Assembly: GCF_031769215.1 (NCBI RefSeq)
Contig: NW_026781891.1
Span: 372,001-436,000, forward strand
Direction: 5' to 3'
Length of the DNA: 64,000 bases
Source of the DNA: Ylistrum balloti
Lineage: Eukaryota
The translations under genes and the position numbers were made by a program. Below the pieces are notes generated by a model, which saw nothing but the letters and a program-made list of their open reading frames with translations, was not told the DNA's origin and did not search any database. Of the stretch, positions 1-64,000 are shown piece by piece. Positions within the stretch are counted from its first letter, which is position 1; every line of letters starts with the position of its first letter.

Positions 1-217
1 AGAAAGTTAAACAAAGAAATAAATCTAAGCTGTATGGTTACAAAAACAGTTATCAGACCCCAGTTACTAGGTAATTCTATGCCTAATTTCACAGTCATCT
101 TTGCCTCTTTTGTGCCATAAACATGTAATGGTTTTCGGGAAACTCGTGTGAAATACTACTTCGTATAGAATTGGTAAGACAAGATCAAATGCGTTTCCTT
201 GGGTTTGATCAATATAG

Positions 218-2748
218 GTGGAACGAAAAGTCCTTTTGAAGGGGCATGGACTACACTCAATGCGGCTGTTAATCCCGAACTGGCTGGTGTACGGGATGTA
301 TACTTCTCGGATTCTAAACCAAAAGCCTCAACATCAACCTCTAAGTAAGTGTTGATGTCAGTTGCATCAATTTCAGTTTCGTTTGAAATCAATATAAAAT
401 CATTATCAGAGATTTTCACCAAAAGATGAAAAGACCTAATTTTCGATGTGTTTCTTATTATTTTCTTCTTCAGAATTTGTGAGTTCGTAATTCTTTAAAC
501 GGTAAGTGATAGGTACGCAACCTATATTGTATGCTGTGGAAGTACATCTGAACTTGTTTATGTCTCATTTTTTAAGTAGGTCAAAAATCCAATATGACCG
601 CATTGACCCAATTACAAGAAATTCTAAAGACAGCAATAACTTGATAACTTTTTGTCCTGCAAATTTGCTACATTCATTTTTATGTAGAGGAGGGTCATAT
701 CTATTTTTTTCATACATGTTAATAAAATTCTTTCAAATTAAAAAAGCTCGCTAGGGGTCAAGGTCACCTAGAAATAGGAAAAATAATCATTAAATCTTTT
801 TGACATTTTTCCACAGTTCAATGTAGAATGTCCTCCTATCATTTTAGTCTGTACATTTTTTCTGTGACGTCTTTCTTTTAAGTAATTATTTTTTAAAATT
901 CTCTTAGTTTCATGTAAAGTGCAGACAAAAAGTTTGAACTAAAATTACTACTATGAAATTTTGTTTAATTGTTATGGAATAGGTTTGGTAACGTGCCTTC
1001 TAAATTCTGACGTGATTTTCAACTTTGTCAAAAAAAAAAAAAAAAAAAACAAGATGGCCGCCATGACGCCATATTTGATTTTTGCCCTAACGTCAATATC
1101 TCAATGATGACGTGACATTTTGAGATCATCTTTGGATATGCTAATTGGAATTGAAAATAAAAATGTTTGTGTAAAACGTCAACTTTCGGTTTTCGGTAGG
1201 GGTCAAAGTTAAAAAGTGCAATTTAGGGTACTTAACTACCAGAAACTTCTTCTCAACTTTGGAAAGCCCTAGCGGTTCGATAGTCTAACATATCTTGCTA
1301 TGGTAATTGTCTATTAAGTTTGTTAATATGGATGACCTTGACCCACTTTCACGGAGGTAAATTATATAAATAACATTAAATGACGTTTTCTTAACCTTTT
1401 AAAAGACAGTTACATGAATTGATTAACAACCTTCTGTAGAGACTTACTTTTAATTGGAATAAGCAAATCTTTCATAAAAGACCAGCTCCCGGTTTTCCTT
1501 AAGAGGTCAAAGTTCAAAACTTCTATGTATGGTATCAACATATTCGAAACTTCTTCTCAAGTTTTGAAAGGCCTAGAGTTTCGATACATCACAAATATAA
1601 TGTTAAGATAATTGCGTATTAAATTTGTAAATATGAATGACCTTGACCCAACTTTCTAGGTCACGGGGGTCAATTTTATTCCTTAATAACATTAACTGAC
1701 ATTTTCTTTCTTTTTAAGAGTAATACAGTTACGTGATTTGATTAACAACCTTCTGTAGAGATTTGGTTTTGATTGAAATAAGCAAAACTTCCACAAAAGA
1801 CCAACTTCCGGCTTTCCTAAGGGGTCAGATTTCAACACTTTAATGTAGGGTACCAACGTATACGAAACTTCTTCTCAAGTTCGGAGAGACCTAAACACAT
1901 AATACCTAATACATATAAAGCTAATATAATTGTCTATAAATGTTAATATGGATGACCTTGACCCACTTTCCAAGTCACAGGCGTCAATAATGTAAAATTC
2001 AATCCCTTGTGATCCTATGAACACTCATTACTGATAACAATTAGTAATGTTTTCCAAAAATTCAACTTCTGTATTTTTCGTTTTTTTTTTCAGTTCAAAA
2101 TTAACATTATACAGCACAAGTTTGTGATAAGGAAATGAAAACGTTATATTTTTCTAACAGCTTTTTGTAAGCCCCCCTCTGCCTTATATTTCCTGTTATA
2201 AGATTGTATAAAACACACAGTAATTAGTTTTTTAAGATATAACTTTAGAATTAAAAACAGTAGAGCCATATAATGAATTAAAATACGTAATCAGTGACCA
2301 AGCTTAACAGCTGATTTATAGGTCATCTTTGATTTTTATCTGGAATAGATTTTATGTGACCGATGCTTTAAAGAAATGTCCTCTTAGTAAAAAAATCTCG
2401 AAATAAAACTAATAGTTAGGTTATGCTTTGGTACATATGCAGATTTAGATAATAAGCCATGCTTTGAGTTTATTTAGCAAACATAAACTAAAATCTCTTT
2501 ATTATAATCTAATCACCGTTAAACTACGCGGTACACGTTTATATATGAAATAAGATTAATAAATTATAAGCAAGCAGATGAGAACGACATATTTCGCCCG
2601 ATTTTTTTTTATTCTTTTTTGAATGGTGTTAATTTATAATTATAAATTTGTCTACAGGAAGAAATCACATCAGAGGGCTGTATGGGATTACACCATCGAC
2701 AGTCTCGAAGCGTATCTACCAGACGGAGTTCTCCAGGATTTACAATAA
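218..2748 (+). CDS. SDR (retinol dehydrogenase-like) copy 1, 3' part only: exon 7 (218-344) and exon 8 (2658-2748); earlier exons lie upstream of the window
   Basis: Exon 7 reads GGTKSPFEGAWTTLNAAVNPELAGVRDVYFSDSKPKASTSTS(K) between AG (216-217) and GTAAGT (345). Exon 8 reads KKSHQRAVWDYTIDSLEAYLPDGVLQDLQ* after CAG (2655-2657). Exon sizes (127, 91 nt) and phases match the three complete paralogs. Confidence 0.9.
751..2010. repeat. Degenerate ~310-bp tandem repeat region in intron 7 of SDR copy 1, Helentron/HINE-associated satellite-like
   Basis: TGACCTTGACCCA recurs near 1331, 1636 and 1951, and GAAACTTCTTCTCAA near 1242, 1547 and 1864 (period ~305-317). GGGGTCAAGGTCA-type and AAGATGGCCGCCATG motifs are also present. 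The family assignment rests on recalled similarity to bivalve Cg170-like repeats and is unverified. Confidence 0.55.
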
Positions 2749-3914
2749 TACTTCTTAGGGATCATCCTTTGTGGATTGATATGTTACTTCACAGATCATT
2801 TCAGAAATCAGCATAGTTAGTCAAAATTTAGTACATGTTTGTAAAAAAAAATGGATAAAATAAACAGAAATATAGACTCTATACCAAGATACTTATATGC
2901 TGTTTTATGAAATATATGTATGTATATATATATACGTATCTATTCATTTTAAATAAATCGTATGATCTTACGATATCTAATTTATAGTAATTCTAAATAA
3001 ATACAGCAAAATCAATTTCCAAGTGGTTTTGATGGTGAGATAACACATTTGTAACTGTGCAATGCACTGCAAACACTTACAGCGATTTATGGACTTTAGC
3101 ACTTATCGTGTAGCTACAAGCGATCATCATATATCTATTGATCTATTTGTTGTATGTATATGTAGTAGATGTGTTGTGAATACAACAAAAGGGCGAAATT
3201 GAGTTTTTTTCCTAGTTTACGGATTCTTATATCTGATAATGTGTTTCGTTTTAAAAATAATCACGTGATAAATATCCTATATTTAGGCCGTCCAATTTGG
3301 AATCGGCCAGGGACGAAAGTTTGTCCGGACTGACCACAGGAAAGATATTTTCAGCCGAGAATACTGTTTGGAAAATTGTACAAATGCCTATGTTCAGACA
3401 ATAACTAAAGATCTTCCACAGAGGGGGAATGCTCTGTTATAGAACAGAAGTAAGGCATTAGTCTCATTACTCATTAAGAAGACAAAAATGCTGTTATTTA
3501 GAGAGAAGAGAGAAAAATATGATCGTCTTTTACAATTCGTGTACTGTACACAGTAGATACCATTCTGACGCCTTATCGGCATGACCTTCCCAATATAAAA
3601 AAAAACATTACACAACATTGAAACGTAATACATCGCCTTACATTACGAAGTTATATCACACTCAATATTATTTCAATGGTATATTGATGCACCACATTTA
3701 AAACATTTAAAAGTTCACCTGAACTATTCATTAAAACTTAAACGTAAAATTTCAAGTTATATTGAAATACGAGTTACCTAATTGAATTCAATCCTGCTGG
3801 TTGACAAAGGAGCAAACTTCAACATCCCTGTATTACTATGACTAATCTGATGAATGTCAACTGCTACTTTTAAAAACAACATCCAGCACTGGGTTTTAAG
3901 AGATACAATAAATA

Positions 3915-4560
3915 CCCAAGCGAGAAAGAAACGCAGCAGGGTAAACTTTGAATATGATTCCAGGCAAGACGTCGAGTATAATGTTTAATACTTTAAGGTA
4001 AGAATGAAGATAAATCCATACAGAACAAACCGTAAAATCAACGATTTGTACCTGGTAAATAATTTAGGAGTAATTGAAGGGAATTGAAGGGGAGCTCTGC
4101 AGCAGTCGGCAAAAAGTTCTCCACGACATCAGTATACGCGACTTCGACGTCTGCTCGAAAGAGGTTGGACCGGGACTCATCAGTAATCAAGACCCGCCCC
4201 AACTGGGGGCATGTGCCGCCACCCAAGCCAACTTTTCGCAGTGGTTTCCCCTTAGTTTTTTCATGGATAGGACAGTCTAGAGTACCTATGGTATGAAGAG
4301 CAGATTCAGTGGCAGTAAGGCGCCGATTGCGCAAAAGCGTGAGACGAATAAACCTGCCCTGACGTTGTGACTTCACGCGCGGATGCTCAGACCTAAGTCT
4401 GTCAGCAACCCGCCCAGTTTCCTTTAGACCGAAATGTCTGGCAACTTGTATTTGCCTTTGACCTTGCATAATCATCACAATGACCTGACACCCCTGTATA
4501 GTCGTGCCATTGTTTAATGCTATCAGAAATTAATCAAAACATTTTTTGTTTTTCAATGAA
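3915..4560 (-). mobile_element. Tc1/mariner-family relic, internally deleted and 5'-truncated
   Basis: The minus-strand frame gives paired-like HTH text (QVARHFG...ETGRVADR...RVKSQRQGRFIRLTLLRNRRLTA) and ITDESR, then jumps to a 3' end nearly collinear with that of the element at 11215-12614. The terminal sequence CCCAAGCGAGAAAGAAACGCA is preceded by TA at 3913-3914. The left boundary is approximate. Confidence 0.85.
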
Positions 4561-7178
4561 TGAAGGTTTGTCTATGAAAAACAAAAATTCTCCAGTTGGT
4601 TATATTCAGCTTTATACTTACAGATCATTTCTATATTTCTCTAAAGGTGTTAACAACAAGTCAGTTTTATTTAGAAAATATTACTAGCTTGCATATACTG
4701 CGACATAAAGTACATTGTTTCATGTCCCTGCATCGATGATAACGCGATATGACACGCACTAGATAAACAACACACTTGTTGGTGCGGATAGTGAGCTACG
4801 GAGATAAAATCAAAACAACCTTTTCCATTGATATAACGCACTATTATAATATTTACGTTATCGTTAATAGTTAAATAGTTAAATGTTAAAATCTAGTGTT
4901 AGGTCTTCTTGATTAGCAAACCTTCCGTTTTCCCTATTGTGTATAATTGTAATTGTAATTTACACATTTGAGTTCCGTGGAAGTTGAACATCTGTGTCGT
5001 CCACGAGAAAACAAAATTGTAAACAGTACCTTTGCCAATAATGGGCCAATGTCCTATCAGTTTCATAATGATTTCTTTTGTGTAAAGTTATAGTTTATTG
5101 TTATTATGTTATTTTTTCCTTCAACAAAACTACCAACTGAGTTGCGTAAAATAGAACCTTGTGGTGACAAAATCTAGATCTTCGTTTATATGTCTTAAAT
5201 AATTTATACGTTGAAGAAAAAATAACATCAATTTCCATAGCGTACATATGAAAAATTGAAATAGCATGAAAACCGGTGCCTATAACTCATAGAAGCGTAT
5301 GTAGATACCTGGCTAAAGAAAGGAACTTCGAACTTAGAACGGACCAATAGCATTTGCATATTAAAAGGTGATTCGTTAAGACACTTGATTCCTTCATTCC
5401 TCAAGCATTCAACACCGACGTCGACCCCAGAAAAACACACTGTACACAATAAAAATTGTCAAGTTCATTTTAGAATGGTATAGAACAACCAGGACAAATG
5501 GCAAACCCAGGAAAATCGAATTCCAGGTCAGCTAATGGTCACAAGTGATAATTCCTGCAACTTCCATTCTGGAAGAGTAGATTAACCATCAGTTGAATTT
5601 CAAGGTTTATTTTATAAAAATCGAAATTCAAATAGATTGTCCACGAAAAAAGTTTCTTAATTTATGATTTTTCTGCGATTATGACATATTTTGACTAGTT
5701 AAATATAAAGTCACCTTCCCTTGTTTCGAGATAAGACTGAATGGGCAGTATTAGAAATATGCCTGTGGTACATACTGACCATGTCAAATTAATTAATTAG
5801 TTGATGCGATATTTATATACTTAATGCACTTGAATCTCCTGAAACGTTCAACGATATATAAATCTGATTTAAAATATAACTTGATATGGCTAATGTTTAG
5901 ATTTAAACTACACTGATTGTCATCTTGGATTTTGTTAAAAACATGAACATAAATCATACCGAAAATGTACATTTAACATAGAGTTTGCAACACTAGACAA
6001 TGCATTGTATGACATGGAGAAGTATGGCTTACGTGCTTATCAATTAACGTTCTAGATTCTCACTTCTGCTGGTATTTCTGCTGTCGTCTGCAACAACACA
6101 TTGTTCTGAAATTTTAAACCAGCCTGGATATGCACTGATATATAGATGTCGGCGCTAGCTTGACCTTGCGTGTAAAGCTGCAGTTAGTCTAGTTAACCAC
6201 TGCTTTCTGTAGCATTACGCAACCACAAATAACAAGTCAAAAATGATAATAAATAACAATATAAGACCAGCAGTGCCTTACTACTAGAATAAAAAAAGAA
6301 AAAAGGACTTCTTTTTCGTATGTCCTTTCTTGATTATGACATCCATTTGTATGTTTTCATGATTTTTTTTTCGGAAGGAACTAAAATGTTATCATGAACT
6401 GTTTGAATGAAAGCAGGTATACCTGTTATATCATCATAACTGATTCTTCTCATTTTAACGTTACATACCCATGAGTATGTTTATATAGGCACATCATAGT
6501 TTGATCTGGGGTCGTTTGAATCAAGAAGGACGATCATAACAATATACAACTCCAGTTCCGCCGAAGAAGGTCAGTAAATGACACAGTTGATCTCGATAAT
6601 GTAATCTTAAAAGCTGAAACGGTGAAAAAAAACATACTAAATGTTACTATATACAATAAAGAATTCTGAGACTACGAACGAATGCGACAGGACATAATCA
6701 TCATTAATTACGTCAGTTCGACGTATTTGGAACATTCAATGAATGCATGTCGTCTAAATTGAGAATGTTTACTTGAATTAGTATTAGAATATATAAATTA
6801 CAATTACCTAACTTATGTGACGCAAAGCCAAATCACGAAAACAGCGTTAACTTTACAATGTTCTTTATCATACATAAAAGTGGTGTCGGTCAAAACCTTA
6901 TCATAGATACTTTGAAATTTTTTAGAGCATTGAGCGGATTAATAAACGTGCCATGACCTCACGTAGGTTTAAGTAGAATGTTACCAACCAAAGACATTGC
7001 ATAATTGTATAATGGATATTTAACACTTGAAGAGTGATGGTTAATCTAGCTTTTGAGTGTTAAACAACAAACGTTCAGATAGCTTCTGTGTACTGCATTT
7101 GTTGTGTTATCTGCAACAATGCATATTTTAATTTTTTTTCTGCTCCGTCTGATATTACATAACTAATGTGTAGGTAAC

Positions 7179-7267
7179 ATCACGTGATTATAGGCTGTAA
7201 ATAGCATTGACTTATGTCCGAGTCCTAAGGAAGTTTATTTGAAGGGCGGAGAAATATCATCGTCGGG
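7179..7267 (+). promoter_or_regulatory. Putative proximal promoter of SDR copy 2 (E-box, TATA-like element, GC-box)
   Basis: ATCACGTGAT (7179-7188), TGTAAATA (~7196) and GGGCGG (7244-7249) occur in the same order and similar spacing as upstream of copy 3. Function is inferred from conservation only. Confidence 0.45.
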
Positions 7268-10200
7268 ATGGGATCCAGTATCTCCTTCCCTCGGGTGTCC
7301 ATTCCAACAGATAATATTTTCGTTGTTACAGGAGGAAATACAGGTAGTTATGGTATATGACAGCAGATTGTGGTATTGTGCTATATATAGCTTATAATGC
7401 GATTCATACCCTTTGCTTGTCAAATCCTTTGATGAAGTGGCCTAAGATATATCAGTACCATTTGAATGATTTATTTGCATTATGGTAGTAATTACGATAT
7501 GTATGGCAATAATCAATTGGAGAGCGTATGGCGTACGTTATAAATAGAACACTTATTCTAGAGAATCTCGATACGTATAACAGTAGCTAAAAATAAAGAA
7601 ACAGTGTACACAAAGAATAGCTAGACATCTAGGATAGCTTGATATATGCTCATAAAATGGAAGTCAGTACATGAAGTATTAATTAACACCAACATTAAGT
7701 ATAAGCATCTTTTCTGTTCTATATATGATAATTGTCTGTCTTCTGCTTCTTCTTGAGCGAGAGCAAATGTATTACGTGGTAACACGACTTTAAGAGTTTT
7801 CGTGCAACGCTATTAGTTTCCTTTGTTTTAAACTGACATTGGATAGTCGTAACTCGTTTTGTTGACAGACGTAACAATATCTATTTCAAACTTAAATAAT
7901 ATTTACATAGAAACAAATATGGGGCTAGTGACCTCTCCTTCTATATCAAGTAATTGGTGCAGATATATCTTATCCCCCAATCCCCCCATCCCCACCCCCA
8001 TCCCCACCACTACCCTTCTGGAACTTTTGAACTCTGTATTCTTAGACGGTAGATTTGAAATGTATTTTTTTATTACTGAATCCTTCGTAATACATGTATA
8101 TGCAATCTTCTCTGGACATGAATGAAACACGCAGTACAAAGAATTGTTATTCGACATATTTGCATTCGATATTTCAGGTATAGGCTATCATACTGCTAAA
8201 TGGCTAGCCATGATGGGAGGTACCGTTATCATTGCGTGTAGATCGGAGGAGAGGGCTAAAAAGGTAAAATATCAATTTGAAAAATGTATAAGGTACCGAT
8301 ATATTCATGAACTTATATCTTAGATATTTATTTAATAAATTTTTGAATTCGATGACTTATTAGATATACACCACGAAACAAAGTCTTATTATTAAACCTG
8401 TCTATCAAGTGCAAAGATGATAATGATTGTAATTTTTAGTTTTCAATTATTACTTCTTTTTAATCCGTTCATAAAGTAGGAATACCCTGTAAATGTAAAC
8501 ATATGATTTTTATCTTGTAAATATTTCATTCGAAATACAGCTTGTTATCTATTGATGCACGAATACATTTTGTCATCGAACAATTGAGTTTTTCCCAGAT
8601 GTTAACTGAAATTTTCTTATTAGTATCACTTTGAAAATGAGAACCATTTGCAAAATATTTCATGAAAACGAGCGGGTTCAACAGAAATATTTTCATAGAA
8701 TGGACAATGCAAAATATCCACAAGAAAAAACGTTGATATCTAAAACTATTCTTATGCTATAGATAACAGCTCTTACAGAAAAACAGTTTATCCTGTTAAA
8801 AAAGTAAATAAAAAGTAATTGAAACTAGATGTACCATGTATTGTTTTAGGCTATACAACAAATGAACCAGGAATTCGCAGAGGAAAAACGAAAGAAGACA
8901 ACTGGAGTCGTTGACTATGATCAACTGAATCTTGAATTCATGCATCTAGATTGCAGTTCACTAAAATCAGTGGTGAATTTCGTTCAGGCGTACAAATCGT
9001 CGGGCAGGAAGCTACATAAGTTGATATGTAACGCTGGTATTGGCTTTCAGGACAAGTTATGTAAGTGTGATATAGACATGAAATGCTTTTTCACTTATAT
9101 AATCGGTATACAGTGTGCAATAATACAACCAGGCGTCAAATAGGTATATTAAAAAAAATTAAAATGTTTTAATAAGTAGATTAGGAATAAGGCAGTGTAC
9201 AGAAGGGTGCGTTTAGTACCATATCAAATTTGACCAAATGCAAAAGATGTTATAATATCTAAATGTGTGAATATGTACATGTACATGAAATTTGGTTCAG
9301 TTTACAATTTTGAGAAATTATTGATTTCAAACAACTGAATTACACGGTTGCAGCACCTTCCTCAGTCATTTCCTAAACTTTTCCAAAACTTAACACCTTA
9401 GCATTGTTGACGAGTCCTAGTCACAACATCTGTATGATGCAGTTAATTTTGTGTTTTAGTTATACTGTATTTGATTCTAAACTATTATGTGTTATTCATT
9501 TGCGTATATTTCATACAATTCTGAGTTATTTAAACTGGATTTTATGATACATTTGTATATTATAGATTTATTTATTAAAGAAATGTATACAATACGGGTT
9601 TTTTATGATGCATTTTATATCCTGAGTGTTTTTAATTTGGAGGTAACTGGTATACTGCTTTAAGTGATGAGTTGATTATACTCATATCGATTTCACTTTT
9701 GTCTCTTTGAGTAATGTGTCCTTATATACAGTGCATGTATTTATCAGAAATGAGGTATGTATTTTTCAGCTCACACAGAAGATGGTCATGAGCAGATTTT
9801 TCAGGTAAAGAGGAAAAGGAAAAAATTAAATTGATAAAAGTTTTAAACAATTTCGCATTAGAAATTTCGTGATCATTTGGGTATATCACGCAAAGTATTT
9901 GATCCATATGCGATTTTTAAAATTTCATGTTCCGTTACGATGAAATTGATATCACTGCAATATATCAAAACAATTAATGTTTATATCACTTAGGTGAATT
10001 ACCTAAGTCAGTTCCTGTTGGTGTCTCTTCTGCTGCCGGTAATGAAAGCATCCGGTACTGACTGCAGAATAGTACTGGTTTCTAGCATAGCCCATGAACA
10101 TGCTCGCTTTGATCCTAATGACATTGAAGGAAAGAAGTATTCGGAACCAAAGTATGACGCCACGGCATTATACTGCAGATCGAAACTTTACCAGGTAGGT

Positions 10201-13200
10201 AACACTATTATGACGTACTGTATGGGAAAGTATGGACTAGGGCACAGTTATACAAATTGTGTTTCATTGATTATTTCATAATAACCATGATTCACATGTT
10301 CTCCTCAAAACAAAAAAGTGAAATAAACTTTCCGAAAGCGAGAACAAACACTTCATTCTGAAAGTTGTGCTTTTCATTAACTAGTTGTTTTATAATTACC
10401 CTGATTCACATGATCTCGTAAAAGCATAAAGTAATACATTGTTTTGGAAGCGAGAACAAACCCGTCTTATTTTGAAGTTCACTTAAAACACACACATTCA
10501 TCGATGTACGTTTCAAGCTATATTTTAAAACCATTTTGATATAACTATTGCATGGTTCCGATATCAAGCTAACATGGAACTTTACGGAAAGAAAATGCGT
10601 CATATATGTATGATGGCTGATTTCTGCCATTTTGTTGTTTCGTTTTGTCGACCCGACATAACGATATTATCGTTTTTTCGCCAACGCGAAATAACGTAAA
10701 CTTGATGTCGCTAATTAACTTCGCCCCGCTAATTATCGTTTTTTCGCCGTGACAAAACGAACATTATCGTCTTTTCGCCCAGCTGATTAAGCTAAGGAAA
10801 TCAAAAGGATACCATTGCCATTGTCTCTTCTCAAAAGGCTGGTGTAGCTGCTCAGCTCCGCCATTTTAAATGTCTAGGTTCTATTATCCTTCTAACCGGA
10901 ATACAAGAAGACGATAATTATCGTTTTGTCGCGGCGAAAAGACGATAAGTAGCGGGGCGAAAAGACGATAATTATCGTTTTGTCGGTGCGAAAAAACGAT
11001 AATTAGAATTAGAATAACTAAAAACGGTGAATACCATACCACTTGTAGTTCATTAATCTGATGAATTCGTCTCGCCAAAGTAATAGTAGGACAAGTTTTA
11101 TTAACAACGATGAAATATGACGAATGTAAAACATATATCAATGTTCTGATACAATTGATGAAGAAGTTGGGCGCATCTTAACATATTCGTGTACAGCTGT
11201 ATGAACTATATATAATCAATGGATAAAGAAACGCAGATTGACATTATTTCCAATATCTTGCAAACGCGTTGTTCAAAAACAATGACAAACGGTCAAGCGG
11301 CTCTTTTGGTTACAGTACATGTGGTCCTGTATCGAATGTTTCATTATTGACGATGTCTTCCGGGGAAAGCACGAAACGGGAACATCTCGTGCACAACAGT
11401 GTTATGATATTGTGACACTGCTCGTCATAACATTAAGAAGTTTTTATAGAGCAACATCCTTTTCCGTTATTTTGATTTATTTCTGATAGCATTGAACAAT
11501 GACACGGCTGACGGAAGTTCAGAGGGGTCAGGTTGCCATTTCGGTGTCCATATTTGCACTATAGAAACTGGATGGGTTACTGACAGACCCAGGTCTGGGC
11601 GTCCACGCGTGACGTCACAACGTCAGGACAGGTTTATTTGTCTCGCACATTTGTGCAATTGGCACCTTACTGCCGCTGAATCTTCCCTTCATACCATAGG
11701 TACTCATAACCGTCATATCCATGCATAAACTGTAAGGAAACGATTGCGGAAAGTTGGTCTGCGAGCATATCACCCGTTTGTAGGTCTGTCACTTACCGCT
11801 GCTCGTCGCAAGCTTCGTATGGCTTGGGTGGCGACTTATACCCCAAGAATATTACCATTGTGGCAGTGGCGACAGGTCTTTTTTCTGATGAGTCCCGGTT
11901 CACCCTGTTTAAGATGACGTTCCACGTCATGTATACCGGCGTCGTGGAGAACGTTTTGCCGACTGCTGCGTAGTAGAGAGGATATGTTTGGGGATGGATC
12001 GGTTACGGTGTGGGGAGGAATATCACATGGAGTTAAATCACCACTGTTTGCGGTAGCTGGTAATTTAACTGTCGCTAGGTATAGAGATGAGATCTTCCGT
12101 TCCAATGTTAACCCATTATTGAAACAAAGCAACCTCAGGTTCCTGCAGGACCAGCTCGGCCTTATGTAGCGAGGATCTGTCGCGACTTTCTCACTAACAA
12201 CAATATACACCCACTGGACCGGCCGCCATACAGCCCCGATCTATCCCCTATTGAACACTTGTTGGACTAGCTGAATAGACAGATTCGACTACACAAACCT
12301 CCCCCTGTTACTCTGGCCAAACTAAGAGCAGCGGTCTTGGAAGAATGGACCACCATCCTAATGAGGAGGATAAACTCATTCATGAACACAGTGCTATGGA
12401 TAGAGAGACCGGTATTGACTAGCCAGCTCCCACAATCAGTCAATTCCGATTACATATTACAGAGTTCTCTTTCAATTCCCTTCAATTTTGCAATTTGCAG
12501 TTTATTCTGTATGGATTAATCTTCATTCTTACTTAGAAGTATTGAGCATTACACTCGATGTCATGCCTAGAATCATCTTCATCAAGTTTACCTTGCGTTT
12601 CATTTTCTCTTGAGTATTTATGAAGACAACTGATCTGATTTAGGTAATGCAGATGTACCGGTTGAATCAGGCCATCAAAGACACTGATGTAACTGCCTTA
12701 TCCCTACATCCAGGCATCGTCCGAACGCCCCTCCTTGCTACTTTCAGAAGGGGATCCACAAGGGTTTTAATGGCCTGCTTAGATTGTATTGGTAAGAAAT
12801 TGAAATTTGATTTGTTTAACTCTCTGAATTATCACAGATTTTTAAACAGTGTAAACAATACGTCCCGTCTCTAGAAAGTCTTCCCAACATGCCGAATGAT
12901 TTAGCCAATCATGTGACGGGAAAAGGTTGTATTTGTTATGTGTTTATATACCTTTAAGTCGTTTTACACGAAATGAGGATATAACTGCAACTTTCCTATG
13001 CAAAACGATAGGATAGGACATAGGAGTACAAAGCAATTTGTTAAATAAAGGAGTTGAAATTAGCATATTTAAAATAATGTTTTATAATAAAATGTCGTCT
13101 TGTAATTAACAACATGATAGCCTACTCGGAAACAAGTCAAACGATATAACAGACAAGAAAATACCAACTTAATTATAATCCAATCTCAAATTAAAAAAAA

Positions 13201-14434
13201 CTTCAGCAAAATATGAACAAAAGAAAGATTTACAAACGCAGTTGGAGAAAAAGAAAATGTGTTCTGGAAGAGTAAGTATTTCGTTACGTCGACGACATCC
13301 GCTTTGAAAACCTTTGTCAATCAAAGTAAGTAATGTCACACTCTCAAATAAGAACAAGGAATACAACAACGGAACCACCAGGCAACGTAACGAACATCAA
13401 ACACGTCCAGTTTCATAATGCACAAAGAAAAAAAATATTTCTCGATAAAATCAGTATGACGACCGCAAAACTTTCCGATAATTTTATCAACCTGCAGCTT
13501 TTGAAACATGTTCTACGAGTTTGTCCGTCAGTTGAGAATTATTGTACGAAAATCATGATAATGGGAACATTTCCTTGAATATCGAATTATCTGCGCCATG
13601 TAAACAAAATATGTTGGAGAGGCAGGAAGGATACAATTTGGAAATGGAAAATTCACTATAAGAAAATTGAAATCCTCACGTTAATCATACAGCGTGGTGG
13701 GGAGCTGCCCATGTTGGTTGTAGGAAAAGTTCGCGATAAGCGGCTAATTTTGAAGAGTCTTTGGTGTCTTTGATTTCCATTTCTGGTTGATATATACGAC
13801 GGAGATTGTACAAAGACGTCATCAATATAAGAAGTGCTAACAACTATTTGATTTGATGCAATATTATCATTATAACTATTATTCTTTGATATTTGTTAAC
13901 TTTTCCATAAATCATTTATTTGATTTCACCAACAAAGGCACGTCCAAGAGTCCGTTTGAAGGAGCATGGACCTCACTTAATGCGGCTATTAATCCGGAGC
14001 TGGCTGGAGTACGAGATGTCTATTTCTCCGAGTGCAGACCAAAAGAACCGATAACAGCTGCCAAGTAAGTCTGGATTGGTTAAAATTTGCAGTAAAACAT
14101 ATCTGTGCATATACATATGTTCTTAAAGGTCGCTAGGGATAAAAGGACCTCTATTAGTTGCTGTCTTTGTGTTGTTATGGAAACAGTTATAAGAATTAAG
14201 TAACTTTTTTCTGTACCTAATGATAATGTTATACATCTAGTAAAATGAATAAACCAATATAGAATGTAGTCATTCAGAAAAAAAGAAGACTACCGATACG
14301 ATTTCAAAAGATGACTGATGATATAAATATTGTTTGTTCGCAGAAACAAAGCATCCCAGGACGCTCTTTGGGATCACACTCTGGAATGTCTCAAAGACTA
14401 TCTCCCAGAGGACATTCTTAGAGAACTAAAATAA
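7268..14434 (+). CDS. SDR, retinol dehydrogenase-like (RDH11-14/WWOX clade), copy 2; 324 aa, 8 exons
   Basis: Exons 7268-7343, 8178-8263, 8850-9060, 9770-9804, 9994-10194, 12644-12791, 13938-14064 and 14344-14434 total 975 nt, with all introns GT-AG and phases compatible. Motifs: TGGNTGIG, ACRS, ICNAG, VNYLSQFLL, VSS, YCRSK and LHPG. Confidence 0.93.
7974..8015 (-). repeat. C-tract cluster (G-quadruplex-capable on the - strand) in intron 1 of SDR copy 2
   Basis: CCCCCAATCCCCCCATCCCCACCCCCATCCCCACCACTACCC has at least five runs of 4 or more C and is absent from the alignable intron of copy 4 (~36240-36270). Confidence 0.6.
10640..11004. mobile_element. Foldback/MITE-like element with ACGATAATTATCGT subterminal repeats, in intron 5 of SDR copy 2
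   Basis: 10720-10748 and 10933-10961 are inverted repeats (27/29 match). There are multiple TTATCGTTTTTTCGCC / GGCGAAAAGACGATAA units. The element is absent from the paralogous intron of copy 4. Exact ends were not resolved. Confidence 0.7.
11215..12614 (+). mobile_element. Tc1-family DNA transposon (DD34E), decayed, 1400 bp, in intron 5 of SDR copy 2
   Basis: It has imperfect 21-bp TIRs (16/21) and TA on both sides (11213-14, 12615-16). Transposase fragments from ATG 11499: DRPRSGRPRVT, FSDESRF, VTVWGGIS, LQD...PYSPDLSPIEH, with 34 residues between the second D and E once a 1-nt deletion is allowed. Stops and frameshifts are present. Copy 4 has the empty site (GAACTTTAAATG-TA-TTTATGAAG, ~39332-39354). 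Confidence 0.92.
13245..13835 (-). mobile_element. Penelope-like retroelement fragment (RT catalytic motif, thumb and 3' tail), decayed, in intron 6 of SDR copy 2
   Basis: Minus-strand translation gives YIDDV (13815-13829), IYQPEMEIKDT, GQLPTTLYD*REDFNFLIVNFPF, YFVYMAQIIRYSR and KFCGRH. These match the motif order I recall for invertebrate Penelope-like RTs. The segment is absent from intron 6 of copy 4. Confidence 0.85.
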
Positions 14435-15462
14435 TATCTCTTAAAGGAGAAAACCTGAAGGACGATATCAATCAGAAGAAAAAGTCTGTCGTGATCTGAA
14501 AAAAAGAAAATGAGTTTGCTAGGTTTAGCATTATGACTACATAATATATATCATAAACGTATGTTATAATCAGAGATGCCGATTGAATTCATTATAACCT
14601 AGTGTCGTGAAAAAAAATTTCGAGAACTACTCATGCCATGGGATTCATATATTCAAATATTATGACTTTACTAGTTTAACACTGGTGCTAATTGTTAACT
14701 TTATCATAATGTCTTTTATGTATACAATGTACAATCATTTTGTTCTATTCATGGACTGTTTAAAACTGACAAAAGATCTGAGGTAATGATATGCTATTTA
14801 TAGTCTTTTTCATATTACAACAGCAACAGTAAACATGCAGATTATATATCTATATAAATGTATAACACGACGATCTGTACATATTATATTGTGTGATTTC
14901 ATTATATAGAGTAAATGTAAGTTAAAAATACCTTTTATTAAAATTGACGTATCTATTTTGTTGATACATTATTAATTCTATGGAACAGGAAAAAATAACC
15001 TAAATGAATTTCACCAATTTGCATCTCTAGTAACGCTGTTTTAAATCCATTCCTCAGTAAACCGAAATACATGCCTTCGACTCTTGGCCATTATTACTTA
15101 ATTTACTTAATTTGATGGAAACTATAGTGTACTGTTTACATCAACATATTATATCAATGAACGTAGAGAGGGTAATTCTGGCGAATTCATCAATATGCTA
15201 TCTCATTGTGCCCATTTTTTGTAGTTCACATGAAATACAAAAAAGGAGCATATTATGTGTATTGATATGGTACTTCACAGACCATCTCAGGAATTATCAC
15301 GCCACACTTAGTTCATATGTAGTACATACTTGTAACAAATAAATAAAAAAAAACCCAGAAATATATGTTTTTTACCCAAGAATCGTATTGTTGATTTTTA
15401 TTTATCAATCATGTAAAAAGTCACTAAAAGTCACTATAACACATATGGCAAGAATTATAATG

Positions 15463-16341
15463 CAGCTGTGGTAGCGCACAATGCACCAAAACCATCGTGC
15501 ACAAACAGGTCTAAACCGTATCGTGTGCACAACTGCGCTATAGGATCGCACATTTTGTGCGGTTGGGTAAATATGGTTGGCTTATATTACGGATTGAAAA
15601 TTAAACGGAAGTTATTACTAAATAGCGATCGCATGAACATTAAAATTGATCGGTGATTATAAAAATAATTTTCAATTCGACAGTTTTCGAAATAACACTG
15701 GACATGCATTAATTAGTCGTATCGTGTGTAGTTTCACGCCTCAGATCATGGCCAGTAGTGATGCACCAGGCAACAAAAGTTTACCTGCATACGGTTGTTT
15801 ACGTGACAGACGAGATCCGTCCCGGCTGGATTTATCTCTGTATATATTTGTTGTTTATAAAATGAATGAAAAAAAAAATGAGAATAACGTAGAAGTAATG
15901 AAGATAACATTTCCTTGCTGACGGTATTATATTTTAAATTATTCATTGCTGTGACATAAAGAGATGTCCATTTAACGTTTATATATATAACGTGTGTCCG
16001 TACACTAAAGCTGACCACGCGTGGCACTTTGTACACAAAATACTTAAACTTACGAGTGTAGCTAACTATTCAGCGTGTATCTGATATATCTACAAGTGCC
16101 CTACCTATATATTAATGGCTTAATTAGGAAATATACTTAGCTGTACTCTAATATATTTAGAAAATAAATAAACCCTATCTCATACCTATTCATAAGTCAT
16201 TTCTACATTAATATCAACCACGATTGAATCGCACATCTGTGCGATAGAACCACACAAATGTGCGAAAGCTTATTTTGTCCAGTTTTTCTGTTGTGCATAC
16301 ATCGTGCAGACATCGTGTAACGCTGTGCTATCCCACAACTG
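15463..16341. mobile_element. Possible non-autonomous DNA transposon derivative with degenerate inverted ends
   Basis: The left end CAGCTGTGGTAGCGCAC and internal TCGCACATTTTGTGCGGTT have imperfect inverted counterparts at 16200-16341. A 27/31 inverted match to the left end also occurs at 20257-20287, which indicates a dispersed family. Confidence 0.4.
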
Positions 16342-18529
16342 TACAAAGGCTCTAAGTATATATAATATGTGATTTACCTAGGCACATCATGGAGATTCTA
16401 ATTATACAGTTTAAAGGTAAAGACATCAGAATGAAGGTACACATATAGATAACCCATATAGGTAGCATCATTTTGATACACAAGGGATTTTGTTTTAAAG
16501 TAGTTCTACATCCTTCTACAAGTCCTAGAAAATTTACTGTTAAACAGTGCGAATACAGTGTTCCTGTAAGCCTTCTTGTGATAAGATGGAACTGATATCG
16601 AATCTATAGTGAACGGCTGAAATAGAGTTTTTTTCCAGTTTACTTGAAGTGCCGCTGCTTCTTATAACTGGTAGTGTGGTTCGTTTGAATATGATCATGT
16701 GATAAATGTGTTATATCTACGTAGTTTGATTTTGAATTGTCCAGGAATAATTCCACCAATTTGTTTGTCCGAACTGAGCACAGAAAAAAAAAATTAATGT
16801 CGAGAATATTTTTTTAAAATCCAGAAATTTGCACTTTAATCAGGAACTGTTACTTTAAAAACTCTGGTATCTTTAGACAAGGGTACAGAACCAAAGGCCT
16901 TCCTTAGAGAGGCAAATACTCTACTTTAGGCTAGAAGTATGGCAGTGCCACATGAATAATTAAAAAGAAGAAGAAGAAAAAAACCAATTCTTTAGAAAGA
17001 GAAGAACAAGAACAGACCGTCTTTTACAAATCATGCACTGTATAAAATAGGTAAAATTTTGACGCCTTATCTACAGGACCACTGCAAGCTAGAAACCATG
17101 ATTAGGTCATTTCACACTAAATATTATTTCCCTGGATCATTAATGTAACATAATTCAAAAATTTGAACCAACATTTAAAAGTCCAATTGAACTACTTGTT
17201 AAAAACTCAACAATTCCGGTGTGTCAAAATTTCAAATAGTATTTAAATATAAAGTTTATCTAGTTGAATCAGATCGTGCTGCTTCTTGACACAAGAATAA
17301 AAGAAATACAGTTACATGGCCAATGTCTTACCAATTCCATAATGATTTCTTTTGTGTAATGTTAATGTCCCTACATATTATTTCAAAATATACATATGTT
17401 AGTATTATTACTTTTTTCATGACATTCTGGACAAAATATTGCCGATGACTTGCGTAAATTTGTGGTGGCAAAATCTAGATCTTTGTTTATTTGTTGAACA
17501 TAAATTATTATACATTTTCATTAAAGTCCCTCCATCCTTGTTCATTCCCCAAGCATTCAACACCGAGTTCGACCCCGGAAAAAACAGACAGTACCCAACC
17601 AAAGATGCCATGTCCTTTTTAGAATTGCATAGAACAACCAGGACATATGTCAAACCAGGAACAATGAATTCTTGATATAAGGTTATACCGAGGCAGCTAA
17701 TGGTCACGAGTGATCATTTATGCAAGGTCTTTTTCTGAAAGAGTAGTTTAACTATCAGCTGACTTTTAAGATTTATTTCATAAATACCGAACTTCAAATA
17801 TATTGTCCATGAAGCATCTCTTAACTTATGATTTTTTAGCGACTAAGAGTAATTTAGACTATCTATATATGTTTCATGTTTAGATTTAAACTACTTTGAT
17901 GTGACTTTCTTAATGACACTATAATTTAATGATATTGTGCTCACCTTAGATTTACGAATGCATGTTACAGGACAATATCATTATTAATTATGTAAATATA
18001 TGACGTATTTGGAACATTCGATAAATGCATATCGTCTAAATCGATTATGTTTACTTGAATAAGTATTAGAAGATATGAACAACAATTACCTAAATTATGT
18101 GATGTTTAAACTCAATCTCACGAAGAAAGTGTCTTATTACAATGTTCTTTATAGCTTAGTGTCAGTCGAAACCTAATAGATATTTGAACATATTTTAGAG
18201 AATTGAGCGGATTAATAAATGTGTCTTGACCATTACCTCACGTAGGCTTAAGTAGAATGTGACCAACCAAAGACATTGCATTCAATATACAATGAATATT
18301 TAACGCTTGAAGAGTGTTGATCAAGCGAGCATTTAATTGTTTAACAACAAAGAGTCGAGACGCTAACCTTACTATCCTAAGATGGCCTAGTTCCGTGAAC
18401 TACATTTGCAGTGTCATTTGCAACAATGCATGCTTTAACTATTATCTGCTCCGCCGGATCTAAACTAATGAATAGACGGATTGAATAACACATTTACCTA
18501 GTTGCTATCGTTCTTGTGTTGCCGGTAGC

Positions 18530-18612
18530 ATCACGTGACTAAAGGATATAAATGACATTGACTTTATGCCCGGGTCTTACTTAAGTAAGGGCGGAGAAGA
18601 ATCATCGACGGA
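18530..18612 (+). promoter_or_regulatory. Putative proximal promoter of SDR copy 3 (E-box, TATA, GC-box)
   Basis: ATCACGTGAC (18530-18539), TATAAAT (18547-18553) and GGGCGG (18589-18594) are collinear with the copy 2 upstream region. Confidence 0.5.
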
Positions 18613-21600
18613 ATGGGATCCACTCCCTCCTTCCCTCGGGTGTTCATTCCCAAAGATAACATTTTCGTGGTTACAGGAGGAAATGCAGGTGATTATAAGT
18701 TATGAATCAGCAAATATGCACATACTTCTAAATAAATAACTCTCACTTTGTTATATCATATATAATAGTTTGTTTTTATGAAAATTACCCACATTTGGGA
18801 ATCAGCAAATCTAGAGTAATAACAGCTCTCTAGAATTATCACATTGTTTTTGTTATGCTGGTTATATCCAGTGATGTAATTGATGAAATTGCATACCGTG
18901 TTACGATGATATCTCGCTACTCCAGATGGGATAGCGTCATCATTTTACCTAGCGTAACAATGTCAAAAAATGATCATGCTGATGAAAAGGTTTAATAGCA
19001 ATTCTCAATTTGTTGCTGTTTTAAGCCTCATGCTGATCTGCCCAGCTCTTACACTCGGGTTGGGATATTCCTTTCTACAACAGTCTTATATATAAGACTC
19101 TTTAATCTTATTGTTGTGATTGTTGTAGTTGCTTTCAATAACATCGCCTCCTTTTATTTATGTTCAGGTATCGGCTACCATACTGCTAAATGGCTAGCTA
19201 TGATGGGAGGTACCGTTATCATAGCGTGCAGATCTGAGGAGAGAGCTAACCGGGTAAATATGATTTAAAAAAACAATTCATGTATGTTTTGTATTGTTTA
19301 AAATCAAATTAGCTGATATAAGAAAATCACAAAATTTATTGATTAATTGGTCTATTTATCTTCCTGTCTAGAATAGGACTTTCTTGTCTTTTGTACAAGC
19401 TTCTCTACGAAACACCAAAAACGCATTTGAAAGACAACCATTGTATCAATTTTGAAAGTCAACCATCATATCTATTTTGATAGTCAACCACTGTATCTAT
19501 TTTGCTAGTCAACCACTGTATCCATTTTGATAGTCAACCAATGCATCAATTTTGAAAGTCAACCACTATATCTATTTTGATAGTCAACCACTGTATCTAT
19601 TTTGCTAGTCAACCACTGTATCAATTTTGAAAGTCAACCACTGTATCTATTTTGCTAGTCATCCACTGTATCAATTTTGATAGTCAACCACTGTATCTAT
19701 TTTGAAACTTTATCAGAACGTTTATTTCAAAATATTGATTTAAGTGCATATATGTGCATTTTATACTGATAAGAGGAAAACGCGTCATTGAATACGCCCT
19801 GGCATAGATAATGAATACCGCGTCTTCAACATTCTTGACTCAGGTGTATAACCTGCATAGCATGACATTGAAGGATTAATAGAGCATGAATCTTGATTGT
19901 AACTGTTTAACTTCATGAACCCAGCAAGGTTGTCGTACTCAGATCTGAGGACAAAGTATTTGGTTATAGGATCTTAAGATGAAAGAGAGTTTCCTTAGAC
20001 TTAGGGACAAAGGATGTCTTTCACAAATTTTATTATTCAATTCCTATGACATCCTAGGACGTGGAGTATCTTTTTGAGATTGGAAGGTTTTAGGGCCTCG
20101 AAGTCTATTCTTATGACATATATTTAGTTTTCAGTTTTTTTTTAAAAATTATTGATAAAAAATACTAAGCTCAAATTAAATAAAACTAGTACAGAAATAT
20201 GAACAATAGAAAGATTAACAAGGAGACTCAAGCAAAAGGACAAGGAGAATAGACCAGTTTTTGGTGCATTGTGCGTTATCACAACTGTGTTAAATTCTTG
20301 GTGGATTCGAATCATCATCCGGTCGATTAACTGCACAATTTGTATAATTAGCAGTGTGCAAAATCTACATTGAGTTTTCAGCTTATCGAAGTTCTTTGCT
20401 TAAATTCGTTATATGTTATATATAAGTACCTGATTTTGCAATGATAACGCGTATATTATCTGCTATTTTTTCAACCCAATAATAGGAACATCAAATATAC
20501 AAAGACAATCCTCAGAAATAAAAATATTATCATTATATATATCTTAAATTCAAAATATTACAGATTGTGAAATAATTTCCTGCAAATAAAGAAATTTGAA
20601 ATAACTTATATCTGACAAGAATCAACAGTTCATTGTGAAATTTGGAAATACGTAAATTTTGAAGAGTTGTAAACCTTTTTATATGATATCTTGTTTCAGG
20701 CGATACAGCAGATGAACGAGGAATTCTCAGAAGAAAAACGGAAGAAGACTGACGGAATAGTAGACTACGACCAGCTGAATGTTGAATTCATGACTCTAGA
20801 TTGCAATTCATTCAAATCAGTGATGAGTTTTGTTGAATCTTTCAAATCATCAGGAAGGAAGCTTCACAAGCTTATTTGTAACGCTGGTTTAGGCCTACAA
20901 GATAACTTAGGTAAGTTTCCTTTATACTAAGATTTTGTTACAGAACTTTCATACATCATTTTATAATAATACAAACTATGATGTAGTATAGTACTGTAAA
21001 TCACTTAGTTTTCGGGAATATTTCGTGAGCTTACCCCTTCACACATATTCGCAAATACATGACTTCGCGAATGCTGATCTAGCAATGATTTTAAATTCAC
21101 GAATGATGCAGTCTGCGAGACTCCGATATCGGTAATCGAGTGAAAAAGGATGCAAAGTTATTTTTTGTACAAATAAATGAGAGGTATTTGAATTGCGAAA
21201 ATAAATTCCACTTGAAATATAAGTGATTTACAGTATATACCAAGTGTCTGACATAGTTTTTGACAGCTTGGCATAACTACACATAACGTGTGAGGACCAT
21301 TGAAATATTTCACTGATTACACTCATCTTTACATTATGTATGTTGTATGTGTAGATGTCCATGTGAGATATTATATGAATTGTAAAGCAAGGAAAAAAAC
21401 CTCTTTTTCTTTCTTTCTAATGTATCAATTTCGAATATATAAAAAAATACCAGCAACTTCTATTGTAGTGACAGATTTACATTGATAAAGGAGGATTTGT
21501 GTTATACACATCATGTACCTAAGCCTTACTACAATAAACTAAGATAGCAATCGTTTCTATATGCAATCCATCCTTAGGAAATGCAAGACATATGCATGTA

Positions 21601-24146
21601 ATGGTATATAAATTACAACACTACCAGAATTTAAAGTCACTGGGCGAATCGTACCAAACTCTTACAAAATACGAATTTAGTTTATTTGATAACATACGTT
21701 ACAGTATCCTACTTACGTATTATAAAACAAATTTGCTTTTTTGTAGCATACACAGAGGATGGTCACGAACTGGTCTTTCAGGTAACATATATGAATTATG
21801 TCAAATAAACAAGTAAAACAAGAGGCAAATATACACTGCAATATAATGGTCATATTCTTCTAAATATATAATTTCCCATTGTATGCCAGTTCATCATAAA
21901 CCCTGGTTACAGGGAGGCTGTGGTTTGGTCTTTCTTATATAAAAAATAATTGAACTAATACCAATACTTCGTTTTATTCAAAAGTGATTAAGATGTTGCA
22001 GATGTTCTAACGTACATTTCTTTTTAGGTGAACTATCTGAGCCAGTTCTTGCTTATTTCTCATCTTCTACCGGTGATGAAAGCATCCGGTCCTGATTGCA
22101 GGATAGTACTTGTATCTAGCGATATCCATAGGAATTGTCATGTTGATCCTGAGGATATTGAAGGAAAGAAAGAGCGCAAATATGACACATTTGAATTATA
22201 CTGTAGATCAAAAGCTTACCAGGTAAATGTAGCTTTCAGGCTGTACCATATTTACAGGTTTTGACATTATTTTATCATTATTGTTACGAGTTCTTTTACT
22301 TCAATGACAGTACGTCCACAACTAATTACTGCTAAATACTGGTGTTAAAGTTCTGGCATAAAAGGTTCAGATGTACTGAATCACTTGTGCTTTCCCATAT
22401 TGAAAAAAATACATTGTTATCAAGAACCAGTGTTTGAATTGAGGAATTGCACAAAAGACACACAAATAAACGTCATCCTGAGACATAAAATCATATCAAA
22501 TCGTATAAAAATGTAGAATTCGGAAGAGGCGGTAAGGAATATGGAAATAGGTCACAGGAGTTAAAACATCGACGGGGAGGGATTTCATTCACTGGTCATG
22601 TAGTTTTACTTTTTATTAATATTTTGTTAATGCTTCCTTTGAATTGTTAGTGTGCATCATCACTTTTTTGTTGGATGACACCGATACTTTGTCTCTTTGA
22701 GGTCATGTTGAAAATTGATAAGAATCTTCACTTTTGACATACTCCTTACGAAAATAAAAAGATTAACCTCTAGTTTCAGTTTTAAATACTACAATCTTTC
22801 TTAATAATACAAAAAGTTGCGTCACTGGGATAGGAATCGAGCTTTACGTCTGGTCTACGCTCACGTGACTAGTGTCCAGCGCAAATGCTGAGGTAAAGAC
22901 TTCTACAGAGTTAGTGTACTCAAACGGTTGTTATTTTCGAGGGGATGTAGTTCGATCCCAAATATAGATATCTCAAAGTACTTCAAAATCAAAACAATAA
23001 AAAAAGAAACGAACCTCTCTGAAAGTATGATGAAACGATAAATCTACGTTTAGGTGATGCAGATGTATCGACTGAATGAGATCCTCAAGGACACTAATGT
23101 GACTGTCGCTTCACTGCATCCAGGAATCGTGAGAACAAATATCCTCGGTGGTTTCAGAAGGGGAATGTTAAAAGTTGTATTATCATGTATACAATGCTGT
23201 GGTAAGAATGACATTATCAAAACGGTGTTTTACGAATCTAATAATGATTTAGCAATTTGTTGGAATGAGATCTCACATTATTTATTGATATTTGTGACAC
23301 AATTTGTTTACGGTTTTAAAGTGTTAATCAGTTATACAACGTGGACCGCAGACCGTGCTCTGCAGACAACTTGTGAGAAGATACCAATTGAAAGACTTTT
23401 GTTTTAATCTGTATAGGGGGAATCAAGACGCCATTCGAAGGATCGTGGACTTCCATAAATGCGGCCATTAATCCAGAACTTGCAGGTACACGGGATATAT
23501 ATTACGACAACTCTAAACCAAAGTCTACTTCATCAGCTTCAAGGTAAGATGGATTTTCACTATAGTATACATCACTTATGTCTCGTTCTTTCGCTAAATT
23601 GAGTCTCACATTATGAAATGGTTGTCTTTGTCAACTTTACTTTGGTACCCAGATGTATCGCTCAGAAGACAACTCAGTAGGGAGAAGAAATGTAATCACA
23701 GTACATAGAAACTAATTATTTGGGTCATGATGCGTCAAACTGTGTGCAATCAATAATTTTCATTTTCATAAATTTTAACTTTTCCAATCAAAATATCTTT
23801 TTTTCAAATCTGAATCACCTGATCAGATTATAAAAATAGTCAAGGTTCGTTGCAGCCAGAAATGACGTCATATAGGTAATGTAATATAAGTGAAAAACAA
23901 ATCAAATCGAGAGCATTTTAAGCTCTTTTTTAAAATTAATCAATTACATAATAATGTAAAATAATTGATGAAGAAAGTAGAGTTATATCTCCTAGATATT
24001 CGACAACTGTCAATTTTACACGTGTGTGTTAATGAAAGTGTGCTTTTTCTCTTAGGAACCGATCGTACCAAAGGGCTGTCTGGGATTACTCCACAAATAG
24101 TTTGAAAGAGTACCTCTCAGACGACATCCTCCGGGAGCTAAAGTAG
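18613..24146 (+). CDS. SDR, retinol dehydrogenase-like, copy 3; 322 aa, 8 exons
   Basis: Exons 18613-18688, 19168-19253, 20700-20910, 21747-21781, 22028-22222, 23054-23201, 23417-23543 and 24056-24146 total 969 nt, all GT-AG. Motifs: TGGNAGIG, ACRS, CNAG, VNYLSQF, VSS, YCRSK and HPG. Exon 5 is 2 codons shorter than in copies 2 and 4. Confidence 0.93.
19426..19706. repeat. 25-bp minisatellite, ~11 copies, in intron 2 of SDR copy 3
   Basis: Consensus TTTTGATAGTCAACCACTGTATCTA; period 25, directly contiguous, no spacers. Confidence 0.95.
20992..21235. mobile_element. MITE (TA-flanked, Tc1/mariner-type ends), 244 bp including flanking TA, in intron 3 of SDR copy 3
   Basis: Perfect 16-bp inverted termini TACTGTAAATCACTTA (20992-21007) and TAAGTGATTTACAGTA (21220-21235), with no coding capacity. 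Confidence 0.85.
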
Positions 24147-24419
24147 TGTTGTAAGGATTTGGATTACCGACACATTAATACACAAACGTGAGGGACTTGT
24201 TGGAAATGGAAACGAAGCGATTAGAACGCCATATAACCTGCCTTCATCTATGGTCTTTTGTCTATGATTTCTGAAGTCTTATAACACATCTTTTGTGTTA
24301 CATATTTCTCATTTAAAAACAATAAAACACCAACATATCAGTATAATAGTAATCCGAACTCAAATTAAATAAAACTAAGGCAAAATATGAAAAAAGAATG
24401 ATTTACATGGCGACTCTTG

Positions 24420-24560
24420 AAAAAGCACCACGAGAAAAAGACCATGTGTTCAGGAAGAGTAAGAGTCTTCTGCTTCAATGACTCTTCGATAAATTGAGCC
24501 TCGTATGGAAACAAAAACAAATCAGCGAACAGAGGGACACAATTAGTTGCCATAGTTATG
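24420..24560 (-). mobile_element. Short Penelope-like fragment: RT motif region fused directly to the element's 3' tail
   Basis: MATNCVPLFADLFLFPYEAQFI matches the PLE RT pattern MGTNCAPLLADLFLYSYEAEFI recalled from invertebrate elements. It is followed by CTTACTCTTCCTGAACAC, shared with the tail at ~13260-13280. Confidence 0.75.
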
Positions 24561-26999
24561 TCAATGGTCTGTTAAAACAAAATCATATTTAAAATCTTAA
24601 ACAATGAAGATAGAGTTTAGCAAATGTATAATTCAATGGTTTAAAACGTTTGTTCTCCGGTATACCAGATTTCCAGTTTAAGATTCGGAAATTTCATCAC
24701 TTTCAGTGAACGAGAAATACATCGTGTCTTACACGGAAGCACCCGAAAGGTTCAGATTTGGCGTGAAACCTGGCTCGTACCTAACTGCATTAAAACTAGA
24801 AGATATGATATTTGTTTGAATATAATTCTGATTAAGTAAACACTTAAACGACACAATAACTATTGGTGGTAAAGAAGTTTTTTTTTCTTCTTTTCATTTC
24901 TTGTTTTTATGTTTTTGTTTTCAGAACAACACTCGCAACACGCAATAGGATTTACCACTTTGCAAAGTAAATTTTAAAAAGTCACAAAATGTCATACTCT
25001 TTTTCTTAATGAAAACAGTCTGATGTGACTTTCTTTCAAATATCATTGGTGTCTATTTTATTTATCACCAACCCATTTGTAAATCAGTACCGTTAGTTCA
25101 ACAATCTTTCGATAAATAACAGACCTGTAACTTTTTTTTTTCTTTTTGAAAATAGATTTGAAATGTTCGGATATTATACCGAGATAAAACTTTTATGTCA
25201 CGTTTTTCATTTTCAGTTCTTGACTACAACGATCATTCCCTTCTTGTTTGTCTCCTGAACCTGCCATATATTCCAGGGGAGATAACTCGTACGAAACTGC
25301 TTGAAATGAAACTTAATACTGATAAAGGATGGCAGACGGCAAACCAGTAAAATGACCTCAGAAACAGTACATAGAGAACAAAACGATGTTTTCCAGAAGG
25401 ATAGGCGTATTCTGCGTCATTGACGACAACTGCCTATAAATCTTGGTCAGTCTGTAACTTTCTTAAACCTTGTTTATAACACCAAAATCACCGATCATAA
25501 TAATGACTCATCTTACTTCATAACGTAAAAGAAAATGAGATATTTCCTATTGAGATGATGATGAAGATCACAAAACCTCCGCATGGTCTTAATCAAGCCG
25601 TCTCTTTCACAACCATTGACAGTTATAAGCTACATTCCACTGATATCCATATAACTTTACAAATTTCTTTATAGTTCTAAGTCTTTTAAATTATCCTGTA
25701 TATATTCAACCCTTCAACGTGTCTATAGAAAAATGAAATCTATCAGAGAATTAGTAGTATACGGGAACATCGAAGATCAATTCATCTTCCGTGGAACCTC
25801 TTCTAAAGACCGCTCCAAGATTAAGACCACCTCGCTATCAAGATCACTTCATTTCAGTCCAAAAGATAAGATCTACATGACTTTGTATCTAATGTTTAAG
25901 ACATTAAGACCCTATCATTGGTGTGAAAAAAAAAACCAGCTTTGCATTTACCTCACTAATCAGAATATTGGCCAGCCATAAAATTACTTGGTGTATACTT
26001 TATCATGTACAATATATATCTGCCAGGCGTTAGATCGCTTAGTGGAGAAGTTTGTATTTAAGGTACAATGTCAGGACAAGCGTGTGTTAGAAGTCCATCA
26101 TACATGCATTTCTTTAATGACTGAAAATATAGAGGGAAAGTGGCCACGAGTGAATTTCGTCTCCCTGATCATACTCAGTATTTCTGTAATCTCGCAATTA
26201 AACCACAAAAAATCGAATCGTCACGCGCTCATCACACTTATCAGACATAAAGTGTACCTATGGCTATGCAAACATCGAGATCTATGGTTGATGTTTAAGA
26301 GTCTATCTTGTCATAAATCTATGTAGGTTTCTGCGAATATTGAGAACGAACCAAACATTTCATACGACTAAAAATGAAAAGGTAATTGTATATTATCGAC
26401 AATCCTGGCGATACCAGCCGTTTCAAAGTAAAACAAAAGACTTCAATCGATGAAGGTTTGTCAATGATATCTTTTGATTTCCTTATTATATAAACATTCT
26501 TTCATATATTGAACATACAACAAACACATATTGTTTAAAACATCGTAAACAACAAAGCAACAAAAAACCCAGTCACTTTGGACACCATATATATCTTCAT
26601 CATCTTGTCTCGATCAACCAGACTCTTCAGTGCTGTCTGCGCTCGCTACCCCAATTACGAAGTTATCAAGCGGCTGGGTGAACTAGACTATTAGATGCAA
26701 TTTTTAAATACAGATATGAATATTTTAGAAATAAAAGTACATGTTTCCGGTGTATACTCAGTTTATCTATCTATAACAGATTGCTTAATGACCAAAACGA
26801 ACACATGGTCTTCTGATAATTATTTACAACTAAAAAGCCATCATACATCAGTGCAGTTACACCGCGTGAATGTAAAGGTTCTTAAGAGAGACCGAACTTT
26901 CAGCTCAAACTATTCCTGAAAGTTTTGATCAGGGGAAGCTGGCGATTTGATGTAAAAATTTATTGTGGTAAGCTTAGATCATATTCTGTATCATGCCTA

Positions 27000-27225
27000 C
27001 CTTTTCAAAAGTCGTAATAACGCGAATAAAGTCGTAATAAGGCCTTTCAAAGGCTTCCGTAAAGGACTGAACAGAAGCAATGACAATTGTATTCCTGCCT
27101 GTAAAAGTCATTTTAACGGCTTTTTCTCGCGTTAATACGACTTTTGAAAGGCGTTATTACGACTTATTCGCGTTATTACGACTTTCGAAAGGCGTTATTA
27201 CGCTTTTATTCACGTAATAACCCGA
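27000..27225. mobile_element. Foldback/MITE-like element built of AAAGTCGTAATAACGC units
   Basis: 27000-27051 and 27143-27192 are near-perfect ~50-bp inverted repeats made of tandem GTCGTAATAA units. Outer ends were not resolved. Confidence 0.65.
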
Positions 27226-27753
27226 TTTTGTATTTTTCCCATTCGAAATTTGACCTTTCTAGGCTTTCGTACGAATCATTTATGTTCGAATATTTTCTTA
27301 AGAGTATGAAGGCCCTCTGCAAAGAAGTACGTATGATATCCTAGATAGTCATCAGGCGTTTAAATATTTTCAACGTTTATATATTTCTCGAGGGCTGTTG
27401 TATAAACCTATTGTGTGATGGTTTCGCTTACATCTTCGCAGCTTTTGAAATTCGCTACCTAGGATTTTGTCGCACAAAGAATTCCTCGGAATTGATATTG
27501 TGTTAATTGCATATGTTTTAAGCTGTTGTTATTGGTTTTTGGCAAATGTGTATGGCTATAGTATAATGTTGCTACCATGCATATATTCAAGGTCGGATTA
27601 CTTAGGTCACGGGACGATTTTTATCCACATAATTAATGCCACTGATCGTGTTATTGTGTAAAACTAACGTGGATTGTAAATAAATTATGTCAAAAAGAAC
27701 AAAAACTCAAATAAAGGTGAATACCTATATTATCACATTATCAGGACAGGTAT

Positions 27754-30565
27754 TCAGTTTATCCATCCGTAATTTAACAATCCGTTCAATGACCAGAACA
27801 GACACGTGTCTTTTTTGTAATTAGACACAACAGATATATCTTCAGATAAAAGTGCCGTCACGCCATGCGAATATGACTGCCAGTCTTTGGTAGATGGTAT
27901 ACCGGTTCGGACGAACGACAAAACCTCTCGTTGAATCGTCTCCTGGAAATTTCGATCGGAAGTAGCTGGGGGTTTGATGTAATCTTTAATCGTATCAAAA
28001 TATGCAAATTGGTCCCACATGTGAAACGAATAAGATGCTGGAAAGGGCTCTCCAAATACATGAACAGGTTCCGAAGGCTGTGACGTCACGACGTATCTAT
28101 AGACCGGTGATTTCATACTCAAACTGATAACTCCGGACATAAAATCATTGGGGCATCCTACACGAATGTCTGCACCCATTCTCGTGTACTCATATTCTGG
28201 TGACGTTACATTAATTGGGTACATTCTCAATGCATCATCCGCGAGTTTAGATCCATATGTTCCCAAATGACCTTTGACCTGTCGTTCATACTCGGTCCAA
28301 TTCCACATATACATGGTTGATAAAGTAGGATCACAATCGATCTCATTCGCAGTTGTACCTGATTAAAAGAACTTGGAATTGAAATTCTTCGAAGACTATA
28401 TATATTACTTTATTTAATCATGTTTTACTCTGAAATGCATGTCAAAGTTTGATTTAGTTAATTTTTACGTAACAGTCAGTAGCATGTTAGAGAGTGTCAG
28501 GTTTGAGTGGCATAGAAAATCCGGGGATTATCCCATGTTGGTCTTGAAACAGCGAATCAGAGGTGGAGAGCTATCGATAAAGACGGTCAGATAACTAAAA
28601 CACCACCATTTAAAAGATACATTTGATGAATTTATAAATCAAATCTATTGTTTTATTGAGACTTACCAACAGTCTGCAATCAAGACTTTAGCGCGATTTA
28701 GGATCTTATACGTAATTATTTCGGAAAGGAACAGTGTTTCTCATAGTTACGTCAAGTTCAGTATTGCAGGTAGTGTGAAAATGAGCGTAATATACTTACC
28801 AATAAGCAGGGGGACGTCTATAGCAAGGCCTTGTTGCCATGCTTTGTAGGGAGGATACGTCACAACATCTCCTTGGCAACAACATAATATTGTTGAAATA
28901 TAAATATGTTAATAACAAATACTTCCAAGCTTAACTATATAAAAAGTCGACGGAATAAAAGAAACATTTGAAAATCTTTATGATGAAAAAATGCCTTAAT
29001 TGTTGAAATTCAAAGATCTGTGAAATCTCCGATTAGTTTTCATATCGTAATATTTTGAAAATTTAAATTTTAGTTGTAGAAATAGAAAGTTGGTAATAAT
29101 ACACTTTGGTAGTTTTACAATAAAAATATTTTTACAAAATAATAATGAAAAAAAAAAAAAAAAAAAAAATCACGCACTGAATTAAGCACAAACAAATGAT
29201 ATAAAAATACCGTCTACAACAGCTATTGCACCGTCGAAATGATCTTTCGTCGGAAGATCACTTTGGTCTCTCATTTCCCAGAATGGGTACACTTCCCATG
29301 GTACAGAGCTGAGAATCTTAGAAGCCGGAAGGTCATACAGACATGTGATATTTGTACATCCGGTGTTTTTCAAGAAGACAAGATTATCAATGGATGCCTC
29401 TTGAGATGTTTTATTGAAAACCGCTGAAGCACTGAGCATCCACGCCTTGTGGAACAACCCTCTGGCTTGCTCTGAAGCCAGTAAAGCAACGATACTTGTT
29501 CCTCCGGAGCTTTGTCCGAACAGTGTGACCTAATGAAGATAAAATTAGCGAAAAAAGGGAATCGAACTCCGGTCGTAGGTACGAAATGGGAATGCGTTAC
29601 ATCATGCCCCAGTTAGACTCAAATCTAAAATTTATTTTCATATTATTGATAATATTTTCGTTACACTTTTGTTCGTCACCCGTTGACACGTGGTATTAAT
29701 CCTTTTCATAACAGTTTCATTCTTTTAGAGGCGTTTTGAGTATTAATGGAAAAATAGAGTGTTTAAAGATACGAATATCAATCAACAATTATATGTTAAT
29801 ACAGTACACCCGTTTACAAACGTCAGATTTGAAACGAAATTCTATCTTCATTGAAGGAAATATATAAATAGTTGATTTCACATCAATCTCCCTTATAACA
29901 AATCAGGCCCATAGAAACTATTTTTAACCTACCGAGTCTGGGTTTCCGCCAAAGTTTTTCACATTATCCTGAACCCATCTCAGGGCCAGAATTTGATCCA
30001 TGAATCCATAGTTGCCTGACGTGTTGGTCTTTGACTGCTCCGATAACAAGGAAAGGGACATGAAACCAAATGCATTGAGACGATAGTTCATACCTACATA
30101 CACGATGTTGGTGTCACGAGCCAGTTCTTCCGATGGACAGTAAGTCGGCCAATTTGCGTTAGAATCTTGTAAACTTCCTCCATGGATCCAGACCATCACG
30201 TGCAGGTTAGCACTTTTATTGATGGTAGGTGTCCACACGTTGAGGTATAGACAATCTTCACTTCCTAAAATGATAGAGTGGTTCTCCGGATTTCTCTGCA
30301 TGCATGTATTCCCGTAAGCATAAGCCTTGAAAATGCCATCCCAGCAGTTTCCAGCTTGTTTGTTGAGTGGAATCGGCGGTTTCCATCGTCTATTCCCCGT
30401 GGGTGGAAGTGAGTAAGGAATTCCACGAAATGCGTATCCTTGACCATTATATTTACCTTCCACTGGTCCACATTGTGTATCCACTACTGCAGTTGGTTCG
30501 CTGTTTACAAATCCACTGGATTGTATAGCAAGGAGTTGAACAATTGTATAAAATACAGGCAGCAT
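27754..30565 (-). CDS. Type-B carboxylesterase (COesterase family, alpha/beta hydrolase), 542 aa, predicted secreted, 4 exons
   Basis: Exons 30565-29933, 29529-29211, 28871-28800 and 28358-27754 total 1629 nt, GT-AG, with phases 0/1/1 compatible. Motifs: hydrophobic N-terminus, FRGIPY, SEDCLYLNVWTP, WIHGGS, NYGFMDQILALRWVQDN, FGGNP, GQSSG (Ser218), VVDG, GTTANE (acid residue) and FHMWD (His). Confidence 0.93.
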
Positions 30566-33060
30566 CGTGTGTCAACTTCAGTGCAATGTCCTCCTTCTTT
30601 CTATCACTGATTAACTGATCACGCGGTTTAGAGTAGAGTGTACATGTCACGCACTAGACATAACAAAGACAGCTGATCCAGATAAAGGTACAAATCAACT
30701 ACCATGATGTTAAATAAAACAAGCAGAATACGTCATCGACACTAAATATGATAAAGATAGCTGATAAAGATTAAAAGCAAACAAGCCGAAAAAGATTAAA
30801 ATCAACTGTACTGGTGTTATGTGAAACTAATAGAATATAGATGTAAGTATATCTCACTGAAAACACATACATATACTGTATGGCCGATTATTTTTTGCCG
30901 ATCAAAACTTTTGCGATTTTCATTTAAAATAGGAGAATTAAATTTCGGCACATGAAAATTTTACGATCTGAGTAAAAAGATGATATCTAGTTTTCTCGAA
31001 TATTGCTTCCGATGTCAAATTTTCTTTATATGATTGCTGACTTATCAGTGAAACACCAGTATACATAAACACACAAGTATTCTATAGATACAACATGTAA
31101 CAATGGATCTGTATTATGTCATTTAATCCATACGAAACAAGTGTAATTGTCGAAATAGTTTTGGAAAATCGGTCCTTAGTAAAAGGCATATGTGTTTTAC
31201 TTACATACTGAGCAAGTACTTGTTTTGTAAACAATTTAAGAGCTCAAATTCTATACACAAAAGTTCTGAAGTACAAATCGAACAATATCGGAGGAGTACG
31301 CGTCTTCTACTATACGATGGCACTCATTAGGTCAATCCAAGTTACGTTAGGATCCAAAATGAGAACCATAAAACGTTTAATTAGGCTAACAAGCACATGA
31401 TTATTATTTTTGTCATAACGTAATCAACTTAAAGCTTCACGGTCTATGTATTTGTGATGCTTCGAATTTATTGAGGAGTTTGTCGCCAATTTTCTTGCAC
31501 AGTTGACCATATTTGGTCAAGCATCATCTTAATAAGTTATCCGATATTTCAGTTTCATATTTGTCAAACACATCAATTGCTCAAAGATTAACTCGACTGC
31601 TTGCATAATTCAAAAGTAAAACGTACATTTTTTTGCATGCTGTTCAACTTCCTGCAGTCACTTTTCATACATTTTATTTTGGTGCATAAGTGGAATTTGG
31701 AGTACCAAGTAATTTAGACTTGTTTTGTCGGATGTTTTTGTATGATTCAAATACATTTATTATCGGAGCTTGGGCTTTTAGATCTATTCTCACATTCAGA
31801 TTAAACCTTAGATTGTTTTTGCACACTCAAATATAGAAGTGTTTTGATCAGAAAATTATCCGTCGCTGCAAACATCATATTTTAGGAGTGAATTATTTTG
31901 ACTTATTCAAAGGGAAAATTTATAACAGAGAAAATGAAATCACCACGCAATAACAACTGATGTAAAAGAGTCCGACATTTTCTATATCGTATCCGTTGCG
32001 TTACAAGGCATCCTTTATGTATGATGAAAAAGGGCATCGTTAAAGGAACTGGCAAGGTCTTTGTTATCTGTATCTACCTTTGTATTTGACCATCTGTACT
32101 TTATCCTATTTTAAATGCAGAACTAATGTAAAACATACGTTCAAGTTTTCATTTTGATTGATATCGTTGTATTCAGCATTGTCGTATTATCTAAGGCATC
32201 ATGAAAACATATAAAATGGTTTATATTTGTGTACATACACATGTATAACAACAGATTTAAAATCAATATATGTTGATTGAAATAGTATACAAATACGGAA
32301 GATTTTTTTTTTGTTTATAATGGAGATACGGTCCTATTTGTGTTTTTTCATGTATGAGACTGTGCTGTAAATTAAAGTAATTTGAATCATTGGGCAGTAG
32401 GGATCTTCACTCATAGCATCGAGAAATGAAGATATTTCCCCATCATATATAGTACAGGCTCCGTCTATGCACACAGATATGAACGCCCCATAGCATTGAC
32501 TTAGGGTATGCAGCAACGAGTCTCTTTAATAAATGTTTACAATATTAATTTGATATATATCAAAATAGATTTTGAAAGTATTAACGTATTCTGAATATAT
32601 AAAACATTCCCTTTATCCATCCATACGCTAACAATCCATTCTAGGAGGACCAAAACATACACGTTTCTTTCTTAGAGTGTTAACCAGTTGAGTTTACATA
32701 GACTTTAGAGTTGCTGTTCTGGGTGAGATCATTAATACTAATAGATTTCTGGGCATTTTAAAAAAATCTTCCTGTAGATCCAGGGCCCTTAACTCTTGTA
32801 CGTTCTATCAATTCAATATAAATGAAAGGGCCAGGATAACTTGTAATTTGTTTCAATCTCTTCAATCATTTCATAAATATATATTTTTAAAAAATTCTAT
32901 ATTGTATTTTTCTTACTTACAAAAAATAGATATATGTACCGTCATTGTGCATAAGCTTAGGCATGTTATAAAATATTTGTATTTAAACCGTGCTTTGGTT
33001 ATATTCCGGTATTTGTGATAAAAATGTAAACTAATTGTCAAATTGTTCTTTCATTCACAG

Positions 33061-33134
33061 GAACAAAACCCAACCATAAAGCTCTTTGCGATTACACCAT
33101 GAATTGTCTCAAGGAACTACAATGGTATCTTCCA
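33061..33134 (+). pseudogene. Isolated decayed SDR exon 8
   Basis: After the acceptor TTCACAG, the sequence reads GAACAAAACC...GCTCTTTGCGATTACACCATGAATTGTCTCAA, a 27/32 match to exon 8 of copy 4. It carries a +1 frameshift, a conserved Trp changed to Cys, and a 9-nt insertion before YLP. Confidence 0.75.
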
Positions 33135-34389
33135 AATACCCAAGTAATATGGTCTGTGCACAGCACACTAAACCTCCAAACTCCCAGGAAACAGAAAAAA
33201 GTGAGAGTTCTAGGCATAACGAAAACAGCATCAAGAGAAAACCCCAGGTCTGTACAGAACTGTTCATCAGTTTTATGAAAATTGCAAAATTTGCTGAATT
33301 ATAGGACTGTTACACTTTCTCCACCTTGCTTTTACATTCCTTTCGAAGAATTTGATTCCCGCAGCCGCTTAACATTCAGGCCATTAAAATCACTGTCATG
33401 ATATCGTAGGACAAAATAAGATGCAGTTAAATTCACTGCTTGACTCTACTTCTGTAACTGCATTTGTATAAAATAGTGCTATTAACTTGTGTGTCTTTTG
33501 CGCAATTTTTAAGTTTAAGATAGACTATGGGAATTCTCGTTATATTGATATAATTTTTTTTATATATTGTAACTTGTTTAAATTCTTTCTGTTGGTTCTA
33601 ACATGTGAACAGTATTCATCGCATTGATTTTAGTTTTAATAACTAACACTTGTATGAAGATGACGAAGAAAACACATATTTTCATATATTTATTTTGATT
33701 CTCAAAAATTCTTTCCCAAAGCAGACACCCTATTTTGCATATATGCATCCCCTGTATACCTTACATTAACATTTAAGGTATGATACTGTAAGAATAGTTT
33801 CCTTCATTTAAGAAAGGTAAAATTCGAAATGGTATCACGTCACCAAAAATATCATGAAGATTTTTCTGCCAGTCTCCTCTGTTTTTTTTTCTTTTCCTGT
33901 TTCTCTTAATAAGGTAATATATGTGTATTTTTTATCAATGTTGCAAGCTAGTGTACATGTGAGCTGTGTGATGTCTGAGTGAAAATGATATGCTATGAAT
34001 GTAATCAATACCATATATTGCTGAAAATTCTGAATAAAAAGAAAATTAAAAAAAAAAAAAAAAAAAAATCACGAAGGTTTCACAAACAAATAAATATCCA
34101 GATGCAGATATGTTCCACTTCGACCTAACCGTAAATTCTGATAAGCCTTTTGGCAGGCTAATTCAGCAGATGAAAGAAAGTGGGTCTTATTTTCCAATGC
34201 CAGCCAGGAACATTCCATCAACTTGACATGGTCGTTTACATGGTATTTATGATTACGATACCCTTAAAAATAAAACCATATATGATTCTTTTCTTGCATA
34301 GGCTTATCGTAAAGTGTTGTTTTTTTCCTGAAATGTCTCAACTCCTCGGAACTCAAATATCTACACGGAGACTCATGCAAAAGCACAGG

Positions 34390-34460
34390 GAGAATAAGAT
34401 CAGGTGTTCCGGAAGAGAAAGCGTCTTCTGTTTTATCAACGACATCCGCCATGTTAACCT
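34390..34460 (-). mobile_element. 3'-tail fragment of the same Penelope-like family
   Basis: The minus strand reads AGAAGACGCTTTCTCTTCCGGAACACCTGATCTT, similar to the tails at ~24440-24470 and ~13260-13300. Confidence 0.55.
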
Positions 34461-35546
34461 ACGTAACAGCAGGTGAAGATCTGAGTTGTGTTGTTCGATG
34501 AGAAAATGGCCGGTCTTTGCTGACGTGGTTGAGCCTTTTGGTAATCACTTTACCATACTGGCTCTAAAGTTCATTATATAGGTCTCCCATAGGGTTGCGT
34601 CACTAGCTACCACAAGGAGACACCGCCCAAAATGAACCTGACACGTTGTACAGGACAATAACCACAACATACAAATTGCTATAATCTAAAACAGAATACT
34701 ATTATTCCTATATAATGAAATAATAATAATTGTTATTAACAGGGGAATACCGTATAAATGGTTATTTTCGCGGGGATACTATTTACGCTATTTCGCTGTG
34801 TATTAACATGACTGCAAAAATAATCCGTGAAATACTAAGACATGGCGTTAAAGATGTATTTAACATCCAAATCGCGAGAGGTCCTTGTTTATGATGAAAT
34901 CTAATCGTTTTAAATGAAAATCACCCAACCAGCTATACGATACCGCAGAGAAATTGTCATTTAATTGTAAAATAAATGAATTAAACATATATATATAATC
35001 AGTTTGACACCATATTATAAAAAGTTTAAATTGATTTTCATTATTATGATTTTGATGTTTATTTGAAAATGACCCCCAGTTATGAGTATGTGTACGTATT
35101 CCATCCATGAGTGGACGATTAGCTGTCAAGTAATAGCTTGCTTGGCAATGAAGTTAAAAATTCTAGTTTTTAAAGGCACTTACCGCTCAGAACCCAGGGC
35201 ATTTAAATTCAAATGTAGTTTGTGTCTACCACAAGTTTGTATGGTGTGATATGTGTAAGATCCTGATATCGATCAAACAATACAATATAATTTGATTTAG
35301 TTACATGACATTTGTTCTCCGTTCCAATTATCGACCCCTGTTAAAAAGACGTGTACTGCAAATACCTAACCTACCAAAGCCATGAGAAGAGATTATCGAT
35401 TAGTGCTTGCATACCACCGCGTCTAGATGGCAGCGTTCTAGTTTGCTACCCTTTGTGTAAACTCTCAAGTGACTTGCTCTTTGTTTTCATTAGGACATAC
35501 ATTCAGTAATGTTTTAAGGTCTGATAGAAGAGAACACGTCTACAGA

Positions 35547-38500
35547 ATGGGATCCACTCCCTCCTTCCCTCGAGTGTCTATCCCGAAGGATAACATTTCA
35601 GTGGTTACTGGAGGAAATGCAGGTAATTACAAGCTATGACAGCAAATTGTGATATTGACCTTTTCGTTTTGGCATGGTACATGATTAAAAAAAGATGAAC
35701 ATTCATGACTTCGATTAGTCAACATAGATTTCAGCTGTATATTGTTTGTAGTGCGATTTGTAAAATATCATTTGCTTGTTAAATCCACTGTTGGGGTGGC
35801 TTAAGATTTTCAATATACTTAAATATACTTATACTCTTATATGTTTAGTTTTCATTATGATAGTGATTACGATATATATGACATTAATCTAGTAGAGAGC
35901 GTACTTTCTAAATAGGACACTTCTTCTCGATACGTATAACAGTAGCTAAAAATAAAGAACCATTGTACACAAAGCATAGCTAGACAACTGGGTTAGCTTT
36001 ATATATACACCATAAAACGGAAGTCAGCACATGAAGCTGTCATTAACACCAACACTGAGCATGAGAATTGTCTAAATGCTTTCTTTCTTGAGAGTTTTAC
36101 TGTAAACTGATATCAAATATACGTTTTGTTGATGGACATTACAATGTCTCTTTTAAATTTAAAACAATATTCAAATAGAGACAAATAAAGGCTAGTGACC
36201 TCTCCTTCTATATCACGTTATTGGCGTAAATTTATTATTTAATTCCCTCTCCTAACTGGTCCTTCAGGATCTTTTCACTTTCGAAATTTAGATAATCATA
36301 CGGTACATTTCAATTACATTTTAAAGACTGAACCCTGCAAAATATATGCAATTTTATCTGGGATTAATTAAACACAGCACAAAGAATATTAATAGCTATA
36401 TTTGTATTCAATATTTCAGGTGTAGGCTATCATACTGCTAAATGGCTAGCCATGATGGGAGGTACCGTTATCATTGCGTGTAGATCTGAGGAGAGAGCTA
36501 AACAGGTAAATATCAATTTGACAAATGTATAAGATACCGATATATTGATTAACTTACAGCATAGATATTTGTTGAATTGTTTATGAACTCGATAACTCTT
36601 AATAAATACACAACGAAACAAAATCTAACCTTAGGTCCCTTGACTATCAAGTGCAAAGATAACATCGATGATTAATAAGTATACCGTATTGTTTAATATT
36701 GGTATAGCTTTCGTCTCCTTGGTTACAAAAACAACAGGTAATGGATGACATTTCATAGTTTAAAAATAACACTTCCTTGAAACCAGTTCACAAAGTAAGA
36801 CTACCCTGTGAATATAAAGACATGATGTTTGTTCATGTAAATATTTCAATCACAATATAGCTTGTTATTTGTTGATTTAACGAATTCCTTTAGTCATCGA
36901 ATTGTTCTTTTTCCCTACTCGTTAACCGAAATGGTTTTTAAGGAAACATTTTCAAAATGGGAACCATTTTCAAAACATTCCGTAAACACTTTCAATATAA
37001 CACTGAGGTTTGTAAAGGATTCGTTCATTTTGTCACACTCGTTAACTCTTTACAAACAAGAGCGATTTCAACAGAAAGAGTTTTTATAGATAGGACAATG
37101 CAATCATTTCACACGGAAAAAAAATCATTATCTCATAAGCTATGCTTATGTTATAAATAACAGCTCCTATATCAGAAGCAGCTGATTTGAAAAAAAAAAC
37201 CCTGTTTGAAAAAAATTGATAAAAAGTAATGCAAGCTAGGTGTACCATGTATTGTTTTAGGCTATACAACAAATGAACCAGGAATTTGCAGAGGAAAAAC
37301 AAAAGAAGACACCTGGGGTCGTTGACTATGATGCACTGAATCTTGAATTCATGCCACTAGACTGCAATTCACTAAAATCAGTGGTGAATTTCGCACAGGT
37401 GTACAAATCATCGGGCAGGAAACTACATAAGTTGATATGTAACGCTGGTATCGGCCTTCAGGACAAGTTATGTAAGTGTGATATAGACATGGAATACTAT
37501 TTTATTTACATAATCGGTATATAGTGTGCAAGAATATCACCAGGTTTGAAATAGGTATATACCAAAATAACGAAACATATAAAATGTTTAGATAAGTACT
37601 TTAAGAATATGGCAGTGTGTTCCGGAAGGATACGATTAGTGCACATAAAAAAAAAAAAAAAAAAAAAATCCTACAAAATTTAGATATGAATATATACATG
37701 TACATTTTGTTTCAAGTTTACAATTTTGAGAAATTATTGATTCCAAACAGCTGAATTACATGGTTATTGCACCTTCGGATATAGGTTTCGATATTTCTGG
37801 CAACCACTAACGATTCTCCTCAATTTCCAAAATTTCAATACTAAGCAAGACCTTAAGACAAATCCTAAAAGGAAGTCCACAACACAACAGCTGTATGATG
37901 TAGTTCATTTCATTGTTAAGTGATACTGTATTTGACTCTAAACTATTTTTTTATCAGAAGTGGATATTATGATACATTTATATTTATAATATTATTTATT
38001 ATAGATATGTACAATACACAGGTTCTTATGATGCATTTTGTATTATGAGTGTTTTTAGTTTGGAAGGAACTGGTATACTGCTGTATTTAATTGATGACTT
38101 GATTACACAGATATAGGTTTCACATTTGTCTCTTTGAATAATATCCGAATATACAGGTGCACGTATCTATTAATGTATTAGAAATAAGGCATATATTTTT
38201 CAGCCCACACAGAAGATGGCCATGAGCAGATTTTTCAGGTAAGTAAGGGATGAGAAGTCAAAAATAATATTAATAAAAGCTCTAAACAATTTCGCTTTTG
38301 AATTTTTTTATCATTAGGATATAATATGACGTCAAATATATTTGTTCCTTAAGCAGTTTAATCTTATTTCATGATATTACTATAGAAAAGGACGCTTTAT
38401 TTAAAATAATGATTTGCAATTCCAAATTTAAACACATTGAAGTTGGTTTCATGCAGGATATCAAAATAATTAATATTTATGTCGACAAGGTGAATTACTT

Positions 38501-40530
38501 AAGTCAGTTCCTGTTGGCATCACTTCTACTGCCGGTAATGAAAACATCCGGTGCGGACTGCAGAATAGTACTGGTTTCTAGCTTGGCCCATGAATATACT
38601 CACTTCGATCCTACGGATATCGAAGGAAAGAAATATTCAGAACCGAAGTATGACACCGGGGAAATATACGGCAGATCAAAACTATACCAGGTAGGTAACA
38701 CTATTATGACGTAGTTTATGGAAGAGTATGGACTAGGGCACAGTTATACAAATTGTGTTTCATTGATTATTTCATAATAACCATGATTCACATGTTCTCT
38801 TTAAAACAAAAAGTGAAATAATCTTTCCGAAAGCGAGAACAAACACTTCGTTTTAAGTTAAAAATCAAAGAGGACGAACATCCTTTGGAATTTTTAAAGC
38901 TGTGTGATGTTTTGAAATCAATTTGTCTTATTTTGAAGTTGCTTTAAAACACACATTCATCAGGGTACGTTTCATACTACATTTATTTAGCGTATTTGGA
39001 CATAACTATTGCATGGTTTTAATATCAAGCCAAAACGAATCTATTTACTGAAAGAAAATTCGTCAATATGAATTCCGATATCAGACATGCCAAGGAGTGT
39101 ACCGTGTTGTCAGTTCGTTAAAAGGTCATAACAATGACAAGTAAATATCACATGTGTCCACTTTGTGTATTTTTTTTTTATTGTGGAACTATGTGTATTA
39201 AAAATAATTTTTGGGATTGACACCAGATTTGCATTGATGAAAATTAACATTCGTAAAACGTATATCAATGTTCTGGTACAATTAATGAAGGAGTAGTAGG
39301 ATACTGTTTACCATATTATTTTCAGCTGTATGAACTTTAAATGTATTTATGAAGACAACTGTTTTGATTCAGGTAATGCAGATGTACCGGTTGAATCAGG
39401 CTATTAAAAACACTGACGTAGCTGCCTTATCCCTACATCCAGGCTTTGTCAGAACGCCCCTCCTTACTACTTTCAGAAGGGGACCCGCAAGGGTTCTGTT
39501 GGCCTGTTTGGATTGTGTTGGTAAGAATTGCAATACAATTTGTTTATCTGTATTTATTCAACACAAATTTTACGTAATACTCACAATTTGGTCCCTCTCT
39601 AGAATTAATATTTCTTCTAAACAAGTCGAATGATAAAGTACTTCATATGACAGGACAACATAGAGAGAATTTGTATTGAATCTGTTTTATTTATCTTAAA
39701 ATTGTTGTTCACGGCATGAGGATACAGTTGCTATTTCCCAAAACAAGGTTGTTAAATCAGACATAAGAAGATTAAAAGATAGGTCATTACATAAAGTAGT
39801 TGAAAATATCATACTTAAGACAATGATTGTAACAAATTTCGACTTTCAAAATAACAGCATGATAACCGTACCTATATGTATCATATCATGTCAAACGACA
39901 TAAAACATGTGAAAAATCTATTTCGTTTGATGCATGCTCATTATTATTACAACTATTCGTCTTTCAAATCTGCTTACGTGTCCATGGCCATTAAGAATGC
40001 ATCTGGTAATGATAATAAATATTCACTTGACTTAACCAATAAAGGCACATCCAAGAGTCCATTTGAAGGAGCATGGACCTCACTAAATGCGGCTGTTAAT
40101 CCGGAACTGGCTGGAGTACGAGATGTCTACTTCTCCGACTCCAGACCAAAAGAACCGACATCAGCTGCCAAGTAAGTCATCGATGTGAATACATATGTCG
40201 CTCGGAGTACAATACGCCTTTATTAAGTGCTGTCTTGGTTGTTGTTATGAAAAGAGTTGTAAAAATTTAGTAACAATTTTCTCTACCTATTTTAAAAATT
40301 TAGTAACAATTTTCTCTACCTAAAAATGTTATACATCAAACAAGATGAATAAATCTGACAAATTTAGTCACTCAGCAAGCAAACGACTACCGATATTATT
40401 ATGACAATGACTGATGATATAAATATTGTTTGTTCGCAGAAACAAAGCATTCCAGGAGGCTCTTTGGGATTACACTCTGGAATGTCTCAAAGATTATCTC
40501 CCAGAAGACATCCTTAGAGAACTAAAATAA
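35547..40530 (+). CDS. SDR, retinol dehydrogenase-like, copy 4; 324 aa, 8 exons
   Basis: Exons 35547-35622, 36420-36505, 37261-37471, 38204-38238, 38490-38690, 39373-39520, 40045-40171 and 40440-40530 total 975 nt, all GT-AG. Motifs: TGGNAGVG, ACRS, CNAG, VNYLSQF, VSS, YGRSK and HPG. Confidence 0.93.
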
Positions 40531-41634
40531 CACCTCTGAAAGTAGAAAACCTGAAGGACGATATCAATCAGAAGAAAAATTCTCCATCGGAATACATTTG
40601 ATCTGAAACTTTCTATCATATTTATACACAAATGCTGTGCTTTGTGTAACGCTGCCTTACTTAAGTAGCAAATGCAACTTGCATATCTATACAGTTGTTC
40701 AAGATCTGAAAAAATACGAAACTGAGTTTGCTAGCTTTAGAACTCTTTCGAATGTAGGTTCCTACTCCGAATACAAATTATACGTTTTTAACGTATGTTG
40801 TAATATGAGATGACGATGGAATGAATTATAACCTAGAGGACTGAGAAAAGGTGAAAGTTCCATAACTACTCCGTGCAACTGAATTAATTTATTTAAATAT
40901 TATGACTTTTCAAGTTAACCACTGGTGCTATATGTCTATTTTATCAGTCTTTTATGCACATAATGTGCAATTTTTTTTCTTCTATTAATTGACTGTTGAA
41001 AACAGACAAAACATCTGAGGTGAAGTTATATTTATCATCTACATGCACTACATATATATATAACGACGATATGTGCATATTACGTTTTGTGAAATCAATA
41101 TAAATTAAATGTAATTAAAAAACATCTTTTACGAAAATGGACACATCTATTTTTGTCGATACATTACTATTTCCATGGAGCAGGAAAGCTTACCATTGTT
41201 TTCATGAATCTGCATATCTGGTAGCGCTGTTATAAGTTTATTTGTCAGTAACCCGAAATCTGACAGATCTTGAAAGAAAGTCTCTGATACCAAAAGGCTA
41301 CAATCTAAAAATACAATTTCAAAATCCAAGGGTTTTTCTCTCCCGATTTACAACTTCTAAACCCAAGGTTATACTCTCCACAGACATATCGAACGGTGTG
41401 TGGAATGCATGTGATAACGACGATTTCATTCCCACAATTATCGTTTGATTGCCGACCCAGGACTGAGTCTCTTATTTCCCTTACTTTATAAAGGACAGGA
41501 ATAGCGATCTCTGCACAGAAGTTTGTATTCCAAAGGAGAAATAACTGAATTTCTCAGACATGCCTCTGAAGGAATCTTTATAACAGCAAAGTCAATGTAA
41601 ACACATCCTGAGCAATTTTTTAAAGAAAATATGA

Positions 41635-41654
41635 GGGTGGGTGGGTGGGTGGGG
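41635..41654 (+). repeat. (GGGT)4GGGG G-quadruplex motif
   Basis: The sequence is GGGTGGGTGGGTGGGTGGGG; d(GGGT)4 is a well-characterised parallel G-quadruplex former in vitro. Confidence 0.75.
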
Positions 41655-44600
41655 TGTCTGCTTGTCAAAGACTACTACGTACCGGCCCAAATTGTATCCG
41701 TCCTGCAGAACTTCATAGAAGTTGTCCATGCTACCATCAGTACTGAATGATTCCCCTGTGTTCTGTTGGACCCATTGCTAGTTCGATTACTAATACAACC
41801 TGTTTTTCTCATAGATTCCTCCTTATAGAAAAATGTATATCTAACCAAGACTCTTTCATTAATCGTTAACGGAAAGTAGCATCTGCTATGTATGATGTGG
41901 TGATAGATTGACCGGAATCCCCCGGGAATTTCGACGATATATTTTACTGCGGTGCTTGATAACACCACCCGAGTCCAAATCCTTTGGTAATCATTACAAC
42001 ATTTTAGTACTTCAGTTGGTTGAACAAGACTTTTGAACAAGAAGAGAATAATTCTGGCGAATTCACCAATATGCTATCTCCTCCTGCCCGTATCTGTAGC
42101 TTTCATTAAATGTTCATTTTCTCCAACAAATCGTATAAAAGACTTTTAAATGAATACACGAATATCTCCTGTCAATAGTACATTAGTACCTGATACGGTG
42201 TAGAAACATAATCAAGCAAATCGACTCTCAAGGGAGATTTGTTAATAATGTTAGCAAGCTTAAGTGTTGACTTGTAAACGTCGAGTGAATCTGATAGCTT
42301 CTGTCATTAGAAGACTTAAGTGGAAAAGTAAAAAACAAAGTAGAGAAATCATATTCTGCCAAAATAACTAAAGCGCCTTTTAAAAGTGAACACCTAGCAG
42401 AGTTTACTCCTTGCAAGCAATGCATCGTGCAAAAGAAAACAAAAACAGTAAATAATATGCATGATACAAAGCCATTAGATACGTTTGATATGAAATAATG
42501 AAATAAATTCCTTCATAAGTGTCTTTGTCCTTCAAAGACTCGACAGTGATCCTCACGACCTAAAGTATTGAAAAACGTGTCAACATAATCATAATCCAAA
42601 CTCAAATTCAACAAAACTAGGTCAAAATACACATATAGAGTCATGACAAAGTGAAAGAAGATTTTCCTACTGTATCCGAGGGTCCATATATACTAGAACA
42701 CAAAAACTAGACGCAAAAGATAGGGCGCTGGCTGCCAAAATGAAAGCGCGCCTTAGAGTTACAACAACTTTGCTCTGGTGTAAAAATGACCCAGATCTTA
42801 GCAGAGGGGCCAAGTCACTATCATCCAAACTAAATTGCTACTGCTGATATTTGTGACTTTCCAAAGTTAGACATGGGATACCCTCGGACAATATTATGTG
42901 GCACATACGATCTACCAAATATCACTGGCAGCTGACTACATAAGTGAGCATCTCAGTAATGATGCTGACAACGCGATCTGGATATATCGGCACTCACGAG
43001 ACACTGTACAATGTCACATCCACTCAAGGCATAAGAGCAGTTTAAAGTACAACTTTAAATCCAGCACGACAGCTCCAAAGCCATTTATCCAATAAAGGAT
43101 TATTATTGTCTGTGTCCTACTGGACAGACAATCAAGGTGGTATGTGACAACGTAGCCAGTATCCTGTATGATCAAGACGATTTGTATCTGTAGGATGTAG
43201 ACCAACACTGACATGGCCAATCAGATTCTGGGACGAAGAAGCCTTCTGGGATTCTAGATTAGGTGTGTTAAATGTGTAAACCATCTAAAATAATTTAGCA
43301 TTCTTGTTAGAATATTGATTCAGCGGTTGTAAGGACGTTTCATTTTTGTGATTATCAGTGACCATGAGGGCCACTTTGAAAGTTGAACTTTCACTTTGGC
43401 GGGTTATTAGTGTAGGTGACCCTTTGTGAGCCTAGTCTCTTCGTACTTATAAAACCAAGTGTAAACATTTGATTTCAGTTCACTTTGCAACGCTTTTCCC
43501 CTTTACTCGCTTTTCCTTAAAAAGTGCATAGCAATATTGACAAATACATTTCAATTACTTTGCACAAAACTTCTCATTACTTTTTAGGCAGTCTACTTTA
43601 TACTGTTTGAAGATGTTTGACCACATAATTACGAATGGACTCCAATAGGAAGCAGTTTTGCTCTTCAGAAATTTTTTAAAAACTTAAAAAAAAAAAAAAT
43701 AGATAAAGAAATGATATTGTAGACTTCCCTCAAAAAACATTCATTCTTTTTTCAGTTTTGGCACAAAGGGTGTTTTAGTGTTGCGTACGTACATGATTGG
43801 GCTTAAATGCTTATCTGTAAATGTACGACTTAAGGGACTACCAATAACGCATACGGGGTGTTTTATTTAATTCTTATCGAAACCTCACCTTTCTAAAGTG
43901 CTATTGACTTTTGTATCGTTTATACAATCTTCTGCTGACGTGAAACGCAATATGCTATTCTTTAATGAGGATTATTTGAAGAGTTTATCGCGTGACGGTT
44001 TATAAAGAAGGCAAATAATTCAACCTTTAAACTGTTGATAACCGATAAAAGACTGAACACTGTGATTAAATGATCAGGTCTTGTGTCTTATGAATCAATA
44101 TATGCCATGGGGATATCTACATCGAGGTATTATGCTCAACATTTTATGAAATTATACGAATGTGACGCGGCGTTTTGAAAAGTGAAGAATTAATTATCAT
44201 TTAAAATTATTTTCTGCTGCAGAATAAGTTAGTTCAAACTATATGGCTACTTGTGTATAGGAGGACAATGTACTGACGTCATTAAAACTGGCATTGATGA
44301 CGTAATCATAGTGCTAGATAATTGCATGAAATAAAAAACATCCTTCAAATTGAGTTCATGCAATATCCGTATAAACGTCATGAATTTATCAAGTATAGTT
44401 TATTTTCATTTACCGTAATTATAATTGAACACAGAAACAATAGTCATTCATTTGTCAAATAACAGAAATAGTTAGTGTGTTTTCTCTCTAGAATGTTTTC
44501 ATCTAGTGTGTTCCTACAATTTTGTATGATAACGATGTATTAAGGATTGTAAGCGAGGCTATCAACACATACTGGTCTGGTCTCTAAGATACCAAACCTT

Positions 44601-44903
44601 CTATCTTAAGCGACCTATATTTAATCATCAGGCGGAATCCTCACGTCACCTTATCGTATTAATAGCACAGATTTGCCTTGCGTTTTCGGTGCGTCTTTAA
44701 TAATCAATTTGATCGTAATGTTTCGTCTATTGTATCATTGAGAAAGTGTGAACGACTCGTAAAAATATCAATGTTTTGTCACACTCACGAATTCATATAA
44801 AATTAAACGGTAAACTATTATTTCTTCTACACATGACAACACAGTCTTTATTTTCGTTTCTGACTATACAACAAATTAACCAAGAAGAAAAATAAAAAAA
44901 AGG

Positions 44904-45812
44904 CTCTGACTGCAGAATTATCCAGTATAGGCCATGAAATGGCTCATTTCGATCTTACGGATATTGAAGGAAAAAGGTGTTCTCAACCAAACTATGATGC
45001 GGAGAAATATCCTGTAGATCGAAACTCTATCAAGTAGTTTACAACATCTTCTTTATGTAATATATTATGATAGTTTTTTTTGGAACAAAAGCAGAAATTA
45101 GATTTCTGTTTTAGTTAAGATTATTACGGATAAAAGTACCAACATTTCAACAAATTCAATCAAACCATGGTGAAATACAATCAAAAGGATAGATTTACAC
45201 TAGGATCGCTGAAAAAGTACAAGAAGGATAAGACCAGACGTTCCGGAAGATACCTGAAGATAAAGAAAAGTTAAAAAATCAACTAAATATCGCTAAAAAT
45301 TATTTTATTCGATAACTCAATGCAAACAGGAAAGGAAATCAAAATGATCAGGTAAAGGGAGACAATTCAATATATGTATACTTTATCAGGATAAATAGAA
45401 GTAATTACAGGAATTATGATTGATCTGTTCAACAGTTCGGCCTGTTTTTATTGATTTTATCTTTCACTTACAAATTATTTCGCCTAGTTATATAACACAA
45501 ACATATCGAACAGTAAGCATCAGATTCGGACACCAATGAATGAATGCAGCAAGATTCCTTTTATGATAAGCCACATATACTATATTTAAATTATCTATTA
45601 GATCAGTATATTAAATATGTTACTTATACTTTTAATAATGTTACAGTTTACAATTACTGACGATTATTACATAATAAACCTTAACATATTTTGATTGATC
45701 CAGGTGGGTCTAAGAGTCCTGGACATAGTGCGGAAGTTAATCCAGAACTGACAGATGTACGGGATATCTACTTCTCTGACTCTAAACCATAATCATCCAC
45801 ACCAGCTTCAAA
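44904..45812 (+). pseudogene. SDR pseudogene relic: decayed exon 5 (~44904-45033) and exon 7 (45704-45812)
   Basis: The exon 5 relic reads SDCRI-(8-nt deletion)-SSIGHEMAHFDLTDIEGKRCSQPNYD-(1-nt deletion)-CRSKLYQ followed by GT. The exon 7 relic reads GGSKSP...VNPELTDVRDIYFSDSKP*SSTPASK with intact AG and GTAAG, an 18-nt deletion and an in-frame TAA. Confidence 0.88.
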
Positions 45813-48518
45813 GTAAGACTTTTTAAAACAGCTTTATTTATTTATTTAGAGTAGAAGTTTATATACAGGAAGCAGTAGGATTGTTAAGTGTGACGACCGG
45901 TAACTACACGGCGACCTTCATCAGACAAATGACCACTGTGAAATATATCACTGACGTACAAGTGTACGAGATGGTAAGGAATCTACCGATTTGTTTCGGC
46001 TTTGTTTTTAGAGCTTCCGGAATTTCCGGAAAATCTATTTTTTTTTTTTAATTTTTCCTTGAAGTTATGACAGCAAATGTTATATTTTGCTACTACTTCA
46101 AAACTTGTCCTTTCATATTATTAAAACTCAGAAAACTCAACAACTGATATCTTATCAATAACATTTAAGTTTCGTCAGCGTTGCCAACACATAACGGTTT
46201 TAACTGAAAATACGATATTTATTTCTTATAATGATGCTGTCAGAAGTTCATTTTTTCTTGTTACGAATAAAGATAATTTCTTATAAAATGCGGGTTCTTG
46301 AGTAACTATATTTATCAATATTATAAAAAAGGTCAATATTTAATTACTATATGGGACAAATTAGAATATTTTTAATGTAACCATACATGATACATTGAAC
46401 TTGGCGGTTTCACGATGATATCTTTTACGTTTGAACCGCCGTACATGATCGACCCCATGTTTGTTTTGCAGTTGCTTCCCTTTAACAGTCACTGACATAT
46501 ATCATCGTCTAATTTTAAACTGAAATATTAGACGGAGCTTGGGTGTAAATGTACTTTCGCAGTCTTAAATTTAAATGTAACTGACCTCACGATCACTTGA
46601 CAACGTAACCAAGATTTATTTCTTTAAATGCTAAACTATGTGAAAATTTAATGATAAGCTCAATGGTATTTGAAATGTGAGACTGTAAGTGAATAAACGA
46701 GAAAACAATGCTTAAAACCGTACCTCGCGTGTATGTTGCAGTTGTCTCCCTTGAACAATCGCCGTGTGTATTATCGTACGATTTTCATTAAAAGACTTAC
46801 TATATAGACGGAAATGACGTAATACTGGGGTTACGATTCCTTGGCAGTATAATTTATATGTCGAAACAATAAACTATAGATAAAAATATCTTGTTTTTAG
46901 TTTGTTTTATCTTATTTACGTTTACATGAATCATTATTGAGATTCATAATTTGTATTTTGAAACACGTATGTTATATTGTAACTTCCAGTCCACTGCAAA
47001 TATATGCTTTACACGAAATCCAGTTCAACTTAATTTACGATAGTATTGTCATGATATCTCGCTGAAAACGCAGTGCGGTTTTCCCTATGTGTTTGTCATT
47101 GGATACCACATCCAATGAAAGGAACACGGTGTGATGTTTTCCCCAATAAGACCTTTTCAACTTCACACAAGGATATATGATAGATAGATTGTTTTATTTT
47201 AAATGACAAATAAATGACGTATTATATACACATATACTTGATGTTGTTCTTATCATCAGCTATATGAAAATTACGAAAAGTATTCAATTATGGGGGCTAG
47301 TTCACTTATCCGTCTAGATTTTTATCATATTTTCGATCACTTTCGATTTTCCTTAGTGACGTTATAGGATTCAAGATTAAGGCCCCTGTCCTAATGATCA
47401 AAAGATGTTATGCAGTCGAAAAAAAAACTGAGCAGTGCTTTACAATATATAGCATTTTAAATAATTAAAAAATGAGTTAAAATCAACAACGAAATCTTCA
47501 TGGATTAATTAGCTCTCTGTGACACTACCTACATATAAAGTTTTATCACATGTCCCCATTTTACGAAAAATAGAAATTCAAAGTTATCGGCAGTGACAGT
47601 AGGAGACCTCCAGTTTATAAACATGATGATTATGACTTAAGAGAATCATATAGGATAAACAATATACGTTTCTTGTAACTTGATCAGTTGTGGGCTAATT
47701 ATTATCATAATGTTCGACACATATCAACTTCTTTAAAAATAAATATAAATTATATGGTTGTGAATTTATGTAATGATCAGCCGGAATGCTTCTTCATCTT
47801 TGCACATTTTAAATAGTTTGTCTATGGTTTGTTTTAATTCAAGCAGACACCGATGCTTCGGTGTCACAATTCATTGTTTAGGTAGCTAGAACAACTGTAT
47901 TGCAACCATTGCGATCACACGACCTGAAACACAGGAACACTTTTAAATGTACACCTATCGGTATTTTCAAACAGTTTGCTTTGTTTTCCTCTCATAAGAG
48001 TGCGGATGTTGACTTTCCTGTATATATCAACATATCAATTTTCAAAGCCTGTACCACATGTTCGTTGGTATCGTCAGAAGAAAACGCCCGCAAAATAAAA
48101 GCATTTCACTAGTGACATATAGCATCAATGGTGTCGTTTCGAAAGAAAGCTTGTTTGGCCTTTATTATGAAATTTAGCAACAGGAAACCTTCCACAGATT
48201 TCTAATTTCCGGTTGATAATACAGTATGTGTAAGACATACACATCTACCTTGAAGTGTAAAATATAGCATAACATTATAGAAAAGACGGTGTTTTGTAGT
48301 CAAACAACGTTTCCGTTTTCCCATGTTACATAAAGTAAAATGCAAACACTGCATAACAATCGATGTTTATGTGGTATCACATCAACATACCTTCTTGTCA
48401 AATTTTAAACGTTTTCTCTGTATGTTGTTAAAATGTGATCTTTCGTAAGAAACTTTATTGGTATAAAACAGCAAATTTAAAACGGAATAGACATTTAAGA
48501 ATTTCGCCAAACAGGAGC

Positions 48519-49937
48519 ATGACGTACATGCGGCGATCAGCGACCAGTGGTCTCTGGTCTGGCAATGAAATGTTTGCCATGAAGAAAAATGTAGCTGAAG
48601 ATATCAAATTAAAGAAAATGATAACCTGTCTGTCTATGGATCAATCATACGAGAAACATGCAGCAGAACGTGATATCCGTGGAACGCGAGATTTTCTAAA
48701 GGATGTTCGGTCGTCGACTGGACATAGCGCAGAAGGTATGGCATCTGTTGAATCCGTTCCTTCAAGCAGTCACCTGCCAGTTATACAGTATGATGTTCCT
48801 GATAGACTTTTACAGCGGTCGGAAAGATCATTTTCACTTCGACCGAGAGGATCTGTTATTTACGAAATAAATCAAGTGATCTATGATGACGTCATCCCAT
48901 CCATCATGCATGATACACCAGCACCATTACCCCAGGCGAAACGGCTTCGCCGACCCCGGGCAATGACTGAGTCTGGATTTCAAAGTCATACACCGCCATT
49001 ATCCAGTGGAAGACGGACCAAGTCAGACGGAGCATCATCGAAGTTTCTTTCAGTGAATGACCTTCCAAGAGGAAATACAAAATTGTCTGTCTTTTCTGAT
49101 GTCTCGGACAAGGACTGTGAAAACGAAAGCGTTGACGACGAACAAGAACGTTTACAAGAGTTCTTACGATTAAATACCAGGTACAATCCATGGAACATAC
49201 AACAAAGCAATGGTGCTTTGTACGATGCGCTCGAACCACCACGCATCAGAGATTGTTACAGGCCAGTATGTAGGCTATCATGTAACACGTGCATGACGAG
49301 AAAACAAAACGCTCCTTGTTTTGTTATTCCTGGGATCACACATCCGTCTGGTTTTGTTCTGCCTCTCAAAAGCGCCAAAAAGGACAAGCAAACACAAAAG
49401 AAAAACAAACCGAAATTAATGAAGAGATCGTCAACAAACGTAAGTGAACAGAGCTTAGAAACGCGAAACGATGTTGGCGTAGTTCAAGAGGGGCTTTACA
49501 CTGATAATGAGAATGAACGTGATGAAATAAACGACAAATTCCATCTCCGTGTTCAGCAAGAATTGAAGTTTCTGTTGAAGACAGACAAAAAGATAGACAA
49601 AGATCGTCTTAAAGTACTGTCAACACCTAAAGGAGGATTTAAGCGGGAATTAAGATTTTCAAAATCTTTAATAAAAAGGGAGGTGAAGAATATGACAATA
49701 AAGAATACAGCAGAAATGTTATCTACAACAGAGACAGAGAACCGCAGGAAGATAGACAGTCGGGTCAATATGTTTCTGGCTATGTTGAATTCACAGGAAA
49801 ACCATATACCCAACACGATGGTCCATATCCCTCTCAGAGAGGACATCATGCATGTGGATATATCCCACATAGAGCGGGTAGATTTAGATGTATTCCAGCA
49901 ACACAAAATCAATACCAGGAGAGTTTTTTCTGAGTAA
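48519..49937 (+). CDS. Uncharacterised basic Ser/Arg-rich protein, 472 aa from the first ATG, encoded without interruption
   Basis: The frame is open for 1.5 kb in AT-rich DNA. The first in-frame ATG (48519) follows an acceptor-like ACAG at 48511-48514, so an upstream exon is possible. I recognised no catalytic, RT or transposase motif. It contains CRLSCNTC and DRLKVLSTPK. Confidence 0.75.
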   Translation: MTYMRRSATSGLWSGNEMFAMKKNVAEDIKLKKMITCLSMDQSYEKHAAERDIRGTRDFLKDVRSSTGHSAEGMASVESVPSSSHLPVIQYDVPDRLLQRSERSFSLRPRGSVIYEINQVIYDDVIPSIMHDTPAPLPQAKRLRRPRAMTESGFQSHTPPLSSGRRTKSDGASSKFLSVNDLPRGNTKLSVFSDVSDKDCENESVDDEQERLQEFLRLNTRYNPWNIQQSNGALYDALEPPRIRDCYRPVCRLSCNTCMTRKQNAPCFVIPGITHPSGFVLPLKSAKKDKQTQKKNKPKLMKRSSTNVSEQSLETRNDVGVVQEGLYTDNENERDEINDKFHLRVQQELKFLLKTDKKIDKDRLKVLSTPKGGFKRELRFSKSLIKREVKNMTIKNTAEMLSTTETENRRKIDSRVNMFLAMLNSQENHIPNTMVHIPLREDIMHVDISHIERVDLDVFQQHKINTRRVFSE

Positions 49938-50389
49938 ATCATGGGTGATTTGAATTTTATTAGCGCTTACGGCGGTAATTGTCATGATCTAATGCTATTT
50001 GCTATCAGTGAATTCAAACATCTTCAAATTGTGCTTCCCTTAACTTGGAGGAAAGGTTGTACTAATTGAACTGAATATCAGTTACGTAATTTCCACGTTT
50101 TCAACTATATATGCAGCTTTTGATTTATGAAAACAACATATATAATTGTGCGGGAACAAACGTCTTAGTGTATGCATTTATGCATATACAAAGACATACG
50201 ATGAACACTAACATGCAACAGGTCGATGAGTTCGTGACAGGATATAATTAGGGTATATTTATAGAAAAAAAAGGTTTAATATCAAAGGCAGTGGATTGTT
50301 GGCGACAAATGGTTAAGGTAGAGAGTTAGAATTTATGTGATAGGACTTAATGACATATTTTGTTTGTTATATTATAAACAGATTGTATG

Positions 50390-50683
50390 ATGATTGTTAA
50401 GTGTTTAACTAGCAGAATACAGATTTATATCATAACCAGACATTATGATTGTTACGTTTTTAACTAGCAGAATACAGATTTATATCATAACCAGACAGTA
50501 TGATTGTTACGTTTTTAACTAGCAGAATACAGGTTTATATCATAACCAGACAGTATGATTGTTACGTTTTTAACTAGCAGAATACAGGTTTATATCATAA
50601 CCAGACAGTATGATTGTTACGTTTTTAACTAGCAGAATACAGATTTATATCATAACCAGACAGTATGATTGTTACGTGTTAAC
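50390..50683. repeat. 55-bp minisatellite, ~5.3 copies, with degenerate copies continuing to ~50870
   Basis: TAACTAGCAG recurs at 50406, 50461, 50516, 50571 and 50626; the units are contiguous with no spacers. Confidence 0.95.
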
Positions 50684-53360
50684 GGTATGATGACATATGA
50701 GATGTTTAACTTTTGACAGCAAAATACAAAGATTTTTTATAATAATATGGTGACATGTTTTGGGTTTAACAAGAAACTGCACAATACAGACTTATATCTA
50801 AATAAGAATAAGTGATGAAGTGTAACGTGTTTAACTCGCGATACCATTGTACAGATTGATATCAAAGGCAAGGCAATGTATATAGGGCCATTCAATCACG
50901 CACACTATATAAATTTACATAAAATATTGACGTAGTTTGTGTACTTATATTACAGATCGTGTTTGTATACTAACGGTCACATCTATCCTAATGAAGTTGT
51001 CACAGTTTCAAAGACAGCGGGACAAAGGTCATAGGTTATGAAAACATGTGTGGGCTGTGTTGCGAATTCATTTATATCAGGAGATTTAAATATGAATTTT
51101 AAGTCACGTTGCTATAATGGAGTATAGTGTAAAACAATATTATTTTAAGATATCGACGATCATTCCTAATCAATTAAATGGATACAGAGTCACGCTATAA
51201 AATTAAAATTGAACGATAAAGATAAATGATTTAATTTGTTATAACATTTATCTATCTGGCTATAAAACGCCCTGATCTGTATACACTAAAGTGGTGGATA
51301 AGTAAGTACAAAGTTTTGATGTAACAGTTTATTTCAGAACTTTTACGAAGACTAAAGTTTAACTATCTCCCTTATTTCAGCTAAAACATTAAACTCGATA
51401 TAACTAATCGTAGACAAACGAAACATTTGCATGGACACCGCACAAAGAAAACACTATCTGCTTCGTTGACGATATCTGCCAATTATTAATGTGTTAATGA
51501 AAGCAATGTAATGTTCTCAAATTACAACCGTGTTTAAAATAATAAAACCACAAAGGGTATACTTGCATTTAAAATGGATTTATTTTCAGTTACAAATTTG
51601 CCGTCTCCTTATTGGCATATATTTTATTGTTATTTTTGTAAAGAATATTTTGTTTGAGCCTTTTTAAACATGTTCACTTTAATAAGATATAAAGAAGACG
51701 GCAATGTACTCACGCATTTCAATCATGTAACAACTCGCGCGATGACTTTCAGATTCCGCCAGTTTAACTTCAAACGCATTTAGAAAGTAATATAAAAAAG
51801 GACGTGACTCAATTCAATTGACCAACAAACCAGAAAATTTAATTGATTTCTTTTATTCAATCTTCAACTTTTCCTATTTTCGAATATAATGATTGTTTAC
51901 TTTGGATATTTAAACTTCCACAATCAGTTACAGTACGAACAAATAGGAATGTCACAACTGGCTGTGTATATCATAATGACACATACTTAATCTATGGTCC
52001 TTTGGATAAGATGATCGACAAAGTATTTACTCAACTTTATATTCACAGTACAAACATCGTTATGCGTGTTACCCTATACATATGTTCAAACATAGGTTGA
52101 ATAGATAACTAATGATATTGTGATATACAAAGTCGTTTCCCTTTCTGCTATATTTCCTTAGCTAAATTTAAAAGCAAATCTTCATTTTATATTGTACGGT
52201 TTTCCGTTTAATTTTCAAAATTTAGAATACGAATTTGGCAATATTTATGTCTAATTTAGATACATCAATTTTCAGAGCAAAATGAAAAACTGTAATACAA
52301 ACGTCACTTTTTCAAGACAATTGTGACTCCCATTATCAAACGTCAAAAACTAAATTCACCTGTAACAGAATAGATAGATTACATAGATTGTGTTAAAAAA
52401 ACACCTGTATGACCGTATTTAGAAGGACTGTGATTGACTTTGTGGTAATGATCAATGCGTTACCCGTACGACATGGTGTTATATCATTACAAACATGCAT
52501 TTTGACTGTAAAATCATCGAAGAAAACAAACCTGAAACCAACATGCTGTTTTTTTTTTAAAAAAAAGTATATTATGTTTTGTGTTTTCATGTATGGAAGC
52601 AGCAATACGTTTGTACTTTATCAGTATTTCACAACTCTTTCTAAATGTTTGCTTCTGCAGATCAAAATTCAATTAAAAGGAAAATTATAAGGCTTCTATC
52701 GGAATTATCATACCGACTTCTGAAAACCGCATTAACTCTAGAAAATGTCTTAAAATAATTGAAAAAAAACTTTTTCCATTTAAGAACAAGTCTACTATTC
52801 AATCATTGATTTTGAATAAATTGTACGAGAAGCTACAATTACAATGCAAATTTGATGCATTTAATTGTGTTCGCATGTATGATTTCAACACTAGCAACAT
52901 CATCGGAAGTATAACACAACGTTGTAAAAAATCCCAGTTAAGCGAGATTCTTTCAAACATGAAAGTAATAGAATTCCATATGTTACAATAGCGATGCACG
53001 GAAGTTTTAATGGTTGAATGCCTATTTGATGTTGACATCATTGTCAAGTAACCATCTGATAACACCCCTAGGACGTGAAAAGAAAGCTTCGACGCCAATA
53101 CAATAAGCCACTATTGATCAGATTCCTACAAACGAAACCGCCAAAGGTTAAAGCACACCGTCATTGTTGGATGCAGTAATGTAAACTTGTAGATTGAAAA
53201 ATCCAGAGTTTTAAAAAAACACCATTTCATTTTAGTTGTTAGCTATTGAACTTTAATCCTCTTATTCTGAGCACGCCTCTGAGATTTCGATGGGAAAATA
53301 TGAAAGCATTGAGGGTGCAAGTCTGCATGTATTTCCATCAACGCGTGGAAACATGTCTAT

Positions 53361-54521
53361 TTACACTCGGAGTATACCAAGCTTTCTCTTAGCCTCCAGT
53401 ACTATCATTGCCCTTCTATTTTCTATGTGCTGTCGTTTCGCTAACATTGCTTGAGCTATTCTAACATTCTCCAAGCCCTTCTTTATGTATTCTGGTAAAG
53501 GGTGCTTTTTGTTGAATGATTCTTGCGAGCTACAAAAACGACGTATTCTGTTTTGTATACCGTTGTCATGCGCTTTACACAAATATCCATTGCCATCTGA
53601 AGCACATTTACTTACTCCGATTTCACCGTTATGTAAAAGCTCCTTCATTTGTGGAATTTCTGAACAGTACTCGGTCTCCAAAAGGTGTATGAACGTTTTT
53701 ACTTGTCGATCTGAGAAGATATACCGACTGTGATCATCCCGATAGGAGACCCCATCCTCCGACTCTAATTCTCCAATGTGATCTTCATATATCTTAATTA
53801 CTTTCTTCATGTACTCGCACGTGCTGCATGTTTTTTCCCTTCGACGACGTAATTCAGCCTCCTCGTCGTCTTTCATATCCTTTGGCCGCTGCTGGAGAAA
53901 GGAGACATAAGCCGGGGACGACTTGGGTCTCTGCTTTAACGGTTTGTCAGGTATTACATCCTTGACAAGGTTTGGCTTTGGTGCTGAATTGTCGAAAACT
54001 CTTGCAGATTTTGCTCTGAACGATTGTGTTGATTGCGTCCATTGTTTTTCGCGAATTCTTTGTTCTCTTTGTACTCTTGACTTGTAATTTTCTAACTTGC
54101 ACTCTTCTGTTCTATTGAGCTTCTGAGCCTTAAACTCACTTTCGGTCTGACAGAGTTGTTTCTTGTATCCGATGCAGTTGTTGGCGGGATATCCGTCCAA
54201 AGATATACCGGTCTCTGTAGTCATAACAGATAACGGTTTAGGAGGGTAGTTACCTCCAATGGCACGTATTTCTTCTTTCTGTTGACCATCAGCGTCCTTC
54301 CTTCTATTTTCCGACCTTACACTTGCATATATGGTAGACGTAGTGCTGAGAACTCTAAAATTTTTTGAAGTCGCGTATGTACTTAAATTGGAAATACTCC
54401 CTACATCACTGGATCCAGACATATGATGATCATTGTTGACACCTGCTGTTCTTGGCCGAAGAATAATTTCTTTTCTCGATTTATATTGACTTCGAACAAT
54501 TTTCGCTCGATTAACTTCCAT
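53361..54521 (-). CDS. Uncharacterised basic protein, 386 aa, encoded without interruption, with probable coiled-coil segments
   Basis: The frame is open for 1161 nt. An acceptor-like TTCCAG lies 21 nt upstream of the ATG and that stretch is also open in frame, so an upstream exon is possible. It contains RPRTAG, RAKSAR, RPKSSP, CSTC and charged helical stretches (KSRVQREQRIREKQW). I recognised no family. Confidence 0.75.
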   Translation of the reverse strand: MEVNRAKIVRSQYKSRKEIILRPRTAGVNNDHHMSGSSDVGSISNLSTYATSKNFRVLSTTSTIYASVRSENRRKDADGQQKEEIRAIGGNYPPKPLSVMTTETGISLDGYPANNCIGYKKQLCQTESEFKAQKLNRTEECKLENYKSRVQREQRIREKQWTQSTQSFRAKSARVFDNSAPKPNLVKDVIPDKPLKQRPKSSPAYVSFLQQRPKDMKDDEEAELRRRREKTCSTCEYMKKVIKIYEDHIGELESEDGVSYRDDHSRYIFSDRQVKTFIHLLETEYCSEIPQMKELLHNGEIGVSKCASDGNGYLCKAHDNGIQNRIRRFCSSQESFNKKHPLPEYIKKGLENVRIAQAMLAKRQHIENRRAMIVLEAKRKLGILRV

Positions 54522-57447
54522 GTTTTTAAAGTATAGTCTGACCTGGAATTAATCACATTGACAGTTGATATCCAATAAATAGCAACTTGTAATGTTAAGT
54601 CACACTTCTTTCCTAATGACTAAATGTCATGTATACTTCTTAATATAATGTCTAGTCACGTGAGGTTTGATAAATAAGTAAATAACACTGTCTTATCTAA
54701 CACAACATGATTAACGTGGTGTCAACAACATATAACAATCTGTTTCATTATTTTCCAATAGAATGACGAATGCAATTGTGAAAATGATATTCTTGGACTT
54801 GTCAGCAACATACACTATGCCCTGTTCTGCCGACAGCGTGACACTGTCCTGTCACAATGATCCCGCTAACGTCTGGGTTATGTAGCCTATTCCATGTCCA
54901 TCAGTCATAAAACTGATAAATGATGGAAATATTTGACTTACAGATTTAACACTGAACGACGTGTTGGACACTCCGTGTCGATTATTTAGACAAGTGGGAT
55001 TATGTCGTGCAAACACCTACAGGGATTTGTTTGCTTGCGTGAGGCGACTGGGTCTTATAGCCCTCGGTATGACAGCAACAATAACAAACACAAAATTTAA
55101 TAATGGGAAAATCGGGCAGCTTAAAGGTATCCCATGTCTTACACTATGTAGCTATAGCATTCACGCTCTTTATTGATAGATCAATTATAGCTGTGAGAAT
55201 AACCTGGAATTTAACACCAATATAGAAACTGAGAAAATATAAGTGTTGTCCAAGTATTTATTCATCCAGACTAATCCCTCTTACTTAAATAAACAGATGT
55301 GATTTATCTGTTATTTGATAAAAGCGTTACTCTGTGTGTCCTTTAACAAGAACCAAATAAAACCATAAAGGTAAAACTAATGTGTTTCAAAAAGTCATTA
55401 TAGTATCCAGACAATGATTTTTATTCATGCAAGTTTAAATAATTGAAATATAATTCTCCATCTCTTAAACAGTACAAAATCAAATGCAAGTTATATACAC
55501 ACTGATGTATTTTGGCGTTTGGTTGATGCCAGGCATGGATAGGGTGTACGGCTTTGTGACATGCAAATCTCGTTACAATGGCTTCTGTTATCGGCGTTAA
55601 TTTAGTGCTAAATAATGAACGTCTCATATAGGTAATCTGGGCAACTGCGATTGTAATTAAAACGGACATGTTCAGTGTATGTCTATATAAAACAAGTGAA
55701 ATGAAAGTAATAATAATAAGATAGAGAAAATGGGGAATGTCTGCTAAAGATCACTAGATAGAAACACTATTATTGTTGGAAGGTATTTGTTTTATTATTT
55801 AACCGAATTTATATATATATATATATTCTTGTAAGCTTCAAGCACTATATTTGTTTACTGTACTAACGTGCAAGAGTTGGTATATGTAAGCATGCTCGGA
55901 AACCATCATTTATGACGTCACACACTGATGGGATATTTACGGAAATTGTGACTGTGATACGGTGAATAAATATGAACATCTTGATTGTTTCCATGTTGGC
56001 CCCTTTAAGACGAATAACAGCCCATTCAGACAAGTTAAACTTCGATGCAACTAGCAATTAAAATATTGCTCAAAGATTGTACAGAAGACACACAAGTTAA
56101 TAACATTTTCAACACAAATTTAGATAAGATACAGTGTAGATGAATAAACAAATTAGATTACACCATAAAGTTGTTTCGTCCTTCTAGGACTCATCAGTGA
56201 TCGTTAAATACCTTAATTATTATCTGAGTAACACACATCCTTTGAAAACATCCTGTTTTCGTTTTGTACTAAAGACACCATGTCCTTTACTCTATAAGGA
56301 AACAGAATAATTACTCTTTTGACCATGAAAAACTGTTCATCGTGTTAGTCATACACGTGAAGGGACAGATATACTTTTGATATACTACAAATTTAGAGCC
56401 AAGAAAAAAATCCTTTTTATAATCATATGTATCTTCACATCTGGGAAAGTTTCTAAATTTAACAGAGATGTGACTTGTCTGTAAATGCGATATCAACATT
56501 CACTTTATGCACTAGATGGGCAAGTTGTCAAACCTGCACAGCATATGTAAACGCAGAGCAGAATCATCACTTAAACATTCTTTGTCAAATTGACCGTGTT
56601 GATTGTGCATAAATTATAAAAAAATCACATGCATTAAGTCTGAATATCCATAGTATCACATCGGTAAACGCAACACCTTTCAATGCTTACATCATGTTCT
56701 GTCCTCATACGTTTATTCATACAAGTGGGAACAGTCTCTTTCGCAATATACATGTACACCCATTGATCGGTTTTAAAGTGATAGTCCGTGGAATTTTTTC
56801 TGGTTACTATTAGCGCAAATACATATATTTGTTGCTGTCCGACTCTTAAGAAAAGGTATAAAATTAGTTCAGCTTTTACGATACTCAATATTACTGCCGA
56901 GTGTGGCAGTTCAACAACGGCAACAATAAGGTTAAAAATAAACGTGAAAATCTACCTAATCATTAAGACTATTACAAAGAACACTCACCAGTTTACATAA
57001 TCCTACATCACCAATGCAGTTTCACTCCTCGGTTCGGTTGATAGTTTAAAAGGACCACGGATGAAACCGGCGACAAACTTCAAAAGTAGAGCTGACATAT
57101 ATGCTTAGGTCAAAACCCTTTTATGATTTGGAATTATATGTATAGATATGAATTAAGTTTTCTCAGAAATAGTTTTTATACCCGGTGCCTTCCTTATATT
57201 CTTTTTCGTTCTCATCCTTATTTATCCTGATTTCATTTGTGAAGATATAGTATATACTTCTATATATTTTATTTATCCATTTTCTTAGTTTTGTTGATGT
57301 ATACTCGGTATTCATGTTGTCTTTTATAGCAGCTGAAGCCAACAACACATTCTAGTGTGATAGATGGAGCATGTCCTACACATCAGTCATAAATATAAAT
57401 ATAAACTTTATTTATTTTACAACAATTGCGAAACAAGTTATGTCATC

Positions 57448-57620
57448 TTATACTGATCACTCTTGTTGGATTTAAGCGCGTGAGGGGTCTTATTGTAGGA
57501 GGACACCGGAGTACCCGGGGAAAACCCACGTGGTCGGGAAGGTAACCCCTTACCCTTTCACGTCCGTTCCGGGAATCGAACCCAGAAAGGCGAGTACGTT
57601 ATCACTGCGCCACCCGACCA
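57448..57620 (-). mobile_element. tRNA-derived SINE
   Basis: The minus strand has an A-box-like TGGCGCAGTGA (57602-57612) and a B-box GGGTTCGATTCCC (57571-57583), then GTGGGTTTTCCCCGGGTACTCCGGTGTCCTCC. That last stretch resembles the conserved central domain of Meta/V-type SINEs (recalled, not searched). Confidence 0.8.
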
Positions 57621-57675
57621 CATCACTCAAAATGTTTTGTTTTCGAAATATTTAACAGTTTGCTTTGAAAATGCA

Positions 57676-57878
57676 GGGGTCTCGTTGGCATAGTGGTTAA
57701 GACGTCCAACCGTTTTTATCATTAACTGTCCACATCTGGGACGCATATCCTTGACCTACGTGGTACAGTGGTACTAGCTGCATGTCGAAGGTTTTTCTCC
57801 TGCTTTCTCCCACCACCCAAACCTTGCACGTCCTTAAATGACCTTGACCGTTAATCGGACATAAAGCAACAATTAAAT
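57676..57878 (+). mobile_element. Second tRNA-derived SINE (different family), decayed
   Basis: It has an A-box-like TGGCATAGTGG at the 5' end, a central GGTTTTTCTCC...TTTCTCCCACCA, and a 3' tail ATGACCTTGACCGTTAATCGGACATAAAGCAACAA. The B-box is degenerate. Confidence 0.6.
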
Positions 57879-58309
57879 AGATTGTAAAAAAGGCTGTTAA
57901 TCTGATTGTATAAATATTTTATGATGTATGACTAGACCGCGTTTATTTCCTGTTTTCTTATTCTCAGACATTTTTGTACCGGAAAGTGTAAGGAGACTTC
58001 GACCATGGACTAACAAAACACTCATAAATTGCTCCTTTAAGTTGAAATTTAAGCACTAGAATACTTAGTATAATTCAACACGTGTATTGCATTAACGTAC
58101 GACATATTGTCAGTAGTTATAATTTGTCTTTAACTCGTCACGTGGTCCTAAGTCACGAGACGAACTCATGGAAACACAATGATACCATTTAAGAATGAAC
58201 AATTAAATTGGGTCATCAACATAGATAAATAGATAAATACAAACAGAATAAATCAAACACTTTTCTAAGTAAAGTGTACTCAGAATATTTGTATCTAAAT
58301 CAATAGAGA

Positions 58310-61140
58310 TGACTATATCATAGAACTGAGTGATATGTAAAAAATATCTGTAACAATGAAGCTAGACATGTTTGTCTGAATGCATGTCTCCATCTTTTAT
58401 GAAACCAGGTGATTTATGAAATTTTCAAGTTGTTAACCCTGTGCAGACAAAGTAAACTATCGCCTTTAAAACAGTCTTAATTACATACATCACAAGTCAA
58501 TGTATACAAACATGGCTCTAATAATTTCAGGTTCATGTTAGTACAGAACCAACGAATTCACAAGTGAAGAAATCGAATTTAGAGTGGAAATCCACACTTT
58601 ACCCTGGGGATAAATGTTTTCGTTTTTTTTGCTCACTTACATCCTGTTATGATCTCATCAAAGTTGTTCAACCTGTCTTTGCTAAGAGGTGTTTGATTCC
58701 AAATCCTTTAGAATTTTAAAAGGATAGTTCTAAACAAATCGTGGAGACTTTCATTACATCTATGAGACTGTTATAAAATAACATTAAAGAGTTCTTCTAG
58801 TCATACTTGACACGAACATAGAAAATAAAACTAAACACAAAACACGATAGACAGAAATTCGACTAAATAGGAAAGGAAACACTTCCACATAGAAAACAAT
58901 TGATAAAAATCTGGAAGGAAACCATGGGTTTGGATATCATTGTTATACAGTAATACAAAACAGCGGTACATAACGAGCTTTTAAATACATTTTTAAAGTA
59001 CAGTTTATGTGTTGTATGAAGTACTTTCTATTCAATCATAACAGCATTATTTTTTGTCTTTTCGTTTTAATGAGATACATCAGGTTTGCACCTGGAGAGA
59101 TTGGCGTTACTTCAGCAGCTGACATATAAATATCAAATATACACTTTTTACAATTTCTCCTCAAATCACACTGACATCTCTCTTCGACATCCAACAGTAG
59201 TGGGTTTTTTTCCATTGTATTGCTGTTCCATATCGACTAATTCATAAAGACAAAAGAAAATTAAAAAAAAAAAAAAAAAATACAAGATGTAATAGGAGGC
59301 TTCAATACACATGACGTCATCACGTTTGCTGTTGTGTTTTAAAATCTAAGCCGAATATAAGAAAAGTCTCTTGGGGGGTATAAGGTAAACGCCCTTTCAT
59401 TGTTTTATTGAAATTTGTTAGTTTTAGACATTTGATATAGTGAACCCACCACTGATAGTAAGACAATTAATTTCTACCATGCTCACTAACACTCCTTAAT
59501 TTTTTGCAGATTATTGCAAACATCAAACGCTGGTCTTCTATTGTGGTTTGCTTTTTCTATGTCACAAATCACAAATTTATCAATGTGTGTAAGAGTTGTC
59601 TTTCTTCTCAGATCGAGGCAAATGAAAAAGTGAAAAAAAAATCAACTCATATTGGGCTTTACGCAGTATTATATACATATCATTATGACAGACAATGACT
59701 TAAGACTATTGTGCTTATAATTTCATTTGTTCACACCAGACTACTAAAAGCGATATATAAAAATATCAGTAACATTTTGAATGAAGCTAGACATGTTTGT
59801 CGTATAGCATGTCTCCAACTATTATGAAACCAGGTGATGTATGAAATTTTTAGGTTGTTATACCTGTGCTACCAAAGTAAACTATCATCATTAGAACAGT
59901 CTTAATTACATACATCACAAGTCAATGTATACAAACATGGCTCTAATAATTTCAGGTTCATGTTAGTACACAATCAGCAAATTCACAAGTGAAGAAATTG
60001 ATTTTAGAGTTAAAATCCACAATTTACCCTGGGGATAAATGTTTTCGATTTTTTAAAACTCACTTACATCCTGTTATGTTTTCATCAAAGATATCAAACA
60101 TGTTCATTTCGAAATTAGTGTAGTCATTGGATTAAAATTCCTTCTGAATTTAAAAAGATTATTTTCAATCAAATAATTTTATTGTGATTATGCGACTGTC
60201 CTATCTGTTTAGTTTCTTGACATGATTAATCAAACATTTCTTTTATTCAGTACGGTATATAAAAATGAAATAATCAAGCCACGAGGAAGGGTTATGGACG
60301 TTTAACAGAAAAATGGCAAGGAGGCATAGAAGGACAACCTGGATTTGTGATAAAGAAATGCTAAACGGCAGTATATAATGAGGTTTTAAATACATTTGTA
60401 AAGCACGGTTTACGTATGTGTAAATGATTTGTTACCTAATCATACCACTAGGATTAATTCGTATTGTAGTATTGTTGAGTATCACTTAGGGGATGACGTG
60501 TAAATATATGATACAAACAGATCACAATTCTCCCTCAAAATTATATTTACCTCTTTCTTTCACAACCAACAGTAATTGTGTTTACAATGCATTGCTACTC
60601 AATGTAGACAAATCAAAGACAAAAACGAAAAGAAGACATATGATTTGTAATAGATAGTAGTTTGACTATGTAATGTCGACATCACCTTTTCTGTTGTTTA
60701 AGTCTAAAAGCATGATGCGAGGAAATGTCTATTGGGAATAGACTAAAAATTTATTCGTTGTTTTCGAGTGAAATGTATATGATATTTGTACAAATTTGTT
60801 ACCTAGAGAATACTGTTGAAAATTAAAGAAAATTTTTAAAAAAATCCTTTTTCCTTGCCAGCTGAAATCCCGCTTTCTTTGTAGATTAATTTGAACAGTA
60901 CGTATTAATTTGCTATTTGAAAGTCACAAATGAAAAATATCATTATCAACAATTATGATTTTAAACCATGTGTGTAAGAGTTATCTTTCTTCTCGGGGAG
61001 CGAAAAAAAATATTGAAATAAATCAATTCAGAGTCGACTTCACGCACTGCTATATACCTATCATTATGACAGATGCCAGACAAAGTGACTTCAGTTTGTT
61101 TTGTTCAAATCTATTCATAATATATGTTTACACCAGACTG
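58310..61140. repeat. Direct tandem duplication, ~1.43-kb unit, two copies
   Basis: Collinear matches run throughout at an offset of ~1425 (e.g. 58470-58545 is identical to 59895-59970 over 76 bp; 59560-59760 aligns with 60920-61140). Outer boundaries are approximate. Confidence 0.88.
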
Positions 61141-63623
61141 CTTAAATATAACATAATGTACCGACCATGTGTGACTTTTCATTTGTACAATAGACAGTTT
61201 TTAATATCTGATAGACCGTATCCAGTGGCGAAATTTCTCTCATGATGGAAAAGAACCAGCTACAACAGACTGACAAATATCGAGATTTCAAAAGGATATT
61301 TGGGGGATTCACTCAAATATATTGACCTCAAAATTTTAAGAATTTGTCAAATACCCACACTAACCAATTATTGGCAAGTTCGCACGCCCTCCATTTTTAC
61401 AAAGTCATCGCATTCTTGTTTAGGACATTTGTTATCACTGCGTTTACGATATGTAAAGCTGTTATCATGATCACTCCATGTTCATTGATACCATGCATAT
61501 CATTTAGTGTTACATAATCATATTCTTTCTTGCTTGTTGATATTGCTGTCATTGTTTAGATTTGAATTATTTAAAATCTGGGTATGCTGCTAAGCCGTAT
61601 TGACTATAAAAACACAATACTACAATGCATATAACATTATGTAAGAACGAAAAGATGGGGGGGGGGGGAGGGGTTTTTTGGTGGTTGGATTCACATTTTT
61701 GATTTATGAGCGTCATAAATGTTATCTTTCTATGCTGACGAGAAAATGCACCATTTCCTATCCTGCATTATGAATTACAATTCAGCTGTAAGCGTCAGTT
61801 ATTGTTAAAACGTTTAACAGATGTCACCAGTTGTTTACCTAATCAACAGCTGATACTTCGTATCTGAGCATTGTGTTGTGTGTAGACGGGTATGATTGGT
61901 TAAATCATAACGGCTGTAAATCTAACTAGCGGTCCCACTCAAGCTTGGCGTAAGATGTTTGTAAATGCCACCACTACATTGTCTTATTGCAGGGACACAT
62001 TCAACAACGCAGATGTATGAAGACGAGTTTTACTTTCAAATTGATTAAATAGTGTCGTTGTGAAGTTATTAATAGACACATTTGATTTTGATATGTGTGT
62101 TAAGGGTACGATATCTCTATTTCTATATTTCCCATGGTGTGACGTATATGTTTACATTTGTATCGTGCTACAGTAGAAGAGAGAACTAGGGCTTGTTAAT
62201 CAAAATAAGGATATCTTACTTGTTGGTATGTGAGTTTATTTTTTCTAAATATGTAAGCGCTGTTTATCACAATGTGTACAGCACTTATCGTGGTAGTTCA
62301 TGTGACCGAGCAAAATACTTGTCAGCATCAATATTTAGAGCAGGCCTCGTTTTTAAAAATTGGAAATCCACATACTCTGATTAGGTTAAAAATAGGAACA
62401 CCGCACAAAACACTTATTGTTGAGTGGAAATTTTTTACTGTGCGGAAAAATTTTCTGAGTCTGTCCCGAATATGTGATAACAAGTATGGAAGGTTAAGAA
62501 CAAAAACATTTTTGTTATGATCTACAATTTTTAACCTGGTATAATCTTATTTTTCTTTCACACTCCTATAATACTAACACCCGGTTAACTTTATGCTAAA
62601 TGTTGCTCGTTAATACCTGACAGTTATACAAAGTATTGATAAAACTTTGGTCCTCAGTTTGTCAATAGCTGTATTTTTTATATTAACTATTCAGTTTGCA
62701 GGTTTTTTTTTTATAAGTTATCGGCGTAAATGGGAATAGTTAAATTCCCTTTAACTGAAAACAACAACAGAAATATTAGATAATTTATCATTATATGAAC
62801 GTTTGTACCGGAACGGGTTATGCCCGTGAATACAGCTTATATCACACGTGCGGCGGCATTGAAATGCAGTAAGTATACAACACATAAGTAACGAATCTAA
62901 AATTCCTTTCTAATCTCCATTCAACATCAGAAAGCAAACGAACGGCCTCTCTTTGATATTGATGGACAGTGTGCTAGCGCTATAAATAGTAAGTGTACTA
63001 TTTGGTGTTTCCGTTGAGGAGTGATACTCGAGCTTTGAAATTTGTCGGTATCCAGGATGTGGATCGCACCTGGATATTAAATTTTCTGATAAGAACCAGT
63101 TTATTATTTAGCTATAGAACTACACCTTACTGTGATTGTGACACTATATCACCTGTGAGAGGTCCTTGGACATTCAAATTCTTAGGAGACACTAAGCTAC
63201 ACATTTGAAGTACATGAAAAGTTACACGACACATCCGATATTGATAAATTTATACATACGAAAGTGTTTTATTAACGATTGCCTTTTCAAATGACCTTGA
63301 ATGATGAAACTTGGTTAAAAATAAACCTGTTGGTAGAGAAGAGATCTCCAAAGCGGATGTTGGAGCTTATACATATCAAACTTGACAAGGAAAATTGATG
63401 TAGATTAAAGATTATTTCCTGTTACACATGATTGTGAGATATCAGAGTGAACATGGATCTAGTGTTCAAATCTCTAAGGGATGTAGCCTTCAATGCAGGT
63501 GACAAATTTATAATTATTTACTATAGAACTTAGGTAAATATCCTACAATGGATACTTTACATTAAACATGATATATTGTTGAATAACTGAAACTACATAT
63601 TCAACATTATATACCAAAAAACC

Positions 63624-64000
63624 AAAACTATATATCTAACACTACATACCTCACAGATAAAACTATATATCTAACACTACATACCTCACAGCTAAAACTA
63701 TATATCTAACACTACATACCTCACAACTAAAACTATATATCTAACACTACATGCCTCACAACTAAAACTATATATCTAACACTACATACCTCACAGCTAA
63801 AATTATATATCTAACACTACATACCTCACAGCTAAAACTATATATCTAACACTACATACCTCACAGCTAAACTATATATCTAACACTACATACCTCACAG
63901 CTAAAACTATATATCTAACACTACATACCTCACAACTAAACTAGATATCTAACACTACATGCCTCACAGCTAAAGCTATATACCTAACACTACATACCTC
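63624..64000. repeat. 35-bp minisatellite, at least 10.8 copies, running off the window end
   Basis: Unit AAAACTATATATCTAACACTACATACCTCACAGCT; starts at 63624, 63659, 63694 and onward, contiguous with no spacers. Confidence 0.96.

What the first reader, a model, noticed from the sequence alone, without database searches (positions are those of the whole stretch)
3190..15290. SDR copy 2 looks like a promoter-swap chimera, i.e. a collapsed duplicate of the whole copy 3-esterase-copy 4 block
Seen: the upstream DNA of copy 2 (~3190-7345) aligns with the upstream DNA of copy 3 (~16615-18690) but not copy 4. Its introns and 3' flank (to ~15290) align with those of copy 4 (to ~42110) but not visibly with copy 3. 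Hand counts: exon 1 differs from copy 3 at 9/76 and from copy 4 at 15/76, whereas exon 2 differs from copy 3 at 10/86 and from copy 4 at 4/86. Affinity switches at ~7331-7360, where TATGACAGCAGATTGTGGTATTG matches copy 4 intron 1. Inference: the block was duplicated, then a crossover between copy-3-like and copy-4-like genes deleted the middle (including an esterase copy). That would place a copy-4-type enzyme under a copy-3-type promoter.
Basis: partly seen in the sequence, partly recalled or inferred. Interest (0 to 1): 0.7.

Follow-up and report, generated by a model that had tools for sequence, protein, structure and literature searches.

The report
Hybrid scallop dehydrogenase gene from unequal crossover
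In a scallop's row of four related dehydrogenase genes, the second gene is a real, transcribed hybrid with the promoter and first exon of one neighbour and the body of another, an ordinary kind of gene-family rearrangement.

Summary
The window is Ylistrum balloti contig C34 and carries a tandem array of short-chain dehydrogenase (SDR) genes: c1, c2, c3, a minus-strand carboxylesterase, c4 and a pseudogene c5.

- **Upstream half.** Copy 2's upstream DNA and exon 1 (2759-7351) align only with the copy 3 upstream region (15245-18696).
- **Downstream half.** From about 10-25 nt into intron 1 to 15236, copy 2 aligns only with copy 4 (to 42111). Copy 3 introns align with neither.
- **Counts.** A maximum chi-square scan puts the switch at the exon 1/exon 2 boundary of the coding alignment (p = 5e-5).

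At 15237-15244 the copy-4-like flank abuts DNA homologous to the stretch that starts 11 nt after copy 1's stop codon, which is a tandem-duplication junction. Both halves have the same neutral divergence (K2P about 0.25; dS 0.25).

Contigs from three DNA runs bridge the switch. One run holds a correctly spliced copy 2 transcript.

Best reading: the block spacer-c3-esterase-c4-flank duplicated, and an unequal crossover in the exon 1 region deleted about 17 kb from the left copy. This is a Lepore-type hybrid gene and is ordinary. Whether copy 2's expression follows copy 3 is untested.

The parts
218..2748 (+). 3' end of SDR copy 1 (exon 7 218-344, exon 8 2658-2748). The rest lies upstream of the window. 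The full 323-aa model is identical to database protein P0140.
2759..7267 (+). Spacer c1-to-c2, which is the left end of the left repeat unit. It is collinear with 15245-18612 at 77.9% ungapped identity.
3908..4539 (-). Fragments of a dispersed repeat, inverted relative to the copy in c2 intron 5. Absent from the copy 3 spacer.
7181..7203 (+). Core promoter motifs shared with copy 3 (18532-18553): an E-box-like hexamer at 7181-7186 and a TATA-like box at 7196-7203. They are degenerate or absent at copy 4.
7268..7343 (+). c2 exon 1 (76 nt), copy-3-like: 9 differences from c3 and 15 from c4.
7352..7368 (+). Interval in which affinity switches from copy 3 to copy 4 (nt 9-25 of intron 1). This is the inferred crossover site.
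8178..14434 (+). c2 exons 2-8 (8178-8263, 8850-9060, 9770-9804, 9994-10194, 12644-12791, 13938-14064, 14344-14434) and their introns, all copy-4-like. The 324-aa product is identical to P0142.
11207..12621 (+). Dispersed repeat of about 1.4 kb (more than 40 genomic copies at 73-79%) inserted in c2 intron 5. Absent from c4.
14435..15236 (+). c2 3' flank, homologous to the c4 3' flank 40531-42111.
15237..15244 (.). Tandem-duplication junction. The end of the copy-4-type flank is joined to sequence homologous to window 2759 onward.
15245..18612 (+). Spacer c2-to-c3, which is the left end of the right repeat unit.
18613..24146 (+). SDR copy 3 (8 exons, 322 aa, identical to P0137). Its introns cannot be aligned with those of c2 or c4.
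27757..30565 (-). Carboxylesterase gene (Pfam COesterase, E = 4.7e-59 for the N-terminal exon). It has no counterpart in the left unit.
33066..33137 (+). Relic of an SDR last exon between the esterase and copy 4.
35547..40530 (+). SDR copy 4 (8 exons, 324 aa, identical to P0138).
40531..42111 (+). c4 3' flank up to the right end of the duplicated block.
44902..45817 (+). Copy 5: pseudogene fragments (pieces of exons 5 and 7, with stop codons and a deletion).

Best explanation
Copy 2 is a hybrid gene of the kind made by unequal crossover between tandem paralogs. The inferred ancestral array was c1 - spacer - c3 - esterase - c4 - flank. A block running from just after the c1 stop codon to about 1.6 kb past the c4 stop codon was duplicated in tandem. 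That step is shown by the junction at 15237-15244 and by equal divergence of both halves. In the left copy, a crossover between the c3-type and c4-type genes removed about 17 kb: c3 introns 1-7 and exons 2-8, the esterase, and the c4 upstream region and exon 1. The crossover fell in the roughly 110-bp exon 1 region, the only stretch where c3 and c4 are still about 86% identical. This deletion step is inferred. The product has the c3-type spacer, core promoter, 5'UTR and exon 1 (25 codons), joined in frame to c4-type exons 2-8 and 3' flank. It is intact, evolves under purifying selection, and is transcribed and correctly spliced. The duplication happened in the Ylistrum lineage after its split from Pecten.
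For: - **Homology pattern.** There are two collinear homologies with a single switch.
- **Exon affinities.** Among c2/c3/c4, exon 1 has 7 sites where c2 matches c3 against 1 where it matches c4. Exons 2-8 have 36 against 196. With c1 as a fourth sequence, exon 1 has 3 sites grouping c2 with c3 and none grouping c2 with c4, while exons 2-8 have 10 and 67. The tests give p = 2.7e-5, 0.0035 and 5e-5.
- **Duplication junction.** It lies at 15237-15244, with the c4 flank on its left and the post-c1 sequence on its right.
- **Equal age of both halves.** Spacer pair K2P is 0.263. Six of the seven c2/c4 introns and the flank give 0.22-0.27 (intron 6: 0.40), c2-c4 dS is 0.249 and c2-c3 exon 1 dS is 0.18. 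Old paralog pairs have dS 1.0-1.9, and c3 introns give no HSP.
- **No outside donor.** The genome holds no c3-type or c2-type copy outside this array.
- **Gene integrity.** All copies have intact 8-exon GT-AG models, identical to annotated proteins. Omega is 0.09-0.25.
- **Independent DNA and RNA.** DNA contigs from 3 runs in 2 studies bridge 7343. A 784-nt contig shows splice joints e1-e2-e3-e4-e5 and runs on into the start of exon 6.
- **Other scallops.** The syntenic loci hold 2 SDR genes (Pecten maximus) and 1 (Mizuhopecten yessoensis), with no esterase in the stretches fetched. Between species only exons align across the SDR array.
Against: - **Deletion not observed.** It is inferred by parsimony. 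No genome with the uncollapsed left block was found, so an insertion into the right block cannot be formally excluded.
- **Short exon 1.** It is 76 nt, and its c3 affinity rests on 7 triplet sites and 3 quartet sites.
- **Ambiguous exon 1 relationships.** c3 and c4 differ at only 9/76 sites there, and the first ~25 nt of intron 1 are closest between c3 and c4. c2 is the divergent copy, with 7 changes of its own. Exon 1 taken alone is therefore close to a star tree.
- **Lower spacer coverage.** Only 52% of the shorter spacer aligns, against 74-99% for most introns.
Confidence: 0.78

Rival explanations
1. The same two rearrangements happened in the opposite order or in a single step. In one version, a Lepore-type deletion haplotype (c1 - spacer - hybrid - flank) arose first and was later joined by a non-homologous unequal exchange to a full-length haplotype. 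In the other, a replication template-switch event copied spacer plus exon 1, jumped to c4 intron 1 and ran to the flank.
For: The end product is identical. The junction at 15237-15244 lies in non-homologous DNA with at most a few bases of microhomology. That suits end joining or template switching.
Against: Nothing in the sequence separates this from the main reading. It needs two haplotypes to coexist, or a complex single event.
Confidence: 0.12
2. Gene conversion rather than deletion. Either a c3 duplicate had its body and flank overwritten by c4, or a c4 duplicate had its promoter overwritten by c3.
For: Conversion between tandem paralogs is common. Exon 1 is unusually similar in all copies, with dS 0.4-0.6 against 1.2-1.9 elsewhere. 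That could reflect past short conversions.
Against: The tracts would have to be 8 kb or 4.5 kb long and end exactly at the unit boundaries. No homology is available at the outer end to resolve them. Both halves also have the same age, which a later conversion would not predict.
Confidence: 0.05
3. Copy 3 is the chimera. In this reading the duplicated unit was spacer - X - flank, and the right copy later received about 17 kb (c3 body, esterase, c4 upstream region and a second exon 1) inserted into intron 1.
For: Triplet data cannot be rooted. In exon 1, c3 sits in the middle, with only 1 change of its own. Pecten and Mizuhopecten lack the esterase at this locus in the stretches fetched.
Against: This reading needs a donor that carried an anciently diverged SDR body. 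The genome holds no other c3-type copy. It also needs both insertion ends to fall in the same 110-bp exon 1 region.
Confidence: 0.05

Closest known systems
Lepore-type hybrid genes from unequal crossover between tandem paralogs (haemoglobin Lepore delta-beta fusion; red/green opsin hybrids). Cited from my own knowledge.
   Same: The 5' part comes from the upstream paralog and the 3' part from the downstream paralog. There is one switch point inside a short stretch of shared sequence, the DNA in between is lost, and the fusion is in frame.
   Different: Here the deletion lies inside one copy of a previously duplicated block. Both parental genes therefore survive next to the hybrid. The event is old (K about 0.25) and was found in all three individuals checked, so it is not a rare variant.
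CYP11B1/CYP11B2 chimeric gene of glucocorticoid-remediable aldosteronism. Cited from my own knowledge.
   Same: It is a promoter swap: the regulatory region and first exon(s) of one tandem paralog drive the coding body of the other.
   Different: That case is a duplication product with a proven change in regulation and a disease phenotype. Here the regulatory consequence is untested, and only 25 codons come from the promoter donor.
DHRSX / WWOX / RDH12-14-like classical SDRs of molluscs (names given by NCBI to the identical and related proteins)
   Same: The Pfam adh_short domain is present. So are the TGxxxGxG, NAG and YxxxK motifs and the 8-exon structure.
   Different: No substrate is known for this scallop subfamily. 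It has 4 copies here, against 2 in Pecten maximus and 1 in Mizuhopecten yessoensis at the syntenic locus.

Membership tests
Classical short-chain dehydrogenase/reductase (Pfam PF00106 adh_short) | Match to the adh_short profile | tested here: met
   The full-length proteins identical to c1-c4 carry precomputed PF00106 and PF13561 hits. A single exon alone scores below the cut-off (E = 0.026).
Classical short-chain dehydrogenase/reductase (Pfam PF00106 adh_short) | Glycine-rich cofactor motif TGxxxGxG, the NAG motif and catalytic YxxxK | tested here: met
   All four copies have the glycine-rich motif at residue 21 (TGGNAGIG in c1 and c3, TGGNTGIG in c2, TGGNAGVG in c4). All have NAG at residue 114 or 115. 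All have YCRSK or YGRSK at residues 194-196.
Hybrid gene by unequal crossover (Lepore type) | The 5' segment is closest to one paralog and the 3' segment to another, with a single switch point | tested here: met
Hybrid gene by unequal crossover (Lepore type) | The switch lies in sequence shared by both parents | tested here: met
   The switch at 7352-7368 lies at the 3' edge of the only c3/c4 stretch with 85.6% identity (18605-18715 against 35539-35647).
Hybrid gene by unequal crossover (Lepore type) | Loss of the DNA between the two parental genes in the recombinant unit | tested here: met
   The left unit (2759-15236) has no counterpart of 18716-35546 of the right unit. That this is a loss rather than a gain in the right unit is an inference.
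Hybrid gene by unequal crossover (Lepore type) | The reading frame is kept and the product is expressed | tested here: met
   The ORF is intact at 324 aa. A spliced contig is present in run X6.
Promoter-swap chimera with changed regulation (CYP11B1/B2 type) | The hybrid's expression follows the promoter donor | not tested
   Only presence of a transcript was seen. No paralog-specific expression comparison was possible, because the read-laying cap is one call.

The most novel reading that the evidence does not exclude
The hybrid is more than a by-product. Placing a c4-type enzyme under c3-type regulation created a new expression domain that was kept by selection. Afterwards the c3-derived first exon was released from the strong nucleotide-level constraint that holds it nearly unchanged in c1, c3, c4 and Pecten. 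It has 7 changes of its own in 76 nt, including A25T in the cofactor-binding loop. That would make this a dated natural example of neofunctionalisation by promoter capture in a mollusc.
Probability: 0.2. Interest if true: 0.45.

Novelty: new member of a known kind. Interest (0 to 1): 0.25.

Why it matters
This is a clean case of how tandem gene families are remodelled, with both breakpoints located to within about 20 bases. A block duplication was followed by an internal unequal crossover, which gave a third expressed gene with a swapped promoter while both parents survived. It also shows that the four annotated Ylistrum balloti proteins at this locus do not share a single gene tree. That matters for anyone building phylogenies or orthology tables for these SDRs. 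The mechanism itself is textbook, so the general interest is modest.

Tried and rejected
- I switched to coordinates only.
- **Exon-level family and structure scans.** They said little. Pfam gave E = 0.026 for exon 3 and nothing for exons 5 and 6. The PDB sequence search with exon 5 found nothing.
- **Earlier scan notes.** They held nothing for this window.
- **Orthology to other scallops.** I tried to assign c1-c4 to the Pecten and Mizuhopecten genes. The protein tree is an unresolved polytomy. Between species only exons align across the SDR array, so other scallops could not show whether DNA was lost from the left block or gained by the right.
- **Faster evolution of c2.** A test for c2 evolving faster than c4 outside exon 1 was negative: 13 against 11 assignable amino-acid changes.
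- **Assembly artefact.** Rejected. The paralogs are only 70-80% identical, and three independent contig sets bridge the switch.
- **Handling of spliced models.** Exons were searched by reference. The full-length queries were database proteins (P0002 and its hits). Joined coding sequences were built from coordinates only inside local scripts.
Full report
**What is in the window.** The window is G000 contig C34, bases 372001-436000. Proteins identical to my gene models are named by NCBI as Ylistrum balloti proteins, so the genome is that of this scallop.

I built the gene models from conserved blocks, reading frames and GT-AG sites. There are four intact 8-exon short-chain dehydrogenase (SDR) genes on the + strand:
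- c1 starts 4.2 kb upstream of the window and ends at 2748.
- c2 spans 7268-14434.
- c3 spans 18613-24146.
- c4 spans 35547-40530.

There is also a pseudogene c5 at 44902-45817. A carboxylesterase on the minus strand (27757-30565) lies between c3 and c4. It matches Pfam COesterase at E = 4.7e-59. My four models translate to exactly the database proteins P0140, P0142, P0137 and P0138. All four carry the SDR motifs.

**Checking the observation.** Self-BLAST gives two collinear homologies for copy 2:
- Its upstream DNA and exon 1 pair with the copy 3 upstream region (3195-7351 with 16619-18696).
- Everything from exon 1 to 15236 pairs with copy 4 (35547-42111).

With the same sensitive settings, no intron of c3 gives any HSP to c2 or c4. 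The 5.5 kb upstream of c4 gives none to either spacer. A four-way alignment shows only a faint core-promoter similarity of about 100 bp, common to all copies.

Exon 1 differs from c3 at 9/76 sites and from c4 at 15/76. Exon 2 differs at 10/86 and 4/86.

Sites that discriminate between the copies shift sharply after exon 1:
- Among c2, c3 and c4, exon 1 has 7 sites where c2 = c3 against 1 where c2 = c4. Exons 2-8 have 36 against 196 (Fisher p = 2.7e-5).
- A maximum chi-square scan places the break at the exon 1/exon 2 boundary of the coding alignment, with permutation p = 5e-5.
- With c1 as a fourth sequence, exon 1 has 3 informative sites for (c2,c3) and none for (c2,c4). Exons 2-8 have 10 and 67 (p = 0.0035).

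In the genomic alignment the last c3-type site is 7351, and the first c4-type sites are at 7360-7369. That is nt 9-25 of intron 1.

**Not an artefact, and expressed.** Contigs from three public DNA runs in two studies run straight across the switch: X1 covers 6389-8210, and X3 and X5 cover 5400-7595. A fourth run holds a 784-nt contig that joins 7246-7340, 8175-8261, 8848-9060, 9770-9802 and 9992-10197. It then runs on into letters that read like the start of exon 6. All joints fall at my GT..AG sites. Copy 2 is therefore real DNA, and it is transcribed and spliced as modelled.

**New evidence for the block model.** The spacer homology does not start at 3190. It starts at 2759, 11 nt after the c1 stop codon, and pairs with 15245.

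The c4-type flank of c2 ends at 15236, which corresponds to 42111. Beyond 42111 the c4 flank matches neither spacer. The three-way alignment shows c2 following c4 up to about 15236 and following the post-c1 sequence from about 15245.

This is the signature of a tandem duplication of one block. The left unit is 2759-15236 and the right unit is 15245-42111. The left unit lacks the counterpart of 18716-35546, about 16.8 kb. That missing stretch holds the c3 body, the esterase, a relic SDR exon at 33066-33137, and the c4 upstream region and exon 1.

**Same age for both halves.**

| Comparison | Ungapped identity | Distance |
|---|---|---|
| Spacer 2759-7237 vs spacer 15245-18582 (1746 columns) | 77.9% | K2P 0.263 |
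| c2 vs c4 introns 1-5 and 7 | 78-81% | K2P 0.22-0.27 |
| c2 vs c4 intron 6 | 69% | K2P 0.40 |
| c2 vs c4 3' flank | 80% | K2P 0.23 |
| c2 vs c4, exons 2-8 (synonymous) | n/a | dS 0.249 |
| c2 vs c3, exon 1 (25 codons) | n/a | dS 0.18 |
| Older paralog pairs | n/a | dS 1.0-1.9 |

One duplication event explains both halves. A later gene conversion would not.

**Mechanism.** The only stretch where c3 and c4 remain similar is 18605-18715 against 35539-35647, at 85.6% identity. It covers exon 1 with a few flanking bases. The switch in c2 sits at its 3' edge.

A single unequal crossover there, within the left copy of the block, yields exactly the observed hybrid. The alternatives are weaker:
- An insertion into the right block would need a donor for an anciently diverged SDR body. 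The genome has none outside this array. It would also need both ends of the insertion to fall in the same 110 bp.
- Conversion would need tracts of 4.5-8 kb that end at the unit boundaries, where no homology is available.

The order of duplication and deletion cannot be resolved. Neither can a one-step template-switch origin.

**Context in other scallops.** The locus is syntenic in Pecten maximus. It lies between an NAAA-like gene and a conserved downstream gene and has two SDR genes, with no esterase in the 48.7 kb fetched. In the Mizuhopecten yessoensis locus, which starts with the same NAAA-like gene, there is one SDR gene. Between species only exons align across the SDR array. The K of about 0.25 duplication is therefore specific to the Ylistrum lineage. 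The protein tree of the subfamily is an unresolved polytomy apart from a fully supported (c2,c4) pair.

**Function.** All copies evolve under purifying selection, with omega 0.09-0.25. c2 and c3 share an E-box-like hexamer and a TATA-like box about 70-90 nt upstream of the ATG. At c4 these are degenerate or missing. The statement that a c4-type enzyme sits behind a c3-type promoter is therefore structurally correct. Whether its expression follows c3 could not be tested here.

**Verdict.** The event is a well-documented but ordinary example of hybrid-gene formation by unequal crossover in a tandem family.

Exons were searched by reference, and the full-length queries were database entries.

Noticed in passing
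window 7268-7366, compared with 18613-18715, 35547-35647, L014 (c1 exon 1) and L016/L017: Exon 1 is far better conserved at the nucleotide level than the rest of the gene. Between old paralogs dS is 0.4-0.6 against 1.2-1.9 elsewhere, and it is 80-91% identical to Pecten maximus exon 1 copies. In c2 alone it has 7 changes of its own, giving 4 amino-acid changes including A25T in the TGGNAGIG loop. All copies begin MGxxxS, which resembles an N-myristoylation signal by my own reading.
   Followed up: partly
L017/L016 (Pecten maximus LR736842.1, 18984257-19032963); merged coordinates 6131-6220, 9977-10095, 14552-14648 and 28336-28435: Pecten maximus has four exon-1 copies, each with an ATG and a GT donor, for only two SDR gene bodies. 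Three of them lie upstream of the first gene's exon 2. They could be alternative first exons or relics of collapsed copies.
   Followed up: partly
window 33066-33137 (+): A decayed SDR last-exon relic lies between the esterase and copy 4. It is 82% identical over 60 nt to a Pecten last exon, and the tblastn E-value is about 0.3. It points to a further dead copy in the array.
   Followed up: partly
window 11207-12621 (+) and 3908-4539 (-): A dispersed repeat of about 1.4 kb, with more than 40 genomic copies at 73-79% identity, sits in c2 intron 5. Inverted fragments of it sit in the c1-c2 spacer. Both are absent from the partner unit, so they inserted after the duplication.
   Followed up: no
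window 1180-1988, 19426-19707, 50367-50680 and 63585-64000; L013 about 6640-8040: Several tandem-repeat arrays. One is in c1 intron 7, one is in c3 intron 2, and a 1.4-kb array lies upstream of the window.
   Followed up: no
window 48166-55460: Long stretches 74-75% identical to Pecten maximus DNA downstream of its SDR pair. They probably come from a conserved gene with long exons and mark the far edge of the syntenic block.
   Followed up: no
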